This document shows, one piece after another, positions 1-64,000 of a stretch of 64,000 bases of DNA. Origin of the DNA: a virus; IMG/VR virus record IMGVR_UViG_3300033148_006239, positions 1-64,000 of that record; one strand, written 5' to 3'. The notes under the pieces are model-generated. The model did no database searches. It saw nothing but the letters and a program-made list of their open reading frames with translations, and was not told the DNA's origin. Within the stretch, counting starts at the first letter, position 1. Every line of letters begins with the position of its first letter. A program made the position numbers and the translations under genes.

Positions 1-22
1 ATTCTTTTTCATATTTTCCTCC
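1..22 (-). promoter_or_regulatory. RBS + ATG (GGAGGAAAAT-ATG-AAA-AAG-AAT) of a possible gene running off the left edge
   Basis: Reverse complement of 10-22 is GGAGGAAAATATG, identical to early-gene starts at 2541, 2872 and 3920. Confidence 0.6.
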
Positions 23-485
23 AAAACATTTTAAATCCTCACTTTATCCCATCACACCCACAATCAAATCCTTTTTTTAACCTCCATCCATAAACATAAT
101 AAAACATATTAAAAAAATCAACCTTATTTAAAAAAAAATACTCTTTTTTCAACAAAAACACTAAATCTTCACAACCTTACTATTTTATCACAACTTTAAC
201 ACATAATCTTCACTAAATCTTCACATTCTATCAAAAAAAATTTTTTTTAATTTTATAAAAAATTAAAAACTCAATATAATTCAAAATACTTCCAACATCT
301 CAAACACACCCTACCACCTCTCTACATCCATCCCTCAAATAACCCTACCACCACAAACCATCCTACACTTCAAATAACCATCCCTTTATTATCTCAACAT
401 TTTATCTTAAAATTACCTACATATCAACTTTTTATCACATCTACCTCTTAATTATATCCAAATCTAATACTTACCATAAAAAATC
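1..485. other. G-free, C-rich non-coding tract (extreme strand asymmetry)
   Basis: No G on the + strand until position 486; internal short direct repeats CACTAAATCTTCACA x2, CCCTACCAC x2, TCAAATAACC x2. Confidence 0.95.
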
Positions 486-914
486 GCCGTACGAAACACG
501 ACAGAAGCGATTTCGGTCATCAATCATCTCGAATAGTTTTCTTACCATGACTCTAACCACGCCGATTGAAGCGTGATTGATTACAGTTCAGATCTCTATC
601 TATCTCTAACCAATCTCTAACCGTCGCAATCTGATCAATTCATGCCATTTCGGATTTCTGTCAATCTGATAAAAGATAGAAACTAAGAATATATTAGTTT
701 CTTGATTGAAAAAAGTACTTTTATATGAAGTTAGAACAAAAAATCATTCAAAAAGACAGAAAATAGAAATTAAATTCGTATCGTGACTAAAGAATTAATT
801 ACTTTTCTGTCAAAAAGACTGATTTTAAAACGCTTTTGTATAGGGTAGATAAAAACTATCATTTCAACAACAATTCTTTAGAAAATAATATGAATTATAT
901 GTTTCAATGCGCCG

Positions 915-1023
915 AAATGAGTCAAATGACCGCTTTTCGAGCGAAGAAATGACCGTTTTCGGCACAGAAATGATAAAAACACGTCGAAAATGACTCAAAT
1001 CCGCTCTTTTTGATCGAAAATGA
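915..1023 (+). repeat. Six AAATGA direct repeats, iteron-like
   Basis: Copies start at 915, 924, 947, 968, 988, 1018; two extend as AAATGACCG(C)TTTTCG and two as TCGAAAATGA. Confidence 0.6.
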
Positions 1024-1586
1024 ACCCAGACAGCATGAAACCAAGACTTTTGATACGAAATTGATATAAATATCAAAAATCGATCAAATTAATGGAAAAC
1101 CGTGATTAGAAGTACTGATCAAGACAAGAATCAGATATATAAAGAGCGCCGTTTGCAGTCAGATTATATATCATTTTCTGTGCTTTTACTTATACTTATC
1201 TATTCCTCTATTCTTATATAGATTATGAAGAAGTCTATGGAGGTAACTAAAGAATATGATTAGAATGATTACCTTTCAAATGACTTCCTTTCTTTTCATA
1301 TTTTTTGCGATCTCGGAGAGTTCCATTGCAAGATTTGATATATATATTACGTTTCTTTATGACCGAAGACTAATGAATGGTTTACTTCGTTTCTATCTAG
1401 ACTGATTCTATTATAAATATTAAATCGATTCAATTTGATAAGATCATTAAATCGTTCACTATATCGATCTTATTAATTGAATCAAATAATATCTAAAGAA
1501 ATAACAATTGATCAAATGACTGATAGAACCTATATCTATCTTATGATTATTTTTTTTATTTTTTTAATTCTTTTGGGAAACTGGTA

Positions 1587-1615
1587 TTTTCTTTATTAAT
1601 CTATTTTATTATATT
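1587..1615 (+). promoter_or_regulatory. Early-class promoter TTTTCT-N17-TATATT
   Basis: Same geometry and TTTAT before the -10 as the sites at 4369, 5330, 6118, 9713 and 11317. Confidence 0.7.
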
Positions 1616-1619
1616 TATA

Positions 1620-1853
1620 TTATAATTTTTATTTATTAATTTAATAAATAAAAATTATAAAGAATTGGGGTTCCATATCCATCATCCCCGTTAGAGCCAA
1701 AGAAAGTGGTAGATTCGAAAGGATATCGATCTTTATATAAGAATGCTAAATCCTGTTCGGAACGTACAAGAGCCTCCATCAGGTCATATATATTTCTCCT
1801 CCAAAAATATTCTGGTCGGGGGAGGGAACTAATTCTATTAGTTCCTTCCTTTG
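1620..1853 (+). ncRNA. Candidate small RNA 1 with anti-RBS loop
   Basis: Between a promoter and a terminator; perfect 20-bp inverted repeat at the 5' end (1620-1660); CUCCUCC in a hairpin loop; no RBS-led ORF. Confidence 0.55.
1821..1853 (+). terminator. Intrinsic terminator
   Basis: GGAGGGAACTAA-ttcta-TTAGTTCCTTCC then TTT; its G.U pair forms only on the + strand. Confidence 0.65.
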
Positions 1854-1979
1854 ATTAGTTTATTTAATATATTTCTAGTGTTTCAATATGGATCTCCTGA
1901 TCACAGGATCTTTTGATTCAGAAGATCGTTTAGTTCAGGAGGTCTTTATGGGAACATTAGCTTCCCATGGAGGAAAATT

Positions 1980-2486
1980 ATGAATGAATTACATCCGATC
2001 TTTGCATCTATTCATGAGATTGAGGATATAACATTCAATGTCTACGGCATCAAAGTCGAAGACTGTGTTATATCAGGTATCTATAACAATCTATCATTTT
2101 CATGTAAACTTTCTATTACGGATTTCCATGTCGATCTATCTCATTTTATCAATATGGACAATCATGTGAAAGTTACGGTTTCTAATAAAATTCGTACTCT
2201 TTTAGGATACGAACCTTATTATGAAGATATTTCAATGCATGAACAAGAGATCAACGACTTTCCAAAACTTTGTCAGGATTTCGCTGACCACGTCAAATCG
2301 TTATTCAAATTCGCAGAATCGAACTCTTTATCTCCTGATCAATTCAAAAGATTTAGAATTAATTATATCAAGGATTTTAAAAACTTCGATACTTTCCACG
2401 ATCTATTTTTTCACGTTGGCTACATTCTATCTGAATCTACGGAACAAGATATCATGGATCACCTTGAAGAATATTATTCAAAGTAA
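1980..2486 (+). CDS. Early hypothetical protein (N-part resembles ORFs 2551 and 3930; C-part resembles ORF 2882)
   Basis: GGAGG RBS at 1969; visible internal paralogy. Confidence 0.85.
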   Translation: MNELHPIFASIHEIEDITFNVYGIKVEDCVISGIYNNLSFSCKLSITDFHVDLSHFINMDNHVKVTVSNKIRTLLGYEPYYEDISMHEQEINDFPKLCQDFADHVKSLFKFAESNSLSPDQFKRFRINYIKDFKNFDTFHDLFFHVGYILSESTEQDIMDHLEEYYSK

Positions 2487-2553
2487 TCAAATTCAAGCTA
2501 CTTCTAACGAGGTAGCTTCTTTGAGATTATTTAAATCTCAGGAGGAAAATATG
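2481..2553 (+). promoter_or_regulatory. Repeated two-hairpin leader, copy 1
   Basis: AAGTAATCAAATTCA, stem AAGCTACTTC/GAGGTAGCTT, stem TGAGAT/ATCTCA with TTATTT apex, GGAGGAAAATATG. Confidence 0.75.
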
Positions 2554-2790
2554 AAATTAAGATCAATTAAATTCGAAAACTTATTCTTGGTCTGGTACGA
2601 ATGGAAAGAAGGTGAACATGAATTTCACGGTCTTTTCAATGGAAAACACTTCAAAACAACAACATGGGATTACGAACTCTATGACAAATTTGAATCCGAA
2701 GAAATCGATTTCTATAGCCAAGAAAGAAATGATCTACATGAACAAATTAATGAAGCGTTTGATTATTATTTTTCTAATGTTGAAAAATAA
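2551..2790 (+). CDS. Early hypothetical acidic protein (79 aa)
   Basis: Start moved to the ATG after GGAGG at 2541; the track start at 2221 overlaps the previous gene. Confidence 0.85.
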   Translation: MKLRSIKFENLFLVWYEWKEGEHEFHGLFNGKHFKTTTWDYELYDKFESEEIDFYSQERNDLHEQINEAFDYYFSNVEK

Positions 2791-2792
2791 TC

Positions 2793-2884
2793 AAGTAATT
2801 CAATTGAGATTCATAAAATATTTAAAATTATTTAAAAACATTATGGATCTCGATGGGTTTATTTAACCCTCGGAGGAAAATATG
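2793..2884 (+). promoter_or_regulatory. Repeated two-hairpin leader, copy 2
   Basis: AAGTAATTCAATTGA, stem GAGATTCATAA/TTATGGATCTC, stem GGGTT-tattt-AACCC, GGAGGAAAATATG. Confidence 0.7.
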
Positions 2885-3508
2885 GAAACTATACATCAAA
2901 TTCTAGAACGTCAACACATTACAAAAGGCTTAGGAAATGGTTATGAAGGTGAAACAGTTAAAACTTTCTGTTTTAACGATATTTTAAACTCAATATCATT
3001 TTCACTTGCAAATGATTTAATTGGTTCAAAATATGCTGGAGAATTACTTCAACGAGCTACTGAAAATCTATCTAGCATATTTAAAGATCTTAATGTAGTC
3101 GGTGATCTAATTATTAATCGTGTTTCAAATCAAAATGAAGGATCAACTACTCTTCATACTGATGAAAAAAATATCGTAATTAATTATTCTGAATCACCAA
3201 ATTTGTTTGCGGTTCGTATGAAAATTCACGATATTGAAAAATATCACAATGAAGTTTCAATGTATCAAGATGATGTTGATAATTTCCCAAAAAATGTCAA
3301 AGACTTCGCAGATGAAGTTTTTGAAACTTGGGAACTTGCTCAGAAACATTTAACCGAACAGGAATTTAAGCAATTCCAAATTAATTTCATTAAAGATCTG
3401 GGTAGTTCAAGTACAATGTTTGATATGATGTTCGGTGTAAGGTTCATATTATCAGAAGAAGATGATAATATGATTGTTAATCAAATCAAAGAAAATTACA
3501 TCAAGTAA
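2882..3508 (+). CDS. Early hypothetical protein
   Basis: GGAGG RBS; C-terminal ~75 aa aligns by eye with ORF 1980 (FPK...DFAD.V...FK.F.IN.IKD...ILSE). Confidence 0.85.
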   Translation: METIHQILERQHITKGLGNGYEGETVKTFCFNDILNSISFSLANDLIGSKYAGELLQRATENLSSIFKDLNVVGDLIINRVSNQNEGSTTLHTDEKNIVINYSESPNLFAVRMKIHDIEKYHNEVSMYQDDVDNFPKNVKDFADEVFETWELAQKHLTEQEFKQFQINFIKDLGSSSTMFDMMFGVRFILSEEDDNMIVNQIKENYIK

Positions 3509-3579
3509 TCCAATTCAAATCGCTTGGTATTTATCAGGCGATTTCTTTGGGATTATTTTATCCCAGGAGGAAAAATATG
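3503..3579 (+). promoter_or_regulatory. Repeated two-hairpin leader, copy 3
   Basis: AAGTAATCCAATTCA, stem AAATCGCTTG/CAGGCGATTT, stem TGGGAT-tatttt-ATCCCA, GGAGGAAAAATATG. Confidence 0.75.
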
Positions 3580-3840
3580 ATTTTAGAATTAAAAGATACT
3601 AATGAATTTATGCGTCTAGATGATGACGATCCTATAACTGGGATTGAAGACCTATTCAATTTTTATTTAACAACACTTAATACAGATTATTCAAAATCTG
3701 TATTAAAAGATCTTAAATTCCCTTTAAATCTTTATTGGGGTTCAATTTATGATTCTTTAGAAGATGCTAAATTGAATGATCCAACTAATGAATCTGCATC
3801 GGGTTGGACAATTGATAAATTTATTGGTAACCGGCTATAG
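3577..3840 (+). CDS. Early hypothetical protein
   Basis: ATG after GGAGG; the track start TTG at 3547 lies inside the leader hairpin. Confidence 0.8.
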   Translation: MILELKDTNEFMRLDDDDPITGIEDLFNFYLTTLNTDYSKSVLKDLKFPLNLYWGSIYDSLEDAKLNDPTNESASGWTIDKFIGNRL

Positions 3841-3859
3841 CAACGATGGAAATCTAATT

Positions 3860-3932
3860 AAGTAACCAAATTCAGATCCATTCATTGTAAGTGGATCACT
3901 TTGTGGTTATTTGCCACAAGGAGGAAAATATG
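3860..3932 (+). promoter_or_regulatory. Repeated two-hairpin leader, copy 4
   Basis: AAGTAACCAAATTCA, stem GATCCATT/AGTGGATC, stem TTGTGGT-tattt-GCCACAA, GGAGGAAAATATG. Confidence 0.75.
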
Positions 3933-4220
3933 AAACAGGTTATTTTTCAAACACGAGATTTAGTTCTTGAGTTTCAAGAAATAGAACTCGACAACATTAT
4001 TGTTAGTGGTTTGTATCACGATAAACCATTTTCAGGTGTTATTTCACGAACAGCATTTGAAAAATTTGATTATAACAATACCTTTTCATCTAAAGAATTG
4101 GATGATCTTTTTGAAGATATTAAAAAATCAATTGATATTTATTATTTAGATGCTGAAGATGAAGATGAACCTTTATCTGATTATGTTTTAGAAATTTTTG
4201 GAGGAGAAATTGTTCAATGA
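3930..4220 (+). CDS. Early hypothetical acidic protein, paralogue of ORF 2551
   Basis: GGAGG RBS; GLYHDKPF vs GLFNGKHF; S.E..DL.E.I....D.Y pattern shared. Confidence 0.8.
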   Translation: MKQVIFQTRDLVLEFQEIELDNIIVSGLYHDKPFSGVISRTAFEKFDYNNTFSSKELDDLFEDIKKSIDIYYLDAEDEDEPLSDYVLEIFGGEIVQ

Positions 4221-4345
4221 TTATAAAAATAACAACTCTACCATCAAAAGATCTACCAGTATATCATCTCATTAAACGTTACCATAAAAAATCTTATCCT
4301 AAAGTGTCATTTAAAGAAATTTTACTTGAAGCTTTAAATAAGTAA
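4217..4345 (+). CDS. 42-aa basic protein, possibly ribbon-helix-helix
   Basis: Not in track; GGAGGAG RBS at 4200, ATGA overlap with upstream stop, ends SFKEILLEALNK. Confidence 0.55.
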   Translation: MIIKITTLPSKDLPVYHLIKRYHKKSYPKVSFKEILLEALNK

Positions 4346-4368
4346 TCTTTTAGTTGTAGAACTTAAAT

Positions 4369-4397
4369 TTCATCTTAGAAAATCTATTTATTATATT
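4369..4397 (+). promoter_or_regulatory. Early-class promoter TTCATC-N17-TATATT
   Basis: TTTAT-TATATT-ATAA upstream of the RBS of ORF 4435. Confidence 0.6.
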
Positions 4398-4434
4398 ATA
4401 AATAGGTAAAAATTTCATTTTACTTGGAGGAAAT

Positions 4435-4638
4435 ATGGTTTGTCGTACAGAAAACTATGCTTTCAAACTCAAAAATGGTCAAGAAGTAAAAGCTCATTAC
4501 AGAGATTTCTTAGAAACAGAAAATGGTAAAATCTATTGCGATGATCTTGCCGAAGAACTTTGCTATGATAATAAAACAATCAAGATTAAAGATGAAAATG
4601 GTGACTTTTCAGAAGCCATTGAATTGTTTGTTTTATAA
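4435..4638 (+). CDS. Hypothetical protein
   Basis: TTGGAGGAAATATG start. Confidence 0.8.
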   Translation: MVCRTENYAFKLKNGQEVKAHYRDFLETENGKIYCDDLAEELCYDNKTIKIKDENGDFSEAIELFVL

Positions 4639-4662
4639 TTAATTTATTTCATTGGAGGAAAT

Positions 4663-4881
4663 ATGAATTTTGAATTACAATCGGCTATTAATCAACTTGA
4701 TAGTGCCGCAGAGAGCTTAAAAAGATATTCAGAAGAATTAGAAAGAACTATCAAAAGCCTTAAAGATGGTAAAAATCCAAACCCTAATACTTTGGGATTA
4801 ACAACATTCATCGGTAATCTTACATCAAATATATCAAATAAAATTGCTCTTGCAATTTGCAATCTCTGTGAGATTAAGTGA
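4663..4881 (+). CDS. Hypothetical protein
   Basis: TTGGAGGAAATATG start. Confidence 0.8.
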   Translation: MNFELQSAINQLDSAAESLKRYSEELERTIKSLKDGKNPNPNTLGLTTFIGNLTSNISNKIALAICNLCEIK

Positions 4882-5027
4882 TGAATGATTACAATTATCA
4901 AAAACAACTTGATGAAGCTTGGGAACAACAAATCTTCTTCGAAGAAAAACGTATCAAATGTGGATGTAAAATTTGTTTAAATGAAGAATCTGAAGATCCA
5001 TGTCAAGATGTATTAGATTTATGGTAA
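4881..5027 (+). CDS. 48-aa hypothetical protein with CxCxxC
   Basis: TGATG coupling to the upstream stop; fills the gap. Confidence 0.5.
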   Translation: MNDYNYQKQLDEAWEQQIFFEEKRIKCGCKICLNEESEDPCQDVLDLW

Positions 5028-5041
5028 ATAAATGAGAAACT

Positions 5042-5248
5042 ATGAAAATCTTTAGAGAAGAACCTGGCAAAAATAGCTTTACAATTTCAGGATTAACTCT
5101 TGGTAAGCTTAATCTTATTAAAAGATTAATCATTTCAGCTTCTGAAAATTCTGATTCTGCTATTGTTGAAGATTTAAAATGTTTTTTAAATCAATATGAT
5201 CTAAAAAACACGAACACTTATGACGGCGACGTAAAATCAAATTCCTGA
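5042..5248 (+). CDS. Hypothetical protein
   Basis: ORF in operon orientation. Confidence 0.7.
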   Translation: MKIFREEPGKNSFTISGLTLGKLNLIKRLIISASENSDSAIVEDLKCFLNQYDLKNTNTYDGDVKSNS

Positions 5249-5329
5249 ATAAAAAATTATCCTTTATAATAATATAATTTTTTAATTCGTAAAACTGATA
5301 ACTTTTTTTGATCTCACGAAAATCGCCTA

Positions 5330-5358
5330 TTTACTTTAGTTTCTCAATTTATTATATT
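5330..5358 (+). promoter_or_regulatory. Early-class promoter TTTACT-N17-TATATT
   Basis: Upstream AAAATC(A)GCCTATTT shared with the promoter at 9713. Confidence 0.7.
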
Positions 5359-5397
5359 TTAAATATATAACACTGTAATACGGTGTTTGGAGGAAAT

Positions 5398-5526
5398 ATG
5401 AAAAATATAAACATTCAAGATCTCTTTGATGACTATGATGAAGAAGATTATGACGATTATCATTGTCAAATTACTGATCTTGACGATGATCAAATTTCAA
5501 TTGAATGTCAGCAATTAGATTATTAA
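5398..5526 (+). CDS. 42-aa highly acidic micro-protein
   Basis: Not in track; TTGGAGGAAATATG start; MKNINIQDLFDDYDEEDYDDYHCQITDLDDDQISIECQQLDY. Confidence 0.7.
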   Translation: MKNINIQDLFDDYDEEDYDDYHCQITDLDDDQISIECQQLDY

Positions 5527-5614
5527 CATTCTACCTTGAAGCTTATAAGATTATAAGATTATAAGCTTCAAGGCCGATTGTTAATCGGAACCATTAATTT
5601 TATTGGAGAAAATT

Positions 5615-6052
5615 ATGAAAAAGAAAAACACAGTAATCAAAGAAGAAGCAGTCAAAAAAACTGCTCCTGTAGTAATTGACAAGCCAAAAACTAAAACAAT
5701 TACAAAACCTGCTCAGAAAGAAGTAATCGTAAAAAAGAACAAAAAGAACAAAGCTTCTAAAGAGCAGATTCAACAAATTTGGACAACAATCCAAACTCAG
5801 ATTGATGAAAACATTAATAAAGGTAAAGAAATCAATTCTGAAATTAAAAATTCAATTGCTGAACAATTACACAAAACGATAAAGGTATATCCTAATCAAG
5901 GATATTATCTTTATTACATCAACAAATATGTCAACGGTGACATTCCAATCAATCAAAGCAAAAATGGTGTAGCCTTAGATAAAGATGCACAGAAAAAGCA
6001 AGTCACTACCCAAATTGAATCTCTCAAAACACAACTTGGAAAATTAAAATAA
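5615..6052 (+). CDS. Lys-rich hypothetical protein
   Basis: GGAG RBS before ATG 5615. Confidence 0.8.
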   Translation: MKKKNTVIKEEAVKKTAPVVIDKPKTKTITKPAQKEVIVKKNKKNKASKEQIQQIWTTIQTQIDENINKGKEINSEIKNSIAEQLHKTIKVYPNQGYYLYYINKYVNGDIPINQSKNGVALDKDAQKKQVTTQIESLKTQLGKLK

Positions 6053-6055
6053 TTT

Positions 6056-6098
6056 ATACCCTCTGTAGATTTATAAGGCTGATCTACAGAGGGTATTT
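6056..6098 (+). terminator. Terminator hairpin
   Basis: ATACCCTCTGTAGAT / ATCTACAGAGGGTAT 15-bp inverted repeat just after the stop. Confidence 0.75.
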
Positions 6099-6117
6099 AT
6101 ATATATTTTATTTTAAT

Positions 6118-6146
6118 TTTTCTACAAACATCAATTTTATTATATT
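6118..6146 (+). promoter_or_regulatory. Early-class promoter TTTTCT-N17-TATATT
   Basis: Exact consensus upstream of an AGGAGG RBS. Confidence 0.7.
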
Positions 6147-6173
6147 ATAATTAATAAAATTAAGGAGGAATCT

Positions 6174-6401
6174 ATGATATTCGGTGTAGATTTTCAACAA
6201 GCATGTAAAGCAACTACTACAGGTCATAAAGTTAAAAGAGCAAATGGTGCGAATGTATATACATTTCTATCACCTGCTCATGCAATGGTCTTACAAACCA
6301 TAAGGGACAAATTTGGAAACGCAACAGAAAGTAAACCTGTCGCAACATTAATCTCAACAAACGATCAACAGGAAAATGACTGGATGATGTATCAAAAATA
6401 A
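6174..6401 (+). CDS. Tad2/DUF2829-like anti-defence sponge protein
   Basis: DFQQACKATTTGHKVKR...STNDQQENDW fits the F..A....G.KV.R...S..D..A.DW family pattern. Confidence 0.55.
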   Translation: MIFGVDFQQACKATTTGHKVKRANGANVYTFLSPAHAMVLQTIRDKFGNATESKPVATLISTNDQQENDWMMYQK

Positions 6402-6413
6402 CCGGGAGAAAAT

Positions 6414-6773
6414 ATGACTTATAAAGAAAAATTTATCGAAAAACTTCAGATTTATAATCTTAGTAAATCTGAAGACTTAGAACATGACGTAATTGCTCAT
6501 CTAATAAATTGGGCAGAAAAAGGTAATGACTTCGCTTATAATTTATTAAGGTTAAATTTTGATACTGCCGAATCATTAATTCATAAATTTTATGAATGGG
6601 AACTGGATAAAAACGAAGTATATCCCATGGACACAGAACTTATTCTTGAGATGTATTTTATAAAAGCAAAAGGAATTGCAAAAAAATCTGGAATCTGCAT
6701 CGAGAAAATAAAAACAACACATATGCATATCATTTTCTATTTAATAGAAAATGAATTTCTAAAATTATTTTGA
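6414..6773 (+). CDS. Hypothetical protein
   Basis: GGGAG RBS. Confidence 0.8.
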   Translation: MTYKEKFIEKLQIYNLSKSEDLEHDVIAHLINWAEKGNDFAYNLLRLNFDTAESLIHKFYEWELDKNEVYPMDTELILEMYFIKAKGIAKKSGICIEKIKTTHMHIIFYLIENEFLKLF

Positions 6774-6780
6774 GGTAATT

Positions 6781-7659
6781 ATGAAAAAATTATACAAAGT
6801 TTTTGATCCAGGTTTGATCAGCCCGTATCAGAATTTTAAATACAAAAAAGATAAAGAATATCATTGTGATAATTTTGACTATGATCAGTCGGATCATTGT
6901 AGTAATGGTTTCTATGCCGTCCCTATCGAAGGATTAATTTACACTTACCGCAAAGGTAAACATGTATACGAAGTCAATGTATGGGGTGATGAAATCATTA
7001 TAGATCAATTTAAGCAACGATACGAATATATTAATATTGGTAACAGAATACCACTGAAACAATTAAAACAACTAGTCAAAGAACAATCTAATAAAATGGA
7101 TTACAATTTATATCATACAATGTTCCCAATTGATCCACAGATAGTAAATCGTAAATTAAACAATAATGATAGTAAAATATTAGAAAAATGGGATTGTGTG
7201 AGGGATTCTGTGAGGACTTCTGTGTGGAATTCTGTGAGGGATTCTGTGAGGGATTCTGTGGGGGATTGTGTGTGGAATTCTGTGAGGGATTCTGTGAGGA
7301 CTTCTGTGAGGGCTTCTGTGTGGAATTCTGTGGGGGATTGTGTGTGGAATTCTGTGAGGGATTCTGTGTGGAATTCTGTGGGGGATTCTGTATGGGATTC
7401 TGTGAGGGATTCTGTGGGGGATTGTGTGTGGAATTCTGTGAGGGATTCTGTGGGGGATTGTGTGGGGGCTTATATATCAAACCTATTTCCATGCATGAAA
7501 AAATGGAAATATATAAATCATAAGCCAAATATTAATCCATATCAGTCATGTATTGATTTATGGCATCGTGGGTTTGTGCCTTCATTTGACGGTAAAATAT
7601 GGCGATTACATCAAGGCAGAGATGCTAAAATAATCTACGAATGGAAAGCAAAACAATGA
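6781..7659 (+). CDS. Phage protein with 23 [WRG][DNTA][SC]V tetrapeptide repeats
   Basis: GAGG RBS; N-terminal CSNGFYA domain; repeat is in frame. Confidence 0.85.
   Translation: MKKLYKVFDPGLISPYQNFKYKKDKEYHCDNFDYDQSDHCSNGFYAVPIEGLIYTYRKGKHVYEVNVWGDEIIIDQFKQRYEYINIGNRIPLKQLKQLVKEQSNKMDYNLYHTMFPIDPQIVNRKLNNNDSKILEKWDCVRDSVRTSVWNSVRDSVRDSVGDCVWNSVRDSVRTSVRASVWNSVGDCVWNSVRDSVWNSVGDSVWDSVRDSVGDCVWNSVRDSVGDCVGAYISNLFPCMKKWKYINHKPNINPYQSCIDLWHRGFVPSFDGKIWRLHQGRDAKIIYEWKAKQ
7189..7464 (+). repeat. 23 x 12-nt coding tandem repeat (consensus NGG-RAT-TCT-GTG)
   Basis: Directly visible. Confidence 0.95.
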
Positions 7660-7847
7660 TTATTTATTTAAAAAAGAGTGAACATAATATACCTGAATGG
7701 TTTAAAAACCCTAGATATACTTTGAAACATGATACATATAAAGACGAATATATTCTAGGTGATGCTGATCGTCTAATTTATTTCAGAGTACATAAATTAA
7801 ACAAAGCAAATTTCAAAAAATTTAAAAAACTTTTGGAGGAAGAATGA
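7656..7847 (+). CDS. Hypothetical protein
   Basis: ATGA overlaps at both ends. Confidence 0.7.
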   Translation: MIIYLKKSEHNIPEWFKNPRYTLKHDTYKDEYILGDADRLIYFRVHKLNKANFKKFKKLLEEE

Positions 7848-8248
7848 ATCACGACATTTATATTTCTGGACCTTTTAAAGATCCAAATAATTTAAAACTT
7901 GTAACAGAAATTAATAATCTTTGTGAATCAAATGGATTTAAAACTTTTCATACATTAAAAGATGGAATTGTTTTAGATGAAGATTCAGATAATGATAAAA
8001 TACGTGAAGCTATTAGATTGGGTATAGATGCTACATTACACGCAAAGATTTTTATAGCAATAGGACTAGATCCAGGTGTCATGTTTGAATTAGGATTAGC
8101 ATGGCGCTATGGAAAAAGAATTATATATTTCTCAAAAAATAAACCAAACAAAGTTATTTCAGCAATATCTAATTATGTAATAGAAAAAGATTTTGGTGAA
8201 CTAAATGTAGCTTTACAGATTCTTGGAGTAGATTATGACAGAAATTAA
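7844..8248 (+). CDS. Nucleoside 2-deoxyribosyltransferase / nucleotide N-hydrolase family
   Basis: IYISGPF and DPGVMFELGLA motifs. Confidence 0.75.
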   Translation: MNHDIYISGPFKDPNNLKLVTEINNLCESNGFKTFHTLKDGIVLDEDSDNDKIREAIRLGIDATLHAKIFIAIGLDPGVMFELGLAWRYGKRIIYFSKNKPNKVISAISNYVIEKDFGELNVALQILGVDYDRN

Positions 8249-9521
8249 AACAATTCTTGAAGAAATTGCATCTGAATCTAGTACAAATAAAAAAGTAGAA
8301 ATTTTACAATCTTATAAAGATAATAAAAAATTACAATCATATCTAAAAATGACTCTCGATCCTATGATTAATTTTAATGTAACTAAAAAATCGTTCAAAG
8401 ATAGATTTGAAATCTGGATTAATGATAGTGAATCTAATAATATTAATTGGTTTGAACTCAAAAAATATGTTTTAGATAAATTATGTTCAAGAGAAGTTAC
8501 TGGTCATAAAGCGTTACAATTATTTATTGATCATTATGTTGGAAATGAAATTGTTCTTAATATTATCTTCGATATGTTCCAAAAAAAAGTATGGAAAGCA
8601 AATATCTCTATTCAATTAATTAATCGTGTTTGGCCCGATGTTATTGATAAATTTCAAGTTCAATTAGCACAAAAATATTCTAAAGCTGAATTACCTTTTG
8701 ATATTACTTATGCATCCAGAAAACTTGATGGTACAAGAGCATTAATATTTATTTATGAAAATTCAATAAAAATCTTTTCAAGAAATGGAAAAGAAATACA
8801 CACCTTAGAATCATTCAAAAAAGATTTACTTAAACATATACAAGAATCTCATTATTCACGTATTATTCCATGTGTCATTGATGGTGAATTGTGTGTTGTT
8901 GATGAAAATAATAATGAAAGTTTTCAATCTATCATAAAACAATTACGTAGAAAAGATTATGATATAAAAAATGCAACATTTTATGTATTTGATTGGCTAT
9001 TAGTAGACGAATTCTATGAAAATATAAAATCTCCACAATTCAGTTATAGACTAAATGCTTTAAACTATTTTTGTAATACAATTGATTATGACAAAGTCAA
9101 AGCATTAAAACAGATCGTAGTCAAAAGAGAAAGCCATTTACAAAGATTAATTGAATCTGCATCAGAAAGAAATTGGGAAGGAATAATGCTTAAAAATGGT
9201 GAAAGTATTTATAAAGGAAAAAGAACTAAAAATCTGCTAAAAGTAAAGAAAATGAGTGATAACGAATATACAGTCACAAGATTAGAAGAAGGGTCTGCAA
9301 AATATATTGGAAGATTAGGTGCGGCAATAATTATACATAAAGATAATGAAGTTCATGTAGGTAGTGGCTGGTCTGATTCAGAAAGAGATTACTATTGGAA
9401 AAATAAAAATGAATTAATCGGAAAGAAAATTACAGTTCAATACTTTGAAGAAACTAAAAATCAACTAGGAAAATATTCCCTTAGATTTCCAGTCTTTAAA
9501 GGAGTAAGAGATTATGAATAA
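8235..9521 (+). CDS. ATP-dependent DNA ligase
   Basis: KLDGTR, IDGEL, YVFD, WEGIMLK, LLKVK, SLRFPVF motifs. Confidence 0.95.
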   Translation: MTEIKTILEEIASESSTNKKVEILQSYKDNKKLQSYLKMTLDPMINFNVTKKSFKDRFEIWINDSESNNINWFELKKYVLDKLCSREVTGHKALQLFIDHYVGNEIVLNIIFDMFQKKVWKANISIQLINRVWPDVIDKFQVQLAQKYSKAELPFDITYASRKLDGTRALIFIYENSIKIFSRNGKEIHTLESFKKDLLKHIQESHYSRIIPCVIDGELCVVDENNNESFQSIIKQLRRKDYDIKNATFYVFDWLLVDEFYENIKSPQFSYRLNALNYFCNTIDYDKVKALKQIVVKRESHLQRLIESASERNWEGIMLKNGESIYKGKRTKNLLKVKKMSDNEYTVTRLEEGSAKYIGRLGAAIIIHKDNEVHVGSGWSDSERDYYWKNKNELIGKKITVQYFEETKNQLGKYSLRFPVFKGVRDYE

Positions 9522-9681
9522 TAAAAAAGAAATTGAAGAAATTATTGAAAAATATTTAATTGAGAAATTAATAATTTCTTTTGATCGTTATACAAATAAT
9601 TGTGGTGATGAAATAATAGAAATTGAAATTTCTTTAAAAGATACAAAATTTTCCATAATTAAATCAATAACAGTAAATTGA
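9514..9681 (+). CDS. 55-aa hypothetical protein
   Basis: Not in track; AAGGAG RBS inside the ligase 3' end. Confidence 0.55.
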   Translation: MNNKKEIEEIIEKYLIEKLIISFDRYTNNCGDEIIEIEISLKDTKFSIIKSITVN

Positions 9682-9712
9682 AAACTTTTTTTAATCAAAT
9701 AAAATCAGCCTA

Positions 9713-9741
9713 TTTTCTTTGTAAAACTTATTTATTATAAT
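9713..9741 (+). promoter_or_regulatory. Early-class promoter TTTTCT-N17-TATAAT
   Basis: Consensus match. Confidence 0.75.
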
Positions 9742-9790
9742 ATAAATAACAAAATAAAAGGTTATTACTTAATAACCAATGGAGAAAAAT

Positions 9791-10264
9791 ATGATAACTA
9801 ATTTTATTTCAAACAGAAATCTTCAAGACTTACTTCTAGGTGAACCTCAAATTGAAATTTTCAAAGACCAAAATAATGAATTTCATTTTATTCATTTTGA
9901 AGATATTCATATTGAAATATGGGAAGATGATTCCCTAAAACAACAATCTCATTCTAATAATGTTTCATCAATAAACGAACAAGATTTACTTAATAATGAA
10001 ATTGTTATTGCAAACAATATAGAAAATGTTAAATTAGTTCTTGAAGAAAGACTTCAAAACAAATACTTTCTTGTAATCTCAGAAAAGAAAACATACAAAG
10101 TCAAGATTAAAGCAACATTTGAACTTGAAACGACAATTGAAAATACAACAGAAGAACTAGCAAAAAGAGAAGCAGAAAAATATGAAATTGAATGTAGCTG
10201 CGACAGTGAACTTGAAGTAATAGATGAAGACTTTAATATTGAAGTAGAGGAAGAGGGAGAATAA
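9791..10264 (+). CDS. Acidic hypothetical protein
   Basis: GGAG RBS at 9781 before ATG 9791. Confidence 0.8.
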   Translation: MITNFISNRNLQDLLLGEPQIEIFKDQNNEFHFIHFEDIHIEIWEDDSLKQQSHSNNVSSINEQDLLNNEIVIANNIENVKLVLEERLQNKYFLVISEKKTYKVKIKATFELETTIENTTEELAKREAEKYEIECSCDSELEVIDEDFNIEVEEEGE

Positions 10265-10917
10265 TGAAAATAATAAATAACTGGTCAATAGTAGATGGAA
10301 TCGGTATTTATGTTTCACCTCAAGCTATAAATTATCATATCTATCTCATAGGTAGTATCGAAGGTGTTAATACACAAACATCATATATTAAGAAATTAAT
10401 ACTTTACGACAATAAAATTGAAACACTAAATAGCGTTTATGAATTAGGTCAAAAATCAGAAAATTATTCAAGATTTCTATCTGAAGAAGATCTATCAATT
10501 ACAGATGCATATCCAAATAGTGATCTAATTGATTTATTCATTAAAAATGAATTAAAATTAGGAACACTAAAAGGTTGTCTAAAAACGGGGTGGTATGATT
10601 GGTTTTGTGAACCTGAAAAAATACCAAGCAAAACAAAAAAATTATTAAGACTGCTTTATGAAATTAGAAATACAAAAAAGTTTGATATTTCTAATACAGC
10701 AGTAATGTTCAAAAATAATTGTCATGTAGATTATGGACTGTACGATGATTTTAGAATATTGGATTTATATAAACAATCTTCAAATCCAATATTCACAATA
10801 ATACCATATTATCCACACATTAAGCAATCAGCAGTTTATGGACCTGAAAATAAGTTTGAAGAACCATTGGTGAGTGGAACATGGAACGACGTTTTAAGAT
10901 TTTTTAATAAGGAATAA
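10264..10917 (+). CDS. Hypothetical protein, apparently two domains
   Basis: TAATG coupling; C-domain GWYDWFC...FKNNC...LYDDFRI. Confidence 0.8.
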   Translation: MKIINNWSIVDGIGIYVSPQAINYHIYLIGSIEGVNTQTSYIKKLILYDNKIETLNSVYELGQKSENYSRFLSEEDLSITDAYPNSDLIDLFIKNELKLGTLKGCLKTGWYDWFCEPEKIPSKTKKLLRLLYEIRNTKKFDISNTAVMFKNNCHVDYGLYDDFRILDLYKQSSNPIFTIIPYYPHIKQSAVYGPENKFEEPLVSGTWNDVLRFFNKE

Positions 10918-10962
10918 TATTTATATTATTCTCAAATTTTGTTCAAAAACAAGGAGTAACTT

Positions 10963-11310
10963 ATGGACAACATTGTAGAAACTTATCAAGATATATTGGA
11001 TACAATGAGTTCAAATATTGACGAATTCTTTGAATCACAACCAATCTCTAAAAAAGCGATTGAAGAAATTCAAACTGAATTTGATGATCTCAATTGTGAC
11101 AACGTTCTTGTCAACGAAAAGACAAGATGCCTTGTCTTTTTAAACGAAAAGACACTCAAAAATTGGAGTGAAAAAACTCCAATAAAACCAAAGAACATTA
11201 TTAACATGGACAGTGCATTTGTTGCTTACCAACGTATACCATCAAATGCAAATAAAGAAGTTAAAGGATTTTTTCAGTTAATCACAGGTGAGAGAAAGGC
11301 AAATGTATAA
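10963..11310 (+). CDS. Hypothetical protein
   Basis: AAGGAG RBS. Confidence 0.8.
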   Translation: MDNIVETYQDILDTMSSNIDEFFESQPISKKAIEEIQTEFDDLNCDNVLVNEKTRCLVFLNEKTLKNWSEKTPIKPKNIINMDSAFVAYQRIPSNANKEVKGFFQLITGERKANV

Positions 11311-11316
11311 TATGAT

Positions 11317-11345
11317 TTTACTTTATTAATCAGTTTTATTAGGTT
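11317..11345 (+). promoter_or_regulatory. Early-class promoter TTTACT-N17-TAGGTT, near twin of the promoter at 1587
   Basis: TTTACTTTATTAATCAGTTTTATTA vs TTTTCTTTATTAATCTATTTTATTA. Confidence 0.55.
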
Positions 11346-11351
11346 ATTAAC

Positions 11352-11484
11352 TGATTAAGTCCTTTTTATATGAAGTTTAATTATATATTCCTCCCAGTAC
11401 AATAATTAAACTTCATTTTTTTCGCAATACTGTAACATATTTTTCTCCAAAGGGGCATGGTACTCACTTTCCATGCCCCTTTTC
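11352..11484 (+). ncRNA. Candidate small RNA 2 with anti-RBS segments
   Basis: 15-bp perfect stem (11370-11384/11402-11416) enclosing UUCCUCCC; CAUAUUUUUCUCCAA at 11436-11450; ends at terminator. Confidence 0.5.
11449..11484. terminator. Terminator between convergent blocks
   Basis: AAAGGGGCATGG...CCATGCCCCTTTT. Confidence 0.8.
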
Positions 11485-11620
11485 TAGACTTAAAATGTGG
11501 TTGAAAAATTTTAATAGGCAGGAGATTATTTATATTTATTTAATATAAACCTATATTAAATATAAAAAGATTCAATAGAGATAATTCTGGATTCAGAGAT
11601 AATAATTAAAATTAATTAAA

Positions 11621-11923
11621 TTAGCCACCACAACAACCACTTGGGACATGTTTTTCTTGTTTATATTGATTTATTTGTTCGTTGATGTCTTTCTTCATTT
11701 TCTTTAAAGTTTCAGTAATCATAACTATTTCATTGTCATTTCTTGCATGATCTCTTTTATATAATGCTCGTTCAACAAAAAACATCATTTTATTCACATA
11801 ATCTTTAGGTAAATCTTTACCTATAAGATAACCATCAACATCAATAACTACTTTCTCTTTTAATAACTTAGTAATAATTAAAATTTCTTCATTGAAATCA
11901 TTAATTAATCTTTCTTTTAACAT
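11621..11923 (-). CDS. Hypothetical protein ending GCCGG
   Basis: GGAG RBS before ATG 11923, preceded by a 22-bp palindrome (11936-11957). Confidence 0.75.
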   Translation of the reverse strand: MLKERLINDFNEEILIITKLLKEKVVIDVDGYLIGKDLPKDYVNKMMFFVERALYKRDHARNDNEIVMITETLKKMKKDINEQINQYKQEKHVPSGCCGG

Positions 11924-11972
11924 GATAATACTCCAATGGCTCACATATGTGAGCCATCTAAGTCTATAATTA

Positions 11973-12452
11973 TTATTCTGATAAGTAATCGTTTATTTCA
12001 TTAAGAATCTCATCTTCTTCATCAAACCAAGCTTTAATCCTACGAAGTAATTGTTTATATTTCTCTATCTGTCCTTCAAGATTTTCTATAATTTGATTAA
12101 GACTTTCGTTGTCTCTTTGAACTTGTGCAACAAGAATATCGAGAGCTTCTTTGTCTTTCTTTAACTGATCCAAAGTTTCAATTATATCTCTAGCCTGCTC
12201 TTCGTATTTAACTGCTTTTTCTTCTAAAGTATCAACTTGTCCATTTAATGTATTATTTTCATTTTCAAGATTAGCGTTGTCTCTTTGCAAACCCTTAATC
12301 ATATTAAAAAGTACATCAAACAATGACTTACCTTCTGCCACTACTTGTTCGGCAGATTGCTCTTCTTCTTGAGATTCATCTTGAGCAGCAAATACTGGTG
12401 CTGCAATAAACATTATACATAAAAGAATTAAAATTGAAAAATATATTTTCAT
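11973..12452 (-). CDS. Exported coiled-coil protein
   Basis: Signal peptide ending VFA, heptad repeats, AGGAGG RBS. Confidence 0.8.
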   Translation of the reverse strand: MKIYFSILILLCIMFIAAPVFAAQDESQEEEQSAEQVVAEGKSLFDVLFNMIKGLQRDNANLENENNTLNGQVDTLEEKAVKYEEQARDIIETLDQLKKDKEALDILVAQVQRDNESLNQIIENLEGQIEKYKQLLRRIKAWFDEEDEILNEINDYLSE

Positions 12453-12713
12453 AGAAGCCTCCTAATTAATTAGCTATATTAAATATAATAAAATATTAAA
12501 AAAAATCATAATACCATTAAAATTTTTCATATTTAATAATCTACTTTTTTTATTTTTAAAAAAGTATTTTTCTTTTTATAGTAATTAATAACGTATTTCA
12601 GATTTTTTCCTATTGTCCATTTAGCTATATTAGCGGCATCAATAATAATTTCATTTTCAACTTCTAATCCAAAACAGGCATATTTCAATGTAATTTGATA
12701 TAAATATCTCATA

Positions 12714-12920
12714 TTATTTATTTAAACAACACTTCTTATATTTTTTACCAGACCCACAAAAACATTGATCATTTCTTCCTATTTTTTCTTTATTAATAAT
12801 CTGTTTCTTAGCTTGTAATTCATTTCTACAATCTTTAGTATACTGTCTATTGATTTTAACCCACTCGTCTAAAGAAATATTGGGAAATGAATCATCTTTT
12901 ATCTCTATTAAGTCCATCAT
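12714..12920 (-). CDS. SEC-C motif protein
   Basis: [20 protein letters not shown]. Confidence 0.85.
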
Positions 12921-13429
12921 ATTTTAATTTTTATAGATTTTAATTTAGATGTTAATTCCTTAAATGATTCAATCGTATCTTTAAGCATTTCTATATGATC
13001 CTCTACGACACCTTCTGTTTCATCAAGATCATCTAACATTTTGTCATACAATTTTTCTTGTTTTCTGTTAAACGCGTTATCAGATTTTTTATCTATTTGA
13101 TTATATTTTTTCTTTATTTTTTTATCTAATTGTTTACAATATTTTAGTTCATTTTGTATTGAAAGTAAAAAATCTGATTTATTTGTAGTAGCGACATTAT
13201 ATTCTTCTACGTCGATATTATTATCATGCTCTAATAATATTTGATTGTTATTTTTCGCCACGGCTTTATATCTCATTCTTAATAGCAAAATATAAAGTAT
13301 AATAATTTGTAATGATATTGAGCATACATATATATGTAAAAAACTATCAGTACTAATTAAAACAAGCGTAGCTAAGATTATGTTAATTACTGCTATAGCT
13401 ATACATAATTTAATTTTTAAATTTCTCAT
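12917..13429 (-). CDS. Two-TM membrane protein with coiled-coil tail
   Basis: Two hydrophobic N-terminal segments. Confidence 0.75.
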
Positions 13430-13520
13430 GATTCTTAATACCTATTATAGTTTAATATAATTCTTTTACAATACATATTTTCATAATTAAATAATCATAT
13501 ATTTATTCTCCTAACTTAAA

Positions 13521-13835
13521 TTATTCTTCTGTAGATTCAGTGATTTCTTCGATATGCTCAACAGATTCTGCGGCTTGTTTTTCTGCGGCTTGTTTTTCTG
13601 CTTTCTGATTTTCTAATTCAGCATTTAGCTGTGTTGCTATCCATGTAGCTTTAGATTCAAGTGTTTTATCAGCAAATATTACTTTTGTCTCTTTAAATTG
13701 TAAAAATTCCCACAGTGACATCTTATAAATTAACTTATCACATATGACTGTACTAAAATTTGCTTTAAAGTTAAATGTATCTAAATCACCAACAAAGATA
13801 ATTAACTTCTTTTTTTCATTTTTAATGTTATCCAT
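13521..13835 (-). CDS. Hypothetical protein
   Basis: ORF in operon; EKQAA x2. Confidence 0.7.
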   Translation of the reverse strand: MDNIKNEKKKLIIFVGDLDTFNFKANFSTVICDKLIYKMSLWEFLQFKETKVIFADKTLESKATWIATQLNAELENQKAEKQAAEKQAAESVEHIEEITESTEE

Positions 13836-13836
13836 T

Positions 13837-14100
13837 TTAAAATCCTATATTTTCAATTACATCATTTAAAAAATTAAACTGATTCTGTGTTTCTGCAAAA
13901 TCACTAGCTGATTTATTTTCATACCACTCATCTAAAACTTGAGTAAATTTATTTATTTTATCGTGTTCCCAATTATCTACAATATACATCTTTATTTCAC
14001 GAATAAATTTATTTCCATCATTTATATTTGCTTTTTTAATAGCATCTTTTAAGTGACCAGGATGATGCAATTCAACAGCAGATATTATTTCAATAATCAT
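13837..14100 (-). CDS. Hypothetical protein
   Basis: GGAG RBS; TTTATTATATTATAA promoter-like motif upstream. Confidence 0.75.
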   Translation of the reverse strand: MIIEIISAVELHHPGHLKDAIKKANINDGNKFIREIKMYIVDNWEHDKINKFTQVLDEWYENKSASDFAETQNQFNFLNDVIENIGF

Positions 14101-14161
14101 ATTGACTCCATCTAAACACGTAACTTTACTTTTATAATATAATAAAAGATATTAAAATTAT

Positions 14162-14488
14162 TTAATCAAAAGTTTTACTAAAAGGCGATTTTAAATCATC
14201 TAAACATTTTTGATATAATACACAAAATATTTTATAAAGTCTCTTAAACCAATCATCTGGTTCAATAGTATTAGATTTAAAAAATTCAAACCATGTACTA
14301 TCTTTATTTTCAAATTCTTCTTTGTTATATTTTGAAAACCCTATCTTTGTTGTTTCTAAAGGATCGTTAATATAAATAAGTTTTACTAAATTATAATCAT
14401 CAACAACTCCTTGAGTTATTATTGGAGTAACCTCGCAAATACACTCTTCATCTAATCCTCTTTTACTGAATGCTGACATTCTTTTCAT
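14162..14488 (-). CDS. Hypothetical protein
   Basis: ATGA coupling. Confidence 0.7.
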   Translation of the reverse strand: MKRMSAFSKRGLDEECICEVTPIITQGVVDDYNLVKLIYINDPLETTKIGFSKYNKEEFENKDSTWFEFFKSNTIEPDDWFKRLYKIFCVLYQKCLDDLKSPFSKTFD

Positions 14489-14724
14489 TTTTTAGCAACT
14501 AATTTCTTTAATTGATCAACAATTTCTTTATATTTGTTATGTTCATATTGTTTAATCTTAAGATTTATTTCTTCAAAATATTCTTTAACATGATATTTTC
14601 TATTATTAATAAATTTTATTTCAGTAACTTGATGTCCTTCAATATCAACATATTCAATAGTTAAAATATTATTATAATTAACCAATATCGTTTTATTAAA
14701 TGATACTTCTGTCAATTCAATCAT
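14485..14724 (-). CDS. Flagellar FlbD/SwrD-like protein
   Basis: MIELT...ILVNYNNILTIE...TEIKFINNRKYHVKE..EEI..KI..Y fits the FlbD pattern. Confidence 0.6.
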   Translation of the reverse strand: MIELTEVSFNKTILVNYNNILTIEYVDIEGHQVTEIKFINNRKYHVKEYFEEINLKIKQYEHNKYKEIVDQLKKLVAKK

Positions 14725-15056
14725 TTCTGTATCCCTATAGATTTCAATTCTTTTCTAAGATTGTTACACCGCTCTCCGTCAATAGAAAAATTTCTACATA
14801 TCATAGGCCTATCCTCATAAATCTCACACAAAAATCCTTCAATATGATTTCCCACCAAAAACACACACCTAGACATATTATTATAAAAATCATCATGTTT
14901 TACCTTTAAATAACCTTTGCCTTCTTTATCAAAAATAATATGTTCTTCAGAAAACATTTCTATTTCTCTATCCTGAAGACGAACATATTTCTTAGGAAAC
15001 CCAGGCATCATACAACAAATTCCACATTCTTGACAATTATATTCATTCATGATCAT
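14721..15056 (-). CDS. YkgJ-family Cys-cluster (CxxCxxCC) protein
   Basis: CQECGICC...RCVFL...CEIYEDRPMICRNF. Confidence 0.85.
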   Translation of the reverse strand: MIMNEYNCQECGICCMMPGFPKKYVRLQDREIEMFSEEHIIFDKEGKGYLKVKHDDFYNNMSRCVFLVGNHIEGFLCEIYEDRPMICRNFSIDGERCNNLRKELKSIGIQK

Positions 15057-15468
15057 AATTCTCTATATTTCCTTCAGGAAATAGTTCTAAATGCTCTTTT
15101 TCATATGCGTCTAAAACAGCAATTATTTCTTTAGGTGATTTACCGGCAAGTGTTTGAATATTTATATTAAACATTTGTCTAATACTTTTAACAACTTCAT
15201 TGGTATATCCAATAGTATTACACATTAATTGTTCTACTTCTGATCTTGTATTAACAAGACTTTCGTAGATCATATTTTCAACCAAAACATCTTGAAATTC
15301 ATCATAGGCATCATATTTAGCACCTGCTAATCTAACTTCACAATCAACCCATTTATATGCAAAAAATATAGAAAGCAATATTGAAAGAACAAAAATACCT
15401 TTAAATACCCACGTGGGCATTATAAGACTATTTTTTAGTTCTTTTATAACATCATCAGGAATTTCCAT
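15043..15468 (-). CDS. Single-TM protein
   Basis: GAGGAG RBS, hydrophobic segment. Confidence 0.75.
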   Translation of the reverse strand: MEIPDDVIKELKNSLIMPTWVFKGIFVLSILLSIFFAYKWVDCEVRLAGAKYDAYDEFQDVLVENMIYESLVNTRSEVEQLMCNTIGYTNEVVKSIRQMFNINIQTLAGKSPKEIIAVLDAYEKEHLELFPEGNIENYDHE

Positions 15469-15477
15469 AATTGCTCC

Positions 15478-15990
15478 TCAATTTACACGTTTAGGTGTAG
15501 TTTTATTTTCATCATCTCCATGGGCCATATCTTTTTCTTGTACTTCTTTTTCTTTTGCTTTAGCCTCTTCCATTTTTCTTTTATTTTCTTTAACTATATT
15601 TGAACCTTTTGGAGGTGTTCTTTGAATAAAATTACCTTTATCATCTTTTGAAGATAAAAGATACATCATAGGTGCTTGTTCAAATACTTTAAATTCTTCT
15701 TTAGTTGAAATACCTTCAAATTCATTTAAACATATTTTACGTGCAATACGTAAATTCATTCTAATTTCTTCTTCATCGAGAGATGTCATTTCTTCTTCTA
15801 ACTGAAATAGATATGTTACTAATACAGTCAATAACGTTTGAGTTGATTGCCTAGTAGCTACTTCGGCACCTCTAACTTTTACTAATCTTAATATTAAATC
15901 ACCTGTATTTTTTCTAACATATCCTTTAGAATCTTTTTTCTCTTTTTTTTCTTTGCTATTTATTTCAACTACTTTTTCTTCATCTGACAT
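15478..15990 (-). CDS. Hypothetical protein
   Basis: AGGAG RBS preceded by hairpin CTAGGGCC-aattaa-GGCCCTAG (16006-16027). Confidence 0.8.
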   Translation of the reverse strand: MSDEEKVVEINSKEKKEKKDSKGYVRKNTGDLILRLVKVRGAEVATRQSTQTLLTVLVTYLFQLEEEMTSLDEEEIRMNLRIARKICLNEFEGISTKEEFKVFEQAPMMYLLSSKDDKGNFIQRTPPKGSNIVKENKRKMEEAKAKEKEVQEKDMAHGDDENKTTPKRVN

Positions 15991-16036
15991 AAAAAATCTC
16001 CTATACTAGGGCCAATTAAGGCCCTAGATTTTTGAA

Positions 16037-16405
16037 TTATTTTTTCTTTTTTGAAGTCTTTTTAGCTGCTGGTTTAGCAGCACTTTTTGAAGATGTTCTT
16101 TTAACTTTTTCAAACTTTCCAATTTTCACGGCTTCGCGAGTCACATTTGAAAAAATAATCTTAGGAACAGTTTTTGCTGGAATTTTAATCTTTTCACCAG
16201 TTGAAGGATTAACACCATTTCTAGCCTGCTTGTCTTTAGGATAAAACGTACCAAAACCAGTGATTTTGACACGTACTTTTTTAGCCAAATTTTCTGTAAT
16301 AATATCAAAGATTGCTCTAGTGATTTTATTAACATCAGAAAATTTAACTTCAGTCTTAGTAGAAACAGCTTTTTCAAGCTCGAACATGTTTAATGTCTTA
16401 GACAT
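16037..16405 (-). CDS. HU-family DNA-binding protein with Lys/Ala-rich tail
   Basis: ITGFGTF...ARNGVNPSTGEKIKIPAKTVP; tail SAAKPAAKKTSKKKK. Confidence 0.9.
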   Translation of the reverse strand: MSKTLNMFELEKAVSTKTEVKFSDVNKITRAIFDIITENLAKKVRVKITGFGTFYPKDKQARNGVNPSTGEKIKIPAKTVPKIIFSNVTREAVKIGKFEKVKRTSSKSAAKPAAKKTSKKKK

Positions 16406-16415
16406 AATACACTCC

Positions 16416-16931
16416 TTAAATTTTTAAAATTTTTCTGAAGACGTTTTTATTCACACACTCTATAAACAGCATTGAATAATTAGTTAAATCTATTATTGAA
16501 TCTAATAAATCATCATGTTTTTGATGTGTTAACATATAAACAATTCTTTGTAATTTAAAAATTATTAACACATATATTCCTGGTGAATTACATAATTTAT
16601 ATGCATCACCATATTTAGTATTCCTCTCTTCTAGAATAGAAATACATACATCTCTAAAATAAGTGTCTTGATTTATTTTATTATTGTAATACTTTTGTGA
16701 TAAAATAATTGCACAAAATAAAAGTTTAAAAAGTTTTTTCTTTTTTAAGAAAATAAAAAATGAAAATTTAAACGAACTCTTAAGAAATTGATCAAGAAGA
16801 TGACTAAAATATTCAATATCTGCTTGTGAATCAAAATCTGAATCTAAGCCTGAATACATAATCTCAGATTTTGACATTGCTTTATTATATATTTCTTTAA
16901 CTTTTTTTATGTTCACCATTTTGCTCCTCAT
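16416..16931 (-). CDS. DUF1599-like (nucleotide-modification-associated, all-alpha) domain protein
   Basis: RNTKYGDA...KLQRI...DSIIDLTNYSM. Confidence 0.6.
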   Translation of the reverse strand: MRSKMVNIKKVKEIYNKAMSKSEIMYSGLDSDFDSQADIEYFSHLLDQFLKSSFKFSFFIFLKKKKLFKLLFCAIILSQKYYNNKINQDTYFRDVCISILEERNTKYGDAYKLCNSPGIYVLIIFKLQRIVYMLTHQKHDDLLDSIIDLTNYSMLFIECVNKNVFRKILKI

Positions 16932-17160
16932 TTAAACTTACTACTTTAATTTGTCTATTAGAAGGGTCAATATTATCATTAGATTCAGTGATAATTAAAA
17001 ATTTATCATCAGGAATATACTCAGAAAAATGAACTTTTGTATTATTATTACAAACAATACAAGCTACAGTATTTTCTTTAATTAAACTACTCATTTGTTC
17101 TAACCATTCGATCCATTTAGCAAGATCTTTATCACATTTATTTTGCATATTATTCCTCAT
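16897..17160 (-). CDS. Hypothetical protein (CxxC)
   Basis: ORF in operon. Confidence 0.65.
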   Translation of the reverse strand: MRNNMQNKCDKDLAKWIEWLEQMSSLIKENTVACIVCNNNTKVHFSEYIPDDKFLIITESNDNIDPSNRQIKVVSLNEEQNGEHKKS

Positions 17161-17440
17161 TATAATATTTAATCATTGCTCTAAATTTGCTTGACGGAAC
17201 AAATCTAACAAATATGTAACCCTTTTTCAATAAAAATTCTTTACCTTTCAATTTAATTTTTCTATCCTTTTTTCTAAAGAACGTCTTTAGAGATCCTACT
17301 TTACCTATATGAACGTCTGAATTGTTATTTAATATCATATCGATAATAACATCATTTGCCTCATTTAAAATACGTCTAACACTTCTCTCTGATATCTTTG
17401 TTCGTTTATGTATATTTCTAACAAGGAGGTTGAATGTCAT
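17150..17440 (-). CDS. Divergent HU/IHF-like protein
   Basis: Helix-helix-VHIGKVGSL...VRFVPSSKFR layout. Confidence 0.65.
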   Translation of the reverse strand: MTFNLLVRNIHKRTKISERSVRRILNEANDVIIDMILNNNSDVHIGKVGSLKTFFRKKDRKIKLKGKEFLLKKGYIFVRFVPSSKFRAMIKYYNEE

Positions 17441-18893
17441 CTAAATATCCATTTTCTATACCGACATAAGATTCCCTACTGTCAGTAATGTAATAATTAT
17501 ACTGTTTATAGTGAAATTGTCTTGAGTTTTTCATGCCTTGAGATCTCGCATCAGAATCAACTATATCATAGACGTGCGGCTTTTTCTTTTTTGAAAAATT
17601 TCTTCTTATCCTACCAGGAACTTGCTTAGACAAAATTTTGTCTGAAAATGGTGTAGTCAATATTTCAGTATCAAATTGTGGAAGATCAAATGCTTCACTC
17701 ATTAAATGATATGACGCATATATAACTCTCGTAGAATCATCTATTTTAACTTTTCTTTGAGTCTTTCCTGTATACTTAATTACATATTTTGATAAATTTG
17801 GATGATTTTTATTAAAGTCTTCTATCAAAAAATCAATATGCTTAATCCTATGACTCAGAATAATAATCTTTCTACCCTGTTTTAAGCATTTAAATACAAT
17901 ATTATTGATTAAAGAATTTCTTTCTTTACTATTATAAATTGCTTCTAAATAAACGTTGAAATCATCATGACTGAAATTGATATTAGTATAAATAAATTTG
18001 ATTTTAACATTCAATGCATCTGTTTCTTCAACGTTGAATATTCTTTTACCAATACTCCACATAAAAACATTAAAATTATCATTACGTTTCGGTGTCGCAG
18101 TACACCCTTTTCTTAATTTTGCAGCAAATCTATCAATTGATTTTCTAAACTCGAATGAACCAAAACGATGTGCTTCATCAAAGATAACTAAACCAAAATT
18201 ATCATAAAATTCACAATGATCTTTGTTATATGGCATTCCAATAAGTGTTTGAACCGTACTTATACAAATATCTTCACCTTTATATCTTTTACCTGATCCT
18301 TGTATACCTATACTTTCAGTATCTGTAAATTCTAATATCTTCTCTTTCCATTGTCTAATTAAAAAATCTTGATTTACAACAATGCATGTTTTCTTTTTTA
18401 ATCTACACATGACCTCAATCATCATTATTGTTTTACCACTACCAGTATCTGAAACTAATACATCTGTTTTATTTTGTACTAGACTATTTACAGGCTTTCT
18501 TTGAAATTTCTTTAATTTAATTTTTGAATTTATAACAATAGTATCACCTTCTATTGTTTCATCTTTAACATTTAATTTAGAATAATTATAATATCCTCTT
18601 GGAACTGCAAACAAATTATTAGTACGATGATAAATTTTAATTTTCTCATCAATATCTTCAAGTAAATATGTCATTTGCCTAGCACGTTTCTTTAAATTCC
18701 TTTGCTCTACTGTTTCTGGTTTATCTATATTAATTGAATCTATATATTGTTTAGTTTTTACATATTCTGGATTATCTAAAATAAGCTCAGACTTTAATCT
18801 GAGAATTAGATTTTTATATCGCTTGAAATCACCTTTGTCTTTCTCAAATGTTAAAAAGCGTCGTACTACCATATCAATATCCATATTCATCAA
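17418..18893 (-). CDS. Superfamily 2 DNA helicase (UvsW-like)
   Basis: TGSGKT, DEAH, TATP, QVPGRIRR. Confidence 0.9.
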   Translation of the reverse strand: MMNMDIDMVVRRFLTFEKDKGDFKRYKNLILRLKSELILDNPEYVKTKQYIDSINIDKPETVEQRNLKKRARQMTYLLEDIDEKIKIYHRTNNLFAVPRGYYNYSKLNVKDETIEGDTIVINSKIKLKKFQRKPVNSLVQNKTDVLVSDTGSGKTIMMIEVMCRLKKKTCIVVNQDFLIRQWKEKILEFTDTESIGIQGSGKRYKGEDICISTVQTLIGMPYNKDHCEFYDNFGLVIFDEAHRFGSFEFRKSIDRFAAKLRKGCTATPKRNDNFNVFMWSIGKRIFNVEETDALNVKIKFIYTNINFSHDDFNVYLEAIYNSKERNSLINNIVFKCLKQGRKIIILSHRIKHIDFLIEDFNKNHPNLSKYVIKYTGKTQRKVKIDDSTRVIYASYHLMSEAFDLPQFDTEILTTPFSDKILSKQVPGRIRRNFSKKKKPHVYDIVDSDARSQGMKNSRQFHYKQYNYYITDSRESYVGIENGYLDDIQPPC

Positions 18894-19314
18894 TTAAATA
18901 ATTACGTAATTCTTTATATTCTTCATCTGTTAATTTATACTTTTCATTTTTTAATTTTTTGTCAAGTTGTTGATCTTTTGCAGTTCCCCATAATAAATTA
19001 GAAACATGATTATTTGATGGATCATTATCTAAATGCCTTGTTTGTAAACCTTTACTCAAGCCATCACCTAAATTTGATTTAAATTTCCATAATACTAAAT
19101 GATGTACCGCAATTCTTTTTGAATTAATATATCCCGTTTTATTATCGTGAAATAATCTAACTCTTTTATATCCACAATGATCAATATCAAATTTTAATAA
19201 TTTCCTATAAACACCTTTGACATTACCATAATTAGATACAGAATATCTACTAAATATACCTTTTGGTATTTCATCAATAACTTTCCATATCTCATCTCTA
19301 ATAATATTACTCGT
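18874..19314 (-). mobile_element. NUMOD4-HNH homing endonuclease; frame opens at ACG rather than ATG
   Basis: Frame open from 19314: EIWKVI...YSVSNYGNVK...VHHLVL...RHLDNDPSNNHVSNLLWGT; the track shows only the last 61 aa. Confidence 0.75.
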
Positions 19315-19534
19315 TTACTTTAAATTCATGTTTTATTTCTGTTTTCTTTTTTAAATTATAATTTTCTTTTTTTGTATCTTTTTTAGAAATATTTTTTATT
19401 AATGTTTTTAATGTTCCTTCCGTAGGATATTTCTTTTTTCTTATAAAATACTTAGCAATATTTTCAGAAAAAATTACAAATAATAATAACAATACTGCTA
19501 CTATTATTAATATTAATGTCATTATATCAATCAT
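19307..19534 (-). CDS. Small single-TM protein
   Basis: Hydrophobic N-terminus, basic tail. Confidence 0.7.
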   Translation of the reverse strand: MIDIMTLILIIVAVLLLLFVIFSENIAKYFIRKKKYPTEGTLKTLIKNISKKDTKKENYNLKKKTEIKHEFKVNE

Positions 19535-19556
19535 ATTTATCTCATAATCTCCTGTT

Positions 19557-19751
19557 TTATTTGCTATTGTACAATCGAATCACTGCACTTAATCCGCTTC
19601 TAACAATAACACAATTTGATTTTAATAATCCCCTGATAGCCGTTGCGTTTAAATTAACATCTTCATCGTTAAGAAAGTCATTTAATAATTTAGTTGCCTC
19701 AAGGGCGACTTGAGCTTCTTTTTCGTGTTCTTTGGCGTTTTCTTCAGTCAT
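19557..19751 (-). CDS. Hypothetical protein
   Basis: GAGG RBS. Confidence 0.7.
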   Translation of the reverse strand: MTEENAKEHEKEAQVALEATKLLNDFLNDEDVNLNATAIRGLLKSNCVIVRSGLSAVIRLYNSK

Positions 19752-19759
19752 TGATTACC

Positions 19760-19954
19760 TCACTCTGTCTGTGTACCTACAATCTGCTTTTTTATCAAAT
19801 CCTCAATCCAGTCAGGGATAGATTCACCTATCGTTATATCTATTTTGCTACTATTATGCTGAATCAGTAGAATTAATTTAGTCTGCCAGTCATACGCCTG
19901 TTTATAGCGCTCCACTTCTTCCACTGACATCTCGTACAAGTCTTTTATTTTCAT
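19760..19954 (-). CDS. Hypothetical protein
   Basis: AGGAG RBS. Confidence 0.7.
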   Translation of the reverse strand: MKIKDLYEMSVEEVERYKQAYDWQTKLILLIQHNSSKIDITIGESIPDWIEDLIKKQIVGTQTE

Positions 19955-19971
19955 TCTATACTCCTATTCTA

Positions 19972-20409
19972 TCAAAATGCTTTACCATGCTTAACGGGTC
20001 TTTTCTTATTTATCTTGATCTTCTCTTTGATTTTATTTAAGATTTTAGGTTCCATTATCCCACAAAAACTAAATAATCTGATAAATGTATCAGCTATTTC
20101 TTCTTTAAAATTTGCTTTATCAGATATAGTATAAGAAAAACTTGGCATATTATTTTTATTTGCAGCTCTAAATGTTTCAAACTCTTTCATTAGAGTAATA
20201 AATCTTGCAATAACATCAACAACGTAAGCATCTTGTTCTGTCACGATAGTATTTTCTTTTGGTATAACTACTTCAAGACATTCTGCCATCTCTGATGCAA
20301 CTAAAAGTAATTGCTCAGGTACTCTTGAAACATCAAACTTTTTAGTCTTTGTTATTGATGCACAACATTTCATTATATCATCAAATTTTTCTAATTCAGA
20401 TATTTTCAT
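19972..20409 (-). CDS. MazG-like NTP pyrophosphohydrolase
   Basis: LVASEMAECLE...EEIADTFIRL...KIKINKKRPVKHGKAF. Confidence 0.8.
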   Translation of the reverse strand: MKISELEKFDDIMKCCASITKTKKFDVSRVPEQLLLVASEMAECLEVVIPKENTIVTEQDAYVVDVIARFITLMKEFETFRAANKNNMPSFSYTISDKANFKEEIADTFIRLFSFCGIMEPKILNKIKEKIKINKKRPVKHGKAF

Positions 20410-20410
20410 A

Positions 20411-20662
20411 TTAATATATTAACCTCGACTTAATATTGAAACTAATCTTTTCTCTTTGCTTCAAATAAAAATTGTTATACAATCTTTTTAATCCTATAAA
20501 ACTTTTTGTTTTTGTTTTTACTCTTGCAGAAGTATATAACTTGGGTATATACTTTGCAACTAATTCTTCTAAACCTGTGTCATAATAACAAAAAAAATCA
20601 ACATAATCATCATGCCAATGTACTTCAAAATAAATATTCTTTTTACGTTTTGCTTTTGCCAT
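20411..20662 (-). CDS. Hypothetical protein
   Basis: AAGGAG RBS downstream of a middle-class promoter. Confidence 0.75.
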   Translation of the reverse strand: MAKAKRKKNIYFEVHWHDDYVDFFCYYDTGLEELVAKYIPKLYTSARVKTKTKSFIGLKRLYNNFYLKQREKISFNIKSRLIY

Positions 20663-20683
20663 AATTTTCTCCTTACATAAGAT

Positions 20684-20710
20684 AATAACAATCTTAGAAG
20701 AAAATTAACA
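20684..20710 (-). promoter_or_regulatory. Middle-class promoter TGTTAA-N14-TGTTAT
   Basis: Same spacing at 35290, 50146 and 53750. Confidence 0.7.
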
Positions 20711-20714
20711 TAAT

Positions 20715-23700
20715 TTAACCACAACTACCATCAGAATTACCACAATTTGGACATGTTTTACATCTTCCTGTTTGTTCCATCAATGTTCCACATTTACTAC
20801 ATGATTCACCAGTTTCTTTTTGAACTTGTGTAACATTTTTATCTAAATATTTCATTAATAAATATTTACCTAAATAGTCTGAAGGTGAATTAACAAATCT
20901 TAATTCATTGATACTGCTTGATGTAATTCCAGCAGGTTCATATTTCATATCAATTAATGAATTACATAATTCTTCTAAAGGAACTTCGTATTGTAATGCC
21001 TTTGATATTATCTTTGCAAGTGAATCCATTAAACCAGCAGTCGTAGATCCTTCTTTATTCATAATTATAAATAATTCTGCTAAACTACCATCATCAAATT
21101 CACCTGGAATTATATACATTGTTTGTTTATCAATCTTTACTTTATGTACTGAGGCATTTCTTGTATCATCAAGTGCTTTCTTTTTATTGCTTTGACCAAT
21201 AAAACCTTTATTATTACCAGTATTCAGTGGCTGAGTCATTTTACTTCCATCTCTGTAAATTGTAATACCTTTTAATTTACTTTTCCACGCAAACATAAAT
21301 GCATCTTTAACATCATCAACTGTAGAATCTGAACTCATATTTATTGTCTTTGAAATCGCACCACTGATAAAGGGTTGTACTGCAGCAACCATCATTATAT
21401 GTGCTTCATAGCTAAGCATATTCCCAGCTTTATCGGGTAATGAACATTCAAATACTTTTTGATGTTCTTCTTTCAAAAATTTACAATCACTTAAATCATT
21501 ATTCTCTGACAGATGTTCTAGAATATTTCTCGTATAATTTTCATCATATCCTAGTGCTTTCAATGCATTTTGTACCGAATCATTTATTAAAATTTCTGTA
21601 GTACCACTTATTAATTTCTTATACTTTATTAAAGCTAAATCAGACTCAATACCTGTCGTATCACAATCCATTAAAAATGATATTGTACCAGTAGGAGCTA
21701 TTACTGTAACTTGAGCGTTTCTAAATGTTAAACCTTCCGATGTAATAAATGACCAATTATCAAGTGCTTCGTCGTACAATTCATTATAATTAAAATCTAT
21801 CTTTAATTGAGGAAAATTTATTCTTTTGTGTTCTACTAAATGCTTCTTAAGAACCTTTCTGAAAGAAGATTTATTTTTTTCAAAATATTTAAATGGTTCT
21901 AAAAATTCAGATACTTCAGAGCTTACAGCATAAGCAGTAGACGTCATTAAACTAGTGATAAGAGATGCGATTAATCTTCCATCATCTGAATCATAAGGAA
22001 TACCTAATGTCATTAACAGTGATCCAAGATTACTAAAGCCTAATCCTAATGGTCTAAAATCTTGTGAATTTTCTTTTACTGATTCATTTGGATATTCAGA
22101 AATCTCACATATAATATCTTGCGAAATTACAAATAATTTTATAATGTGCTTGAATTTATCAATATCAAATTTATTACCATCTAGAAGTTTTATTAAATTA
22201 ACCGATGCTAAATTACATGCACTATCATTAAGAAAAACATATTCACCACAATTATGTATAATAACAAATCCCTTCTCAGATCCAGCAGCAAAATTTCCCA
22301 ACGAAGGAACAGATAAATCATAAACATCTTCACGTTTACGTTTTCTTACATAAATAACTTTATGATTATATTGTAAACATTTTTCTTTAAAATCATCCCA
22401 ATCTAAACCTTGAACTCTTCTTTTATAAGTATGACCAATAGGAGCTTTACCTCTATAGCGTTCTTTAACTATTTTATTCCATTCATTTAATTCTGATCTA
22501 TTAACTCTCTTATTTTTAGAATAATTTTCTAAAGCTTCAACCATTATATTATATAATAGTTTAGCGTCACAATCCATAAACATACCATTATTAACACCTT
22601 TCCTAGCACAATTTTCTTTCCAAAGATCATATTTTTCTTTATTCGTATTCTTCAAAATACGAATAGGATTATTATCTCCCATAACATGATCTCTAGCATG
22701 CTTTGACTTTGAAATAACTTCTAAATTATTTGGATCATCATTGAGCTTATCATGATCTTTATGATGTACATGAAATTGTCTATCACTTCTATCAAAATCT
22801 AATATATCGTTAGCAACAACTCTATTACACTTTTGTAATGGATATTCACCATCCAAAAGATTCATTCTTCTATACCCAAATTTATCAACTCTACAATAAA
22901 ATGGTGTCAAAGAATCACCTTGTTTTAAATCTTTTGCTTTTTTATATTTACCGTTCTTTAATAAAAATCTATGATCTGGTGTACAATCTATATAGCCACC
23001 ACTACCGAACCCGACTCTTACTGTTTCTGTATTAACTTTTGTTTTAACTATCTTATTGACTTTTCCAACTGAAATCCTTTTCCTATCATAAGAATAACCA
23101 TAAACATATAAATTATCATAATCATTAATAAGTTCATCAACTCTTTTCGGACCACGCGTCGTAAATATTAATGTTGATCCAGTAACACATGGATTACTAG
23201 ATTCTATCTTACCACTTCTCTTGCACGTGTGCCAATCATTAACTCTCGTATCAAAGAACAAAGCAGGATCTCCACAAAAATGTGAATATTCACAAATTTT
23301 ATTAAATACTTCTTTTGCATTCAAAATATCAATTTGATCACCAGTTGTTCTTGCCACTGTGGCGTACGTATTATTTTGCACTACTCTTTCCATAAAATCG
23401 TCAGTTACGGAAACAGAAAAATTACTGTTCTGAAAATTAACATGTTTATATGCACTATTTTTACTAGAAAAATCTGTCGAATATTCTCCTGTAGAAGCTA
23501 ATAATCTTGCTTTAATCTCTTCTTTATATTTAGCTTCAATAAATTCAATAATATCAGGATGGTCGTAGTTCAATATTTCCATTTTTGCGGCGCGACGTGT
23601 ATTTGAAACACAAATTCCTTTACCATAAATATCACTTTTATTATCTAACGACCATATAATATAATTATGACCAGAATTTATAGATTTATCATCTAAAGAA

Positions 23701-25214
23701 TCGCAATCAACTTCAACAGAATATACTTCTTCTTCTTTTAATTTTATTATTTCAATAATTTTATGATTATTTTCATTTACTGTTTTTAAAAAATTTTCAT
23801 AATCACCAAAATAATTTTCGATACTTCTTTTTAATCTTGGTACACTGTCAAATTTACCAATATATTTTAATCTATTTTTTACATATAAATCAAATGTATC
23901 TATATTTCCACCTGCATTAATAACTCTATATGCAGTATTCATTAATTTAGTTTTAGCTGTTTTATCAGAATATTTAACTTTTCTATTTTTTCCTGAAATA
24001 CTCAATTTTTCTTTCCAATTTTTAACTTTTTCTTCGTCTTTATGAAAATTATTTTTCTTATGCATTCCATTTTTTTCACCTTTTTTAGGCAAAGGTTTTA
24101 ACCATGGATGACTTTTATTTTTTACATATTCATCATTATGAATTTTTGCATGTTCTTTTTGTGTTAAAATTTGTAAATTATTTAAACTATTATTATGTGT
24201 ATTACTATCTTTATGATGAACTACTTTACCTTTTAAATCTTTATTTAAAATATCTTTACTGATTAATCTATATAGTGTATCTCTTCCTTTTTTACCATCC
24301 ATTAATCCAATTCTCATTTTCTCATCGATATTAAATGAAAATAATCTCATTCCAACTTCTAAGTCTATTGTATGTATAAACTCACCTGTTCTCAATTTAA
24401 TAGGATGATCATAACTTAAATCAAATGTACCTTTATCTGTTTTAATCCTATAGCATTGTTTGATACCTGAACACCACGCTTTAGCACTTTTAACCATATA
24501 TCTATTTTTTTTAGGATCAAAACTACAAACATAAAATTTATCTTTTGTTAATTCATCAATCCTTTTTGCTCCGTCAATAGTATAAATTTTTTGGTGACCT
24601 GGTAAACATTTACCGCCCGACTTAACTACCGCAGCTGTCTTATCGTATAATTCCATAAACGAAAGAGGACCTGATGGAACACCACCACCTGACAATTTCT
24701 CTCTAAATGATCTAATCTTACTTCTATTAGAACCTATTCCTGATCCATATTTAAATATCTTAGCTTCGTTTGCAACATTATCTATAATTGAATCTATAGT
24801 GTCTTCAGAATCAACTATAAAACAAGCACTTAAAAATCCTTTTTTATCATTACCTAAGTTGAATAATACTGGACTATTAAACATTGTAATTTGATGAATT
24901 AAAATGTACATCATTTCATTATAAAAAGTTTCATGATTTTTAGTATCAAAATATTTTAATCTGACACCATTTTCGCATAATCTCGAAACAATTCTATCAA
25001 ACATATCAAAGATTGAATATTCATTTTCTGTTAAATAAAATTTTGTTGCAATTCTAACTGCTACATCAGACCAAAAATCTGGATATTCTATAACCTTTTT
25101 ATAATTATGATCATTATCATCGCTATATTCTATTTCTTTGCTTATCCAATTGCAGAAATCTTTCTTCTTCATTATTGAAAATTTACGTGTGTAAGCATTA
25201 TTTATCTTTATCAT
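20715..25214 (-). CDS. nrdJ: Class II (B12-dependent) ribonucleotide reductase with two inteins
   Basis: FNSP, SACF, NP|CGE, ACNLAS, IAPTGTIS, ISKTIN, YRDGS motifs; C-terminal Zn ribbon. Confidence 0.93.
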   Translation of the reverse strand: MIKINNAYTRKFSIMKKKDFCNWISKEIEYSDDNDHNYKKVIEYPDFWSDVAVRIATKFYLTENEYSIFDMFDRIVSRLCENGVRLKYFDTKNHETFYNEMMYILIHQITMFNSPVLFNLGNDKKGFLSACFIVDSEDTIDSIIDNVANEAKIFKYGSGIGSNRSKIRSFREKLSGGGVPSGPLSFMELYDKTAAVVKSGGKCLPGHQKIYTIDGAKRIDELTKDKFYVCSFDPKKNRYMVKSAKAWCSGIKQCYRIKTDKGTFDLSYDHPIKLRTGEFIHTIDLEVGMRLFSFNIDEKMRIGLMDGKKGRDTLYRLISKDILNKDLKGKVVHHKDSNTHNNSLNNLQILTQKEHAKIHNDEYVKNKSHPWLKPLPKKGEKNGMHKKNNFHKDEEKVKNWKEKLSISGKNRKVKYSDKTAKTKLMNTAYRVINAGGNIDTFDLYVKNRLKYIGKFDSVPRLKRSIENYFGDYENFLKTVNENNHKIIEIIKLKEEEVYSVEVDCDSLDDKSINSGHNYIIWSLDNKSDIYGKGICVSNTRRAAKMEILNYDHPDIIEFIEAKYKEEIKARLLASTGEYSTDFSSKNSAYKHVNFQNSNFSVSVTDDFMERVVQNNTYATVARTTGDQIDILNAKEVFNKICEYSHFCGDPALFFDTRVNDWHTCKRSGKIESSNPCVTGSTLIFTTRGPKRVDELINDYDNLYVYGYSYDRKRISVGKVNKIVKTKVNTETVRVGFGSGGYIDCTPDHRFLLKNGKYKKAKDLKQGDSLTPFYCRVDKFGYRRMNLLDGEYPLQKCNRVVANDILDFDRSDRQFHVHHKDHDKLNDDPNNLEVISKSKHARDHVMGDNNPIRILKNTNKEKYDLWKENCARKGVNNGMFMDCDAKLLYNIMVEALENYSKNKRVNRSELNEWNKIVKERYRGKAPIGHTYKRRVQGLDWDDFKEKCLQYNHKVIYVRKRKREDVYDLSVPSLGNFAAGSEKGFVIIHNCGEYVFLNDSACNLASVNLIKLLDGNKFDIDKFKHIIKLFVISQDIICEISEYPNESVKENSQDFRPLGLGFSNLGSLLMTLGIPYDSDDGRLIASLITSLMTSTAYAVSSEVSEFLEPFKYFEKNKSSFRKVLKKHLVEHKRINFPQLKIDFNYNELYDEALDNWSFITSEGLTFRNAQVTVIAPTGTISFLMDCDTTGIESDLALIKYKKLISGTTEILINDSVQNALKALGYDENYTRNILEHLSENNDLSDCKFLKEEHQKVFECSLPDKAGNMLSYEAHIMMVAAVQPFISGAISKTINMSSDSTVDDVKDAFMFAWKSKLKGITIYRDGSKMTQPLNTGNNKGFIGQSNKKKALDDTRNASVHKVKIDKQTMYIIPGEFDDGSLAELFIIMNKEGSTTAGLMDSLAKIISKALQYEVPLEELCNSLIDMKYEPAGITSSSINELRFVNSPSDYLGKYLLMKYLDKNVTQVQKETGESCSKCGTLMEQTGRCKTCPNCGNSDGSCG
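22251..23189 (-). mobile_element. Intein 2 (313 aa) with HNH endonuclease, at the NP|CGE catalytic Cys
   Basis: Starts CVTGSTLI; block B CTPDH; HHKDHDKLNDDPNNL; ends VYDL...IIHN/C. Confidence 0.92.
23601..24608 (-). mobile_element. Intein 1 (336 aa) with HNH endonuclease, at KSGGK|TRRAA
   Basis: Starts CLPGHQKI; block B LSYDH; HHKDSNTHNNSLNNL; ends CVSN/T. Confidence 0.88.
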
Positions 25215-25335
25215 TCATCTTCCTTTAAATTACCAAATAGTTTTTTATTTTCTAAATAAATGATTACAATAATCCCAACTACACAAAATAAAAGACATGC
25301 AAAAATAAATATTGTAAATAATAATTGTAATATTG

Positions 25336-26277
25336 TCATTTATTTTCCTTTAAAATTTTATTAATATCATCTATTTGAAATCCTGCAGCTTGTTTATGTC
25401 CACCACCACCCATTACTTTTGCTATTTTAGAACAGTCTATATGATCGTGTGTTGTATAAAGACTCACTGTCCATGTACCATTTTTATTCAGATAGAATGG
25501 CACCATCAAATCGTGTGTTGCGGGATCATAAACAGAATCAAACACCATAGAATTACCAAGTGCACGATTAATAACAATCGCATTCATTGTAATATACCCA
25601 GTAATATCTAAAGTGTGTGGTAATTCAAATAAAACACGATGTTCATAATTATAACGAATTTTCATTTCAAAGGCTGTTTGTGTTGCGTATTTAGCATTAT
25701 CAGAATTAACATATTTTAATATCAGGTTACCTTCCGAAATAATCCTCTCGGTCATTTCACAACATAATTGATCGTTAGCGAATAGTTTTTTCCAAAAATC
25801 CATATTATCTGTTAACCCGGGTGTAGTAAATGGATACATTCTTAATCCATATTGAAAAGGTAATGTATCTGTATTTGATTGATCCCAAATATCATAGCGG
25901 CCTAGCAATCTTACTACCTTTGGCATCGGTATTTTAGGATATATATATTCCCATGTTAATTCACATCCAGCCTTGTCAAGAGCAAAATAAAATTTAAAAT
26001 TGCTAGGCTTATCTTCCATTTTCTGAAGCTCTTCGTCTGTTGTTTTATGATGGTCGATAAGAACAAGCGTGTCGCACATATCCGCTAATTTCAACATATC
26101 CACAAACGGTTGTAGACAAAAATCAACAAAATAAATCGTTTCATCCGATCTAATCGAATCCCAGGGAAAAGGGTCACAATAATTTATACCGATCATTTCG
26201 CATCCTGGATATTTGTGTTTGACGATTGCACCCGAAGCATGACCATCAAGATCTGCTGAGTGATAAAAACATTTCAT
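25336..26277 (-). CDS. DHH/DHHA1 phosphoesterase
   Basis: YHSADLDG, VDF, IDHH, GGGGHKQAAGF; AGGAG RBS before 26277. Confidence 0.9.
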   Translation of the reverse strand: MKCFYHSADLDGHASGAIVKHKYPGCEMIGINYCDPFPWDSIRSDETIYFVDFCLQPFVDMLKLADMCDTLVLIDHHKTTDEELQKMEDKPSNFKFYFALDKAGCELTWEYIYPKIPMPKVVRLLGRYDIWDQSNTDTLPFQYGLRMYPFTTPGLTDNMDFWKKLFANDQLCCEMTERIISEGNLILKYVNSDNAKYATQTAFEMKIRYNYEHRVLFELPHTLDITGYITMNAIVINRALGNSMVFDSVYDPATHDLMVPFYLNKNGTWTVSLYTTHDHIDCSKIAKVMGGGGHKQAAGFQIDDINKILKENK

Positions 26278-26741
26278 AATTTTTTCTCCTTTAAATACCA
26301 TTGTACCATACAATAAGCATCACATAAATTATCATCATCAAAGTTCTTTTTATATTTACGCAATGCTTCTTTAAGAATCATATCTTTTTTAATATTACCT
26401 TTACCAAGAGCACCTTTCTTCCATGTACCTATCGCGACAATAATTATTTTTTCTAAATCAAATGATTTTTTTAGATAACAATACAAAGAACCTCTAAACT
26501 CTGCTAGAGCTGTTACTGATCGTGCTTGTGATCCATAAGCATAGTCTTCAATTATTAAAATATCAGATTGTTTCTTTTTAATATATCGAGAAACTCTTTT
26601 AGCCATCTCTTGTATTCTAACAATAGGTTTTAATTTTTCTTTCGTTAAATCAAATAATTTATGTTTAAATATTTCTTTCTCACTATCATAATAACATAAA
26701 CCACATTTAATTGTACCAGGATCAATTGCTAATATCTTCAT
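26274..26741 (-). CDS. ruvC: RuvC-like Holliday junction resolvase
   Basis: ILAIDPGT, IIEDY, DNLCDA. Confidence 0.85.
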   Translation of the reverse strand: MKILAIDPGTIKCGLCYYDSEKEIFKHKLFDLTKEKLKPIVRIQEMAKRVSRYIKKKQSDILIIEDYAYGSQARSVTALAEFRGSLYCYLKKSFDLEKIIIVAIGTWKKGALGKGNIKKDMILKEALRKYKKNFDDDNLCDAYCMVQWYLKEKKL

Positions 26742-26747
26742 TATACC

Positions 26748-27074
26748 TCACATATTATTAAATTGTATTTCTAAAAATTCTATTCTATTTTGAACAAATT
26801 CTATTGCTTTTCTTACACCTTCACAAAAATGGCACTCAATCATAGTAAATGTTTCAGATTGAATATGTTTACTATCAACATCATTAGAATTAGCTTCTCT
26901 ACATATATATTGTGGATTATATTTATTTTTCAAAAAAATAATTTCAAATCTACTAAAACTGTCACAATCTTCATCAAAAATTCTTTGAAAAACTACTAAT
27001 TCGCGTTTATAATCATTATAATATTTAATATCTTTTTCTAATTGCTTTAATACTTTTAATTTATCAGTTGTCAT
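26748..27074 (-). CDS. Hypothetical protein
   Basis: GGAG RBS. Confidence 0.7.
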   Translation of the reverse strand: MTTDKLKVLKQLEKDIKYYNDYKRELVVFQRIFDEDCDSFSRFEIIFLKNKYNPQYICREANSNDVDSKHIQSETFTMIECHFCEGVRKAIEFVQNRIEFLEIQFNNM

Positions 27075-27226
27075 TTAATTCTCCGAAATAATAATTTCAC
27101 TTAAACAATTGACAGTTTCTTTTAATAAAATAACTGATTTTTCTAAATCTGATATCCGCAGCCATAAACCTACAACCATTACTACTAATCCCAATATTGC
27201 AATTCCTAAAAATACATAATCTAACA

Positions 27227-27508
27227 TTATTCATACCCCAATTTTTGTATATATGCTCTAGCTATTTTTCTAATTTTAGCCGATGAATAAACACGCATTT
27301 TAAAATCATGATTATCATGCAATTTTCTATGACACCAAAAACAAAGTGTAATAAGATTTCTTAATTTCCATCTGCATTTTCTATTACCTCTTGGAACTAT
27401 ATGATGTGGAGCTAAATTATAATTCTTACCGCATATAAGACATTCACCATCACGCTCTATTACTTTTTTAGAGATATTGATATCTCTTTGTTTATCTTCA
27501 GGAGTCAT
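27227..27508 (-). CDS. Small HNH endonuclease
   Basis: RDGECLICG...HHIVPRG...NLITLCFWCHRKLH. Confidence 0.85.
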   Translation of the reverse strand: MTPEDKQRDINISKKVIERDGECLICGKNYNLAPHHIVPRGNRKCRWKLRNLITLCFWCHRKLHDNHDFKMRVYSSAKIRKIARAYIQKLGYE

Positions 27509-27846
27509 TACATTTCATAAGACTTATTATCTAAAACATCAAAAAATACTTTAGATATCCAAGCAATTAAATTTTCAATGTTTGTAAAAACTGATTCTTG
27601 ATAATTTTCAGTTTCTATATCAAGTGTAAACTTTAATTTATACCCTCTAATTTGATCTCTATCATTATCAGGATTTATATTGACACCTTCAACTGTATAT
27701 TTACCATGTTTATAATGATAAGTAATATCTGTAATAGGATAATTATATCTTTCAAAATCATACATTTCATGAATTAGATTTTTTATATGATCATTTTTTG
27801 ATAAACAATAGCATTGTTTTTTATTTTTACAAATACATTTATTCAT
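27508..27846 (-). CDS. Hypothetical protein
   Basis: Coupled ORF. Confidence 0.7.
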   Translation of the reverse strand: MNKCICKNKKQCYCLSKNDHIKNLIHEMYDFERYNYPITDITYHYKHGKYTVEGVNINPDNDRDQIRGYKLKFTLDIETENYQESVFTNIENLIAWISKVFFDVLDNKSYEM

Positions 27847-29946
27847 TTAAATAACTCTTGCGTCTGATATTTCACCATCATACTCGACAAGTATTGTATT
27901 TGGGAATGAATTATTTATTTCAGGCACATGTGATATTACAAAAATCTGTCTATATAAATTTGACAAATAATTCAAAATCTCAAATATCTTTTCTCTACCA
28001 AACTTATCAATACTTGCAAATATTTCATCTAAAAATATGAATTGTGGTCTAGCGTTATTAATACCTATAAAACAATTTGATACTCCCAAATGTATTGCAA
28101 AATTAACAATTGTTCTTTCACCACCACTCAAAGACTTATACTTCATTAACTTACCATTCTTAACAATATCTAATGGAGACTTAGATTTTTTTGCATCAGG
28201 ATCTCCATTAAAAACTATTTCAAAATTTGAATAACTTAAATCAGATAATATCTCATTTGTATTGTTTTCAATATTAACAAATGTTGAATCTACAATGTCA
28301 TTTTTAATAGACGTAAATCCCTGTTTAATAGTGTCATATATACTTTCAATCGTACCCAATTTTTTATATTGTTTCTTTACTGATAAAAGCTTTTCGTTGT
28401 TCTCATAATATACTTTTATTTCAGATTTTGTATGTTCGTAATTCTTTAATTCTTCTTTAAATCTTGAATCATATTTCTTATATGATTGTAATTGATTATT
28501 TATTTGTATTTTTAAACTATCAATTCCAGTATCGTCAACATCAATTTCTGAATATTTTTGTTTTAAATTTTTAATATCTTTAACTAGTTTTTGTTTCTTT
28601 GCTTCTAGCTCTATTAGATTATTTGTTTTCTCTTTTAAAGAATTAGTCATACCATTGAATTTTTCTATTGTTGATTCTAATGTACTTTCAATTAATAATT
28701 TCTCTGTCTTCATATCTTTTAGTTGTTCAATTACTTGTAAATATTCTTTAGATTTTAATGCTAGTTTTTCAAGTTCATTCATTGTTTCTTTAGTTTCAAA
28801 TTTTCTATTTTTTAATTCTTCTTTTAATAAATCGATTTTATCTGTTTTATAACCATGTTTAACTTCTTGTTCACAAGTTGGACATATAGAAAGTTCATCA
28901 AATTTTCGAATTGTATCTTTTATAGAATTATATTCATTTTGCAATCGATGCAATTGTGCTTCTGTAACTTTTATCTTCTTTTCTGTTTTTTGAAACTTAA
29001 TCTCAGACTCATCAATTTTAGAATCATCAACATCCATATTATTAAGTTTTTCAGTTATTTTTGTAATTTTATTTTTTAATCTTATTTCATCTTTCTCTAA
29101 TTCAATTTTCCTTGTTTTAGTTTTTTCAATCTCATTACTTATTTCTTCGAGATTCCATCTTTTATCTTTGATCTGTTTTTTATAATTATCTTTTAATTCA
29201 GTTGTAGCTTCAATCTCTGACAATTTTGTTTTTGAATTAACATATTCTTTATTGTGTTTTATTGATAACTTCTCATATTTATTCATTAAATCTTTATATT
29301 CTTCTGATTTACTTTCTAAATTATTTAAATGTGTTTCATCGTCATATTTTTTGTAGTCATCGATAATACCAATTAAAGCATTCTTATTCGCCTTAGTCTC
29401 TTTAAGTTTATCATTTGTATTATCAGCACATAAATCATAAAAATTATGTCCAAATATATTTGAAATATAATTTCTCATTACAGTAGGTGTTGATTTAACA
29501 AATCCGTCACTCTCGTGTTGCATAATACAAACAGAATTTTCAAACGATTGTCTATTCATAGAAATCATTCTTAATATTCTATTTTGTGTATCAGTGATTG
29601 AATCAATATTATGTCTTTCTTCATTATTAACGTATAATTCAATACTATTTTTTTTATTATCTTTAGCTCTAATTATTCTTAATTCTTCGTTGTTCAAATC
29701 ATAAGTAGCATCAACACACATTTGTGTTGTACTATTTCTTACTAAATCATTTGTGCTACCAGTTCTTGAAAAATCAAAAATATTATAAAGAAATGATTCA
29801 ATGATAGAACTTTTACCAGAACCATTAGATCTATCTTTGTTATTTTTAAACTGACCAACTATGCCACAGATACCTTCAGGGAAAAATAGTGTTGTCTCCT
29901 TATAACTTTGATAGTTGTTTAATATTAATTTTTTAATATACATCAA
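27847..29946 (-). CDS. sbcC: SbcC/Rad50-like ATPase
   Basis: NGSGKSS, CPTC zinc hook, LSGGE, FLDE, ISH. Confidence 0.93.
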   Translation of the reverse strand: MMYIKKLILNNYQSYKETTLFFPEGICGIVGQFKNNKDRSNGSGKSSIIESFLYNIFDFSRTGSTNDLVRNSTTQMCVDATYDLNNEELRIIRAKDNKKNSIELYVNNEERHNIDSITDTQNRILRMISMNRQSFENSVCIMQHESDGFVKSTPTVMRNYISNIFGHNFYDLCADNTNDKLKETKANKNALIGIIDDYKKYDDETHLNNLESKSEEYKDLMNKYEKLSIKHNKEYVNSKTKLSEIEATTELKDNYKKQIKDKRWNLEEISNEIEKTKTRKIELEKDEIRLKNKITKITEKLNNMDVDDSKIDESEIKFQKTEKKIKVTEAQLHRLQNEYNSIKDTIRKFDELSICPTCEQEVKHGYKTDKIDLLKEELKNRKFETKETMNELEKLALKSKEYLQVIEQLKDMKTEKLLIESTLESTIEKFNGMTNSLKEKTNNLIELEAKKQKLVKDIKNLKQKYSEIDVDDTGIDSLKIQINNQLQSYKKYDSRFKEELKNYEHTKSEIKVYYENNEKLLSVKKQYKKLGTIESIYDTIKQGFTSIKNDIVDSTFVNIENNTNEILSDLSYSNFEIVFNGDPDAKKSKSPLDIVKNGKLMKYKSLSGGERTIVNFAIHLGVSNCFIGINNARPQFIFLDEIFASIDKFGREKIFEILNYLSNLYRQIFVISHVPEINNSFPNTILVEYDGEISDARVI

Positions 29947-31058
29947 GATTCCTGTTCGAACTTATAATTATCATAAGACATATCTATAATTTTATTGCAT
30001 TCCTTTAATGCATATTGTAATTTTTTATTTTTTAATTTATCTTTAAGAAAATCACTCATCATATCTTTAACAGACTTATTCTTTTTTATTTCTGTTTTAT
30101 TTGTTTCAAAATCAATACAATTAATAATAATCTTTGAAATTGATTTTACATATTTACCAAATATATCTCTCACGTCATTTAAATTTAATATTTTCTTATT
30201 TTCATTTGTGACTTTTATTTCTATATATGCTATACAATTATGACACTTCTTAGCATAATATTCTAAAACTGAAACACTAATTTCTTCAGTAAAATCAATT
30301 TGAACTTTCTTATATTTTGTAACTTCCAATTCATGAAACTTATATTCAAGTTTTTTATTTAATTCAACAAATCCTTTTTTATCATTTCTTTCTGTTACGT
30401 CAAATTGTATAGGAGATCCACAATAAATTACAGGTATTTTATTATTACTAAACGTTTGATACTTATGAACATGTCCTGAAATAACTAAATCAACTTTTTC
30501 AATCTTATTAAGTTTATAATCTTTACCTCTCATTATCTTTCTTTCTGCACCAACAACTGCTCCATCTATAGTATGATGACAAAATACAATATTACTTGAT
30601 TTTTTAGTAATATGCCGTTGTATTGAAAATATAGCATCACTAGCACTATATTCTTGTGTGTAAGGAACAAATATACAATTAATATCATTAATAAATTGTT
30701 TCTCAATATCTAAAATAACTTTTATATTTTTATAATCTAGCATTGCTATTGGATCCATAGCACCATCAAAAAATGAATTACAATCATGATTTCCAGGAAT
30801 TATATATGTTTGAACATTGAGTGATTTTAAAAAATTTAAAAACTCTATAAACTTAGTAAGAAATATTGGATCAGGTTTATTTGTATGAAATATATCACCC
30901 AATATTATAAGCTTACAACCATTTTCATGACAATAATTTGCAATAAAATAAATATTCTTTAATACTTCTTCTGTTTTAGTAGGTAATCCATTTTTCTCAA
31001 TTTTAGAATCAACAGATATACCCAAATGAAAATCAGACGTTATAACTAAATTACCCAT
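29943..31058 (-). CDS. sbcD: SbcD/Mre11-like nuclease
   Basis: SDFHLG, LGDIF, PGNHD, SGHVH. Confidence 0.93.
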   Translation of the reverse strand: MGNLVITSDFHLGISVDSKIEKNGLPTKTEEVLKNIYFIANYCHENGCKLIILGDIFHTNKPDPIFLTKFIEFLNFLKSLNVQTYIIPGNHDCNSFFDGAMDPIAMLDYKNIKVILDIEKQFINDINCIFVPYTQEYSASDAIFSIQRHITKKSSNIVFCHHTIDGAVVGAERKIMRGKDYKLNKIEKVDLVISGHVHKYQTFSNNKIPVIYCGSPIQFDVTERNDKKGFVELNKKLEYKFHELEVTKYKKVQIDFTEEISVSVLEYYAKKCHNCIAYIEIKVTNENKKILNLNDVRDIFGKYVKSISKIIINCIDFETNKTEIKKNKSVKDMMSDFLKDKLKNKKLQYALKECNKIIDMSYDNYKFEQES

Positions 31059-31332
31059 TATAAACTTCTTTATATAAAGAATCTGTAATTGCCGTTATTT
31101 CACCTGTCATTTTTTCATCTCTATTTTCTTCAGTTATTTTGTTTTTTATCATATAATCTATGATAACGTTAAAATAAATCATTTGAAAAGAAAAATTTAT
31201 ATCATCTAATTTTGAATAATCAAAATTATTTTTCTGAATAAATATTATTCTGAATAATCTGAATACCCATTTTATAAAAGGAACAATTAATTTTGTTGTT
31301 TTATTTCGCATTAAATTCTTTCTCTTTCTCAA
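31051..31332 (-). CDS. Hypothetical protein
   Basis: Coupled ORF (start may be 31311). Confidence 0.6.
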   Translation of the reverse strand: MRKRKNLMRNKTTKLIVPFIKWVFRLFRIIFIQKNNFDYSKLDDINFSFQMIYFNVIIDYMIKNKITEENRDEKMTGEITAITDSLYKEVYNG

Positions 31333-32359
31333 TTAATTCATTAAAAATTGTTTTATACAATTTGTTGTCTTTTATATGACCCATTAATTTCTTTAATGTT
31401 ACAGCTTTTCCATCGTTTAATCCATGATAAATAACTTTCTTTTTTGGACCTTTTGCCATAGCACCAAATAAAATACAAGTTTCAATTAAATCTCTAATTT
31501 TATTAATAGGTTTTCCATATTCAACGAAAAATTTAGCCTTTCTAAAAGGTGGATATTGTCGTGATTTTTTTGCTTCAGCATTTACAATTGCACCAATCTG
31601 AACTATTTCTTTTGTTAGTCTATCTGTTTTCTTAACAAGATCTTTACTTGTAACTTTTAATTGTATATTGATCCATGCATAAAAATGTAAAGCTATTCCT
31701 CCGGGTCTTGTTTGTTGTCCTCCATATCCACCGATTTTATATCTAACCTGATTTATACAAATAAGTGTAGCATTTGTCCCATCAAGTATACCAACAATTT
31801 TTCTTAAAAATCTACCCATCAATCTCGCAAAAACACCCATTGAGTTTTCATCCATTGTTCCTTGTAAAATAACTTTAGGAACTAATGAGTCAAGAGAATC
31901 AATACCAATCATACCGATGTTTAGATCACTGATATTGTTTGCAAATTCAAATACAATATCAAAAGTTTCCTCAGCGTCTTCTGCGTTAATTAAAATAACA
32001 TTACTTAAATCAATTCCACATTTTTCTGCCAATGCGTTATTCCAACTTCTTTCGCCATTAACGTGTAAAACTTTATAACCCTGTTTTTGAACATCAACAT
32101 AGACCATCATTAATACTAATGTTTTAAAAGTCCCTTCTAATCCATAGATTTCTATAACTTTGCCTTTAGGCATTCCTACTTCAAAATTACCACTCATTTG
32201 ATAGTTCATATATAAACTACCAAATGAATAAGCATTGCTAGAATCTATTTGTTTGTATTCTTCATTAGTATTAATTAATGAAATTTTACCTTTGTACTTT
32301 TCAACTAATGAATCAATTGTAATTTTTTTCTTTGATTTCTTTTTTTTCTTGTCTGACAT
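31301..32359 (-). CDS. recA: RecA/UvsX recombinase
   Basis: MPKGKVIEIYGLEGTFKT, IDSLDSLVP, INQVR, PGGIALHFYA. Confidence 0.92.
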   Translation of the reverse strand: MSDKKKKKSKKKITIDSLVEKYKGKISLINTNEEYKQIDSSNAYSFGSLYMNYQMSGNFEVGMPKGKVIEIYGLEGTFKTLVLMMVYVDVQKQGYKVLHVNGERSWNNALAEKCGIDLSNVILINAEDAEETFDIVFEFANNISDLNIGMIGIDSLDSLVPKVILQGTMDENSMGVFARLMGRFLRKIVGILDGTNATLICINQVRYKIGGYGGQQTRPGGIALHFYAWINIQLKVTSKDLVKKTDRLTKEIVQIGAIVNAEAKKSRQYPPFRKAKFFVEYGKPINKIRDLIETCILFGAMAKGPKKKVIYHGLNDGKAVTLKKLMGHIKDNKLYKTIFNELIEKEKEFNAK

Positions 32360-32367
32360 ATATTATA

Positions 32368-33393
32368 TTACCTAATATCATCAAGATCGTCATCGTCATC
32401 ATCGTCATCGTCTGAATCATCGTCATCAAGATCGTCATCATCTTCAAGATCTTCATCGTCTTCTAAATCGTCATCATCAAGATCTTCTTCATCATCTTCT
32501 TCAATTTTTACTTTTTTACTAGATTCTTTTTTCTTGTCTTTCTTTTTCTTATCTTTCTTTGATTTACTTTCAGTATCGTCGTCTTCTATATCGATATCAT
32601 TTTCTTCTTCATAATCTTTAATAATTTGTTCAACTTCTTTACTATCGAGTAAACCAAAATATTTTGCAAGATCTTTTTCTTTAAGTTTTAATTGTTCTAA
32701 TTGATCTTTGCTTAATTCAAGATTAGCTTTTATCGAAGTAATTTTAGGTACAATTTTACCATATTGATTTTGTTTTGTTGCACCTTCTTTATAAAAGTTA
32801 ATAATATATTTAACAAGATCTGATGCTTTTTTAATATGAGTAACTTCAGGATCTAATATAAATTGCTTCATACCTGCCCAATGTTTCTTAGAAATTCTTA
32901 ATTTTTGTACAGGTAATGGAAATGTATTACCATCATCATCTGGTTCAGTAGTAAAAATAGCACTCTTCTTTTCAACATTTTTACCTTTTTTATTTTTCTT
33001 CATCTCTGTAATCTCTCTGCCCTTAACACCGAGAAATATATAAGCCAATGATGCTTTAATTTCACTTGCCTTATTTTTCCAAATTTTTTCCATATTTTTA
33101 TCAGAATCTTTAAATGTTGAAGCTATCTTATATATCTTATTAGCCAAAGCACATACTTTGCACTTTCGTGGTGCATATCCTTCACCTTCTATACCCGCTT
33201 CACATGGTATAAACGTTTTCATACCATTGGTTTCAATAAAATGTCCATATCCTTCTTCAAGTTTTTTTGAAGCTAATGCGACATAATTCCTACCCTTATC
33301 GATTTGAATAAAATCTGGTGAATACTCATCATCCTTACCAGCTCTTTCCCAACTCTCATCAACTTGTTTTTCATTACCTAAATCAATAGCCAT
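32368..33393 (-). CDS. Probable single-stranded DNA-binding protein (gp32-like)
   Basis: H...C...CxxC cluster, long acidic C-tail, adjacent to recA. Confidence 0.6.
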   Translation of the reverse strand: MAIDLGNEKQVDESWERAGKDDEYSPDFIQIDKGRNYVALASKKLEEGYGHFIETNGMKTFIPCEAGIEGEGYAPRKCKVCALANKIYKIASTFKDSDKNMEKIWKNKASEIKASLAYIFLGVKGREITEMKKNKKGKNVEKKSAIFTTEPDDDGNTFPLPVQKLRISKKHWAGMKQFILDPEVTHIKKASDLVKYIINFYKEGATKQNQYGKIVPKITSIKANLELSKDQLEQLKLKEKDLAKYFGLLDSKEVEQIIKDYEEENDIDIEDDDTESKSKKDKKKKDKKKESSKKVKIEEDDEEDLDDDDLEDDEDLEDDDDLDDDDSDDDDDDDDDLDDIR

Positions 33394-33403
33394 AATTTAC
33401 TCC

Positions 33404-33658
33404 TTAATTTATATCGTTCGAAAAATATAAAAAGACTTTTTTCTTTTTATGATAAAGATGAGCGGTTAACTCTTTATCATAATCTTCAAGTGATATTATT
33501 TCACCAATAATATCCCATAGTTTTTTATTAGACTCTTTGAGCCATCTTGAGGCTTTTCTATAGGCTACATCAGCATCATCACTAATATCGATTAAAGGCT
33601 TTATAATCTCGCATTCTTCATCAGTCAATTCTATGGTTTTAAAAAGTTTACCGTCCAT
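33404..33658 (-). CDS. Hypothetical protein
   Basis: AGGAG RBS. Confidence 0.75.
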   Translation of the reverse strand: MDGKLFKTIELTDEECEIIKPLIDISDDADVAYRKASRWLKESNKKLWDIIGEIISLEDYDKELTAHLYHKKKKVFLYFSNDIN

Positions 33659-33669
33659 ACTGTTTACTC

Positions 33670-34200
33670 CTAATTATCAAGATCATCTAAAGAATGTTCA
33701 TCTCCATCACTAAATTCTGGTATGTCTGGATTTGACATTTTCATTTCACTTCGTCTCATAGCTCCTATAGACTGTAGCATCTTAAATAACACTTCGAATG
33801 ATTTTATAACATTAGAAATTGTTTTTAATTTAAATTCTTCTTCTCTGATTTTATCTGTCTTTGTCTTATAGACAGATATTTCTTTACCTTTCTTCGACAT
33901 TTTCTTTTGTAACATTACACTTTCTTTTACACTTGTTTCTGTTACTGCTTTTCCTACAGATTGTCTTACCTCTCTTTTAGCATTTGAAAGCCAAATATCA
34001 AAACTATCTTTTAATTCAGAAACAATTCTATTTTGTTCATTCTGAATCATCAACCAATAACCATAGATAGCCGGAGTTTCACACATTTTTTTAGCTAAAT
34101 CGACTTTGTTGTAATTAACCTTTAAACTTTCTGAAAGTTTTTCATTAATTACAAAGTCTTTAACTTTCATATTAATTGTATCAAAATCTTCAAGACCCAT
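33670..34200 (-). CDS. Possible UvsY-like recombination mediator
   Basis: Helical protein (PAIYGYW...TETSVKE...MLQSIGAMRRSEM) in SSB/RecA context. Confidence 0.45.
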   Translation of the reverse strand: MGLEDFDTINMKVKDFVINEKLSESLKVNYNKVDLAKKMCETPAIYGYWLMIQNEQNRIVSELKDSFDIWLSNAKREVRQSVGKAVTETSVKESVMLQKKMSKKGKEISVYKTKTDKIREEEFKLKTISNVIKSFEVLFKMLQSIGAMRRSEMKMSNPDIPEFSDGDEHSLDDLDN

Positions 34201-34202
34201 AA

Positions 34203-34571
34203 TTATTGACCCTCAACTTCATCCCAATCATCATTTGTGATTGTTTCATTATTTTGTTTTTTTACTTTAGACTTTTTCTTTTTTCTAAATTGTGCCTGTT
34301 CGGGATTTCTTTCTTTTTCCTTTTTACTAATACTTACAATATATTTTTTAATTTGTTCAGTATCATATTCTTCAGGAAAATCAAGATCTTTTAAATACAA
34401 AGATACAAGCAATGATTTAACAACTATTTTATTGAAGCCACCAAATGACTTTTTTGACTTTAATTTACCACTGTTAATCCAGTTATTAACTGTAGGAACT
34501 GAAACACCCATTAATTTTGCAACCTTTGTTGTTGTTAAAAGTTCATTTAACCTTTCTTTAGTATTGCTCAT
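34203..34571 (-). CDS. Excisionase/MerR-type HTH DNA-binding protein
   Basis: LLTTTKVAKLMGVSVPTVNNWINSGKL; GAGGAG RBS. Confidence 0.8.
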   Translation of the reverse strand: MSNTKERLNELLTTTKVAKLMGVSVPTVNNWINSGKLKSKKSFGGFNKIVVKSLLVSLYLKDLDFPEEYDTEQIKKYIVSISKKEKERNPEQAQFRKKKKSKVKKQNNETITNDDWDEVEGQ

Positions 34572-34585
34572 TATGTTTCTCCTCA

Positions 34586-35269
34586 TCAATCATCATCTTC
34601 GTCATCGTCATCAAGATCTTCGTCGTCCGAATCAGCATCTGAATCATCGTCATCGTCATCTGAATCATCGTCATCGTCATCTGAATTATCGTCATCGTCA
34701 TCTGAATCATCGTCATCGTCATCTGAATCATCGTCATCGCCATCCCAATCATCATCGTCATCGTCATCATCGTCATCGTCATCATCGTCTGAATCATCGT
34801 CATCATCTGAATCATCGTCATCATCTGAATCATCGTCATCGTCTGAATCATCTGAATCATCGTCATCTACCGAATCAACAATTTCGTCATCATCAAGATC
34901 ATCATCGTCAAAATCTTCTAAGTCTGCTGTTAGTTTAGGATCGTCGTCTGAAATATCATTTTCAGGTTCTTTCTTCTTTTTAGATTCTTTTTTCTTTGTA
35001 GCTTTTGGCTTAGATATACTACTTTTTCTTTCTTTTTTAGCTTCAAACCCCTCATCTTTTGCAGTCACTTTGATATAATATTCATACCAAACTCTTTCTT
35101 TACCTTCTGCTACACCTTCAGGTGGAACTTTATCAATAACACTATCAATAATAGTATCAAGATTTGTTTCACCCTTTTTCATTAATTTCAAAGCTTCATC
35201 TTTTACATTAGCAATCACAGACGAAATCTTCTTTTTTACTGTTATTTCTTTTTTCTTTGCTTTGCTCAT
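34586..35269 (-). CDS. Protein with basic N-half and ~100-aa poly-Asp tail
   Basis: AAGGAG RBS; (D4-7S)n repeats. Confidence 0.85.
   Translation of the reverse strand: MSKAKKKEITVKKKISSVIANVKDEALKLMKKGETNLDTIIDSVIDKVPPEGVAEGKERVWYEYYIKVTAKDEGFEAKKERKSSISKPKATKKKESKKKKEPENDISDDDPKLTADLEDFDDDDLDDDEIVDSVDDDDSDDSDDDDDSDDDDDSDDDDDSDDDDDDDDDDDDDDWDGDDDDSDDDDDDSDDDDDNSDDDDDDSDDDDDDSDADSDDEDLDDDDEDDD
34589..34915 (-). repeat. Coding GAY-rich microsatellite (Asp/Ser)
   Basis: TCATCG/TCTGAA units on the + strand. Confidence 0.9.
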
Positions 35270-35289
35270 AAATTTGCTCCTTTTAATTA

Positions 35290-35316
35290 AATAACATTAA
35301 ATTAATAAATTTAACA
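35290..35316 (-). promoter_or_regulatory. Middle-class promoter TGTTAA-N14-TGTTAT
   Basis: Fills the gap between dnaE and the next gene. Confidence 0.7.
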
Positions 35317-38300
35317 TTATTTTTTTATTAGTCTTGTTTTATAATTATTATCTAATAAAAGAGAATAATTACCATTATATTCATTAACATTAACTCTTGA
35401 AATATAGAATCCATTTTTCTTGAAAATATCATCAAGTGCAGACCATAACGAAGAAAAAATTGTTAAATCATATTGATTACCATTAAACAATTCAATCTTT
35501 ACAAAAGCCATTTGATTTCCACGTTTATCATTTGTTTTTCTAATTTCAATAACTCTATATAAAACAATATATTTATCATCAGTTTCTTCTAATATTATTT
35601 CATCTGTTAAGTCATACTTTTTACTTATTTTATTATACTTATCTTCACCCAAAAACGCAATAAATGGATTACTAAAATTATAACCAAATAATCTACTTTC
35701 AGTCTCAATTAAATTATCTTGACCATAATGTTCAAAGATTTTTAATTTATGTCTTCTTTGCTCTGTTATAATTTTGTTATCAGGTAATCCCTCTTCGTTA
35801 TACTTATTAATATAATAATCAAAAACTTTTATATTTTCTTTTTGTTTTTTAGTTGCTTTACTTTTTCTCATTCCCCATAATAAATAAGCACCATATATCT
35901 CTTTATAAGTATAACCAAAAGAATCAAAAAGCCCTGCTTCGATCATTATTTCAATGATCTTAATAGTAACTCTTCTCCAACTAATTTTACTATCCATATT
36001 AAAAAAATCATTAATTGTATTATAAGGTCTATTTGTATTTAATTCAAAAGCAGCCTTATCACCTATACCTTTTACATTCTCAAAGCCAAATATAATTGAC
36101 TTATCAATAATAGAAAAATTAGAGTGAGATTTTGTTAGATCTGGTTTTGATATTGAAAACTTATTATTATATTTAAGAAACTCATTAATAATTGTTTTAA
36201 AGTCTTCAAATTTAGAATTAATTAAAACCGCACAATAAAATTCTAAAGTCTTATAACACTTTAACCATGCCGATTGAAAAGCTACCATAGCATAACTAAC
36301 AGAATGTGCTCTATTAAATCCATATAAAGAAAACTTTTGCATAAAGTCCCAAATTATTTTAGACTTCTTTTTATCAATATCATGTTCTTCAAAACCTTTA
36401 AAAACAACTTTCTTCATATTATCTAAGTTTTCAAAATGCTTACGATAATCATCAGGTTTTATTTGTTTCATCCTTGCCAAAGAACGTGCATCATATTTAC
36501 CTAATATTTTTCTTAATTTATCTGTTTCCTCAAGAGATAATCCACCTATTACATTGGCTATCTCCATAACTTGCTCTTGGTATATTAAAACACCAAATGT
36601 TTTTTCAAGAACAGGCTTTAATTTTTCATGTGGATATTCGATATCCTTAGGATTATTGTAATTATTTATAAAAGTATCAACAACACCACCATATATTGGG
36701 CCCGGTCTATATAAAGCATTTATTGCAGCAATATCTTCAAATTTATCAGGAAGCATTTGTTGAATTACTTTTCTAATTCCATGTCCTTCAAATTGAAATA
36801 CTGCAACCATAAAATCTTTCCAAAAGATTTTTTTATAAACTTTAATATCATTAATATCAACAATATCAGGATGTATTTTCAAATAATATTTTCTATAAAT
36901 CTTTTTATCACCATTTGAAATTAACTTTAAAACATCATCAATAATTCTTAAAGTCTTTAGTCCTAAAATATCGTATTTGACATGACCTATTGCCGTTAAT
37001 CCTCTTGCATATCCTCCCTCTTGAGGACTTAATTGTAATTGCATTAAATCACCACGGGGTGCGTATGTTGCACAAGTTTCATATATATTTGGATAAACAA
37101 TAATTCCAGACGCATGCTTACCTATATGTTTAATTTTACCTGTTAGCTTCTTCATTGTTATTGCTAATTCTTCATTTTCAGGTTTTTCAATAAACTCTCT
37201 AAACGAATCGCAACATTCAATCGCATCAGCAAAATAAATATTATGTTTATCATCTCTAGTATTTTCTTCTTTTTTAATCCAAACATCAAAAGCAGTTTTA
37301 ACATCTTTAGCAATACTATTTACAAGTCCAATATCTATATTATATATTCTACAAACATCTCTAAAAACACCTTTAAATTGAAATGTTCCATAATTAGATA
37401 CTAAAGCGACTGATGTATTTACAATTTCACCATCTTCATTTTTCTTATTAAAATATTCAAACATAAAATCTTTAACAAAATTATTATCACTGAAATCAAT
37501 ATCAATATCAGGTAATTCATTTCTACCAGGATTTAAAAATCTTTCAAAATATAACCCAAATCTTATTGGATCTATTTGAGTTATTCCCAAGCAATACGAA
37601 ACTAGACACCCTGCCGCACTGCCCCTCCCAACTCCAACAAGTATTCCACGTTTCTTAACTTGCTTAACTAAATCAAAAACAGATAAAAAATAATCATATA
37701 TTTTTTTATCTTTTATGACAATTAATTCATATTCTAATTGTTTTTTATATCTTTCTTCATCATAATCTTTAATCGATTTAGATCTTTTTTCAAGTCCAAT
37801 AAATGATTGTTTCTTTAAAAAATTAAATCTTTCATCTTCATCTTTGTCTTCAAATCCAACAGGAACAATTAATTTATTTGTACAATCATATTCGATATCT
37901 TTAATCTTTTCAAATATTTCAACTGTATTATCACATAATTCATTTAAAACATTATCACTATTATCAGAACCATATTGCTCACTTGAATTAAATACTTCAG
38001 ATCTTGATTTTATATAAAGTTGTTTAGCATCAAATTCCCATAATAATTCAGATGATTTTTTATCTTTATCTGATATATCACCAGTTGTTTTCTTAATACC
38101 TGATTGTAAATACAAAAGATTTCTGTGTGTTATATAATCTTCTTTATCAACATAATGTGAATCAACTGTAATAATTGGTTTTATATCAAATTTTTTAGCA
38201 AACTTTAATAATCTTTTATTAGATTTATTTTGATCAGCTATTTCATTAAATTGAAGTTCTATATAGAAATCATCACCGAATAACTTTTTATAACGTTTAA

Positions 38301-38775
38301 CAAATTTAATTGCATCTTCTTTATTATTGTTCAAACAATGTTGTTGTAATTCACCCGCAATACAAGCAGTTGAAACAATTACATTTCCTACAAGTTCATC
38401 TCTAAATGATTTTATTAATTCCCAATCTATTCTTGGTCTTGAATAAAAATACTTATGTGATTCATAAAGTAATTTAAACAACATTCTTAATCCATCGTAA
38501 TTCTTAGCAAGCATCAATAAATGATTTCTCTTTTCATTTTTAATTCTTGTGTTCTTGTCTTTAGTAACATAAAACTCAATACCATAAATAGGTCTTATAT
38601 CTTTATCTTTACAAAAAGAATGCATTTCAGACCATGCACACATATTACCGTGATCAGTTATAGCTATTCCTTTTTGTTTCAAATCGATAGCTTTTTGTAT
38701 TATTTGATCAGGGCTATTTAATCCATCTCTAAATGAAAAATGCGAATGTGTATGCAAATGAATAAAATCTTTCAT
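35317..38775 (-). CDS. dnaE: DNA polymerase III alpha subunit (family C)
   Basis: PHP HLHTHSHFS/TDHG, GRGSAAG, PDIDIDF, KYDILGL, YGFNRAHS. Confidence 0.97.
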   Translation of the reverse strand: MKDFIHLHTHSHFSFRDGLNSPDQIIQKAIDLKQKGIAITDHGNMCAWSEMHSFCKDKDIRPIYGIEFYVTKDKNTRIKNEKRNHLLMLAKNYDGLRMLFKLLYESHKYFYSRPRIDWELIKSFRDELVGNVIVSTACIAGELQQHCLNNNKEDAIKFVKRYKKLFGDDFYIELQFNEIADQNKSNKRLLKFAKKFDIKPIITVDSHYVDKEDYITHRNLLYLQSGIKKTTGDISDKDKKSSELLWEFDAKQLYIKSRSEVFNSSEQYGSDNSDNVLNELCDNTVEIFEKIKDIEYDCTNKLIVPVGFEDKDEDERFNFLKKQSFIGLEKRSKSIKDYDEERYKKQLEYELIVIKDKKIYDYFLSVFDLVKQVKKRGILVGVGRGSAAGCLVSYCLGITQIDPIRFGLYFERFLNPGRNELPDIDIDFSDNNFVKDFMFEYFNKKNEDGEIVNTSVALVSNYGTFQFKGVFRDVCRIYNIDIGLVNSIAKDVKTAFDVWIKKEENTRDDKHNIYFADAIECCDSFREFIEKPENEELAITMKKLTGKIKHIGKHASGIIVYPNIYETCATYAPRGDLMQLQLSPQEGGYARGLTAIGHVKYDILGLKTLRIIDDVLKLISNGDKKIYRKYYLKIHPDIVDINDIKVYKKIFWKDFMVAVFQFEGHGIRKVIQQMLPDKFEDIAAINALYRPGPIYGGVVDTFINNYNNPKDIEYPHEKLKPVLEKTFGVLIYQEQVMEIANVIGGLSLEETDKLRKILGKYDARSLARMKQIKPDDYRKHFENLDNMKKVVFKGFEEHDIDKKKSKIIWDFMQKFSLYGFNRAHSVSYAMVAFQSAWLKCYKTLEFYCAVLINSKFEDFKTIINEFLKYNNKFSISKPDLTKSHSNFSIIDKSIIFGFENVKGIGDKAAFELNTNRPYNTINDFFNMDSKISWRRVTIKIIEIMIEAGLFDSFGYTYKEIYGAYLLWGMRKSKATKKQKENIKVFDYYINKYNEEGLPDNKIITEQRRHKLKIFEHYGQDNLIETESRLFGYNFSNPFIAFLGEDKYNKISKKYDLTDEIILEETDDKYIVLYRVIEIRKTNDKRGNQMAFVKIELFNGNQYDLTIFSSLWSALDDIFKKNGFYISRVNVNEYNGNYSLLLDNNYKTRLIKK

Positions 38776-38776
38776 A

Positions 38777-39001
38777 TTAATTTAAATCTCTTGTTATAAC
38801 GTCTGCTTTAAACTCGTTTTGACTAATTGTATAATGAATATCAATTACAACACAATTCTTTAATCTATGCTCTTTGATAAATTTTTCATTTAAAAAATAA
38901 TCAAGAGATTTATTTAATTCCCAATTATAATTGGCATGAATTGTAACAATAAATTGTTTCTCTAGTTGATTATCTTTTATTCTAAATAAATTAGTTTTCA
39001 T
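38777..39001 (-). CDS. Hypothetical protein
   Basis: Start moved to avoid overlap. Confidence 0.55.
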   Translation of the reverse strand: MKTNLFRIKDNQLEKQFIVTIHANYNWELNKSLDYFLNEKFIKEHRLKNCVVIDIHYTISQNEFKADVITRDLN

Positions 39002-39002
39002 A

Positions 39003-39794
39003 TTAATTTCTTTCCCAGACACTAGGTCTATTATTCCAAAATCCTGTTTTAATAGGACTATATCCATAATCTTTCAATATAAAACTAAATAACTTTGATA
39101 AAGATCTCCTTGAATATAATTTTCCTTCATATATTGTTTCATTAAAATGTCCTGTTTGTACAATATTAAATCCATTTGCAACTACAAATATTCTTGGATT
39201 ACATTGTACTATAATAGACTCTAAATGATCGATTGTATTTTCTATATGTTCAAAATATTCACTACAAAAAGCAATGTCACATTCAGATAATTTACTATAA
39301 TTATGTTCTATTTTTATATTGTCATTTTTTCTTGCAACAAATCTAGCTATTTTATATTGCTTTGATTGTTTTAAATTTGTACCAATAATATTTGCCTCTG
39401 AATAAGCTTCAGACAATGCACATGTTGTAAATCCTATACCACATCCAAAGTCTATAACTGTTTCTATATCCTCATAATTTAATGTTGCTAATCTTTTAAC
39501 ATAATTTTTAGAATCAAAAAGCCATCCATATAAAGCTATTGCTAAATAATATGATCCATCATATACTGAATAATCAGGTATTGCTAATTTCAAAGATCGA
39601 TACCAACGATTTATATATTTAAATCTTGACTCAAATGGATCAAAATTATTTCCTTCTTTAATTTCATCTATTGCAAGTTCTTCATTTTTATTAATTTCCT
39701 CTTCTGTAATATCATTAAATAATCCCATTATAATTTTTTTAAAATATTTTTTTGTAATTTTTTGATTTGAATTTAAAAAATTAATATCGTGCAT
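39003..39794 (-). CDS. Class I SAM-dependent methyltransferase
   Basis: VIDFGCGIG motif I; CSEYFEHI; no DPPY/PCQ DNA-MTase motif seen. Confidence 0.8.
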   Translation of the reverse strand: MHDINFLNSNQKITKKYFKKIIMGLFNDITEEEINKNEELAIDEIKEGNNFDPFESRFKYINRWYRSLKLAIPDYSVYDGSYYLAIALYGWLFDSKNYVKRLATLNYEDIETVIDFGCGIGFTTCALSEAYSEANIIGTNLKQSKQYKIARFVARKNDNIKIEHNYSKLSECDIAFCSEYFEHIENTIDHLESIIVQCNPRIFVVANGFNIVQTGHFNETIYEGKLYSRRSLSKLFSFILKDYGYSPIKTGFWNNRPSVWERN

Positions 39795-40784
39795 TTATTC
39801 ATCCATAAATAATGATTTTTCATAATCTGATAATCTATTAAAACTATCTCTATCTGAACTAAAATTGATCCAATCATTTGGGTCATTTATTGGTAATCCT
39901 AATTGATCTTCTAAAGTCTTTTTATCAGTACAGCTTTGATTAAAAGTTGAATAATCTGTACCTGAAGAATGTCTACCGCATGATGAAAATAAACATCCAA
40001 AAGCATTACTTAAATGATCATCTTTTGAATAAGTACATTTTTTTGATCTATCACATCCAGGTCTTAACGTATCTGCAATCAAACTTAATCCTAACTTTTC
40101 GATTTTATATCTAATCAACCAATGTAATCCAACAATAAATTCTTCTTCACAAAATTGCATTCTTCTATTACACTGACCCATCAATGCTAATAAATTTTGT
40201 GTAAAATGATAAGGATGATGATAACTCATAGGTAATACAGATCTAGCTGCTTGCCATGTACCTTGATCTTCTTTAACTATCATTTCATAAATATCTTTCA
40301 TTTGTTTAAAATGTTCGATAATAATATCTCTTAATTGTGCATCTTCTTCAAATAATTCTTTATAATATGTATATAAAATAATTGATGCATCTAATTTATT
40401 ATTGTCTCTACAACCGCTTGACCCAAACCCAGTTCCTATTCTTGCTCTTGCGTGTTGATCAAAACAATGTCGTGGTAAACCTGTAACTTTAAAAGTAAAC
40501 GTAACTGATTCTAAAGCTGTTGGTAATGTATTACCAGTCAAAGCAGATAATACAACAAAATATCTATTCAATGGATCTAATTCATTCCATTTATTAATAT
40601 AATCATCATTACCCCATGTTGCAGTAGCTATTGCAAAAATTGATTTATATGGATTTTCATTATAATCAATTATTTCAACATCAAGTTTTTCACACCCAAA
40701 ATATATATATGTCTCTTTTACAGGTCTTTCAGATGGCAATGTTCCCATTGCTTCTCTTAATTCATTAATTCTTTCATTTGTCAT
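39795..40784 (-). CDS. Divergent ThyX-like flavin-dependent enzyme
   Basis: LESVTFTFKVTGLPRHCFDQHARARIG...SSGCR, QAARSVLP, RRMQ; RHR replaced by RAR. Confidence 0.7.
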   Translation of the reverse strand: MTNERINELREAMGTLPSERPVKETYIYFGCEKLDVEIIDYNENPYKSIFAIATATWGNDDYINKWNELDPLNRYFVVLSALTGNTLPTALESVTFTFKVTGLPRHCFDQHARARIGTGFGSSGCRDNNKLDASIILYTYYKELFEEDAQLRDIIIEHFKQMKDIYEMIVKEDQGTWQAARSVLPMSYHHPYHFTQNLLALMGQCNRRMQFCEEEFIVGLHWLIRYKIEKLGLSLIADTLRPGCDRSKKCTYSKDDHLSNAFGCLFSSCGRHSSGTDYSTFNQSCTDKKTLEDQLGLPINDPNDWINFSSDRDSFNRLSDYEKSLFMDE

Positions 40785-40786
40785 AT

Positions 40787-41761
40787 TTACTCCTTCATAC
40801 TTTCCCAAATTTTATCTATTATATCTGCATAATTTTGATATTCTATAGAGTATTCATCATAAATTCCTTCAAACATTTCTTCTAGATAATCCATATCACA
40901 TATATGATCACCTAAATAATCTCCAGTATCATGTATATTAATACTATTATTCCAACCGTATGTACATTTTATATAATCAACTATATCTTCAAATTTAACA
41001 GGCACACCTTTGGCTAAATTAATACTTTTATGAATATACTTTTTTGTTATTAACAAATTTTTAGTATATTCATATTCAGTAAATGCATATATATCTAATA
41101 TAATTGACAATAACTTTGAAAAATCATCGATATAAAAATAATCTTTATATTTATTATATTCTAAATAGATATCAAGTTTCTCTTTTTTATGAAAACGAAT
41201 ATGTCTTAGTATTAAATTTATCATACTTGAATTATCGTAAGGATAATCACCACATACAAAAACAGGTCTAACATTAAACCAATCAATATCTTTATTTATA
41301 AATAAAATATCTTCAGCTGCTTTTTTAGTTATACCATATAACGAAGGATGATTTTCAAATGGTTTAGCGTTATTGCAAAATCCACCAATAGAAGTATCAA
41401 ATTCAAATGGATCAAATATAGTTGTGCTACTAAAATTGATTAAAGGTAAATCGAACTCTCTACATATTTTAATAATATTCTGTGTCCCTAAAACGTTTGT
41501 TAAAATAGTTTCTTCTTCATTGTTTATACATCTATGTGTTCCTACAACTGCGGCTATATGTATAATAGCATCAGGTTTCCAATCATTAATTGCATTTCTC
41601 ATTTGAGTATAATCTTTAACATTAAAATGAAATCTTTCTGTATCTAATCCGTCATTATAAGTTGGATAAATATCTGGCATAATATCATATTTATGACTTA
41701 ATTGTTTATCTAAGCCACGTGCAATCATTCCATTATGACCTGTTAAAAATAATTTATACAT
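40787..41761 (-). CDS. NAD-dependent NDP-sugar epimerase/dehydratase (extended SDR)
   Basis: TGHNGMIA, IIHIAA, TNVLGT, FSST, YGITK. Confidence 0.9.
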   Translation of the reverse strand: MYKLFLTGHNGMIARGLDKQLSHKYDIMPDIYPTYNDGLDTERFHFNVKDYTQMRNAINDWKPDAIIHIAAVVGTHRCINNEEETILTNVLGTQNIIKICREFDLPLINFSSTTIFDPFEFDTSIGGFCNNAKPFENHPSLYGITKKAAEDILFINKDIDWFNVRPVFVCGDYPYDNSSMINLILRHIRFHKKEKLDIYLEYNKYKDYFYIDDFSKLLSIILDIYAFTEYEYTKNLLITKKYIHKSINLAKGVPVKFEDIVDYIKCTYGWNNSINIHDTGDYLGDHICDMDYLEEMFEGIYDEYSIEYQNYADIIDKIWESMKE

Positions 41762-41771
41762 TTATTTTACC

Positions 41772-42278
41772 TCAATCATCGTCGGGATATGCACCTCTAG
41801 AATACCAAGAATCATCATCAAGATCATTATTGATAACATCATTCATATCATCGCAAATCTCCATAAAATTTTGTAATTTATTAACACAAGCGTCAATATT
41901 ATTTGCCGATGTATTTATTTCAATAAAATTCGCCTTTAGTTTATTGACAATATCAATGAAAATTGTTTGTTGATAAAATAGACTGCGTCTTGAAATAGTA
42001 TGACACTTCATTTCATCAGTAGATTCAATTCTCTCAAGAAAATCATTCGCATTTACTATACATAAAACTATTACAGAATGTTTACAAATATCTTTACTTA
42101 TTTTATATAAAATATCATTATCATGTTCTCTTTTATAAACTTTATTATATACTAATTGTGAAAGAATACTTCTGTCGTGACAAACATATTGATAATTATT
42201 TTGTAATTCAAAATTACGTCTCAATGTTGATTTACCTGACTTATCAATACCTTCAAAGAATATTAATTTACTCATCAA
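41772..42278 (-). CDS. Thymidylate-kinase-family dNMP kinase
   Basis: FEGIDKSGKST, HDRSILSQLVY. Confidence 0.85.
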   Translation of the reverse strand: MMSKLIFFEGIDKSGKSTLRRNFELQNNYQYVCHDRSILSQLVYNKVYKREHDNDILYKISKDICKHSVIVLCIVNANDFLERIESTDEMKCHTISRRSLFYQQTIFIDIVNKLKANFIEINTSANNIDACVNKLQNFMEICDDMNDVINNDLDDDSWYSRGAYPDDD

Positions 42279-42486
42279 TACCTGCTTTTGTTACTGTAAA
42301 ATCTAATTTAATTTTTTCAATTATTTTTTTTGGTTTAATATAAATATCAACATAATTATCATTATAATTATCGTTATCGTTTAAATCAAATTCAAAATCA
42401 TCAATAATATCTTCATCTTTTAAGTCTTGCAAAAGCAATAATATTTTAATTTGAAATATAAAAAAATCAATATTAAATTTACTCAT
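42268..42486 (-). CDS. 72-aa protein resembling a tail-sheath C-terminal segment
   Basis: IIDDFEF...YVDIYIKPKKIIEKIKLDFTVTK. Confidence 0.5.
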   Translation of the reverse strand: MSKFNIDFFIFQIKILLLLQDLKDEDIIDDFEFDLNDNDNYNDNYVDIYIKPKKIIEKIKLDFTVTKAGIDE

Positions 42487-43057
42487 TAGTGTATGCCTTA
42501 TAAAGAGTATCTAATATATGTTTATAATCATCTACACTCATTCCACCATAAGATAAAACATAATTAGGATGATTTATTGGAAAAACAATTGCTTCTCTAT
42601 CATTATATTCAAATATAGATTCTTTATATAATTCTGCATCAAAAAATTTAGCAACTTGTTTACCTAAAGGAACGATTACTTTTGGTTTTAAAATCTGTAT
42701 TTCTTTTAATAGAAATCTATTACCACATTTATTAATTAATCTTTCATCAATCTTATTATTTTTTGTACTGCATTTAACAATATTTGTTATTGTACATTCA
42801 TTTAAATAATTGATCATTCTTAAAAATTCTAATCCAAAACCTCCATCAAAAGCAAACGTACCATATATCCCTCTAACATTTGATGGATTCATACCAACAA
42901 ATAAGAAATTATTTCCTATATGTAATCCTTTTAATTTACCAAACCCATATCTTATATCTTCTGTATTAAATTCTTCATCGCATAAATTTTTACATCGTTT
43001 ACATGTGCATAATCCGTAATAAAGTTTGTGAATCTTACTTTTCATATTTACTTTCAT
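42479..43057 (-). CDS. Uracil-DNA glycosylase superfamily protein (family 4-like)
   Basis: CKRCKNLC, FVGMNPS, TNIVKC, IVPLG, NHPNY. Confidence 0.85.
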   Translation of the reverse strand: MKVNMKSKIHKLYYGLCTCKRCKNLCDEEFNTEDIRYGFGKLKGLHIGNNFLFVGMNPSNVRGIYGTFAFDGGFGLEFLRMINYLNECTITNIVKCSTKNNKIDERLINKCGNRFLLKEIQILKPKVIVPLGKQVAKFFDAELYKESIFEYNDREAIVFPINHPNYVLSYGGMSVDDYKHILDTLYKAYTNE

Positions 43058-44031
43058 AAATTACTCATTATAGTATCAAAAGTAAAAAATGGAATAATAG
43101 TATCAATCTTTTTAATTCTTTCAATATACATATTGTTATAAGGTGTTATTTTCAAATAAACATCTACAGGCATTGATTTTGCAATCTTAATTGCATTATC
43201 TGCATCGTCTTCGACAACAAAAGATACATTTTTTAAATCTTTAATTATTCTATGCTCTTTCTTTTCATCCCAAAAAATCATATCAATAGGTAAATTATTA
43301 CTTGTTATCCATTTTAAAGTATCAGAATAGATTCTACTATATTTATGATATGGTCGTGCAGTTATTAATACAGTTATATAATCTTTTTTATATAAATATT
43401 GTAAAAATTCCTTTGCTCCAGGAACAAAATCCATTTCGGCTTTAACACCTGATTGTCTATATCTATCTTTTAATATTAATTGTACTTCTAAATCAAGATT
43501 TAAAAAATCATTAAAATCAATTATTTTTTCATTAATAGAAACATTATCTAACATACCATAATTAGACATAATATTCGAATATTCATTAATCCATTTAATA
43601 AAAAAATCAGGCCAATCAGCAATAACTCCATCAATGTCAATAACTGCAATCTTTTTATTTGAATCGATATTGTTTATAAATTTTTCTTGATTATACCTTG
43701 CTTCAACAACAGTTGTTTTATTTAAAAAATTCTTATAAAAATCTTCATCATTAATTCCCCACAAATTACACAACCCAACAAGAAACTTAAATATATCAAT
43801 CAATTCTTCAGAAATATTTGATCTAATTATATCGCCATCAAATTTTCTATGCATTTTAAATGGCATTTCATGTAATAATTCACCTATTTCAGAATAAAGA
43901 TGTAAACAAAATTCCTTAGACCAAAAAACTAACTCTTCTTCAGTTAAATTATTTATATCAAATCCTTTATCTTTAAAAACTTGATTATTAAAGTCAAGTT
44001 GTTTTTCCCAAATTTCTTTTAATTTATTCAT
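43054..44031 (-). CDS. Fusion of all-alpha dUTPase/dCTPase-like domain and HAD 5'-nucleotidase
   Basis: SEIGELL...EELIDIFKF; DIDGVIAD, ITARP, VEDD. Confidence 0.8.
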   Translation of the reverse strand: MNKLKEIWEKQLDFNNQVFKDKGFDINNLTEEELVFWSKEFCLHLYSEIGELLHEMPFKMHRKFDGDIIRSNISEELIDIFKFLVGLCNLWGINDEDFYKNFLNKTTVVEARYNQEKFINNIDSNKKIAVIDIDGVIADWPDFFIKWINEYSNIMSNYGMLDNVSINEKIIDFNDFLNLDLEVQLILKDRYRQSGVKAEMDFVPGAKEFLQYLYKKDYITVLITARPYHKYSRIYSDTLKWITSNNLPIDMIFWDEKKEHRIIKDLKNVSFVVEDDADNAIKIAKSMPVDVYLKITPYNNMYIERIKKIDTIIPFFTFDTIMSNL

Positions 44032-44989
44032 TTCCCCACCCATAAGCCATAACGTGATCAACAAAATCTTTTAACTTATCACACAATGTGTGAAACTGTA
44101 TAGAATGATCCCATGACGCATATCTACCAAAACATTTTATATCACCAATATGATCTAAACAATGATTCTCTAAAAAATAGCCATACTTTAACGTACCATA
44201 TTGTAATATACCACTAGACATAAAAATCTTTTTAAGTATACAGACATTATCTCGATCAATTGATTCATACGTAATTGTTTTATCTTTATTATCTGTAACT
44301 CTTATAAAAGGAATATCTTTATCAGCATAATATATATAATCATAATCGTTAAACATCAAACCATTTATTTTAACAAAATATTTGCTTTTATATTCATATT
44401 TAAAATAAGGATTTACATCAAATAATTTACAAAAATCAGGAGCAGGAATTGTATTAATAATATATTCATGACTAGTTCTAATTGAATAATTATTATCTAA
44501 ATGAATTGCAACGTGATTGTTATCATAATAGTCAACACGTTCAATTAAACTGTTATAATATGTAGTACCTTGAGACCACAAAAATCTACAAATTGTTTCA
44601 ATAAATTCTTTCTGTGAAAAATCAAAATATTCAAAATTATTACCTCCCGACGCGGTACTATCATAGTGTTTTCCATCTCGTGTAATTCTTGAATACTCTA
44701 ATAAAAATTCTTTTGTTGCATAATCTTTAATTTCATCATTGTAACAGAAACCAATGTTTGTCTTTTTAACATTTTGCTTGATATTAAATTGTCTTAAAAT
44801 CTTTTCTACTTCATCAGAAACATGTAAATATCTCGGACCAAAAGCGTTCTCATATTGACCATATAATTTTCCAATTATAGTTACATTACAATTGAGATAT
44901 TGTTTTAAATAATAAGCCGTTAATAGTGCTGCAGGACCAGCACCAATAATAATTATATCATTCATAATTAATTTCTTATCAATGGGCAT
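44024..44989 (-). CDS. FAD-dependent oxidoreductase (UDP-galactopyranose-mutase/HemY-like fold)
   Basis: IIIGAGPAAL, GPRYLH, INTIP, RVT, FGRYASW. Confidence 0.7.
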   Translation of the reverse strand: MPIDKKLIMNDIIIIGAGPAALLTAYYLKQYLNCNVTIIGKLYGQYENAFGPRYLHVSDEVEKILRQFNIKQNVKKTNIGFCYNDEIKDYATKEFLLEYSRITRDGKHYDSTASGGNNFEYFDFSQKEFIETICRFLWSQGTTYYNSLIERVDYYDNNHVAIHLDNNYSIRTSHEYIINTIPAPDFCKLFDVNPYFKYEYKSKYFVKINGLMFNDYDYIYYADKDIPFIRVTDNKDKTITYESIDRDNVCILKKIFMSSGILQYGTLKYGYFLENHCLDHIGDIKCFGRYASWDHSIQFHTLCDKLKDFVDHVMAYGWGNE

Positions 44990-45536
44990 AATTAATTTGC
45001 CTCATTACGTTATTAGTTTTTACAAATAAACAAGGTTGTACATCATCATAATCAATAAAATAATTTCTTATACATTTCCTAACGTTTTCAAATTCATTAG
45101 TAATTGATGAAATACATTTACTTTTAATATTTGCAATTTCAGTAGCGCTAAATCCCTTTAAATAAAGTTCAATAATTTCTTTTGCCTTTACTCTATCTAA
45201 ATTATTTAACATTCTTTCAAAATCAATTGTAACATCTGCATCAGGTTCATCATAAGCAATTTGATCTTGATAATTATCTAAATTGGCGTTCTTATATTTA
45301 TAATTTCTATAAGCGTTGTCCATAATTTTAAATGAACTAAAACTCAATGTTTGATTTATAAAACCAGATAAACTACCCTTTTCTTCATCAAAGTTATTGA
45401 TATACTTTAATAATAATATTGATAATTCCTGCTTCGCGTCGTCAAACTCAACTGGAGATTTATGTGAAACTTTATATGCATATTTACATATCAGTCTATC
45501 ATAATCTCTAAATACTTGGTTAATGTCAATAATCAT
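44979..45536 (-). CDS. Phage sigma-70-family factor (regions 2 and 4)
   Basis: DDAKQE..ILLL..INNFDEEKGSLSGFI; GFSATEIA HTH. Confidence 0.8.
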   Translation of the reverse strand: MIIDINQVFRDYDRLICKYAYKVSHKSPVEFDDAKQELSILLLKYINNFDEEKGSLSGFINQTLSFSSFKIMDNAYRNYKYKNANLDNYQDQIAYDEPDADVTIDFERMLNNLDRVKAKEIIELYLKGFSATEIANIKSKCISSITNEFENVRKCIRNYFIDYDDVQPCLFVKTNNVMRQINYAH

Positions 45537-45553
45537 ACAATCTCCTAATAAAA

Positions 45554-45592
45554 TAGTAATTAGATATTACTACTTTTTTTAAAGTTTGTAAA
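45554..45592 (-). promoter_or_regulatory. TTTACA-N17-TAATAT promoter of the sigma gene with overlapping palindrome
   Basis: -35 at 45587-45592, -10 at 45564-45569; TAGTAAT-N5-ATTACTA at 45554-45572. Confidence 0.6.
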
Positions 45593-45607
45593 ATCTTTTT
45601 AAAAAAA

Positions 45608-46744
45608 TTAAATATCAATACCAGTTTCAAGTTTCACAAATTCAACTTCTGATTTTTTTTCAAGTTTTTTATGATCTCTCTTAATTGAATTAACTAATTT
45701 AATCATTGCTTTACTCTTCTTTAATCCTGCACAAATCATATACCCAGTAATTTTATCGACATTACTAGAATAGAAATAACTAACATACGAATTTGGAGTT
45801 CGAGTCATCACTTCAATTCTTTTAGAAATTAATTCTGCTTTTGTATTCATTGTATGTTTATCACTTCCCTTAGGTAAGACAATTGCCAATATATAATTCG
45901 TTGTTGTATTTATATCAAATGATCCATAATACATTGATTCTGTATTTAATTTACGTATAAACTCATCATCAATACCTTCATCCAATTGAAAATATCTGAA
46001 ATCAACAAACCCAGAATTTTTATTATAAAGTACCCTTTTTAAATCAGACATATCTATATTCGCATTATTACCACTTAAAAAGTCATAATTTGATTTAAAT
46101 GTAAAATCATAAAACATTTTTAAAGGATTAATAATGTGATAATTAATTCTATCATAATGTGTTTTCTTCATTTTAAATCTATCATATAGTAATTGATTAT
46201 CCGCAAGAATAACATTGACATAATCAATATCTTTCAAAAAGATATTTTCAATAAACCAATTAATTAATTTTATTGTATTGTTTTTTCTCTTAATACCTTC
46301 ATTCTTTTTTGGAGTTGAAATAATTACTAATATTTTTTTATTTAATTCAACCAATAGCTCAACAATAACTCTTGTAATTCCATTTCCACTACCCCCACCA
46401 CCTGATGTATAAATAATTATATATTCATCATCATCAACAATTCTTGGACCGCATATTTCTCCATCGACATCTTCATATTTTTCAAATAAAAATTTATTTA
46501 TTTTATCAATCTTATTTCTAGCTATCATTTCACCTTTATCAGGATCATTTCCAGTTCCATCTACACCTAAAAGCATAACATCTTCAATACTAAATAATTT
46601 GATATTATCAACTGCAGTATTAGATACAACAGTTTTTGTATTTTTAAAAAATTTACTATGTTGCTTTGCAAGCATAGTCCCACATTGACCATTACCAAAT
46701 ATTTTATCACTTATGGTTAAATCTAAAAACTGTTCCATTTCCAT
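45608..46744 (-). CDS. Tubulin/FtsZ-family GTPase (PhuZ/TubZ-like)
   Basis: GNGQCG, DGTGNDPDKG, SGGGGSGNG, ADNQ, T7 loop NIDMSD. Confidence 0.85.
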   Translation of the reverse strand: MEMEQFLDLTISDKIFGNGQCGTMLAKQHSKFFKNTKTVVSNTAVDNIKLFSIEDVMLLGVDGTGNDPDKGEMIARNKIDKINKFLFEKYEDVDGEICGPRIVDDDEYIIIYTSGGGGSGNGITRVIVELLVELNKKILVIISTPKKNEGIKRKNNTIKLINWFIENIFLKDIDYVNVILADNQLLYDRFKMKKTHYDRINYHIINPLKMFYDFTFKSNYDFLSGNNANIDMSDLKRVLYNKNSGFVDFRYFQLDEGIDDEFIRKLNTESMYYGSFDINTTTNYILAIVLPKGSDKHTMNTKAELISKRIEVMTRTPNSYVSYFYSSNVDKITGYMICAGLKKSKAMIKLVNSIKRDHKKLEKKSEVEFVKLETGIDI

Positions 46745-46745
46745 A

Positions 46746-47051
46746 TCAATTACCCATTTTTTGAATTTCTTTTAGCGATTCAAAGACACTTTTAAATCTT
46801 TCATCGTTTTCAATTAAAAGCTCAAACATTTCATCTTCATATTGAGTCATCAAGTCGTTAACACTCTTATAGACTTCATTAAAAGTTTTAATTCTTGATA
46901 GATATCTAATATCTTGAGATTTCATTGGATCATTATTTTGACTAGGTTCAACATGACTTTTAAAATATAAAAAATCATTAATCATTGACAAATAATTAAC
47001 TATATTTATTTTCAATATCAAATTTTGAGTATCCATAGTATTATCCAACAT
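46746..47051 (-). CDS. Hypothetical helical protein
   Basis: Coupled between primase and tubulin. Confidence 0.7.
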   Translation of the reverse strand: MLDNTMDTQNLILKINIVNYLSMINDFLYFKSHVEPSQNNDPMKSQDIRYLSRIKTFNEVYKSVNDLMTQYEDEMFELLIENDERFKSVFESLKEIQKMGN

Positions 47052-47979
47052 CCTTTAGTTTAATTTGTAAATCTTCATAACTTAATTCATCTGGATCACA
47101 ATCTATTTTAATCTTCTTTACAAAGAAATAATTACTAAGTTTTGAATAAATTTGACACAAATTTTTATATTTAAACTCATCTTCATAAACATCACCATCA
47201 AACATTATATAAATATTATCAATATCTAATTTAGTCAATTTATCAAATTGAATAGAAGACATAATTATACCTAATAATGCGATTGCATTATAACCATATT
47301 GTTGTAAATAAATAGCATCAAATTCACCTTCAACAATAACAATATAATCTGTTATCTCTTCTATATTGTTTAATCCAAATAACGCATGTTTAGAATCACT
47401 ATCTTTTAATTTTATTGCTTTGGGTTTTCTACCGTAAATAGATCTAGCATCATATGATATTAATCTATTTTTTTCATCATAGATGGGAATAATTATTCTA
47501 TTTGATAAAACACCTTTATCACAACATTTAATATTAAAAATATCAATATACTCTTCGATTATTCCTCTATCGATTAAATAATCTTTATACTTATCATACG
47601 GTTCTTTAAATTTTTCTAAAATTAATTCATCGTAAATCTTAACATATTCATAATTATTAAACTTTTTATTATATAAATCAATAATATCATCTAGCTTAAT
47701 CTCATCAATATATTGAGATCTTAATTTATCAAGTACTGTATAAATACTGCATTCATCTAAATAAGATAATAATTTTATTAAATTACCATTTTCACCACAC
47801 GACCAGCATTGAAATAATCCTCTTTTATAAGAAAAATCAATTCTAATTCCAAATGAAGGATTTGATTCACCATGATATGGACAACAAATCATCAAATTCT
47901 GATTAGATACTTTTCCCTCATATCCTCGTTGTGAAAGTTCATTAATAATATCAATATTTCTTAAATCAATATTCATCAA
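47041..47979 (-). CDS. dnaG: DnaG-type primase
   Basis: CPYHGESNPSF...CWSCG zinc finger; VEGEFDA, FDGD, DPDE TOPRIM. Confidence 0.92.
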   Translation of the reverse strand: MMNIDLRNIDIINELSQRGYEGKVSNQNLMICCPYHGESNPSFGIRIDFSYKRGLFQCWSCGENGNLIKLLSYLDECSIYTVLDKLRSQYIDEIKLDDIIDLYNKKFNNYEYVKIYDELILEKFKEPYDKYKDYLIDRGIIEEYIDIFNIKCCDKGVLSNRIIIPIYDEKNRLISYDARSIYGRKPKAIKLKDSDSKHALFGLNNIEEITDYIVIVEGEFDAIYLQQYGYNAIALLGIIMSSIQFDKLTKLDIDNIYIMFDGDVYEDEFKYKNLCQIYSKLSNYFFVKKIKIDCDPDELSYEDLQIKLKDVG

Positions 47980-47982
47980 TAA

Positions 47983-48174
47983 TTATTTTTTAACTAATTC
48001 ATTATTTATATTTTTTAAAATATTTGCTAAAAAGCCAGGATGAGATTGATCATATTCATGCAATATATTTAGTGTTCTATCAATTTCATAGCAACATTTA
48101 GCGCAAATATCTTTAGTTATATTAAACTGATGTTCAAACATATCACCACATCTTTTACATTTAATTTTATCCAT
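47983..48174 (-). CDS. Small zinc-finger protein
   Basis: CKRC...CAKC. Confidence 0.65.
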   Translation of the reverse strand: MDKIKCKRCGDMFEHQFNITKDICAKCCYEIDRTLNILHEYDQSHPGFLANILKNINNELVKK

Positions 48175-48211
48175 ATTACTTATCTATAATATATCCTAAT
48201 AATTATTCAAA

Positions 48212-48430
48212 CTAATCAATTGAACGATTATTCCATTGTTCAACTAACTCACTTTTAGCTTCTTTATGAGTAGTCGCATTAATTGGATTATAAATTAACG
48301 TCGCGTTACAATCCAAACACTCAATCCAATATTTATAATATAATTTATCACCACTATGCATCGCATTTCTTCTTATTTTTAAATTCATACTCTTACAAAG
48401 AATGTTTGGACATGGCTGTAATTCTTTCAT
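48212..48430 (-). CDS. Lar-like restriction-alleviation family protein
   Basis: ELQPCP...WIECLDCNA...EA...WNNR. Confidence 0.7.
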   Translation of the reverse strand: MKELQPCPNILCKSMNLKIRRNAMHSGDKLYYKYWIECLDCNATLIYNPINATTHKEAKSELVEQWNNRSID

Positions 48431-48458
48431 TCTATACCTCTATATAATTTTAATACCA

Positions 48459-48610
48459 TACACCCGCCAGGATTACATACCCAGACTACATCTCACGGTA
48501 AATGCAGACTGCCGCTCTTTTTTAAGCCTTATACCACTCCTCGGGGACCGTACCCCCATTGAAGAGACTGAAAACCGAAACTGCACATGCGTTACTTCCG
48601 CCACGGGTGC
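48459..48610 (-). ncRNA. tRNA-shaped structured RNA with an extended hairpin in place of the anticodon arm
   Basis: GC-rich intergenic island; GCACCCG/CGGGUGU-A acceptor, GCG/CGC D arm, 8-bp variable arm, CUGGG/CCUGG T arm. Confidence 0.6.
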
Positions 48611-48616
48611 ATTAAA

Positions 48617-49051
48617 TTATTCTTCTTGTTCAGGTAACATAATAAATATCTCATCTATCTCATTGATAATATCACCTTCATATGACATCCAATCTGCTAC
48701 CTTTTTAACTAAAACACCTAATCTTTGAATATTTAATTCAAGATATTCTATTCTTGAATCAAGACCTTCAATCTGTTTATCTTGATCTTCAGCCGTAGTA
48801 AGTAAAAGTTCACTATCACCTAATAGTGAATCATATCTTTTTTTTACTTTACTTAATTCTTTTTCATTTATAGCAATTTCATCTTTTAAAGTATTAATTA
48901 GTTTATTAGCATCATTTAATTCAATGTTTAATTGTGCTAATTCTTCTTTACCAGAACATTGAGATGTAACACATATCAATACTCCTACAAAAAATAATAT
49001 TACTATTAATAGTGTCATATCTATAATTTTTTTTCTTGTCTTGTAATTCAT
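48617..49051 (-). CDS. Membrane-anchored coiled-coil protein, paralogue of 11973-12452
   Basis: N-terminal TM; shared C-terminal W...E..I.NEI motif. Confidence 0.75.
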   Translation of the reverse strand: MNYKTRKKIIDMTLLIVILFFVGVLICVTSQCSGKEELAQLNIELNDANKLINTLKDEIAINEKELSKVKKRYDSLLGDSELLLTTAEDQDKQIEGLDSRIEYLELNIQRLGVLVKKVADWMSYEGDIINEIDEIFIMLPEQEE

Positions 49052-50140
49052 TTATCCCTCCAAATGTTTGAAACTTCTAAGAAATTTTGTATATTGATCT
49101 TTTATTTTCTTTAATTCATAATAATCTAATAACTCGAATGATCTTTTAGAATTTACATTTCTTTTAGTAACATTTACATCGACATATCTCATTTTCACGA
49201 GTTTATAATTTTTAATAATATGTTGTTTATTCTTTTTAATAATATCATCTTTACAATTGCGTATTAAATCTTTTACATTTTTATATTCTTTTGCATAATT
49301 CATAGATATTTTTTTATCAAACCCGTTAACTTTTTCTATTACATCTCCTTTTTGACCCATCAAAGAATTATAAATTAACCAACTATAATCATGTGGCTTT
49401 CTTAAAAATACATTATTATTATTCCCTTTCGGATGCATAACATGTATTTGTTTATTTACAATTTGATCAAAATCATCATCGTTGCTAATAACTAAAATTA
49501 ATTCATCGTTACTTAATCTCTTAGACAATTTCTTTGCAGCACTATAACATAAATCATCTGATTCATACCCATCTAATGCTATTGAAGTAATTCCAAAATA
49601 ATTAAAATACTGATGAAGAGTTTCAATTTGAATAGACAATTGATCCTCATCAGTATATTTTGATCCATCTCTGTTAGATTTGTAATTCTTATCAATTTCC
49701 CTTCTGAAATTGAATCTAGAATCCCAACAAACAATTAAATGATCAACATTGTTTTTCATTGCTTGTGATAATATAGTATTTAAAGCTCCATGTATAATAC
49801 CAGTTTTTTCACCTTTTGTTGTTTTCCATTGATTAAACGGTGGTCTTTTATATCTGAAGACTAAATTATTACCATCAAATATTATAGCCTTATATGTTTT
49901 TAATTGTTCTATATTCATATTAAATTTCCTGCATATTTCTTTTCTAATTGATTTAACACTTTGACAACTTGTATGAGCTAAATAAATAATCTCATGTGTA
50001 ATTTTATTATGTATTGCAATTGAAGGATACTTATAATGTTTAACAATTGCAATAAAATATTTTGAATCAAAATCTTCACACTTTCTAATTATATTAATTA
50101 AGCTAATACATCTTTTTGTTAAAGACTTTTTTCTTTTCAT
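49052..50140 (-). CDS. 5'-3' exonuclease / flap endonuclease (PolI N-terminal type)
   Basis: IFDGNNL, YKSNR, YESDD, SNDDDFDQ; ~75-aa N-extension or a later start. Confidence 0.9.
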   Translation of the reverse strand: MKRKKSLTKRCISLINIIRKCEDFDSKYFIAIVKHYKYPSIAIHNKITHEIIYLAHTSCQSVKSIRKEICRKFNMNIEQLKTYKAIIFDGNNLVFRYKRPPFNQWKTTKGEKTGIIHGALNTILSQAMKNNVDHLIVCWDSRFNFRREIDKNYKSNRDGSKYTDEDQLSIQIETLHQYFNYFGITSIALDGYESDDLCYSAAKKLSKRLSNDELILVISNDDDFDQIVNKQIHVMHPKGNNNNVFLRKPHDYSWLIYNSLMGQKGDVIEKVNGFDKKISMNYAKEYKNVKDLIRNCKDDIIKKNKQHIIKNYKLVKMRYVDVNVTKRNVNSKRSFELLDYYELKKIKDQYTKFLRSFKHLEG

Positions 50141-50145
50141 AAAAT

Positions 50146-50172
50146 AATAACAACTTAATTAATATTTTAACA
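50146..50172 (-). promoter_or_regulatory. Middle-class promoter TGTTAA-N14-TGTTAT
   Basis: In the gap between dnaB and the exonuclease. Confidence 0.65.
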
Positions 50173-50179
50173 TTAAAAA

Positions 50180-51556
50180 TTATAAATCATCTAAACTTTC
50201 TATCTGAACTATTTCATCGTTAATTAACATAATATCAAATTGTGGCCTAAGTAAAATTGGTTTAAATCTTTCTCCATCTCTTGTTTTAATCAATTGTAAT
50301 TGCATTGTTCCTTCTAGTTTATTATCTTTTGTTTGTTTTAGTCCATAAACAATAGAAGAATTTTCAACTGTCCCTCTTGAATATTTTATATGTTGTGTAT
50401 CTAAAAACTCAACCTTTTTTGATTCATCGGTCAATTGACAAGGCGTTATTACAGGTATACCTTTCCCATTTAAATTACCAGATAACTTTCTTAATCCCCA
50501 TGATATATCAGCTTGAGCCAATGCATCTCTTGACGATGCTTTATTATCGTCACCTGCATACATTAAATTTAAATAGTCAACAATTATTTCGTCTGCTTCT
50601 TCGTTATATTCATCTTGTATTTCATAAATTAAATTTTCAATATTATCTACGGTACAATCATTTGTTAAATGAACAATTTCTAACCAATTCTTTTGAGTCT
50701 CTTTTAATAATTTAATTGACTTTTTCCATTTATCAAAATCATTTTGTATAAAATCCCCTAGTCTAAACTTTGTATATTGTATACCTGTTAATCTTGATTC
50801 AATTCTAAATTGAACTTGATGTTTTCTCATTTCTAATGAAAATAGAATTACATTTTTACCAGCAAGATAAGCATTTGCTGCTAAATTTTCAACAAAAATA
50901 CTTTTTCCTATATTTGTCTCACCTCCAATTAAAATTAATTCATCTGCCATAAATCCACCTGTAATATTGTCCAATTTAGTAATTCCAGATGGTATTCCAA
51001 TACAACCTTCACCGGATTCATATTTTTCTTTTCTTTCTTTTACAACTGCAACTCTTTCTTTATAGTCTTTTAAAAACTCACCCCTTGAATTGTCTCTAGA
51101 TTCTGATATATCAATTCTTGATGCTTCACTTAATATTTTTTTTGCATTATCATTATCAAAAGATCCATCTTCGTCTACTGAATTTATTACTAATTTAACT
51201 TTATTAAAAATTTCTCTTGATTCACATAATTTTTTAAGAACATTAAGTAATTCATTTATTGAATTATCATCATGTTTTTCTAAATCTACATTATAAACTT
51301 TTTCAACAAACTTAGAATAATTTTTAAATTTATTTCCTACTTTATTCTTAACTAAAATAGTAAATGATTCTTTATCATAATGAATATTTTTCTTTTGTAC
51401 TAAAGAGAGAAATGATCTAAAAGGTGATATTGTAAAATAATTCTTCTTTAAATGTTTCTTGAAAATATTATTTTTTCTCAAAACATAAGCGATTATTATT
51501 TTTTCAGCAGATATATTTCTAAAATGTGATTCTTCGGCTTTTTCTTCTATATTCAT
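50180..51556 (-). CDS. dnaB: DnaB-like replicative helicase
   Basis: GGETNIGKS, FSLEM, IVDYLNLM, PCQL, IKTRDG. Confidence 0.93.
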   Translation of the reverse strand: MNIEEKAEESHFRNISAEKIIIAYVLRKNNIFKKHLKKNYFTISPFRSFLSLVQKKNIHYDKESFTILVKNKVGNKFKNYSKFVEKVYNVDLEKHDDNSINELLNVLKKLCESREIFNKVKLVINSVDEDGSFDNDNAKKILSEASRIDISESRDNSRGEFLKDYKERVAVVKERKEKYESGEGCIGIPSGITKLDNITGGFMADELILIGGETNIGKSIFVENLAANAYLAGKNVILFSLEMRKHQVQFRIESRLTGIQYTKFRLGDFIQNDFDKWKKSIKLLKETQKNWLEIVHLTNDCTVDNIENLIYEIQDEYNEEADEIIVDYLNLMYAGDDNKASSRDALAQADISWGLRKLSGNLNGKGIPVITPCQLTDESKKVEFLDTQHIKYSRGTVENSSIVYGLKQTKDNKLEGTMQLQLIKTRDGERFKPILLRPQFDIMLINDEIVQIESLDDL

Positions 51557-51786
51557 TAAAAATTTCTTTCATAATATTTTTTAGATTCTTCATCGCCAGG
51601 ATAAAATTTTTCTTTAAAATATGAATCACTACAAAATTCTATAAAACCATCACTATGGATAACAATCCAATCACCTAGTTCTTTAATTGAATATGTACCA
51701 TCTTGCATAGTGCAAATAGTTGTAGGTTGTTTTATTATTTTAAAAGCATCGTAAATTTTTACATCTCTTTTTTTAAATTTAGCCAT
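51556..51786 (-). CDS. Small phage protein (PGDYG-like pattern)
   Basis: KFKKR...GDWIV...C...F...F; AAGGAG RBS. Confidence 0.6.
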   Translation of the reverse strand: MAKFKKRDVKIYDAFKIIKQPTTICTMQDGTYSIKELGDWIVIHSDGFIEFCSDSYFKEKFYPGDEESKKYYERNF

Positions 51787-51806
51787 TGATTTCTCCTTAT
51801 AACAAA

Positions 51807-52016
51807 CTATATACTTTGATAATCAGATTTTTGTATAGTTTTTATAGAAATTTCATAATTAATATTTAATACTACACCACAATGTATACAACAACAATCA
51901 AACCAACCATAAGGATTTTTTGTTTTATATTCACGAAAAATTATATCATAGTCAAAAATTTCATCTGCTTCTTTTAAATCAAATTCTTTATTGCATTCAA
52001 AACATTTAATTTTCAT
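51807..52016 (-). CDS. Small zinc-ribbon protein
   Basis: CFEC...CIHC. Confidence 0.65.
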   Translation of the reverse strand: MKIKCFECNKEFDLKEADEIFDYDIIFREYKTKNPYGWFDCCCIHCGVVLNINYEISIKTIQKSDYQSI

Positions 52017-52027
52017 TATTTTATCCT

Positions 52028-52801
52028 TTACTCATATAATGTTTGATAATATTTATGATATATTGAAGCATATTTTATTATATGATTACTTTTCATATAA
52101 TCATCTATTTGAACTTCTTCATTCTTATGAGATAATGATTCATCACCATGATCAATCTCTTTCAAATTTCTATTCATAATAGATACAATTGAAAAATCAC
52201 CAAATATATCTTCACCTGTTTGCATATCACTATTAGAACATACAAATATAGGACAATTATTCATAAATTTATTTCTTAAAAATGTTTCAACTTCTCTTAA
52301 AACAAAATCACTACCTTTTTTAATATAAACTTTATCAAATTCATCTACTAATAATACGTCTGCATTTTTTATCATATATAAATACATAGCAGTACTATCA
52401 TCTGGTTCATTAGACATTTCATTGTATAATGCATTTACATAATTACTCAATAAAAAATAAACTACCTTTTTACCTCTCGTCATAAATCTTTTGCCTATTT
52501 CACACAATGTAGTTGTTTTACCTACCGAATAATCACCATAAATAAAAAATCCTCTGCCATTTATGTAATTCTCTTCAAAATTACTAAAATATTTCTTTAT
52601 TTCATCTTTTAAAACTAAATCATAATTTACATGCCAAAATTCTTTAGGTATCTTACTTTTATATAATTCTTTTAACCATCTAAACGCCTGCATACAATCA
52701 CAATCATCTTTCTTATAAAATCCTAATCCTTTACATTGTTTATGATTATCTACTATTTTTGTCTTTAAAAACTTTAAATAATCAAGATCTTTTTTTGTCA
52801 T
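52028..52801 (-). CDS. DnaC/IstB-like helicase-loader ATPase
   Basis: YGDYSVGKTT, LLVDEFD, CSN. Confidence 0.85.
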   Translation of the reverse strand: MTKKDLDYLKFLKTKIVDNHKQCKGLGFYKKDDCDCMQAFRWLKELYKSKIPKEFWHVNYDLVLKDEIKKYFSNFEENYINGRGFFIYGDYSVGKTTTLCEIGKRFMTRGKKVVYFLLSNYVNALYNEMSNEPDDSTAMYLYMIKNADVLLVDEFDKVYIKKGSDFVLREVETFLRNKFMNNCPIFVCSNSDMQTGEDIFGDFSIVSIMNRNLKEIDHGDESLSHKNEEVQIDDYMKSNHIIKYASIYHKYYQTLYE

Positions 52802-52991
52802 CTAATTTTGCCTTCATATTATCTATAATTTCTTTATCAAACATTGCAGCACAATTGACACATACATAACAGTTAAATATATTTTCTACTATTTCTTTGT
52901 GATACATATAAGGTCTTGTTATTGGTTTCTCTGTCAATTCCTTATATCCACAAATAGGACAAGGATAATTAAATTCATTTTCTTTTGTCAT
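52782..52991 (-). CDS. Small zinc-ribbon protein
   Basis: CPIC...CVNC. Confidence 0.65.
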   Translation of the reverse strand: MTKENEFNYPCPICGYKELTEKPITRPYMYHKEIVENIFNCYVCVNCAAMFDKEIIDNMKAKLDDKKRS

Positions 52992-53201
52992 TTAAAACTC
53001 ATTATCTACTATTTTCTGAATTTCATTATTAATACGATCCCACCATTCATCAAATGTTTCGTTTAGTTTATAACTTAAAAAATCAAATGAATCTTGAACT
53101 ATATCTTGTTCATTAAAAAACCAATTTATAAGCTGTTTATCTACCATTTTAGCTCTTTGATATCTAACTCTTCTTTCACTTGAGCTTTCTTCTGAAATCA
53201 T
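52992..53201 (-). CDS. Hypothetical protein
   Basis: Coupled ORF. Confidence 0.65.
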   Translation of the reverse strand: MISEESSSERRVRYQRAKMVDKQLINWFFNEQDIVQDSFDFLSYKLNETFDEWWDRINNEIQKIVDNEF

Positions 53202-53321
53202 TCGTCTAAACCTTGTTTTGCATCAAATCAAAATTACTGTCGTATAAAATACTGACCAAATAATAATTAACAATATTATAAGTATTTTAACACATTTATT
53301 TTTAATTCCATTACCATTCAT

Positions 53322-53654
53322 TTACTTCTCCAATATATCTATTGCATAATCTAAATATTCTACAATAGATTTATCAACATTGATATCAATATCATATTTG
53401 AATGATTTCATGTGGCTTATACTAAGATGAAATTCTTTCAATTCATTTATTTTATAGATTAATTTTAATTTCTCTATATTAGAAATATTATCTACATTTA
53501 GTTTCTTAATCTCAAAAGTCCGTGCATGATTTTTAAAAATCTTTAAAGAGATTGCATCTGTATCTAAAGAAAGTTTAAGAATCTGCCAACTATTCTTTGT
53601 AATTCTTTTTGATTTGATACAATCTATTGTTTTAAGATAAAAATTTAGATTCAT
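53322..53654 (-). CDS. Hypothetical protein, first gene after the 53750 promoter
   Basis: AAGG RBS. Confidence 0.7.
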   Translation of the reverse strand: MNLNFYLKTIDCIKSKRITKNSWQILKLSLDTDAISLKIFKNHARTFEIKKLNVDNISNIEKLKLIYKINELKEFHLSISHMKSFKYDIDINVDKSIVEYLDYAIDILEK

Positions 53655-53749
53655 TTTATACCTTAGTTTCTCAATTTCTTTTCATTTAAAGACGTAGTGA
53701 AACGTAATATTATATATTGATAAGATTTTTTCTTGGACGGCTATTGAAT

Positions 53750-53775
53750 ATAACATCAAAGTTGACTTTTTAACA
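53750..53775 (-). promoter_or_regulatory. Middle-class promoter TGTTAA-N14-TGTTAT
   Basis: At the boundary between the lysis genes and the replication block. Confidence 0.7.
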
Positions 53776-53783
53776 TGCGTGTT

Positions 53784-54314
53784 TTAAAAAAGTGATAAAT
53801 TTACTTTAATACCAAAAGAATATATTACAGAATTAAATAACGCATATCCTAAATTTCCAAAGACACCAACTTTTAACCTTTTATATTGTATAGGCATCCA
53901 GCTCAATCCTGCTGATCCAAAGTAATATTGATTGAACCCTATATGTGTAAATATATCAAAGTTCAAAAGTGGATTCTTCTTGCGACTTAAAACTTCAATT
54001 AAAACAATCATTGTTTCTATTTCATTAACTAAGTCATCTATTGTATTAACTTTTTCTTCTAGCAATAAGATACTTTTACTGAATTCTGTAGCCATTAATT
54101 CATGTTTACTATTAAGTAATTCAAAATCATTTAATAAAATAGAATATGTACCATTTAAATTATCATATTTCTGTGCTAAATCAATGTATTCATTATATAA
54201 CAGTGTATAACATTGTTTTAATTCTTCGTGATTTTCTAAATCAACTTCAGGGTACAGAAGGTCTGAAATCATTAATAACACTATTGATATAATCAATATT
54301 ATTACTTGTTTCAT
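53784..54314 (-). CDS. Signal/TM + coiled coil + C-terminal beta strands; possible spanin-like lysis protein
   Basis: Amphipathic strands ending IYSFGIKVNLSLF; last gene of the lysis cassette. Confidence 0.5.
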   Translation of the reverse strand: MKQVIILIISIVLLMISDLLYPEVDLENHEELKQCYTLLYNEYIDLAQKYDNLNGTYSILLNDFELLNSKHELMATEFSKSILLLEEKVNTIDDLVNEIETMIVLIEVLSRKKNPLLNFDIFTHIGFNQYYFGSAGLSWMPIQYKRLKVGVFGNLGYALFNSVIYSFGIKVNLSLF

Positions 54315-54633
54315 GTAAAATTTCCTTATAATTTTTAATCTTTTCTAAATTTTCATAAGCGAATTGCAATTCGTTATTAATATACTTAACTGTATTTGCT
54401 ATATATTCGATATCACATTTTTGTTTTTCTAAAATATTATTAATTTTTATATCAAGTCTATTTAGATTCGCATTGACATAATCATCGTTAGTAATATTTT
54501 TATCATCATATAAAGTAAAATTTCCTCTTATAAGCCATCCAATAAATAATAATACGATAATTCCTATTATAACTAATACAATTTTGAAATATTTTTTATT
54601 TGTTTTAAAATATGTTTCATCTAAATTGATCAT
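54247..54633 (-). CDS. Single-TM coiled-coil protein (i-spanin-like position)
   Basis: TM then helical segment; overlaps the next gene. Confidence 0.5.
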   Translation of the reverse strand: MINLDETYFKTNKKYFKIVLVIIGIIVLLFIGWLIRGNFTLYDDKNITNDDYVNANLNRLDIKINNILEKQKCDIEYIANTVKYINNELQFAYENLEKIKNYKEILHETSNNIDYINSVINDFRPSVP

Positions 54634-55100
54634 TAACGTTCCTTTCTAATATCTTCTATTAAAAGCTCTATTAATTTATCAATTTTATCATCTTTATTAT
54701 TTGTTTCTGGCGTATAAAAGATAGTAAAAAATGATATTATAAATGCAATTAAAACGCCACCAATGACAGAAGCCCAAATTCCCATTCTCCATTTTTGTTT
54801 TTTTTCTATATCTGTATCTTTTTGTTCTATTATTTTAACTCTATTTACTAAATCGTTTGTTTTACTTGTGAGTTCTTTATAGCCTTCACATGTTTCATAA
54901 GGTTGCTGAAACGCACCCGCTGTTAATTCATCTTTTAAGCTTTGTATTAATTTTCTTATTTCTTGAAATTCACTTGTTGCACTTTCTTTATTCTGAAGAA
55001 GAAAGTTTACATTTTCTTCTAATGCTGTTAATTTTTTATCTAAATCATTGATCTTACTAAAAATCTTGCCAATTGTATGGGTTGTTTCAGCATCTGTCAT
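54633..55100 (-). CDS. Coiled-coil protein with C-terminal TM (holin/antiholin candidate)
   Basis: WRMGIWASVIGGVLIAFIISFF. Confidence 0.5.
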   Translation of the reverse strand: MTDAETTHTIGKIFSKINDLDKKLTALEENVNFLLQNKESATSEFQEIRKLIQSLKDELTAGAFQQPYETCEGYKELTSKTNDLVNRVKIIEQKDTDIEKKQKWRMGIWASVIGGVLIAFIISFFTIFYTPETNNKDDKIDKLIELLIEDIRKER

Positions 55101-55507
55101 TATTTTTTCCCTATGAACTTTTGTAAGAGATCAGTAATCGCTTTAGTATCTATTTTTTCTGTACTTTTTAATGCTTTAAGTAAGCCAGTAAGACCTACAA
55201 ATGTACTTAGTGTCATCCACCACCATTGATATTTATCAATAAATATTCCAAGAGTCTCTATAGCTTTTTTAAAATGTTCAGCACCAGTAATTAAATACAA
55301 TATCATGCTTATTAAAAACACTATAAAAATTAACAAAAACGTTATAATAGAAGTGAATTTACCAACCTTTTTAATTCTCATTGTTAAAATTTCAGAATCT
55401 TTTTTTAATTTATCTAAATCTGTTTCATCTATATCAATATCAACTTTTTTTATTTCTTTGTCTTTATCGTCTTTAAATGTTATATTCATTTTAGCAAATT
55501 TTTCCAT
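55100..55507 (-). CDS. Two-TM holin candidate
   Basis: Two hydrophobic segments, directly after the endolysin. Confidence 0.55.
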   Translation of the reverse strand: MEKFAKMNITFKDDKDKEIKKVDIDIDETDLDKLKKDSEILTMRIKKVGKFTSIITFLLIFIVFLISMILYLITGAEHFKKAIETLGIFIDKYQWWWMTLSTFVGLTGLLKALKSTEKIDTKAITDLLQKFIGKK

Positions 55508-56271
55508 GTGTTTTTACCTACAATACCATCAGAAGTTAAATCATTGTTCTCCTGAAATTTTTTGACAGCCTTTGAAGTGTTTTTACCAAAAACCCCATCA
55601 AAATCTAAACCTAATAGCATTTGAATATCCTTGACATTATTCTGGATCGTACCAAACCTTAATGTTGGGTTAAAATTACATTGATCATCTAAAAAATTTA
55701 AATAATCTTTGCCATGCCATACTGTAAATGGAAATTCATCTTCATAACTCATATCGGCATAATTCATTAAAGATTTCCAATAATTACCATTCCAGCCACC
55801 AAAGGGTCCTAAACATCCTGCACTATTTTTACCAATATTTTCTCCTATACCCATTGCATGGCAATTGACACCTGTATTTCTAGCATATTCAAAAATATCA
55901 CCATCATCTATTATATAGTTTCGATTATAGTCTCTAACGATCCATATTTTTTCATCTTTTGCACGTAGTGCTTTGTATTTTCTATGATGTAACCCTTTAA
56001 CAAATTTATGTTGTCCAAATGCTACATGTGCTGTACCTTTTGAATTTAATGGATTTTCTGAATAATATAATCCGGGATCAACTGTTCCGGGCATTATTTC
56101 TATTATATCGTCTTTTAAACATATAATTAAATCATTATATTTATCAATTTCATCATTATTAACAATAATTCTATCTCTATTACATGTAACACCTTTTAGA
56201 CATAAAATATTTAATTGATTTCTTTCGATATATTCAAAAGACAATGCTTTAATAAATTCTGCAAAAAACAT
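55486..56271 (-). CDS. Endolysin: L,D-transpeptidase-like domain + peptidoglycan-binding domain
   Basis: GVNCH...SAGC; DGVFGKNTSKAVKKFQ...DGIVGKNTW. Confidence 0.8.
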   Translation of the reverse strand: MFFAEFIKALSFEYIERNQLNILCLKGVTCNRDRIIVNNDEIDKYNDLIICLKDDIIEIMPGTVDPGLYYSENPLNSKGTAHVAFGQHKFVKGLHHRKYKALRAKDEKIWIVRDYNRNYIIDDGDIFEYARNTGVNCHAMGIGENIGKNSAGCLGPFGGWNGNYWKSLMNYADMSYEDEFPFTVWHGKDYLNFLDDQCNFNPTLRFGTIQNNVKDIQMLLGLDFDGVFGKNTSKAVKKFQENNDLTSDGIVGKNTWKNLLK

Positions 56272-56285
56272 TATTAGCTCCTAAA

Positions 56286-56525
56286 TTAAGCAGATTCTAA
56301 TTCTGTAATATAAGTACTAAGTTCAGTATTTGTTCGATATGCTCCCATTTTTTCCCATGCAACATCGGCAACACCCTGAACTGTAGCCAGCGCTGTTGCT
56401 TCATCAATTGCATCAACCATAATTGAAGCTACCATAGTCATACGTTTTTCTTCGATAATATCTACCATCCATTTATCGGTATATATATCGGTTCTTAATT
56501 GGTATAGTTTTAATGTGAAAGTCAT
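56286..56525 (-). CDS. Small protein after the tail fibre (chaperone candidate)
   Basis: TAATG coupling to the fibre gene. Confidence 0.6.
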   Translation of the reverse strand: MTFTLKLYQLRTDIYTDKWMVDIIEEKRMTMVASIMVDAIDEATALATVQGVADVAWEKMGAYRTNTELSTYITELESA

Positions 56526-59500
56526 TAATAATGGATCTCCTTTATAGTAAAGTTATAATTTGTCGTAGTTAATGGATTTAAATTGTTAAAAAATATACTA
56601 TAAAATTCTGTAAAAGAAGTATAATCTAACGGTGGATAATCTACTTTAACCCCTTCTAGTGATCCATTATCAACAACTTCAATAGCTGAAGATTTCCATT
56701 CTGCAGAACCCGTAGAATCCGCCTGAATGGGATAAACCCAATAAATTTCAGAACTACTATCACCCCTCATTTGTTTATGAAGAGAAACTATACCATTATT
56801 ATTGTTTATAGTATACCAAACACTACTTTGAGCATTAAATAATGTTTTCTTTGCAAAAAATCCTGAATATATAGGAAATAATAATTCATGTCTATTAACA
56901 GCAAAAGTAGTTCTTATAAAATTCCACTGTCCATGATTAAAAATAAAATTATTATCTTTAGATAAATCTGTAGTATAACCAGATCCAATTATTTTATTAC
57001 TTCCTGCAGAATTAATAAATGAAAACGGAAAACCAAAAAGAAAAACATAATTATCTGTAATATTTGTTTTACCTAAATCAGTATAAGTTCCAGGGATAAC
57101 TCCTCCAGGACGATGTGCTAGCAATATTTTACCTGTAGTATTAGTAAAATTTGTTCCTCCAAATGTGTTTCCTGATCCTGCTTCTGATAAAATATCTACA
57201 GTTATTGTTTGATCTGAAGAATGTGTCCCTCCAGAAATTGCTGTAATTTGTACAGTGTGCCAAATATTATTTTGATCGAAGGAAGACTCCGATTCAGCAT
57301 TTTCTTGTATAATAGCTATATCTCCAATTTTCCATTGATATTTATTACTTCTTGCATGTGAGTTTAAAGTTATTGTTTCACTAGTATCTCCACCTTGACC
57401 TGTTCCCGTTAAAGCTACAATAGATTCGGGACCACGATATACTCCCATACCTTTAAATTCATTTGTTGAAGAATCAAATAATGCGTAAACGGCCATATTA
57501 ATTTCAGATTGTGTATATCCAGTAATTGGCATATTATCTAATATTCCACCCGTATCAGTTAATAAATCAATAGTTGTTGTTTCAAAATCAAATGTCCATT
57601 TTGCTATATTAGTTATAAATACTAATTCTTTTTGTGTATTAAAAACAAAACCACTTGATCCATTACCAAAATGATTTTTTAATAAATAAAACTTTGATTC
57701 ATCTGCAAGATCATAATATCCACCTCCATGTACAACATTTTCTAACATACCATGAAATGGAAGATTTGTATTTGATATTTTACCATTTGCATCTAATTGT
57801 GGAATCCCGTTAGGTTGATTTATATCAGTTATTTTAGCCGGAGTAACTACGTTATCTTTAATATGTCTTGTTTCAACTTGATCACTTGCTAATTCTGATA
57901 ATCCTTCAAACCAATGAATATTTTTGGCAATCTTCATACTAGAAACGCCAACAACTAAACCATCATTTAAATTATCTTTTCTATATAAAATAATAGGTCT
58001 ATTATATGCAGTAGTAATCGCCGTTAATGTTGAATTTGTAGCTGTTATTATTCTAATATTTAATCCTGTAGTTACATATTCACTTACATCAATATCTGCA
58101 TAAAAGCAATCATTATTTTCTAATGTTACAGAATCACCATCTTTACTTACAAAATGTATTCTTATGAATCTTTCTGGATTATTTTTAATATGTATTGTAA
58201 TATATCCACCAACACCTTGTTGAAGATCAGTGTTGTTTATTGGACCTGCTTGATCATCTATTAAAAATAATCTTGTTTGTTTTATATTAAAAGGAAACGT
58301 TAAAGATTTTTCAAAACCAATAAATTGATAATGCTCAGTTGCACCAGATTTCCAAAAACTATTTGAAAATATCTCATAATTACCCGATGTTGTAATTAAT
58401 GTATCTGGGCCAGATACAGCACCTGTTGATATTTCTCTATAATGTAAATTACCTGTAGATTGATCATCAAAAACAATTGAAATATTATCAATTGTATCAT
58501 TCCAAACACCACCTAAGGTACCTAATACATTACTACCAGCATCAAACGACACTAACACTATCGCAGCGGCACTATTATCGGATATAACTCTTAATACATC
58601 GACTTGATTTGTTGACGTATTAAACCCTGTAATAAGACAATAATCAGTTCCTGTATTATTATTACAAAATACCAAATTAGCCATAACAAAATTTGATGTT
58701 GATAATGTCCGTTCTGTTCCTAATGCTAAAGCATCGTCAATTGTATTTGTTAAAAATGTAGTACTTGCATCACTATATGCTCCAAATAAAAACAATGACC
58801 CATTATAATCTATACTTACACCATCATCTGGAACAACTGATGTAGATATCGTAGTCAATGTTCCTAATGTATCTGTTGTATTAACAATGGCTCTAAAAGC
58901 GAGTGAAGAGCTTTGTGCCCATATAATACCAATTTTATCATTAGCAGTATCATAAGCTATATCATAGGCTTTTTTATATCCAGAATAATGAGGATTATCA
59001 TTTAGTGTCGCAATAACATCTTGAACTGGATATGTTCCAAATGCATTAATATTATCAATTGAATTAGTCAATGTCAGTGTTAAAACTCCACCTGAATCAT
59101 CTAAAGATAATTTTCTTGATCTTATTTCAATTTCTGCAGTTGATGACGTTTGATGCAAATAAAAAACTATATAATCTGTTCCAACAATAATTGTTTTAGG
59201 ACTATGAACAATGCCCTCGTCGACTATAAGTTCGTTACTATACGTATCTGTTGTTTTTTTATAGATTCTACAAATTATTTTATGATAATCAGGATCTATT
59301 TCACTTTGAATTGCGTAAAAATGATATGTACCATCTGTGTTAATTGATGAATCTATCGGATTTAATATTTCTTTATTTGCACTATATAATTTATCATTAT
59401 CTTTGTCAAAATATAAAGAAATATTTTCAGATCCAAAACTATAATATCTACCATATAATTCACTTAAATTTGTATCAAAAGCTTCTACAGTTTCTAATCT

Positions 59501-60208
59501 TTCACCTGCTTCTTCTAAGGCTTCGTCTACATTATCAACTGATGGTGCGTAAAATGCTCCAGTATTATTAAATCCAATATTGGCGGCGTTACCAGATGTT
59601 ATAGATTCTTTTCTATCTCTATAAATATCTGCTTCTGCTATCTGAGTCATTCCATAATATTTTAAAATATCACCTAAATAAATCCAATTTGGTTCAGTAA
59701 AAGGTTTATCTTGTCTATAAACTTTCTTTTGTTCAAGAGTTAAAGCTGCTGGATCAAACTCTGCTCCTTTAAGTACTTTTATTACAAAACTATCTTCAAC
59801 AATATGCCAAAATCTATCACCGCGTGCATCGATCTGTTGATCACTTAAATCAACATCATAAGCAATAAAAATAGTATTCCATGCTTCAAAATCTATAGTC
59901 GTAACATTTGTTGGATTTTCATCAACATCTTGACTTATATCAATATCATTAGTTGATTCAACATTTATACTTTTTCCATTTAATGCTCTTGATGTACCAG
60001 GAAGTAAATCAAGTGTCATATCTGGTGATGGACTATTTTCTATTAATGCTAATTCTCTTTGATTTTCAGGCAATGAAACTGTTTCTAATATTCCATTTAT
60101 TTGTGCATCAATAGCGATACTTTCAGCTGCTTTTTCAATTACATCAAATATTTGTTGTAAATCATCATTAGCAAATAAATATTTATATCCATATCGAAAC
60201 CTATCCAT
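56525..60208 (-). CDS. Tail fibre / receptor-binding protein
   Basis: Follows baseplate genes; beta-rich; NGIPQLDANGKI...LP fibre motif. Confidence 0.75.
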   Translation of the reverse strand: MDRFRYGYKYLFANDDLQQIFDVIEKAAESIAIDAQINGILETVSLPENQRELALIENSPSPDMTLDLLPGTSRALNGKSINVESTNDIDISQDVDENPTNVTTIDFEAWNTIFIAYDVDLSDQQIDARGDRFWHIVEDSFVIKVLKGAEFDPAALTLEQKKVYRQDKPFTEPNWIYLGDILKYYGMTQIAEADIYRDRKESITSGNAANIGFNNTGAFYAPSVDNVDEALEEAGERLETVEAFDTNLSELYGRYYSFGSENISLYFDKDNDKLYSANKEILNPIDSSINTDGTYHFYAIQSEIDPDYHKIICRIYKKTTDTYSNELIVDEGIVHSPKTIIVGTDYIVFYLHQTSSTAEIEIRSRKLSLDDSGGVLTLTLTNSIDNINAFGTYPVQDVIATLNDNPHYSGYKKAYDIAYDTANDKIGIIWAQSSSLAFRAIVNTTDTLGTLTTISTSVVPDDGVSIDYNGSLFLFGAYSDASTTFLTNTIDDALALGTERTLSTSNFVMANLVFCNNNTGTDYCLITGFNTSTNQVDVLRVISDNSAAAIVLVSFDAGSNVLGTLGGVWNDTIDNISIVFDDQSTGNLHYREISTGAVSGPDTLITTSGNYEIFSNSFWKSGATEHYQFIGFEKSLTFPFNIKQTRLFLIDDQAGPINNTDLQQGVGGYITIHIKNNPERFIRIHFVSKDGDSVTLENNDCFYADIDVSEYVTTGLNIRIITATNSTLTAITTAYNRPIILYRKDNLNDGLVVGVSSMKIAKNIHWFEGLSELASDQVETRHIKDNVVTPAKITDINQPNGIPQLDANGKISNTNLPFHGMLENVVHGGGYYDLADESKFYLLKNHFGNGSSGFVFNTQKELVFITNIAKWTFDFETTTIDLLTDTGGILDNMPITGYTQSEINMAVYALFDSSTNEFKGMGVYRGPESIVALTGTGQGGDTSETITLNSHARSNKYQWKIGDIAIIQENAESESSFDQNNIWHTVQITAISGGTHSSDQTITVDILSEAGSGNTFGGTNFTNTTGKILLAHRPGGVIPGTYTDLGKTNITDNYVFLFGFPFSFINSAGSNKIIGSGYTTDLSKDNNFIFNHGQWNFIRTTFAVNRHELLFPIYSGFFAKKTLFNAQSSVWYTINNNNGIVSLHKQMRGDSSSEIYWVYPIQADSTGSAEWKSSAIEVVDNGSLEGVKVDYPPLDYTSFTEFYSIFFNNLNPLTTTNYNFTIKEIHY

Positions 60209-60218
60209 AATAAACTCC

Positions 60219-60830
60219 TCAATTTAATCTTGATGTTTCTTCTAATTCTGAAAAACCTAATTGAAATCTATCGTCAATATCAATAAGATCTGATAATTCC
60301 CAACTAAAAACATATTCATGTGTTATAGCTCTTAAATATGTAACAATTCTTTTAATATCTCTTTTTAATGCATCTGTTAAAACACCATCATATGATAACA
60401 ATGTTTTAGAGATAAAAGTATGAACATCTGATAGATATGTACTAAATCCTAATTCTGAAAAATCTAATAACCATAGTCCTTCTTCTTCTGCGGTTAATTC
60501 TTTAAATTCTAATTCAATATTATAAAGCAGTCTTACAACATTAATAATAACTTGAGTCGTTCCTCTTGTTTTATTTATAATAGGTAAAAACTGTAATAAT
60601 TTTCTTTTTTGTATTTCTGTTAAATCTAAATCTAATGTCCAACCTCTTTCTAAGATATAATTCCATAAATAAACTTCATCTCTTTCAAATAAATTTGATT
60701 GTTCTCTTAATCTTAAAAAATCAGTATATGCTTGACAAATAACTTCTTCTAAGATTTCTATATATAACTCAACATTAGTATCTGTTAAAAGAAATTCTGG
60801 AACATATTTTTTTAAATCAAATATCGCCAT
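60219..60830 (-). CDS. Baseplate wedge protein (P2 gpI-like)
   Basis: Position after the gpJ-like gene; KTRGTTQVI. Confidence 0.65.
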   Translation of the reverse strand: MAIFDLKKYVPEFLLTDTNVELYIEILEEVICQAYTDFLRLREQSNLFERDEVYLWNYILERGWTLDLDLTEIQKRKLLQFLPIINKTRGTTQVIINVVRLLYNIELEFKELTAEEEGLWLLDFSELGFSTYLSDVHTFISKTLLSYDGVLTDALKRDIKRIVTYLRAITHEYVFSWELSDLIDIDDRFQLGFSELEETSRLN

Positions 60831-62497
60831 TATAGTGCCAATTGAGTTCCATCTTTATTAAATGCAGTCAAAGTAATATTAATCAATCTTGGAATTGATA
60901 ATTGATCAATTGCTAAATCATCTACAGGACCATCAAGTAAAACTTTAGTTACACCATAACCTCTAAAATTTTCTATTAAAGCTATTATTCTACTTCTTGG
61001 TATTTCTTCAAGTTCTGTACCCCAATTTATTGAAAAACTTCCATCAATTTTTTTTGATGTAAAACCAAAAGATGTTTCAAGAGATCCTCTAATTAAGTTA
61101 ATTGTTGATAACCACGGAGAATTATTTTCAAAAAAAACTCTAGCGTCAATATCCCAATCTTGATAAATTGCTTCTGTTATAATTGTATTAGACGCGACAT
61201 TACCAAATGTTGGTCTTTTTGATGCATCCGTATAAATATCAATAATACTATTCTTTAAAGTATCATCTACTGCTATTCCTATTCCAGGAACAACATAAAT
61301 TAGAACTTGAAATTCATCTAAAGAGAGTGGAATATCTTTTTCTCTAGTATATGGATTGTCAATAACAAATGCTCTTTGTATATCTGCTAAAGCAACTGCG
61401 TTTATTTCAAATTCTTCTCTTGTAATACTTCTATTTGATGACGCATTCCAAACTGATATATTTTTTCTTCCACTTTCAATTGTTTCTCTATTTTCTCCAC
61501 CAGTCGGAGCAAATCTATTTGTTACAGTTAAATCATTTACTGATTGTGCTTCAGAATCAAATATTGTACTTGTAATCTTATTTATTTGTCCAGTTTGAAT
61601 ACTATTAGCACCAATACCACCACCAAACGCGTATCTAACTAAGATTTGTTCTTCAGGAATTTTTCCATAATCGTCATTATTGCCAAATACAACAAACATA
61701 TTTTCATCTTGAGTATATTCTAATGCATAAAATTCTTCACCTGGTGGAGCAAGCAATATTGATTCTATTAAGGTCCATAATTTATTACCAACTGTGACTA
61801 CGACTGTATCATTTATAACTCCTATATTATTTAAAGGATATCTTTGATCTTTAATTCCAATTTGACCATTAAATAAATTACTTGTACTAATATGATTTCT
61901 AGCATTAACAGTAATAGATCTTGATCCTGCTAAAATTACTGCATATTGTAATGTTTCAAATTTACGTAAACCATCAGCAGATGACACAACAGTTTTTTCT
62001 GGAATAACAACATCAAAACTATGTACTGTATCTAATTTAAATAACAAATTTACAATTGCAGACTTTCTTCCTTTTAAAGCATATAAATATTCTTGTGCTT
62101 TCCAAATTAAAGACTCATAATTATTTAGTGTAGGTAATGTATTATTAGTAAATATTTGATCACCTAAATAAAATAATTTATCTAATTGAGCAGACATTAT
62201 CTCTAAAATAAGTGTTCCGACTTCTCTTTTATTAAAATTAGTCCACTCAGGAAATCTTTTACTTGCGGCGTCTATAGATTCAAGCATAATACCATAAAAT
62301 TCTTTTTCAAAGAATGATGTTTTAATAGGTTCAATACTATCTAAACTCGTTGATAAATCTCTAACTGAACTAATAACATTAAATACTAATTGCTTATCGT
62401 CTTCTGTAACAATATCTTCAGGAGAATTAATATGATTAATATCATTAATTTTTAGAATTGATTCTAATGAATTTTTAACTATTTCACCTGGTTTCAT
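60830..62497 (-). CDS. Baseplate J / T4 gp6-like wedge protein
   Basis: PEWTNFN...G..ILE, FGNNDDYGKIP, GGENRETIE...NRSITREEFE. Confidence 0.85.
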   Translation of the reverse strand: MKPGEIVKNSLESILKINDINHINSPEDIVTEDDKQLVFNVISSVRDLSTSLDSIEPIKTSFFEKEFYGIMLESIDAASKRFPEWTNFNKREVGTLILEIMSAQLDKLFYLGDQIFTNNTLPTLNNYESLIWKAQEYLYALKGRKSAIVNLLFKLDTVHSFDVVIPEKTVVSSADGLRKFETLQYAVILAGSRSITVNARNHISTSNLFNGQIGIKDQRYPLNNIGVINDTVVVTVGNKLWTLIESILLAPPGEEFYALEYTQDENMFVVFGNNDDYGKIPEEQILVRYAFGGGIGANSIQTGQINKITSTIFDSEAQSVNDLTVTNRFAPTGGENRETIESGRKNISVWNASSNRSITREEFEINAVALADIQRAFVIDNPYTREKDIPLSLDEFQVLIYVVPGIGIAVDDTLKNSIIDIYTDASKRPTFGNVASNTIITEAIYQDWDIDARVFFENNSPWLSTINLIRGSLETSFGFTSKKIDGSFSINWGTELEEIPRSRIIALIENFRGYGVTKVLLDGPVDDLAIDQLSIPRLINITLTAFNKDGTQLAL

Positions 62498-62898
62498 TAA
62501 GCTACCCTCTTTAGTTCAAATCCACCATCTGTTCTTGTAATCGTCAATGTATTTACAATTTCAGGATTTTGTATATCTTTCCATTTTATATCAACAAATA
62601 AATCTTCTTTTTGATAATCAGTTATTACGTCAATTAATTCAATTTCAGGAACAAATTCAAGTAAAGGTTCTTGAATCCATTGAAATAATAAATTATCCAT
62701 CAAAGCAGGATCAGAATTATGATAAGGTACTAAATGTAATTTGCTTCCAAATTCAGGAAACATTTCTCTACTTCCAATTGGTGTTAATAATGTTACAGCA
62801 ATAGCAGATTCTAATTCATCTAATCGTGTTATATCAGAAAAGCTACCACTATTGAAATTAAATGGATATGTAATTGTAACAGTAGCATTACCTGACAT
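62497..62898 (-). CDS. gp25/GpW-like baseplate sheath initiator
   Basis: LLTPIGSREMFPEFGSKL...FVPEI. Confidence 0.88.
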   Translation of the reverse strand: MSGNATVTITYPFNFNSGSFSDITRLDELESAIAVTLLTPIGSREMFPEFGSKLHLVPYHNSDPALMDNLLFQWIQEPLLEFVPEIELIDVITDYQKEDLFVDIKWKDIQNPEIVNTLTITRTDGGFELKRVA

Positions 62899-62899
62899 A

Positions 62900-63886
62900 T
62901 TAACCCTTTACTATATCAACAAATTCTGAATCTAATCCATCTAAATCGAACGAATTTAAAGAATTAAGTACTTGAGTAACTTCTTTAAACTCTGAAATTG
63001 CTTGTTTTGTTTGCTCTTTATCTTCATCTTCTTTTATAAATAATTCAATAAAATTTATTAAAGAAGTTATATTTGCAGGATCTAAACCACCAGCAACTAA
63101 AAAAATTCCTCCAATATAATTAGAATCTCTTTTTTGTTTATTACTAATTCCATTTGTATTTGCGATATCACTAATAAATTTATTTATTCCACCAAGTTGT
63201 GGTTGAATTGTTTTTATAACTAAAAATTCGCCATTAATAGACAATGTTAATTTATCCAATAAAATTAATATTCTATTTCTTATTGAATCAACTACGTTTG
63301 TTACAGTTTCTATTTTTTCTGATAGTGAATTTGAAATTGCATCAAGAAGATTTTCTTTTCTACCTATTTGTTCATATAGACTATCAATAAAAAATTTTAT
63401 TTCATTTTTTAATGTTTCTATTTCAGGAATTAACCATTGTAAAGTTGTTCCAAACCAATCACCATCACCAAAATTTCCAAAAAATCTTTTCTTTAAGAAA
63501 TCGACACCATCAGTTCTTTGTAATGGAACAATTTGGCTTGTTTCATTTGTATTAATTATTTGTGTTGCATCAAAATTACCAAAAGTTGTTCTATCGATAT
63601 GTCTTCCGAGTAAATCAGTAAATACTAATGTTTCAATTAACGATAAAGATTCTCGCAATTTAGCTGCAACTTGTGGAGCTGTATAAAGTTCTATTGCTGC
63701 TGTATATTCATGACCATATAAAATAGGTATATCATCAATACGATTAATATCTAGTTCTTTTTCACCAATATTTTTATATATACCATCTTCGGGTAAATTA
63801 AGATCAACTAATATATCTGTAACTTTATTTGATTCAATATCTCTAGCTTTTATTGATGTAACTTTAATCCAATGTGGAAAACTCAA
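62900..63886 (-). CDS. Hypothetical virion/baseplate-region protein (start uncertain)
   Basis: Long ORF contiguous with the gp25-like gene. Confidence 0.65.
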   Translation of the reverse strand: MSFPHWIKVTSIKARDIESNKVTDILVDLNLPEDGIYKNIGEKELDINRIDDIPILYGHEYTAAIELYTAPQVAAKLRESLSLIETLVFTDLLGRHIDRTTFGNFDATQIINTNETSQIVPLQRTDGVDFLKKRFFGNFGDGDWFGTTLQWLIPEIETLKNEIKFFIDSLYEQIGRKENLLDAISNSLSEKIETVTNVVDSIRNRILILLDKLTLSINGEFLVIKTIQPQLGGINKFISDIANTNGISNKQKRDSNYIGGIFLVAGGLDPANITSLINFIELFIKEDEDKEQTKQAISEFKEVTQVLNSLNSFDLDGLDSEFVDIVKG

Positions 63887-64000
63887 TTTATCCCATTCTA
63901 ATGATAATGAATTTTTATTAAAAATACTTGTAAATCTGAATTTTAAATTCGCATCAATTTCTTTTTGTACTTGTATATTTGAAAATGTTATAAAATTTAT

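Follow-up and report, generated by a model that had tools for sequence, protein, structure and literature searches.

The locus and its phage

The DNA analysed here (the window, 64,000 nt) is the start of a single-contig virus from IMG/VR (record IMGVR_UViG_3300033148_006239; 105,324 bp), classed there as having direct terminal repeats and given a CheckV completeness of 100%. The terminal 114 bp of the contig are a copy of its first 114 bp, giving a circle of 105,210 bp. Across the junction of this circle lies a tract whose + strand is free of G and whose sense strand is the C-free minus strand. It sits at the head of the 92-kb leftward gene block of the phage and carries two genes, ORF141 and ORF41, which on the searches described below appear to be orphans; the features of the locus are collected in Table 1.

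Table 1. Features of the guanine-free tract and its flanks. Plain numbers are window positions; L001 6027-7211 corresponds to contig 104,026-105,210 and L001 5381-6026 to contig 103,380-104,025.
Feature	Position	Strand	Remarks
Three-letter arm	contig 104,026-105,210 plus window 1-485	no G on +, no C on -	1,670 bp; defined by composition
A/T core	contig 103,380-104,025 (L001 5381-6026)		646 bp; A and T plus a single C
Short opposite-skew arm	contig about 103,261-103,379	G-rich on +	defined by composition
ORF141	ATG at 12-10, leftwards to contig 104,797	-	141 codons, the first four in window 1..12
Shine-Dalgarno GGAGG of ORF141	18..22	-	inside the motif GGAGGAAAAT, then ATG
Box GTGAGGAT then TTAAAAT	35..42	-	12 nt upstream of the ORF141 Shine-Dalgarno
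ORF41	contig 104,726-104,601	-	41 codons
Box GTGTAGAT then TAAAAT	contig 104,757	-	13 nt before the Shine-Dalgarno of ORF41
Three boxes GTGAAGAT	224-217, 213-206, 172-165	-	untranslated 5' part
A8T8 palindrome	233..248	.	further copies in ORF-less modules, L001 6135-6155 and 6374-6394
G cluster	286-385	-	42-46% G on the C-free strand, four GGG runs
TTGATA-17-TAAAAT, sigma-70-like (10/12), leftward	399..427	-	consensus match only
TATAAT	456-451	-	consensus match only

The phage is tailed, with sheath, tape measure and baseplate genes, and encodes DnaE, DnaB, a DnaC/DnaA-like ATPase, a DnaG-like primase, SbcC and a ligase for replication. Transcription runs leftward for all but ~10 kb of the genome, and the terminase gene (contig 93,515-95,095) lies about 8.3 kb downstream of the island. 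Measured on each gene's own strand, GC3 skew is ~0 in + genes and +0.2 to +0.39 in - genes, so that the + strand is C-rich whatever the direction of the gene; this bias fits one-directional leftward replication, the skew leaving its starting point unfixed. No iteron cluster was found in the replication-gene module. Elsewhere in the window we noted a class II ribonucleotide reductase (20715-25214, minus strand, 1,499 aa) split by an intein with an HNH endonuclease domain and, in a phage of 105 kb, a tubulin/FtsZ-family gene (45608-46744, minus strand). A further cluster (39003-44989, minus strand) with a methyltransferase, a divergent ThyX-like protein, an NAD-dependent epimerase/dehydratase, a dUTPase_2-deoxypyrimidine 5'-nucleotidase fusion and a flavoprotein suggests, from its predicted gene products, a changed pyrimidine (T or U) in the phage DNA. 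The DpdA/TGT transglycosylase family PF01702 had no match in the whole record, 14/14 controls being positive, and there is therefore no sign of guanine replacement of the 7-deazaguanine type.

No DNA match was found among GenBank phages, and no GenBank phage has a terminase more than 30% identical to that of this phage. The best terminase relative with usable flanking DNA, from IMG/VR, is 36% identical, and a 48% identical one sits on a 2.5-kb contig. A similar tract is absent from 80 IMG/VR loci and from three whole genomes (terminase 30-36% identical in the genomes), all of them distant. Its absence from the three whole genomes indicates that it is not ancient in the wider group; with regard to G-free tracts at the corresponding locus of relatives, a comparison proposed in the initial annotation of this DNA, the relatives at hand are too distant to gauge conservation.

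That annotation had described 485 nt without a single G and an enrichment in C, and both observations hold: positions 1-485 contain 194 A, 163 T, 128 C and 0 G, the earliest G is at 486, and the share of C is 26.4% as compared to 14.5% in 486-5000. Once the circular junction is crossed the assembly extends the run leftward to 2,316 bp (contig 103,380 through the junction to window 485), with sharp edges at both sides, so the part first described was real but covered only a fifth of the element and missed its genes. The runner-up G-free run elsewhere in the 64-kb window is 90 nt. With G at 10.66% of the + strand the longest run expected by chance is ~83 nt, and the probability that a given 2,316-nt stretch lacks G is 10^-113. 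Among the controls, neither the 80 loci of distant relatives (~1 Mb) nor the three whole relative genomes contain a run free of any single base that is longer than 132 nt.

The element has three parts. The long three-letter arm contains 25.9% C and 0 G, with a GC skew of 1.0 (+1 on the non-template strand), an AT skew of -0.025 and a G:C content (26%) to be compared with the genome mean of 27.6%; blastn against the rest of the genome found no further copy of it. The A/T core has a G+C content of 0-0.5% across its 646 bp, and nothing comparable exists elsewhere in the genome, where the lowest-G+C 200-nt window outside the core and its edges stands at 13% and the second-longest A/T run is 60 nt. 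The core sequence is degenerately repetitive with a period of ~49, and it is flanked on either strand, reading inwards, by GGGG and then a T-run. Beyond it the skew is reversed: the stretch immediately left of the core has a + strand GC skew of +0.63, the most positive in the whole 92-kb leftward block. The element is thus mirror-skewed, with one arm very long and the other short.

Read along the sense strand, a 470-nt leader with promoter-like boxes and the G cluster is followed by ORF141 and ORF41, then by ~575 nt with four boxes and no ORF, and then by GGGG, the core and CCCC. A short C-rich, G-free patch and three promoter-like repeats lead to the first ordinary gene. These last are 38-nt repeats with TTTTTAAAAT, two of them in tandem (contig 103,158-103,311, L001 5159-5312), and they are likely candidates for the promoters of the main leftward block. 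The coding share of the island is only 24%.

An 8-nt box (ATCTACAC/GTGTAGAT) occurs six times, as compared to 0.2 expected from composition: once 12-13 nt before each of the two Shine-Dalgarno sequences, and four times in the 575-nt interval from ORF41 to the core, in which the ORF-less boxes, each with a TAAAAT-like hexamer and no -35 element, face the core. Their uniform orientation is not independent evidence, since the box contains G and can stand only on the minus strand. A scan of IMG/VR with a 17-mer box gave only two matches, both chance, and the number of sigma-70-like sites in the tract, by consensus scan, equals the shuffle expectation. No DnaA boxes were found.

With respect to structure, the hairpin and T-run that coincide with the right-hand limit of the tract (485..503, minus strand) are weak and unconvincing (folding z = -0.13), and the edge hairpins at both tract ends are no better than those of shuffles. 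No Rfam families were found in the tract. The sense RNA is predicted to fold only weakly (-14 vs -22 kcal/mol per 150 nt) and the antisense RNA scarcely at all (-2 kcal/mol per 150 nt). The island holds three A7-8/T7-9 palindromes, of which the two module copies read as a mini-ORF MKKIFF(K). To the right of the tract, three GGTTAGAG repeats lie at about 545-625 (minus strand) and at least five GAAATGA/AAAATGA repeats, ~20-30 nt apart, occupy 905-1040, in a spacer of ordinary composition between the island and the + early block; both sets are possible operator or iteron candidates. Further right, a sub-threshold Rfam match to the plant microRNA precursor MIR474 (1800-1918; 32 bits vs a cut-off of 48) was dismissed as chance, the sequence being merely a long hairpin terminator at 1812-1858.

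Coding capacity and retention of G:C pairs

A strong GGAGG site precedes both ORF141 and ORF41, and no other ORF led by a Shine-Dalgarno sequence was found in the tract. The extended form GGAGG[AT]AA[AT] occurs 11 times in the genome, twice at the tract ORFs, eight times in the + early block (1,969-5,389) and once elsewhere; the two ORFs thus carry the early-type Shine-Dalgarno of the phage, which is otherwise almost confined to the + early block. ORF141 has no C in any of its 141 codons, its protein lacks Ala, Pro, Thr, Gln and His, and its length exceeds the longest ORF (105) in 2,000 dinucleotide shuffles of the arm. Homologues of ORF141 were found neither in 5.8 billion proteins nor among 1.84 billion representatives, Pfam gave no match and the ESM Atlas nothing usable, and an exact 29-mer scanned in JGI metagenomes had no match; three JGI contigs are recorded as encoding the identical ORF141. 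The AlphaFold model, all-helical with a pLDDT of 55, is too poor for use.

The two genes allow the history of the tract to be judged from codon positions. Conversion of C to T turns CAA, CAG and CGA into stops, leaves G untouched and inflates Phe. When such conversion was simulated on the phage's own genes, only 2.3% of 141-codon windows remained open, and yet ORF141 and ORF41 are both intact. Phe is low in the tract ORFs (2% vs 5%), the opposite of the conversion effect. Third-position G in ORF141 and ORF41 amounts to 27% as compared to 9.1% genome-wide, NNG codons make up 35% vs 14.5% of the purine-ending two-fold codons (Fisher p = 8e-6), and GTG accounts for 10 of the 19 Val codons vs 5%. 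This threefold enrichment of G at synonymous sites means that G:C content was actively retained and placed on one strand. Codon-position composition together with ORF survival rules out both C-to-T and C-to-G conversion, and a product of deamination or conversion is likewise rejected, the complementary base being far from background and both ORFs open. Deamination acting as mutation alone, with C to T and A to G changes on an exposed strand, is an unlikely source of the tract as well, as the gain in third-position G comes at the cost of T and not of A. The argument of the initial annotation that simple G-to-A damage fails to explain the tract holds, and is strengthened by the third-position G.

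There are other ways in which the tract could be spurious, namely strand-specific base-calling error or a chimeric metagenome join besides chemical or enzymatic C-to-T conversion (G-to-A on the + strand), and the contig is indeed metagenomic, with a degenerate A/T core whose ~49-nt period is of the kind that assemblers collapse or stretch. We nevertheless regard an artefact as very improbable. Phage DNA adjoins the tract on both sides and the tract closes the circle, the Shine-Dalgarno type of its ORFs is native to the phage, ORF141 recurs identically on the three JGI contigs, and the cultured phage phi3T has a 173-nt tract of like kind, all of which add to the codon-level evidence given above. 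The tract is very probably a real island, kept by selection, with the C of every G:C pair on the + strand.

What kind of selection this might be is suggested by the purity of the tract. A single G would rarely create a motif, and absolute purity therefore argues against the avoidance of motifs such as restriction sites, PAMs or rut sites; what it indicates is a constraint at the level of individual nucleotides or of strand identity.

Possible roles in transcription, genome opening and packaging

The reading that we prefer, at a probability of roughly one in three, is that the tract may be a transcription-activated origin or genome-opening (start) zone. There are precedents for such zones in the origins activated by transcripts or R-loops, for instance T4 oriF and oriG, the T7 primary origin with its tandem promoters and then an A/T-rich stretch, ColE1 RNA II and mitochondrial CSBII; oriF, oriG and the T7 primary origin comprise promoters with a downstream unwinding element. 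In the phage described here, early leftward transcription would yield a G-bearing, C-free RNA on a G-free template, at maximal GC skew. Such an RNA would fold poorly on itself, and there would be no C-bearing non-template strand to outcompete it. Transcripts starting at the ORF-less promoter-like units would enter the A/T core, which would be the sole instantly melting place in the genome, and there, with the G4/C4 clamps, they might separate the strands and activate or prime replication in the leftward direction. The core may double as a packaging-start site. Start codons cannot be written without G and T, nor stop codons without T and A, which leaves C as the one letter that a translatable strand can do without; a pressure for one-sided G:C pairs across a coding stretch would thus lead to a C-free sense strand.

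An R-loop-primed origin was among the options of the initial annotation, and the anatomy now described fits it, with ORF-less boxes pointing into a unique A/T core bracketed by G4 and C4, a skew of +1, the G cluster near the 5' end and the one-directional strand bias. Like the known transcript-activated origins, the element has promoter-like units that would fire into an A/T-rich, easily melted element, non-template G runs at the edge of that element, and a position at the head of co-oriented genes. As regards promoters, the boxes lack a -35 element and are not sigma-70 consensus, sigma-70 scans are at chance, DnaA boxes are lacking, and the single orientation of the boxes is forced by composition. 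Unlike the known origins, moreover, the skew is absolute over 1.67 kb including two genes, the 646 bp of pure A/T are about ten times the size of known unwinding elements, and the promoters are only putative. R-loops can form without 100% purity, the A/T positions of the leader show no excess of purines (AT skew of the arm -0.025), and the tract is absent from the three whole distant relatives.

It is precisely the purity that lends weight to a different explanation, possible but tentative, in which the tract is a C-free early (pre-early) cassette shaped by selection on the first transcripts or on the exposed non-template strand. Each C might be a liability, as a deaminase target, as a stop for a chain-terminating CTP analogue, as a wait for the scarcest NTP or as a Rho contact, and the first genes and their leader would therefore be written without C; the A/T core would then be a separate insulator or terminator. 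With 0 in 2,316 positions each single C would seem to count, which motif avoidance would not give. Both ORFs have the early-type Shine-Dalgarno, the island is discrete with no gradient while no gene outside it has less than 5% C, and the C-rich, G-free patch right after the core on the sense strand resembles a designed Rho entry site. Yet only about a quarter of the tract is coding, it takes in DNA upstream of any plausible start site, and the loss of G in the core is left unexplained. The adjacent early genes, with the same Shine-Dalgarno and an ordinary C content (11-17%), would be hit too, no C-directed host system is known here, and a mere ban on C does not predict a threefold synonymous G enrichment.

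A broader form of the idea, which we consider improbable, is that phages write kilobase segments, genes included, in three letters because a process of the host or of the phage affects each single C in the first transcripts or each G in their template. Such a C-directed process, at the same low probability, might be chain termination by a nucleotide analogue, the action of a deaminase, or gene expression in the absence of CTP.

In a third explanation the tract would flank the site at which packaging starts (pac) or the genome opens. The terminase would bind and cut the A/T core, and the skewed arms would be the DNA beside the virion ends, on the model of SPbeta-like phages; with only three letters, end strands that are resected or unwound would form no G-C hairpins. 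The initial annotation had offered, among its options, an unstructured single-stranded landing zone at a genome end or pac site. The position of the tract at the contig start carries no meaning: the 114-bp terminal repeat was rejected as the true virion ends, as the unrelated IMG/VR contig G001 has an overlap of exactly the same length, which must therefore be an assembler value. A pac flank stays alive by another route, because cultured SPbeta-like phages show skewed arms of the same polarity at the packaging start. In SPbeta, phi3T and Goe11-14 the genome-opening or packaging-start point lies between yonP and yonR (bioRxiv 10.1101/2021.11.22.469490). In the 130 kb of SPbeta examined, GC skew reaches its most positive value (+0.66) in the yonP-yonR spacer; after this peak comes an arm poor in G and rich in C, at -0.4. 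The records of BUCT082 and BUCT083 start or finish inside this spacer. Beside the mapped packaging-start region of phi3T (KY030782, 55,525-55,697; L105 4791-4963) we observed a right arm with a 173-nt G-free run of 30% C; phi3T_65 is an annotated 37-codon ORF on the C-free strand of that run.

The likeness extends to polarity and place. In both cases mirror GC-skewed arms of the same polarity surround an A/T-rich centre; the site is a divergent junction at the head of the structural block, with the terminase gene 8-10 kb downstream, and the present element heads the leftward block at its 8.3 kb from the terminase. We nonetheless hold a pac flank to be unlikely. The phages are unrelated and no homology of the packaging machinery was found; tblastn of the 139 predicted proteins against 130 kb of SPbeta matched only DnaE (25% identity), the HU-like protein and the ligase. 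The Spbetavirus arms are 60-300 nt long, 10-30 times shorter than here, and mostly impure, and their centre is 75% A/T vs 100% here. In the literature consulted on SPbeta-like phages the arms are not linked to packaging, and no mention of GC skew at the yonP-yonR spacer was found in papers on these phages. The contig's own ends are an assembler overlap, and no mechanism is known by which a terminase would need a three-letter strand.

A role for the + strand RNA appears the least probable of all. In this explanation, also an option of the initial annotation, the tract would be a very long C-rich, G-free Rho-loading element that kills rightward (antisense) transcription. Rut sites are C-rich, G-poor and unstructured, and the + strand RNA, at 26% C and 0% G and nearly unstructured (-2 kcal/mol per 150 nt), would qualify. 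However, ~80 nt are enough for Rho, not 2.3 kb, and Rho loading would be at most a side effect. The genes, Shine-Dalgarno sequences and repeated boxes are all on the other strand, no ATG, GTG or TTG is possible on the + strand, and our scans found no convincing rightward promoter; the sense strand is the minus strand, and Rho loading as the principal role of the tract lacks support.

We note that the start zone, the C-free early cassette and the pac flank are not mutually exclusive.

Precedents and implications

A search of the literature for cytosine-free and guanine-free phage tracts yielded no published account of natural phage DNA that lacks one base over kilobases. Among published cases of strong skew in coding DNA, the bacterial GRINS (PMC8256042, 2021) come closest; they are repeated elements linked to gene conversion, with both GC and AT skew. 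As in GRINS, an intense strand skew recodes protein-coding DNA, but the arm described here is single-copy by blastn against the rest of the genome and lacks the joint skew, its GC skew of 1.0 being accompanied by an AT skew near zero. The tract also resembles the synthetic G-less and C-less cassettes or "trinucleotide" templates in that it can be copied with three nucleotides only; those, however, are laboratory constructs of about 400 nt at most, whereas the tract occurs in nature, spans 2.3 kb and includes genes. A methods paper has stated that natural DNA is without stretches of 20-200 nt that miss one base (PMC6526412), and here 2.3 kb of natural DNA with two intact genes does so. Whatever enforces this acts on single nucleotides or on strand identity, a level of constraint that is absent from textbooks.

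Should the tract mark the start of replication or of packaging, such sites could be found cheaply in uncultured phages by their extreme one-sided composition. A role in protecting early messages would hint at a C-directed host activity as yet unrecognised, and if such a C-directed process were real, base composition would be a weapon in the conflict between phage and host, with ORF141 and ORF41 perhaps a counter-measure made first. A smaller version lies next to a mapped site in the cultured phages SPbeta and phi3T, whose host is tractable, and the question can therefore be tested at the bench.

Follow-up and report, generated by a model that had tools for sequence, protein, structure and literature searches.

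Control of translation by antisense pairing at ribosome-binding sites is a known class of mechanism. In Staphylococcus aureus, the small RNAs RNAIII and RsaE use C-rich loops to pair with Shine-Dalgarno (SD) sequences. The phage RNA c4 shares a transcript with its target, lies upstream of it there, and is set free by processing. In phages P1 and P7, c4 blocks translation by pairing with complements around the ribosome-binding site of a phage message (PMC12197685). In T4, the phage-encoded RegB and RegA shut off early messages at their SD or start regions (PMC1702504; PMC3014915), RegB by cutting within the GGAG of early mRNAs (PMC1702504).

The locus considered here, a putative 5' leader at nucleotides 1587-1876 of a phage genome, can be set beside each of these systems. 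Like c4, it is complementary to sequence that overlaps ribosome-binding sites (17 of 17 nucleotides at the start site of the open reading frame at 4217; predicted energies of -14 to -24 kcal/mol at 11 early sites), and in the proposed arrangement it would be an upstream RNA on its target's own transcript, from which it is released. Unlike c4, it has no Rfam match to RF01695. Moreover, c4 presents its pairing bases in loops of a defined fold, whereas the motif here lies in an unstructured linker; and c4 acts on one antirepressor operon of a temperate phage, whereas the leader would address a class of early start sites in a phage that lacks an integrase.

With RegB and RegA the locus would have its effect in common, as the proposed pairing at the early SD would likewise shut off early proteins, but those regulators are proteins, whereas the recognition element here would be RNA; homology is not implied. 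Its pyrimidine-rich, CCUCC-type motif, able to pair with the SD, recalls RNAIII and RsaE. However, the leader matches neither of them in Rfam, the motif lies outside any stable hairpin loop, and the complement is not confined to the SD but runs on through spacer and AUG to mirror the entire start site. Finally, cis-acting anti-SD leaders and attenuators, among them small RNAs that premature termination frees from 5' UTRs, offer several likenesses: the long, structured leader; an anti-SD upstream of the SD; an internal terminator-like hairpin; and a coupled upstream open reading frame (uORF). Here, though, no ligand-binding or antiterminator fold is predicted, and the best complement is a start site 2.4 kb downstream rather than that of the adjacent gene. 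The leader sequence belongs to no catalogued family.

The phage and its early promoters

The source is an IMG/VR virus record of 105,324 bp, whose 114-bp terminal repeat is an assembly overlap. The window, the whole stretch of DNA that was analyzed, comprises bases 1-64000 of this record; positions outside it are marked as genome positions. GC content is 27% across the genome. Genes on the plus strand span 1980-11310, and all remaining genes lie on the minus strand, the first of them starting at position 12. The candidate locus thereby forms the right edge of a gene-free control region of about 1.9 kb, with divergent gene blocks on either side. The gene content includes a DnaE-type polymerase, ribonucleotide reductase, ligase, SbcC, and a DnaB-like helicase. 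The genome contains neither an integrase nor any serine or tyrosine recombinase, and a tRNA/tmRNA search found none.

Neither near nor distant DNA relatives were found in the phage collection. IMG/VR searches with the 168-aa early protein, the ligase, and DnaE returned no relatives; a search there with two DNA patterns returned three hits, all chance matches on contigs of 42-45% GC; and protein and pattern searches of JGI metagenomes returned no relatives. The DnaE protein is less than 30% identical to that of any cultured phage. The ligase has a 99% variant on a 2.6-kb contig, the next-best ligase being 40% identical, and three other contigs encode early proteins identical to those of this phage. 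All early proteins are ORFans. By sequence comparison, then, the phage is an orphan in every collection searched, collections from which entries for this genome, or for a very close one, may be absent.

The control region has further features. Positions 900-1030 hold six to seven copies of GAAATGA / GAAAATGA, spaced 11-30 nucleotides apart in a locally GC-richer patch, and a nearly pure A/T stretch follows at 1540-1660. In layout, these iterons and the putative unwinding element look like a replication origin or a packaging site. A hydrophobic 49-aa open reading frame on the plus strand (1256-1405; GGAGG at 1239, ATG 12 nucleotides later) sits inside this nominally gene-free region, uncalled by the source annotation. 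The plus strand lacks G altogether at positions 1-485 and over the genome's final ~200 bases, a stretch that takes in the first codons of the gene starting at 12.

Two genes elsewhere in the window carry unusual internal sequence. In the 292-aa open reading frame at 6781-7659, repeats of ~24 nucleotides (7190-7470) encode W/R-N/D-S-V-R/G-D-S/C-V many times over; this run is the most GC-rich 200 nucleotides of the genome (51%). The 1499-aa ribonucleotide reductase large subunit (20715-25214, minus strand) has HNH-endonuclease matches at about residues 300-500 and 797-849, which suggests intein or homing-endonuclease insertions.

The leader and its principal target comprise the following features.

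1587-1615, plus strand: early promoter P1587, with a -35-like TTTTCT (1587-1592), a 17-nucleotide spacer, and the -10 sequence TATATT (1610-1615)
1620-1660, plus strand: perfect palindrome of A and T only, with 20-nucleotide arms (1620-1639 and 1641-1660) that are 100% complementary and 1 nucleotide between them
1661-1784, plus strand: weakly structured leader body, 40% GC against 27% for the genome
1785-1813, plus strand: anti-TIR segment (CAUAUAUAUUUCUCCUCCAAAAAUAUUCU) that mirrors SD, spacer, and AUG
1812-1876, plus strand: hairpin of 22 bp (1812-1833 with 1837-1858, loop UCU) and U-rich tail
1875-1986, plus strand: remaining leader, with a long hairpin in which GGAUCUCCUGA (1890-1900) pairs with the uORF SD, then the first-gene start site
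4190-4219, plus strand: target start region of the 42-aa open reading frame at 4217-4345, with GGAGGAG, 10 nucleotides, and ATG

The -10 of P1587 sits within the class motif TTTATTATATT, and transcription is predicted to start near 1622. The 11-mer -10 block, TTTATTATAWT, occurs in eight copies in the window, in four cases with TTTWCT 17 nucleotides 5' of it. Among these copies are the following.

1605, 4387, 5348, 6136, and 9731, plus strand (n=5): copies ahead of early gene clusters
12492 and 14146, minus strand (n=2): further copies

One of the minus-strand copies lies 30 nucleotides upstream of the gene starting at 12452. P1587 matches the class consensus, TTTWCT-N12-TTTATTATAWT, at 17 of 17 positions, a circular score in that the consensus was derived from the same sites; it is positions and orientation that constitute the evidence. 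The other perfect members are at 5330, 6118, and 9713, and all four are on the plus strand in the early region. The recurrent extended -10 block is likely, from these sequences, to mark a host-polymerase early promoter class. The locus had been described from its sequence, in a preliminary description, as a stand-alone small RNA gene beginning with a promoter at 1587-1615; that promoter stands, now as an apparent member of a recurrent class, and P1587 would give the locus the promoter of its own that a bacterial-type small RNA gene has.

The position of P1587 relative to coding sequence sets it apart. At 5330, 6118, and 9713, the -10 ends 28-50 nucleotides before the SD-led ATGs at 5398, 6174, and 9791, and 28-50 nucleotides is the range across the other four class units. 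From the -10 of P1587, the next SD-led ATG is 333 nucleotides away (the uORF at 1948) or 365 (the gene at 1980), making for a leader of 333-365 nucleotides.

Leader or stand-alone RNA

The first element behind the promoter had been described as a 20-bp 5' hairpin, and 1620-1639 does pair perfectly with 1641-1660. As modeled, this palindrome would fold into a hairpin at the 5' end of the RNA, or else would serve at the DNA level as an operator or unwinding element. The middle of the leader (1661-1811) folds no better than its shuffles (z of +1.16 on the plus strand and +0.54 on the minus strand). A second CCUCC (1773-1777) lies in the loop of a small hairpin, the stem of which pairs 1772-1775 with 1781-1784. 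The GC-rich island was considered as a sign of structured RNA and rejected: it reaches only the 98th percentile of 200-nucleotide windows, and the fold of the body is non-significant. An Rfam 15 search of window positions 1-6000 (E <= 10) matched no bacterial or phage small RNA family; the only overlap, MIR474 at 32 bits against a gathering threshold of 48, is caused by the long hairpin.

The 1812-1858 stem contains six G.U pairs, with every G on the 5' arm of the plus strand, and its predicted energy is -33.0 kcal/mol on the plus strand versus -14.6 on the minus strand. The terminator-like hairpin of the preliminary description, with its strand fixed by G.U pairing, is thereby upheld. A consensus scan also finds the hairpin terminator-like, and the tail that follows it is UUUAUUUAAUAUAUUUCU, U-rich to 1876. 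By our own count, the U-richness of this tail (UUUAUUUAAU) equals that of the true unit-end terminators with which it was compared.

6060-6100: unit-end terminator before P6118
11451-11484: unit-end terminator at a convergent junction
Genome 101545: unit-end terminator outside the window

Partial termination at 1812-1858 is plausible because the tail is as U-rich as these. A stem of 22 bp would also suit RNase III in its length. In these models, 1812-1876 would be an attenuator or terminator, or possibly an RNase III-type processing hairpin. An alternative fold of the antiterminator or riboswitch kind was rejected, the 1812-1858 hairpin having a probability of ~1 in every construct.

Downstream of the hairpin lies an 11-codon uORF (SD 1938-1942, ATG 1948), the stop codon of which (1981-1983) overlaps the ATG at 1980 as ATGA. 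The start site of this first early gene consists of an SD at 1969-1974 and the AUG at 1980. In the predicted fold, positions 1890-1900 hide the uORF SD by pairing with it in a perfect helix of 11 bp. Such an arrangement suggests, on the modeled structure, coupled and structure-gated translation of the first early gene. Upstream of the uORF, no SD-led open reading frame occurs on the plus strand across 1622-1947, in agreement with the ~230 nucleotides first described as lacking one; the source gene caller left the leader region noncoding, yet called 42-aa open reading frames nearby.

Scans for the class motif and for sigma-70 promoters found no plus-strand promoter between 1858 and 1980. This argues that genes 1980-4345 depend on at least partial read-through of the 1812-1858 hairpin. 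They make up the first early operon, five to six strongly SD-led genes with SDs that no others in the genome surpass. Upstream of the operon, P1587 is alone in its promoter class, and therefore the RNA would at least also be the operon's 5' leader; the claim of a stand-alone small RNA gene is not supported here.

The stand-alone alternative, in line with the first proposal, is a discrete trans-acting RNA of ~245 nucleotides, ending at an efficient terminator at 1812-1858 and silencing early phage or host messages by anti-SD pairing, with the operon served by an unrecognized promoter of its own. The promoter followed by a terminator-like hairpin with a U-rich tail, the absence of coding capacity, and the 17-nucleotide perfect complement all fit such an RNA, as does the existence of a clearly stand-alone unit of similar design at genome 101464-101575. 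We consider it improbable nonetheless. With no recognized promoter at 1858-1980, the hairpin should not terminate fully. Furthermore, the hairpins at 5534-5573 and before 2551, 2882, 3577, and 3930 are intergenic in the early block with no promoter after them, and therefore the hairpin here need not terminate.

A complement to early start sites

Positions 1792-1808, ATTTCTCCTCCAAAAAT, are the exact reverse complement of 4194-4210; allowing a single bulge lengthens the match to 21 of 22 positions (1792-1813 versus 4190-4210). The reported 17-nucleotide complement to the ribosome-binding site at 4217 is thus confirmed, and these two sites are the only matches in the window even at 2 mismatches. 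The target region lies within the last codons (EIFGGEIVQ*) of gene 3930-4220, and the source annotation counts the 42-aa open reading frame at 4217-4345 among its genes. On the minus strand, 1785-1808 reads TTTTTGGAGGAGAAATATATATG, a near-consensus early start site (early genes read GGAGGAAAATATG); the plus-strand RNA therefore carries an anti-SD together with an anti-AUG.

The match is longer than expected by several measures. The longest complement between the RNA (1622-1868) and 22 early start regions is 17 nucleotides, and 0 of 1000 dinucleotide shuffles exceeded 14; when the target was widened to the complete early transcript, 17 was reached in 3 of 1000. With the CTCCTCC core fixed and the flanks randomized, 0 of 5000 sequences reached 16 nucleotides. 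Shared SD consensus also fails to explain the match, because the longest word shared within 7260 pairs of ribosome-site contexts in the genome is 14 nucleotides. Equally long complements, the abundance of which in shuffled controls had been named as grounds for doubt, are thus rare (p < 0.001 to 0.003 for the leader RNA). By a crude genome-wide count, about 6 distant inverted 17-mers occur in this AT-rich DNA, and the significance therefore rests on where both arms lie. On the plus strand of 486-11600, CCTCC occurs 3 times versus 0.94 expected, and all of these sites (1773, 1798, and 11390) fall inside two noncoding candidate loci. The match would then stem from selection for pairing or from a shared origin on which selection has acted.

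A third possibility is that the leader is real and its complementarity has no regulatory role, being the leftover of a small inverted duplication of a start region or a chance match aided by the SD consensus. The leader would then have another function: to stabilize the mRNA by means of its 5' hairpin; to attenuate; or to carry transcription across a neighboring origin. That ~6 distant 17-nucleotide inverted matches exist genome-wide, that the original search was post hoc, and that gene 1980 has an occluded SD whether or not the anti-TIR segment is there are all in keeping with this, and the A/T-only stretch (1540-1660) and the GAAATGA iterons (~900-1030) upstream look origin-like. It is unlikely, in our judgment, given the shuffle and conditional tests (p < 0.001 to 0.003), a match longer than that of every RBS-RBS pair in the genome, and the expectation that an abundant early RNA whose complement to a live start site is perfect (-24 kcal/mol) would pair, selected or not.

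The two arms can also be read as DNA: an inverted repeat (1792-1813 and 4190-4210; 21 of 22) that flanks genes 1980-4190, and between which recombination might flip this first early block of 2.4 kb, with the arms as crossover sites. This is extremely improbable. The genome is without a serine or tyrosine recombinase, one arm of the repeat lies within coding sequence, and inversion would sever the genes from their only promoter.

The preliminary description had itself named an alternative, that the motif is the remnant of a ribosome-binding site on the minus strand.

1636-1802, minus strand: GGAGGAG (1802-1796), 8 nucleotides, ATG (1787-1785), ACC, and TGA (1781-1779)

The ATG of a 47-aa open reading frame (1779-1777) overlaps this stop codon, and the frame ends at 1636. 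The site could be live, serving the 2-codon mini-ORF and the 47-aa protein, or a relic; its likeness to 4217 would then reflect common origin. Its GGAGGAG-8 nucleotide-ATG spacing is ideal, and the TGATG overlap permits reinitiation. The 47-aa frame is the only open one across 1639-1779, its codon score is positive (0.11 per codon versus a null of -0.08 +/- 0.28), and missing homologues weigh little where the early proteins are all ORFans. Several observations nevertheless weaken this alternative. The SD-led ATG opens merely 2 codons, and the 47-aa frame, which begins 16 nucleotides after the SD, is reachable only via reinitiation. No homologue of the 47-aa frame was found in 1.84 billion representatives (the sole hit, with an E value of 1e-4, was rejected as a repeat-protein artefact); it is without a PHROG match, and the source annotation, which called two 42-aa open reading frames nearby, left it uncalled. 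Its codon score of 0.11 falls below that of every real small early gene (0.16-0.50). Upstream on the minus strand, neither a class promoter nor a middle-promoter motif was found; the flanking hairpin is far weaker on that strand; and a neutral relic would not hold 17 of 17 identity while the flanks share nothing. A minus-strand ribosome-binding site, live or decayed, is accordingly quite doubtful. By our estimate, ~1.5 occurrences of an SD-like sequence with an ATG are expected by chance on the minus strand of the 11-kb early region; on that count, the mirrored AUG was given no weight as proof of design.

How the segment is displayed differs from what had been proposed. Rather than lying in a hairpin loop, CUCCUCC falls in a mostly unpaired linker (unpaired probability 0.4-0.9). 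The segment's predicted duplex with the start site of the 4217 open reading frame has an energy of -24.2 kcal/mol, and those with ten other GGAGGA-type early start sites range from -14 to -17 kcal/mol, running from SD through AUG. In read-through RNA, 1785-1803 is predicted to pair in cis with 1968-1986. In folds of either 1622-2040 or 1622-2100, 1797-1802 pairs with the SD at 1969-1974 with a probability of ~1.0, and 1789-1791 with the AUG at 1980-1982 with a probability of ~0.9. This helix between the anti-TIR segment and the start site closes a domain with the 1812-1858 hairpin and the second hairpin (the 1890-1900 helix). The unpaired probability of the gene 1980 SD is 0.01 in the native sequence versus 0.19 with the anti-TIR segment scrambled. 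Whether the segment is scrambled or deleted, a weak 5-bp hairpin close by keeps most of the SD pairing in place, and the modeled cis effect on gene 1980 may be small.

The reading that we prefer, and hold tentatively, is that 1587-1876 may well be an attenuated 5' leader of the first early operon with a functional anti-start-site segment, acting in cis or, if released, in trans. Host RNA polymerase would start at ~1622 from P1587, making an RNA that contains, in order: an AU hairpin of 17-20 bp; ~150 weakly structured nucleotides; the 22-bp hairpin; and the U-rich tail. Some transcripts would end or be cut at the 22-bp hairpin, yielding an RNA of ~245 nucleotides, and the remaining transcripts would read through into genes 1980-4345. 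The linker (1785-1803/1813), mirroring the consensus early start GGAGGA-AAAUAU-AUG, would pair with early messages at their SD and AUG. Its partners in cis would be the start site of the first gene (1968-1986) and, perhaps, the perfectly matching 4190-4210 on the same transcript; in trans, if released, it would reach a dozen GGAGGA-type early start sites. Translation of early proteins would be damped or delayed, an RNA counterpart of protein-based early shut-off. Promoter firing, partial termination, pairing, and repression are what we infer from the features described. Of the anti-SD riboregulator first proposed, this would retain the plus-strand promoter and hairpin, the noncoding character, and the better-than-chance complement, and would discard the loop display and the separate gene.

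Related units and a possible early shut-off

Two further loci share elements of this design.

11317-11490, plus strand: second candidate locus, P1587-like through the spacer (TTTACTTTATTAATC..TTTTATTA), with a poor -10, TAGGTT
Genome 101464-101575, plus strand, outside the window: stand-alone unit with TTTACA-17-TATAAT (11/12), a noncoding RNA of ~75 nucleotides, and a terminator

The locus at 11317-11490 contains two hairpins with U tails, and UUCCUCCC lies in the loop of the first. Directly before the second hairpin, a bidirectional terminator (11451-11484), is CAUAUUUUUCUCCAA (11436-11450), a 14-nucleotide complement to the start site at 9780-9793. The locus may be the 3' trailer of the last early gene. 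A long terminal repeat with boundaries at 1587 and 11317 was considered as an explanation of the twin motif.

The other unit is one of three tandem promoter-plus-hairpin units on the plus strand (genome 101321-101575), in a 500-nucleotide gap between minus-strand genes. The last of these, at genome 101464-101575, is by its sequence the most small RNA-like of the genome. Its RNA has a 5' hairpin, CAUACUAAAUCUCCAAG, and GCCCC...GGGGCC with UUUUAUUU after it. None of the start sites was found to have a long specific complement in this unit. No known RNA family was found for the candidate RNAs.

In the leader, at 11436-11484, and at genome 101464-101575, a mirrored start site stands directly before a terminator on the plus strand. 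The minus-strand ATG opens only 2, 10, and 10 codons in the leader, 11436-11450, and genome 101464-101575, respectively. This three-locus layout, a pattern found post hoc, favors plus-strand function.

The three loci can be combined into an RNA-based early shut-off, in which several short plus-strand RNAs from early-type promoters would accumulate and titrate early start sites, a task that RegA and RegB perform in T4 as proteins. The RNAs would be the leader (1622-1870), the trailer (11346-11490), and the stand-alone RNA (genome 101499-101575), jointly covering the SD subclasses GGAGGA and GGAGAAAA. In a variant, by analogy with rRNA operons, 1792-1813 and 4190-4210 would join as leader and trailer in a helix around the first operon, to be cut by a double-strand-specific activity. 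Both the combined scheme, in all its parts, and this variant strike us as rather unlikely.

To our knowledge, early-protein shut-off is known in few virulent phages, and the textbook cases, RegA and RegB of T4, are proteins. The leader at 1587-1876 is a well-formed candidate, so far as sequence can tell, in an orphan metagenomic phage. If the attenuated-leader reading is true, the phage would have in this RNA, a mirror of its own early ribosome sites taken from a leader, a brake that costs little and times itself, and there would be a reason for the near-identical start sequence among early genes. It would also hold a warning for annotators: a promoter and then a terminator before an early operon may be an attenuated leader, not a small RNA gene.

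Follow-up and report, generated by a model that had tools for sequence, protein, structure and literature searches.

Five folded RNA units in the early block

In the 105,324-bp genome of an uncultured phage, a folded RNA element precedes each of the first five rightward genes of the early block, and every one of these elements can adopt two mutually exclusive folds. The stretch of DNA that was analyzed (the window) comprises 64,000 nucleotides of this genome. Four units begin at positions 2481, 2793, 3503 and 3860, and a diverged fifth copy, unit 0, lies at 1877–1982; all are on the + strand. The exact motif AAGTAAYYMAATTSA occurs four times, whereas 0.01 occurrences are expected from shuffling, and it is found nowhere else in the 105,324-bp genome. 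Each unit consists of two hairpins followed by GGAGGAAAA(A)TATG. The folding z-scores range from -2.9 to -4.4, and the + strand folds better than the - strand in every unit. All four units of the preliminary description, each with the shared 5' motif, two hairpins and SD-ATG, were located. A covariance model trained on these four units only, with unit 0 left out, independently recovered the elaborated copy reported before ORF 1980 (30.7 bits, E 6.6e-4 in a search of the whole window with the filters off). The model had no matches beyond the five units in the 105-kb genome.

The units share one layout, in which the 5' motif M is followed by stem 1, a segment called M', stem 2 and the SD. Unit 0 (1877..1982), the leader of the first gene, has M at 1877–1888, a branched stem 1 at 1890–1945, M' at 1947–1958, stem 2 at 1945–1971, the SD at 1969–1973 and the ATG at 1980. 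Unit 1 (2481..2553), between genes X1 (1980–2486) and Y1 (2551–2790), has M at 2481–2488, the linker AAAUUC, stem 1 at 2495–2518, the linker CUUU, M' at 2525–2532, stem 2 at 2522–2528/2534–2540, the SD at 2541 and the ATG at 2551. Unit 2 (2793..2884) separates Y1 from X2 (2882–3508); its M (2793–2801) and long stem 1 (2803–2854) are followed by M' (2856–2864), stem 2 (2855–2859/2865–2869), the SD (2872) and the ATG (2882). Between X2 and Z (3577–3840) lies unit 3 (3503..3579), with M at 3503–3511, stem 1 at 3517–3544, M' at 3549–3557, stem 2 at 3548–3553/3560–3565, the SD at 3566 and the ATG at 3577. The last one, unit 4 (3860..3932), stands between Z and Y2 (3930–4220) and has M at 3860–3868, stem 1 at 3875–3897, M' at 3904–3912, stem 2 at 3899–3907/3913–3921, the SD at 3920 and the ATG at 3930.

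The five genes separated by the units are + strand ORFans, as is a small ORF at 4217–4345. None of the genes flanking the units has a match in Pfam or PHROG. BLASTP aligned X1 with X2 (37% identity, E 1e-19) and Y1 with Y2 (27% identity, E 2e-4), and the two pairs are old paralogues. In unit 1, M holds the Lys-stop of ORF 1980–2486, and in unit 3 it holds that of ORF 2882–3508; the preliminary description was right about both cases. The distance from the upstream stop codon to M is 0, 0, 3 and 20 nt; no ORF lies upstream of unit 0. The sequence AAGTAATC at 4340–4347, which forms the Lys-stop of ORF 4217–4345, resembles a remnant of M. We rejected it, as the 8-mer occurs at chance frequency and no hairpins come after it.

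Two mutually exclusive folds

The 5' motif M (AAGUAAYYM) is complementary to M', that is, to the 5' arm of stem 2 together with its UUAUUU loop. Since M pairs with this arm and the apex, the apex forms half of an alternative lower stem; and since the M:M' pairing occupies the sequence of stem 2, each unit has two folds that exclude each other. Fold I consists of stem 1 and stem 2. Fold II consists of the M:M' lower stem, an internal loop and stem 1, and it has 17–22 bp overall in all five units (8–9 bp, then a loop of 5–6 x 5–6 nt or a near-continuous helix, then 8–14 bp). Stem 1 by itself has 8–12 bp. The role of M as half of an alternative lower stem is new here; the preliminary description had treated the motif as sequence only.

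The energies of the two folds differ by no more than about 4.5 kcal/mol in every unit. Fold II is the minimum free energy (MFE) structure in two units of five, and in the other three fold I is more stable by 1.3–4.5 kcal/mol. In unit 0, fold II is the MFE structure (-41.0 kcal/mol versus -36.5 for fold I), and the M:M' helix is in register with the other units and carries compensatory changes. In unit 3, fold II is again the MFE structure, at -23.9 kcal/mol (9 bp, a 5x5 loop and 12 bp). In unit 2, fold II forms a 22-bp helix with hardly an interruption and has -21.3 kcal/mol, and fold I of this unit has -22.6 kcal/mol.

Covariation, strand specificity and selection

The sample consists of five sequences, all of them paralogous copies within one genome. 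Stems 1 and 2 are paired in 90% of cells, both sides have changed in 9 of 14 pairs, and none of 500 shuffles reached this level. The stem 2 arms listed in the preliminary description (TGAGAT/ATCTCA, GGGTT/AACCC, TGGGAT/ATCCCA, TTGTGG/CCACAA) are present as given, and its claim that the stem sequences differ with pairing retained is supported by these counts. The M:M' helix was examined on an alignment fitted to stems 1 and 2 only, so that the alignment carries no bias towards M:M'. It turned out that 96% of cells are paired, with both sides changed in 5 of 10 pairs, most of these compensatory changes coming from one diverged unit, unit 0. None of 500 shuffles matched this result, and controls in which the helix was slid were paired in 28–58%. 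On the same alignment, RNAalifold, unaided, predicted M:M' and stem 1 with 17 pairs, 11 of them with compensatory change. We also tried the duplex energies of cognate versus non-cognate M/M' combinations as a test in the four close units; they do not discriminate, because six of nine M:M' pairs are invariant.

Stem 1 and the M:M' helix contain 13 G.U cells and not a single A.C or C.A cell, which indicates that the structure belongs to the + strand. The preliminary description had taken the G.U pairs as a sign of + strand RNA or single-stranded DNA. The strand was borne out, and of the two molecules the data point to RNA.

The unpaired positions are 86–94% identical among the four units, and the stem columns 29–68%. 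For comparison, identity is 51% in the paralogous coding sequence next to them, and the third codon positions of this sequence, at 29%, are saturated. Judged by this comparison, the unpaired positions of the units are under strong purifying selection. AAGUAA/UUAUUU, AAUUSA and CUUUG are nearly invariant in the four units. RNase E and RNase Y prefer AU-rich single-stranded sequence next to a hairpin. Such a site could be suspected here: RNase E (or, if the host is Firmicute-like, RNase Y) would cut the AU-rich M/AAAUUCA 5' of the hairpin, and stems 1 and 2 would protect the new 5' end. A conserved, unpaired AU-rich sequence does lie immediately upstream of the hairpin, and conservation of M and the linker suits a nuclease that reads sequence better than it suits RNase III. 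However, cleavage of this type leaves the compensatory changes in M:M' unexplained, and the upstream message would lack a 3' hairpin; we consider it quite unlikely.

The two folds may also be thought of as a switch that operates without any cleavage, in which the choice between M:M' and stem 2 tunes initiation of translation downstream. In fold I the CUU/UUU linker would pair with the GGA of the SD, fold II would free the SD, and the state would be set by a ribosome, protein or RNA occupying M. This would account for the three-way covariation of M and the 5' and 3' arms of stem 2, and for the overlap of M with a stop codon in two units. In addition, the linker pairs with the first 2–3 nt of GGAGG in the fold I MFE structure of four units, the pairing in the unit at 2793 being hand-drawn only. 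Yet the computed accessibility of the SD is 0.05–0.58 and moves in no common direction upon masking of M or truncation, and we dropped the SD-masking switch as the effect was inconsistent. The direction of the effect would also amount to an odd negative coupling. The variable stop-to-M distance, with unit 0 having no upstream ORF at all, argues against a switch driven by a terminating ribosome and favors cleavage as the trigger. A riboregulator of this kind is thus an unlikely explanation. We found no trans-acting RNA complementary to M in the leader at 1587–1860 or at 11317–11484 (p 0.17–0.89). The SD regions match anti-RBS stretches in the sequences of this leader and of 11317–11484.

Comparison with T7 and a proposed mechanism

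Substrates of RNase III have about two helical turns, and stacked short helices suffice; internal loops confine the cutting to one strand, which leaves a protective 3' hairpin (PMC1540722). Stem 1 alone would be too short for RNase III. Addition of M:M' produces a 17–22 bp hairpin like those of T7, which places the RNase III reading on better ground. A hairpin of about two turns with a lower stem, a loop and an upper stem, as in RNase III signals, is present in fold II of all five units.

The T7 early signals R0.3, R0.5, R1, R1.1 and R1.3 stand one before every early gene, including the first, and the same arrangement is seen here. Folded with the same tool, R0.3–R1.3 give 17–22 bp with a lower stem, an internal loop and an upper stem, as in fold II. 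The stop codon of T7 gene 0.4 is inside the lower stem of R0.5, and here a stop codon is inside M. In both phages the lower stem ends 17–19 nt before the next start codon, and the sites within one phage share some conserved sequence. The conserved parts differ: in T7 they are the upper stem and loop, whereas in the units they are the lower stem and the loops, with a variable upper stem. Moreover, the 3' strand of the lower stem in the units doubles as half of stem 2, and this alternative fold is absent from the description of T7. Inspection by eye revealed no similarity to the intergenic sequences of T7, and a blastn search with the region found nothing in all phage records. On the sequence comparison, the units would be analogues of the T7 sites and not homologues. 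By description, SP82 is similar in having conserved repeated intercistronic hairpins in early mRNA and a host with strong GGAGG sites. A cleavage product of SP82 reportedly begins near a purine-rich SD.

The data fit best with the units being a module at the RNA level, analogous to the RNase III sites of T7. The preliminary comparison with T7 is partly supported, through the geometry of a covarying two-tier hairpin of 17–22 bp. We suggest that the units may be intercistronic sites of cutting and refolding, at which host RNase III would cleave fold II, leaving a 5' end that stem 2 then caps; to this we assign a probability slightly below one half. The five units would be cis-acting elements of one polycistronic early mRNA. 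During transcription, fold II would form ahead of fold I, because the 3' arm of stem 2 is transcribed only after M, stem 1 and M'. With its two tiers, an internal loop and a length of about two helical turns, fold II would be a bacterial RNase III substrate by type, and the host enzyme would nick its 3' side within or close to the CUUU linker. The upstream message would retain its stop codon and end in the stem 1 hairpin, which would protect its 3' end. M', once freed, would pair with its downstream partner to form stem 2, and stem 2 would cap the new 5' end directly ahead of the next gene's ribosome-binding site. The phage was found to encode neither an RNase III nor a dsRBD.

RNase III needs no conserved sequence, yet the units contain near-invariant blocks, which hints at an additional sequence-specific reader. 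The units could be a form of cut-and-refold punctuation that has not been described before. M' would be selected to pair with M first and with the 3' arm of stem 2 afterwards, and the invariant nucleotides would be read by a dedicated factor, either an early protein of the phage or some host nuclease that is not RNase III. We regard this as doubtful. In its extreme version, the RNA may cleave itself. Clustered cis hammerhead ribozymes flank single prophage genes and were proposed to cut long transcripts into single-gene mRNAs (PMC3088659); like the units, they are structured RNAs repeated between phage genes. No Rfam match to the ribozyme families (hammerhead, twister, pistol, hatchet, HDV-like) was obtained in 1800–4500 even at E<=1, nor was any ribozyme family matched anywhere in the genome. 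A constant catalytic core is lacking, since units 0 and 2 have their internal-loop nucleotides engaged in base pairs.

Transcription signals and possible exchange of cassettes

Host RNase III cleavage as proposed above would act on one long transcript. The promoter-like TTTATTATATTATAA motif is present ahead of later + strand genes and absent between these five genes, which fits such a transcript. At 1812..1858 on the + strand, 18 nt upstream of unit 0, there is an uninterrupted hairpin of 22 bp, 7 of them G.U pairs, with a U-rich tract after it. It has -33.9 kcal/mol on the + strand versus -20.9 on the - strand (z -5.1) and was flagged as terminator-like. This hairpin would be either a terminator or attenuator or another double-stranded RNA target, and it may or may not be part of the system.

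Stem 1 could itself be a leaky intrinsic terminator or attenuator, and M with the conserved loop of stem 2 a nut-/put-like site for an antitermination factor that times read-through from one gene to the next. The combination of M and stem 2 recalls boxA/boxB, in which a linear box is joined to a hairpin with a conserved loop and a variable stem. U-rich sequence follows stem 1 in some units, and stem 1 of unit 4 was flagged as terminator-like. But a simple terminator rule accepts only one of the five copies of stem 1, a U-tract is missing from unit 2, and no antiterminator was identified. The covariation of M:M' would also go unexplained, and we find this punctuation of transcription very unlikely.

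The PeSLs of T4-type phages are defined by a sigma-70 promoter and a terminator hairpin (PMC2839356, PMC4122927). Like the units, they recur as a composite motif beside small early ORFan genes in a myovirus and could mediate modular shuffling; the units differ in having two covarying hairpins and an alternative helix, in ending in a ribosome-binding site and in having no promoter. A sigma-70 promoter within the units was considered and rejected, as the distance from stem 1 to the ATG is only about 35 nt and the single consensus match puts the -10 over the SD-ATG spacer. If the units were nevertheless DNA-level boundaries of cassette recombination, PeSL-like or attC-like, their RNA structure would be incidental. 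They do flank ORFans, the order X1-Y1-X2-Z-Y2 shows past duplication and insertion, and identical blocks of 13–15 nt could support homologous exchange, as in PeSLs (PMC2839356). However, the promoter, which defines a PeSL, was not detected and has no space. The 13 wobble cells are without exception G.U on the + strand; the units keep a fixed place between stop codon and SD and involve the SD in pairing, both of which are features of RNA; and the purifying selection on single-stranded positions far exceeds what recombination needs. There is no integrase, and the complete genome has no match to PF00589, hence no tyrosine recombinase as a partner of an integron attC, a site that folds on the bottom strand and has a conserved core. 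The attC-like site that had been offered as an alternative is not supported: besides this absence, the G.U pairs and the fixed, sense-oriented placement point to RNA, and no attC-type features were seen. Recombination boundaries at the DNA level are therefore a highly improbable explanation.

Search for related elements

A match to a known Rfam family would have spoken against the novelty of the element. The covariance search of the whole genome gave zero Rfam matches at or above the gathering threshold; the sole sub-threshold match, a plant miRNA model on the 1812–1858 hairpin, is spurious. Blastn of 1800–6000 against 50,697 phage records found no match. The full exact pattern does not occur in IMG/VR, and the pattern of linker, loop and SD gave two chance matches there, both rejected by the covariance model. 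A pattern scan of metagenomes returned 120 single chance matches, mostly one human-gut locus without hairpins; 100 of these loci were scored with the covariance model (best E 0.07), and the last 20 were judged by eye.

The proteins of the phage led no further. In IMG/VR neither X2 nor the ligase has a close relative. Among 5.8 billion clusters X2 stands alone as a singleton, and the protein atlas offers only sub-threshold leads for it; the X1/X2 profile, run against 1.8 billion representatives, recovers nothing but itself. For the ligase, the best match other than itself has 40% identity, and no units were found at 80 ligase loci of other large phages. The Pol III alpha of the phage is less than 30% identical to that of any known phage, and no related phage was found in any collection searched.

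Significance

If the units are cut as proposed, one early transcript would become five independently stabilized single-gene messages. A compact RNA of 70–100 nt would then carry a nuclease substrate, 3' and 5' protective hairpins and a ribosome-binding site, and might serve as an insulator in synthetic operons. This would extend the principle of T7 and SP82 to a phage lineage that is unrelated and branches deeply, and the refolding step built into the units would go beyond the descriptions of the textbook sites. The units also bear on how ORFan early genes duplicate and move together with their expression signals.

Phage Genome and Setting of the Array

The complete virus record is 105,324 bp long with a terminal repeat of 114 bp, and the window is its first 64 kb. 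The phage has a G+C content of about 27% and is myovirus-like by its baseplate wedge. It carries genes for a DnaE-type Pol III alpha, DnaB, RecA, SbcCD-like proteins, an ATP ligase and a ribonucleotide reductase, whose large subunit (20715-25214, - strand) is split by an intein with an HNH endonuclease. No close relative was found: Pol III alpha is less than 30% identical to that of any deposited phage, and the best non-self match of the ATP ligase is 40% identical. A tubulin/FtsZ-family GTPase gene (45608-46744, - strand; Pfam PF00091, E 1.7e-9) is present in this phage of only 105 kb; near it lie recA (31301-32359), SbcC/SbcD-like genes (27847-31058), and a ThyX-like gene, an epimerase and a methyltransferase (39003-41761).

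Leftward genes and a rightward block (1980-11310) of small genes with strong GGAGG ribosome sites lie on either side of a non-coding stretch of 1.9 kb (23-1979). From this gene layout, we infer that the first rightward genes are early. About 460 bp of the non-coding stretch (23-480), directly upstream of the leftward gene starting at position 22, contain no G on the + strand (A.40, T.34, C.27). Within the rightward block, ORF 6781-7659 holds a 12-nt unit (GGGATTCTGTGA) 23 times in tandem at 7190-7468, with a local G+C of 0.44 and a GC skew of +0.53; the repeats encode the tetrapeptide (R/W/G)(D/N)(S/C)V.

Repeated Leaders Preceding the First Five Rightward Genes

The preliminary description placed four RNA leader units at 2481, 2793, 3503 and 3860 (units 1-4, + strand) and a diverged fifth copy ahead of the gene at 1980 (unit 0, from 1877), and all five were found there. 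Each forms two hairpins, after which comes GGAGGAAAA(A)UAUG (folding z -2.9 to -4.4). Folding is better on the + than on the - strand, and the G.U argument for the + strand held as well, since all 13 wobble cells are G.U on that strand and none is A.C. An exact 15-nt motif has four copies where 0.01 would be expected, and there is no further copy in the whole genome. A covariance model trained on stems 1 and 2 of units 1-4, which score 71-91 bits, matched the left-out fifth copy at 1871-1982 (30.7 bits, E 6.6e-4, whole window, filters off); the next-best match in the window has E 0.14. Thus, the family has five members, all preceding the first five rightward genes. The units match no described RNA family: known families, including ribozymes, were excluded over the whole genome. 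The units are so far confined to one genome. A 31-codon ORF (1888-1983, + strand) covers both stems of unit 0 and ends in a TGA that overlaps the first gene's start codon (ATGA); it is probably not translated, because no ribosome-binding site (SD) lies ahead of it. The stem 1 apical loops of units 2 (2793-2884) and 3 (3503-3579) also hold UAUUU, the pentamer of the stem 2 loop.

The genes between the units are ORFans. Two pairs are paralogues, X1 (1980-2486) with X2 (2882-3508) at 37% identity (E 1e-19), and Y1 (2551-2790) with Y2 (3930-4220) at 27% (E 2e-4). Judging by sequence, the array of units and genes was born of an ancient duplication. Over their last 31 codons, X1 and X2 share 51% of DNA positions, and third positions are saturated (29%). 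Across units 1-4, identity is 86-94% at positions that lie outside the stems but only 29-68% in the stem columns, where pairing is nonetheless kept. This pattern points to a structured, functional element, not a duplication remnant. The covariation noted earlier is borne out: stems 1 and 2 are 90% paired with 9 of 14 pairs altered on both sides, a level reached by none of 500 shuffles.

The units might instead be DNA-level cassette boundaries. Promoter-early stem-loops of T4-type phages, however, require a promoter, which is absent here, and the attC-like site once considered fails on the integrase that it requires, as the complete genome has none. A TTTATTATATTATAA-like motif is conserved at 4387, 5348, 6136 and 9731 (+ strand) and 14146 (- strand); it lies 15-45 nt ahead of the ribosome sites of later genes on the + strand and may represent a class of phage promoter. 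A looser copy is present near 1597-1616, but the motif was not found between the first five genes.

Two Alternative Folds of the Leaders

The 5' motif of the unit (M, AAGUAAYYM) is complementary to M', which comprises the 5' arm of stem 2 and its UUAUUU loop. M and M' are AAGUAAUC / GAUUAUUU in unit 2481, AAGUAAUCC / GGAUUAUUU in unit 3503 and AAGUAACCA / UGGUUAUUU in unit 3860; unit 2793 pairs with one mismatch, and unit 0 shows AGUGUUUC.AAU / AUU.GAAACAU-type pairing in letters quite different from the others. The covariance-model alignment was fitted to the two stems alone; in it, M and M' are 96% paired, 5 of the 10 pairs of this helix are altered on both sides, and 0 of 500 shuffles equalled it. 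When the partner was slid by 1-3 columns, pairing was only 28-58%. RNAalifold, unprompted, gave a consensus of M:M' plus stem 1 on this alignment (17 pairs, 11 with compensatory change). M' covaries with both M and the 3' arm of stem 2; therefore, the two helices are mutually exclusive. The energies of fold II (M:M' lower stem and stem 1) and fold I (stems 1 and 2) are -41.0 and -36.5 kcal/mol in unit 1877, -18.3 and -20.5 in 2481, -21.3 and -22.6 in 2793, -23.9 and -23.1 in 3503, and -16.6 and -21.1 in 3860. Both folds have covariation behind them, and the element is a genuine + strand RNA under selection. A search for a trans-acting RNA complementary to M found none.

Two folds could mean a translational switch driven by ribosomes. 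Three observations speak against it: the stop codon lies 0 to 20 nt from M depending on the unit, no ORF is present upstream of unit 0, and the SD shows no consistent shift in computed accessibility. Two + strand stretches (1783-1806 and 11436-11448) are complementary to the units' GGAGGAAAAUAUG ribosome sites (-14 to -24 kcal/mol, p<=0.06 versus shuffles). Their anti-RBS role is uncertain, since each doubles as the ribosome site of a - strand ORF. A terminator or antitermination element is a further rival, but of the stem 1 hairpins just one satisfies a simple terminator rule. A separate hairpin at 1812-1858 (+ strand), 18 nt upstream of unit 0, has 22 uninterrupted bp and is followed by a U-rich tract; its 7 G.U pairs all favour the + strand (-33.9 versus -20.9 kcal/mol). 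It may be a leader-RNA terminator or attenuator, or a further double-stranded RNA target.

Predicted Processing of the Leaders

In fold II, 8-9 bp form the lower stem and 8-14 bp the upper one, for a total of 17-22 bp; the internal loop between them measures 5-6 by 5-6 nt and almost closes up in units 0 and 2. Folded by the same tool, T7's five early intergenic regions have the same layout and size, e.g., R0.5 with 8 bp, loop and 10 bp. The T7 gene 0.4 UGA stop lies within the R0.5 lower stem, and here the stop codons (UAA) of X1 and X2 fall within M, so the 5' motif does supply the upstream stop codon, as claimed. From the lower stem end to the next AUG there are 17-19 nt in both phages. RNase III substrates typically have two helical turns, although short helices suffice if stacked, and internal loops limit the enzyme to one strand, leaving a protective 3' hairpin (PMC1540722). 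The earlier comparison with RNase III sites thus stands for fold II geometry, and the processing function is a prediction.

The near-invariant AAGUAA/UUAUUU, AAUUSA and CUUUG of units 1-4 exceed known RNase III needs, and a sequence-specific reader of these nucleotides may exist. A site for a single-strand nuclease (RNase E or Y) would account for why M and AAUUCA are conserved in sequence, but it leaves the M:M' covariation unexplained.

In the RNase III reading, fold II would be the first to form, as transcription reaches M, stem 1 and M' ahead of the stem 2 3' arm. Neither RNase III nor a dsRBD was found among the phage genes; therefore, cleavage would be left to a host enzyme, as in T7 and SP82. 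This enzyme would cut on the 3' side, close to the CUUU linker, and leave the upstream mRNA with its stop codon and a 3' hairpin. Units 1 and 3, in which the stop codon sits in M, would for this reason need a one-strand cut, and both have an open internal loop. M' would then refold as part of stem 2, which would stand at the new 5' end immediately ahead of the SD. The units are most likely intercistronic processing and stabilisation sites like those of T7 and SP82, with a refolding step built in.

Follow-up and report, generated by a model that had tools for sequence, protein, structure and literature searches.

The stretch of DNA analysed here (the window, 64,000 nucleotides) covers the opening 64 kb of an IMG/VR virus record of 105,324 bp, whose ends overlap by 114 bp and thus indicate a circular assembly. 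The phage genome has a G+C content of ~27% and its genes carry clear SD sequences. Rightward ORFs span 1980-11310 and almost all ORFs run leftward from 11621 on, so that the gap at 11311-11620, where the two blocks meet, is the only convergent junction in the genome. The candidate unit occupies the left half of this gap. Its features, and those elsewhere in the genome with which they are compared, are (window coordinates unless stated):

4387, 5348, 6136, 9731 (+ strand) and 12492, 14146 (- strand): gene-backed promoters of the early family, each 25-45 nt before a real gene start
9780 to 9793, + strand: start region TGGAGAAAAATATG of ORF 9791-10264, which opens the last early transcription unit; an exact reverse complement of 11436-11449
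11308 to 11310, + strand: stop codon that closes the last rightward gene (ORF 10963-11310), from the ORF calls
11317 to 11345, + strand: early-family promoter-like site, with -35 TTTACT (11317-11322), a 17-nt spacer ending in TTTAT and -10 TAGGTT (11340-11345); predicted start ~11352
11326 to 11358, unstranded: perfect 10-bp inverted repeat TTAATCAGTT / AACTGATTAA flanking the -10
11370 to 11422, + strand: hairpin 1, predicted from fold and sequence, with an AU-rich 15-bp stem plus 4 pairs, a CCUCCC hexaloop and a T-run at 11416-11422
11406 to 11449, - strand: leftward reading, TGGAGAAAAAT-ATG and a 10-codon frame (MLQYCEKNEV) whose stop codon lies inside hairpin 1
11423 to 11448, + strand: linker, predicted single-stranded, carrying CAUAUUUUUCUCCA (11436-11449), a mirror of SD, spacer and AUG
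11449 to 11483, unstranded: hairpin 2, predicted from fold and sequence, a stem rich in G+C whose core is 11452-11460 / 11471-11479, with AAA on one side and TTTT on the other
Genome 101330 to 101570 (L009:431-671), + strand: three tandem rightward units in a gap between leftward genes, of the form TTTATTATA(T/A)T, 25 nt, hairpin, U-run

The + strand RNA would thus carry two CU-rich mirror images of a translation start region, one in the loop of hairpin 1 and one in the predicted single-stranded linker. The first-pass annotation had described a perfect 15-bp stem followed by a GC-rich terminator. Both descriptions hold, and its other listed features are likewise at the positions it gave: the arms 11370-11384 and 11402-11416 pair perfectly, and the arms of hairpin 2 (11449-11460 and 11471-11482, core GGGGCATGG/CCATGCCCC) are followed by TTTT. 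On hairpin 1, RNAfold adds four pairs (one of them U.G) and leaves the CCUCCC hexaloop at 11390-11395. Scored as Rho-independent terminators, hairpin 1 qualifies on the + strand only (15+4 bp, then 6-7 U), its - strand copy being followed by AUAUAAAAAGG, which is no terminator tail, and hairpin 2 qualifies with 9-12 GC-rich bp followed by U4 on the + strand; its - strand tail has U3 (UUUGGAG) and is weak. Against shuffles, the region has fold z-scores of -6.6 to -7.4 (+ strand) and -5.4 (- strand). Judged by fold and tail, hairpin 1 is a rightward intrinsic terminator presenting an anti-SD loop, and hairpin 2 probably terminates transcription arriving from either of the converging blocks. Many transcripts would probably stop at hairpin 1 and its U-run, ahead of the second mirror segment; termination at 11416-11422, which the first-pass annotation had named as an outcome that would count against its proposed RNA, is what the sequence predicts for many transcripts.

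A locus of terminators only is a rival account of this arrangement. Hairpin 1 would end the early operon and hairpin 2 would act in both directions, the mirrors would be orphan or decaying leftward start modules (the second of them lying in the loop of hairpin 1), the promoter would be inactive and there would be no riboregulation. We regard this as doubtful but as a serious contender: terminators are needed anyway at the sole convergent junction of the genome, and besides hairpins 1 and 2 the genome has few strong intergenic terminators that read rightward. The motifs themselves fit it less well, since two start-like motifs 50 nt apart are odd as gene relics and real start modules do not place the SD in a hairpin loop; in a small RNA whose seeds are redundant, by analogy with LhrC, two such motifs would come as no surprise.

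The promoter-like site bears on whether the unit is transcribed in its own right. The claim of a twin promoter at the other end of the early block is borne out, TTTACTTTATTAATCAGTTTTATTA (11317-11341) and 1587-1611 being identical at 22 of 25 positions, and so is the claim that the spacer of the site is common only to it and the promoter at 1605. A 22/25 match somewhere in the genome is attained by 0.25-0.4% of random 25-mers; by the computed chance levels, both the hairpins and the promoter likeness exceed chance. The extended alignment (26/31 identical) ends at the promoter edges, so a conserved functional module fits better than a recent segment duplication. The 1605 site is itself a member of the early promoter family, whose consensus is TTTnCT-N17-TATATT with TTTAT immediately ahead of a -10 of TATATT or TATAAT; the rightward members align as TTT(A/T)CT, a 17-nt spacer with the TTTAT end, then TATATT. 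The genome contains nine copies of the motif TTTATTATATT, with eight lying outside the SD-based gene calls, and five copies plus one TATAAT variant lie 25-45 nt upstream of a real SD-ATG and are oriented toward the start. One family promoter, at ~9711-9741, stands ahead of ORF 9791. The early family TTT(A/T)CT-N17-TATATT is distinct from the TGTTA-type motifs of the middle genes.

A promoter matrix trained solely on family members with a gene behind them was used to score ~210,000 genome positions, and the two best non-training matches were 1605 and 11335; with matrices trained without it, the 11317-11345 site ranks 6-8 of ~210,000 positions. The -35 TTTACT is identical to the one ahead of ORF 5398, and the -10 TAGGTT matches the family TATATT at 4/6 and the TATAAT consensus at 3/6 positions. 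A generic sigma-70 promoter scan did not place the site among its 60 best. The site is preceded by the last early gene's stop codon and followed by hairpin 1, whose base begins 24 nt from the -10, and has nothing but the hairpin to express: no SD-ATG follows on the + strand at the 25-45 nt typical of the family, and the 11-codon + strand frame at 11370 lacks an SD. The poor -10 is what an inactive promoter at a locus of terminators would predict, whereas the standing of the copy as the best or second-best non-training match in the genome, and a likeness confined to the promoter core, argue against that reading. The shared promoter core CTTTATTAATCNNTTTTATTA has seven matches in IMG/VR, about the number estimated by chance, and the two examined lie in unrelated contexts. 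The inverted repeat around the -10 could be an operator or an RNA hairpin within a read-through mRNA; the operator idea for the 11326/11349 palindrome was dropped, its half-site having no second copy elsewhere in the window.

Since only UUU follows hairpin 2 on the leftward strand, the leftward operon may read through it, and a promoter directed at the end of that operon suggests another role for a rightward RNA from ~11352. Such an RNA would act in cis, in the manner of lambda OOP or P22 sar, on a leftward operon whose 3' trailer is its exact complement, forming dsRNA for RNase III. It would either determine where that mRNA ends or how stable it is, or block leftward read-through into early-gene antisense. 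The convergent geometry and the weak UUUGGAG tail agree with this, as does a third locus (genome 101482-101570) whose promoter reads antisense through an intercistronic gap of leftward genes. We nevertheless consider it improbable, because it leaves unexplained why the exposed motifs mirror start regions in particular.

These motifs had been read as anti-RBS segments, the second of them directed at ORF 9791. The complementarity is exact as claimed, CATATTTTTCTCCA (11436-11449) being the reverse complement of 9780-9793, and on sequence statistics a 14-nt complementarity alone is only mildly unusual. Start regions of this phage are stereotyped (TGGAG(G/A)AAAATATG); the 14-mer lies within 2 mismatches of 7/101 called gene starts, and exact 14-mer identity among real start regions is found in 3/5050 pairs. 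Its information amounts to 26 bits, a level reached or exceeded by at least 15 unrelated inverted matches genome-wide. The rightward starts at 2541 and 3920 are moreover mirrored exactly, over 16 nt, by the start of a true leftward gene at window 7-22, so mirror matches can arise between real genes on opposite strands without any antisense function. A third RNA element proposed at 10-26 turned out to be the true start of a 141-codon leftward ORF (genome 104797-105222).

Pairing energies favour start regions in general over ORF 9791 in particular. The linker pairs far more strongly with real start regions than its own shuffles do, and early-block starts (mean -13.7 kcal/mol) pair better than others (-9.3 kcal/mol; p ~2e-5); the linker of the third locus has the same early-start bias, and the early-gene preference is therefore generic. 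ORF 3930 forms the best duplex (-22.2 kcal/mol) and ORF 9791 only the fifth (-18.8 kcal/mol). Specific targets were sought among 158 candidate starts and rejected, the best duplexes of each seed lying ~3-3.9 sd below the seed mean. ORF 9791 is thus not supported as a specific target: with stereotyped starts its 14-nt match is not evidence for one, and pairing is equal or better for ORF 3930, for ORF 2882 and for the leftward gene that starts at window 12. A regulator dedicated to ORF 9791, working in trans or by 5'-3' pairing in cis within a read-through mRNA of ~9740-11484, is a sub-case of the anti-start-region reading that we find distinctly improbable; ORF 9791 does head the transcription unit that has the mirror segment at its 3' end, and the exact complement and its energy would suit such a regulator, but the complementarity is confined to the stereotyped core that other starts share.

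The CCTCC of the loop motif is confined, on the + strand of 1600-11500, to the two candidate loci, with sites at 1773, 1798 and 11390 (3 against 0.9 expected), and in the + strand RNA a U flanking the displayed CCUCCC can wobble-pair with the G of AUG. Read on the - strand the same motif is GGGAGG-AATAT-ATA, which has no start codon and so is no working gene start.

Read leftward from 11484 to 11406, the second half of the unit has the order hairpin, TTTGGAGAAAAAT, ATG and ten codons, and this order also occurs at real genes. Strong GC-rich hairpins (-15 to -19 kcal/mol) stand immediately upstream of the SD of leftward genes at 15988-16033, 11923-11958 and genome ~89190-89230. Viewed on the + strand, the start of the 170-codon ORF 15478-15990 reads CAT-N7-CTCC-N4-CTAGGGCC..GGCCCTAG-ATTTTTG and that of ORF 11621-11923 reads CAT-N7-CTCC-A-hairpin, the 15988-16033 module even having a U-run on the + strand. 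This hairpin-before-SD start module recurs, perhaps with a role in processing, stability or attenuation. As the real starts at 15990 and 11923 have the same hairpin-SD-ATG module, the second half of the unit may be an orphan gene start beside a bidirectional terminator, which is the strongest evidence against a functional small RNA and agrees with a locus of terminators only. The same reading is favoured by a 10-codon frame of the length expected in random sequence (in the - strand coding test it is not longer than chance, the mean random frame of the same composition being ~12 codons) and by the 23 orphan GGAG-N4-9-ATG sites in the genome, which is about the number expected from composition. 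Against it, only 3 of these 23 sites precede a strong hairpin and U-run, and all three stand behind family promoters; the tally includes a manual reading of 1785-1865, where the stem requires G.U pairs and so works only as + strand RNA.

The leftward reading might instead be functional in itself, with the SD and ATG at 11449-11436 loading ribosomes on the 10-codon frame, or binding 30S in the manner of STAB-SD stabilisers, at the tail of the leftward operon. The SD-ATG is intact, has a normal 6-nt spacing and directly follows a hairpin as in real genes, and a second 10-codon frame of the same layout lies at genome 101527. We hold this to be very improbable: there is no downstream gene to stabilise or couple, the frames have random-like lengths and encode two unrelated peptides, the stop codon falls within hairpin 1 and the loop motif lacks a start codon. 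A type I toxin-antitoxin arrangement was rejected as well, the peptides being 10-11 residues long, the - strand peptide not hydrophobic and the + strand frame devoid of an SD.

The view that two RNAs bracket the early block proved incomplete. The twin locus exists, with its family promoter, but a third similar locus and two gene-less promoter-hairpin units lie at genome 101.33-101.57 kb, in tandem, the U-run of one unit overlapping the promoter motif of the next. The first two (genome 101330 and 101404) have the family motif with 25 nt between -10 and hairpin base, and each gives a leader of 18 nt that runs into a single long hairpin with a U-run; the promoter-to-hairpin spacing of 24-25 nt is common to them and the 11317 unit. 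The third (genome 101482-101570) has a near-consensus promoter, TTTACA-N17-TATAAT, and CATACTAAATCTCCAA directly before a GCCCC/GGGGC hairpin followed by CTTTTATTT, the same look as 11436-11484; read leftward it gives an SD-ATG and ten codons, MILLVRSITM. By sequence, then, gene-less promoter-hairpin units recur in this phage; the matrix built on coding promoters scores the 101.33-101.57 kb sites poorly, which makes those three less certain. At the twin locus, a 17-nt complement at 4194-4210 (31.9 bits) is at the level of the genome-wide chance maximum.

Two further observations concern these loci. The loop of the second tandem unit mirrors 10-11 nt of a leader stem at window 2505. On the - strand of the twin locus (window 1636-1808), an SD, GGAGGAG, precedes ATG-ACC-TGA. 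Within TGATG this stop shares letters with another ATG, from which a frame of 47 codons runs (1779-1636); antisense to the proposed leader RNA, the two frames could be coupled by termination-reinitiation.

The best explanation that we can offer, and one that we hold tentatively, is that the segment is a terminator zone between the rightward early block (ORFs 1980-11310) and the leftward genes, with a weak early promoter of its own, and that the resulting small RNA is directed against start regions. The first step is the firmer one: from promoter likeness and hairpins, it seems reasonably probable that the locus yields a rightward small RNA, whether started at its own weak promoter or formed by the 3' end of the early unit that begins near 9740. 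Transcription would begin at ~11352, supplemented by read-through from the early unit starting near 9740; its main end at 11422 would yield an RNA of ~70 nt, and partial read-through to 11484 one of ~133 nt, hairpin 2 also terminating the leftward operon. The exposed CU-rich loop, joined in the long form by the linker, could then pair with the stereotyped start regions. Among early genes the starts of ORF 3930, ORF 2882 and ORF 9791 would be matched best, and the 3' end of the unit would belong to the transcription unit headed by ORF 9791. Such pairing would damp early-gene translation, as C-rich-motif small RNAs of low-GC bacteria (LhrC, RsaE) do, and would offer an RNA route to early-gene shut-off. 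That the small RNA is an anti-ribosome-site regulator damping early translation through its CU-rich loop and linker is a possibility to which we give somewhat less than even weight.

A broader version, in which at least three early-promoter-driven non-coding RNAs (the 1622-1865 leader, the 11317 unit and the third unit of 101.33-101.57 kb) mirror early starts and jointly silence early translation, appears unlikely on present sequence grounds. If it were true, the phage would achieve with RNA an early shut-off such as T4 achieves with RegA/RegB, and would carry an analogue of the multicopy LhrC. To our knowledge, few small RNAs of lytic phages control the timing of the phage's own genes, and phages of SD-using, low-GC-type hosts have contributed almost none; a real case here would show that early genes can be switched off in time by generic anti-start-region RNAs whose genes flank the early block. 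Should the case turn out otherwise, it still warns that stereotyped starts, together with hairpins before the SD, make the opposite strand of any gene start resemble an anti-RBS segment plus terminator.

Several known systems resemble parts of this design. The OOP RNA of lambda and the sar RNA of P22 act on exactly complementary, overlapping mRNA; like them, the candidate would be a short promoter-plus-terminator RNA convergent to another transcript, the overlap being putative here. The T4 proteins RegB (an endonuclease) and RegA (a repressor) target the SD or start region of early messages and switch off early translation, and so share the presumed targets of the candidate while being proteins, not RNA. 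The c4 antisense RNA of phages P1 and P7, made in the same transcription unit as its target, pairs through its loops around the ribosome-binding site of its own mRNA (PMC12197685). The candidate is likewise a phage RNA with loop sequences that mirror a ribosome-binding site on the mRNA of its own operon, but c4 lies upstream of its target, is processed out and makes a specific two-site match, whereas the candidate is a generic anti-SD. In Listeria monocytogenes, the multicopy LhrC small RNAs work in a low-GC setting and block the SD of their targets with a CU-rich motif present in loop A, the linker and the terminator loop (PMC4132741). The candidate has such a motif in a loop (CCUCCC) and in the linker between its two stem-loops (UUUCUCC) and lacks it in the terminator loop UACUCACUUU; it differs in being phage-encoded and in having the phage's own early genes as presumed targets. 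C-rich motifs in loops or open regions of RsaE/RoxS and other Firmicutes small RNAs pair with the G-rich SD (the UCCC rule; PMC2790875), and the candidate places its C-rich motifs alike, though in a different fold and context. By design the candidate would thus stand closest to LhrC and the UCCC-motif RNAs and, among phage RNAs, to c4 of P1/P7.

An Rfam scan of 1-14000 (E up to 1) returned only a spurious plant miRNA match at 1800-1918, with no match to the models of LhrC, RsaE/RoxS, c4 (RF01695) or other described small RNAs, so that the candidate is not a member of LhrC, RsaE or c4. Searches for relatives of the phage were made with blastn of 9500-13500 against cultured phages, with ORF 10963, ORF 11621 and the ligase against IMG/VR, and with the ligase and the exact 25-mer against JGI metagenomes; none returned a relative. 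The best outside relatives of the ligase are at most 40% identical, and the DNA polymerase is at most 30% identical to that of any cultured phage, its best cultured matches being Bacillus phages, alongside unannotated human-faecal phage fragments. ORF 9791 has no homologue but itself, an identical protein being encoded on two other contigs, and ORFs 9791, 10264 and 10963 and the homologues of ORF 10264 are unmatched in Pfam. The 217-aa early protein at 10264-10917 has 401 distant relatives of its C-terminal ~110 residues, mostly 125-150 aa long.

Other observations were made along the genome. Two direct repeats, GATTCA(AT)AGAGATAAT, 18-21 nt apart at window 11569-11603, adjoin a hairpin made only of A and T (11528-11571), in the interval from hairpin 2 to where ORF 11621 ends, and possibly form a protein-binding site. 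At window 20715-25214 lies a 1499-aa ribonucleotide reductase large subunit with HNH-endonuclease-like segments at residues ~305-415 and 797-849, which are probably intein or homing-endonuclease insertions. Finally, G is absent from one strand over ~2.3 kb (window 1-485 and genome 103380-105324), and genome 103371-104025 is pure A/T except for a single C.
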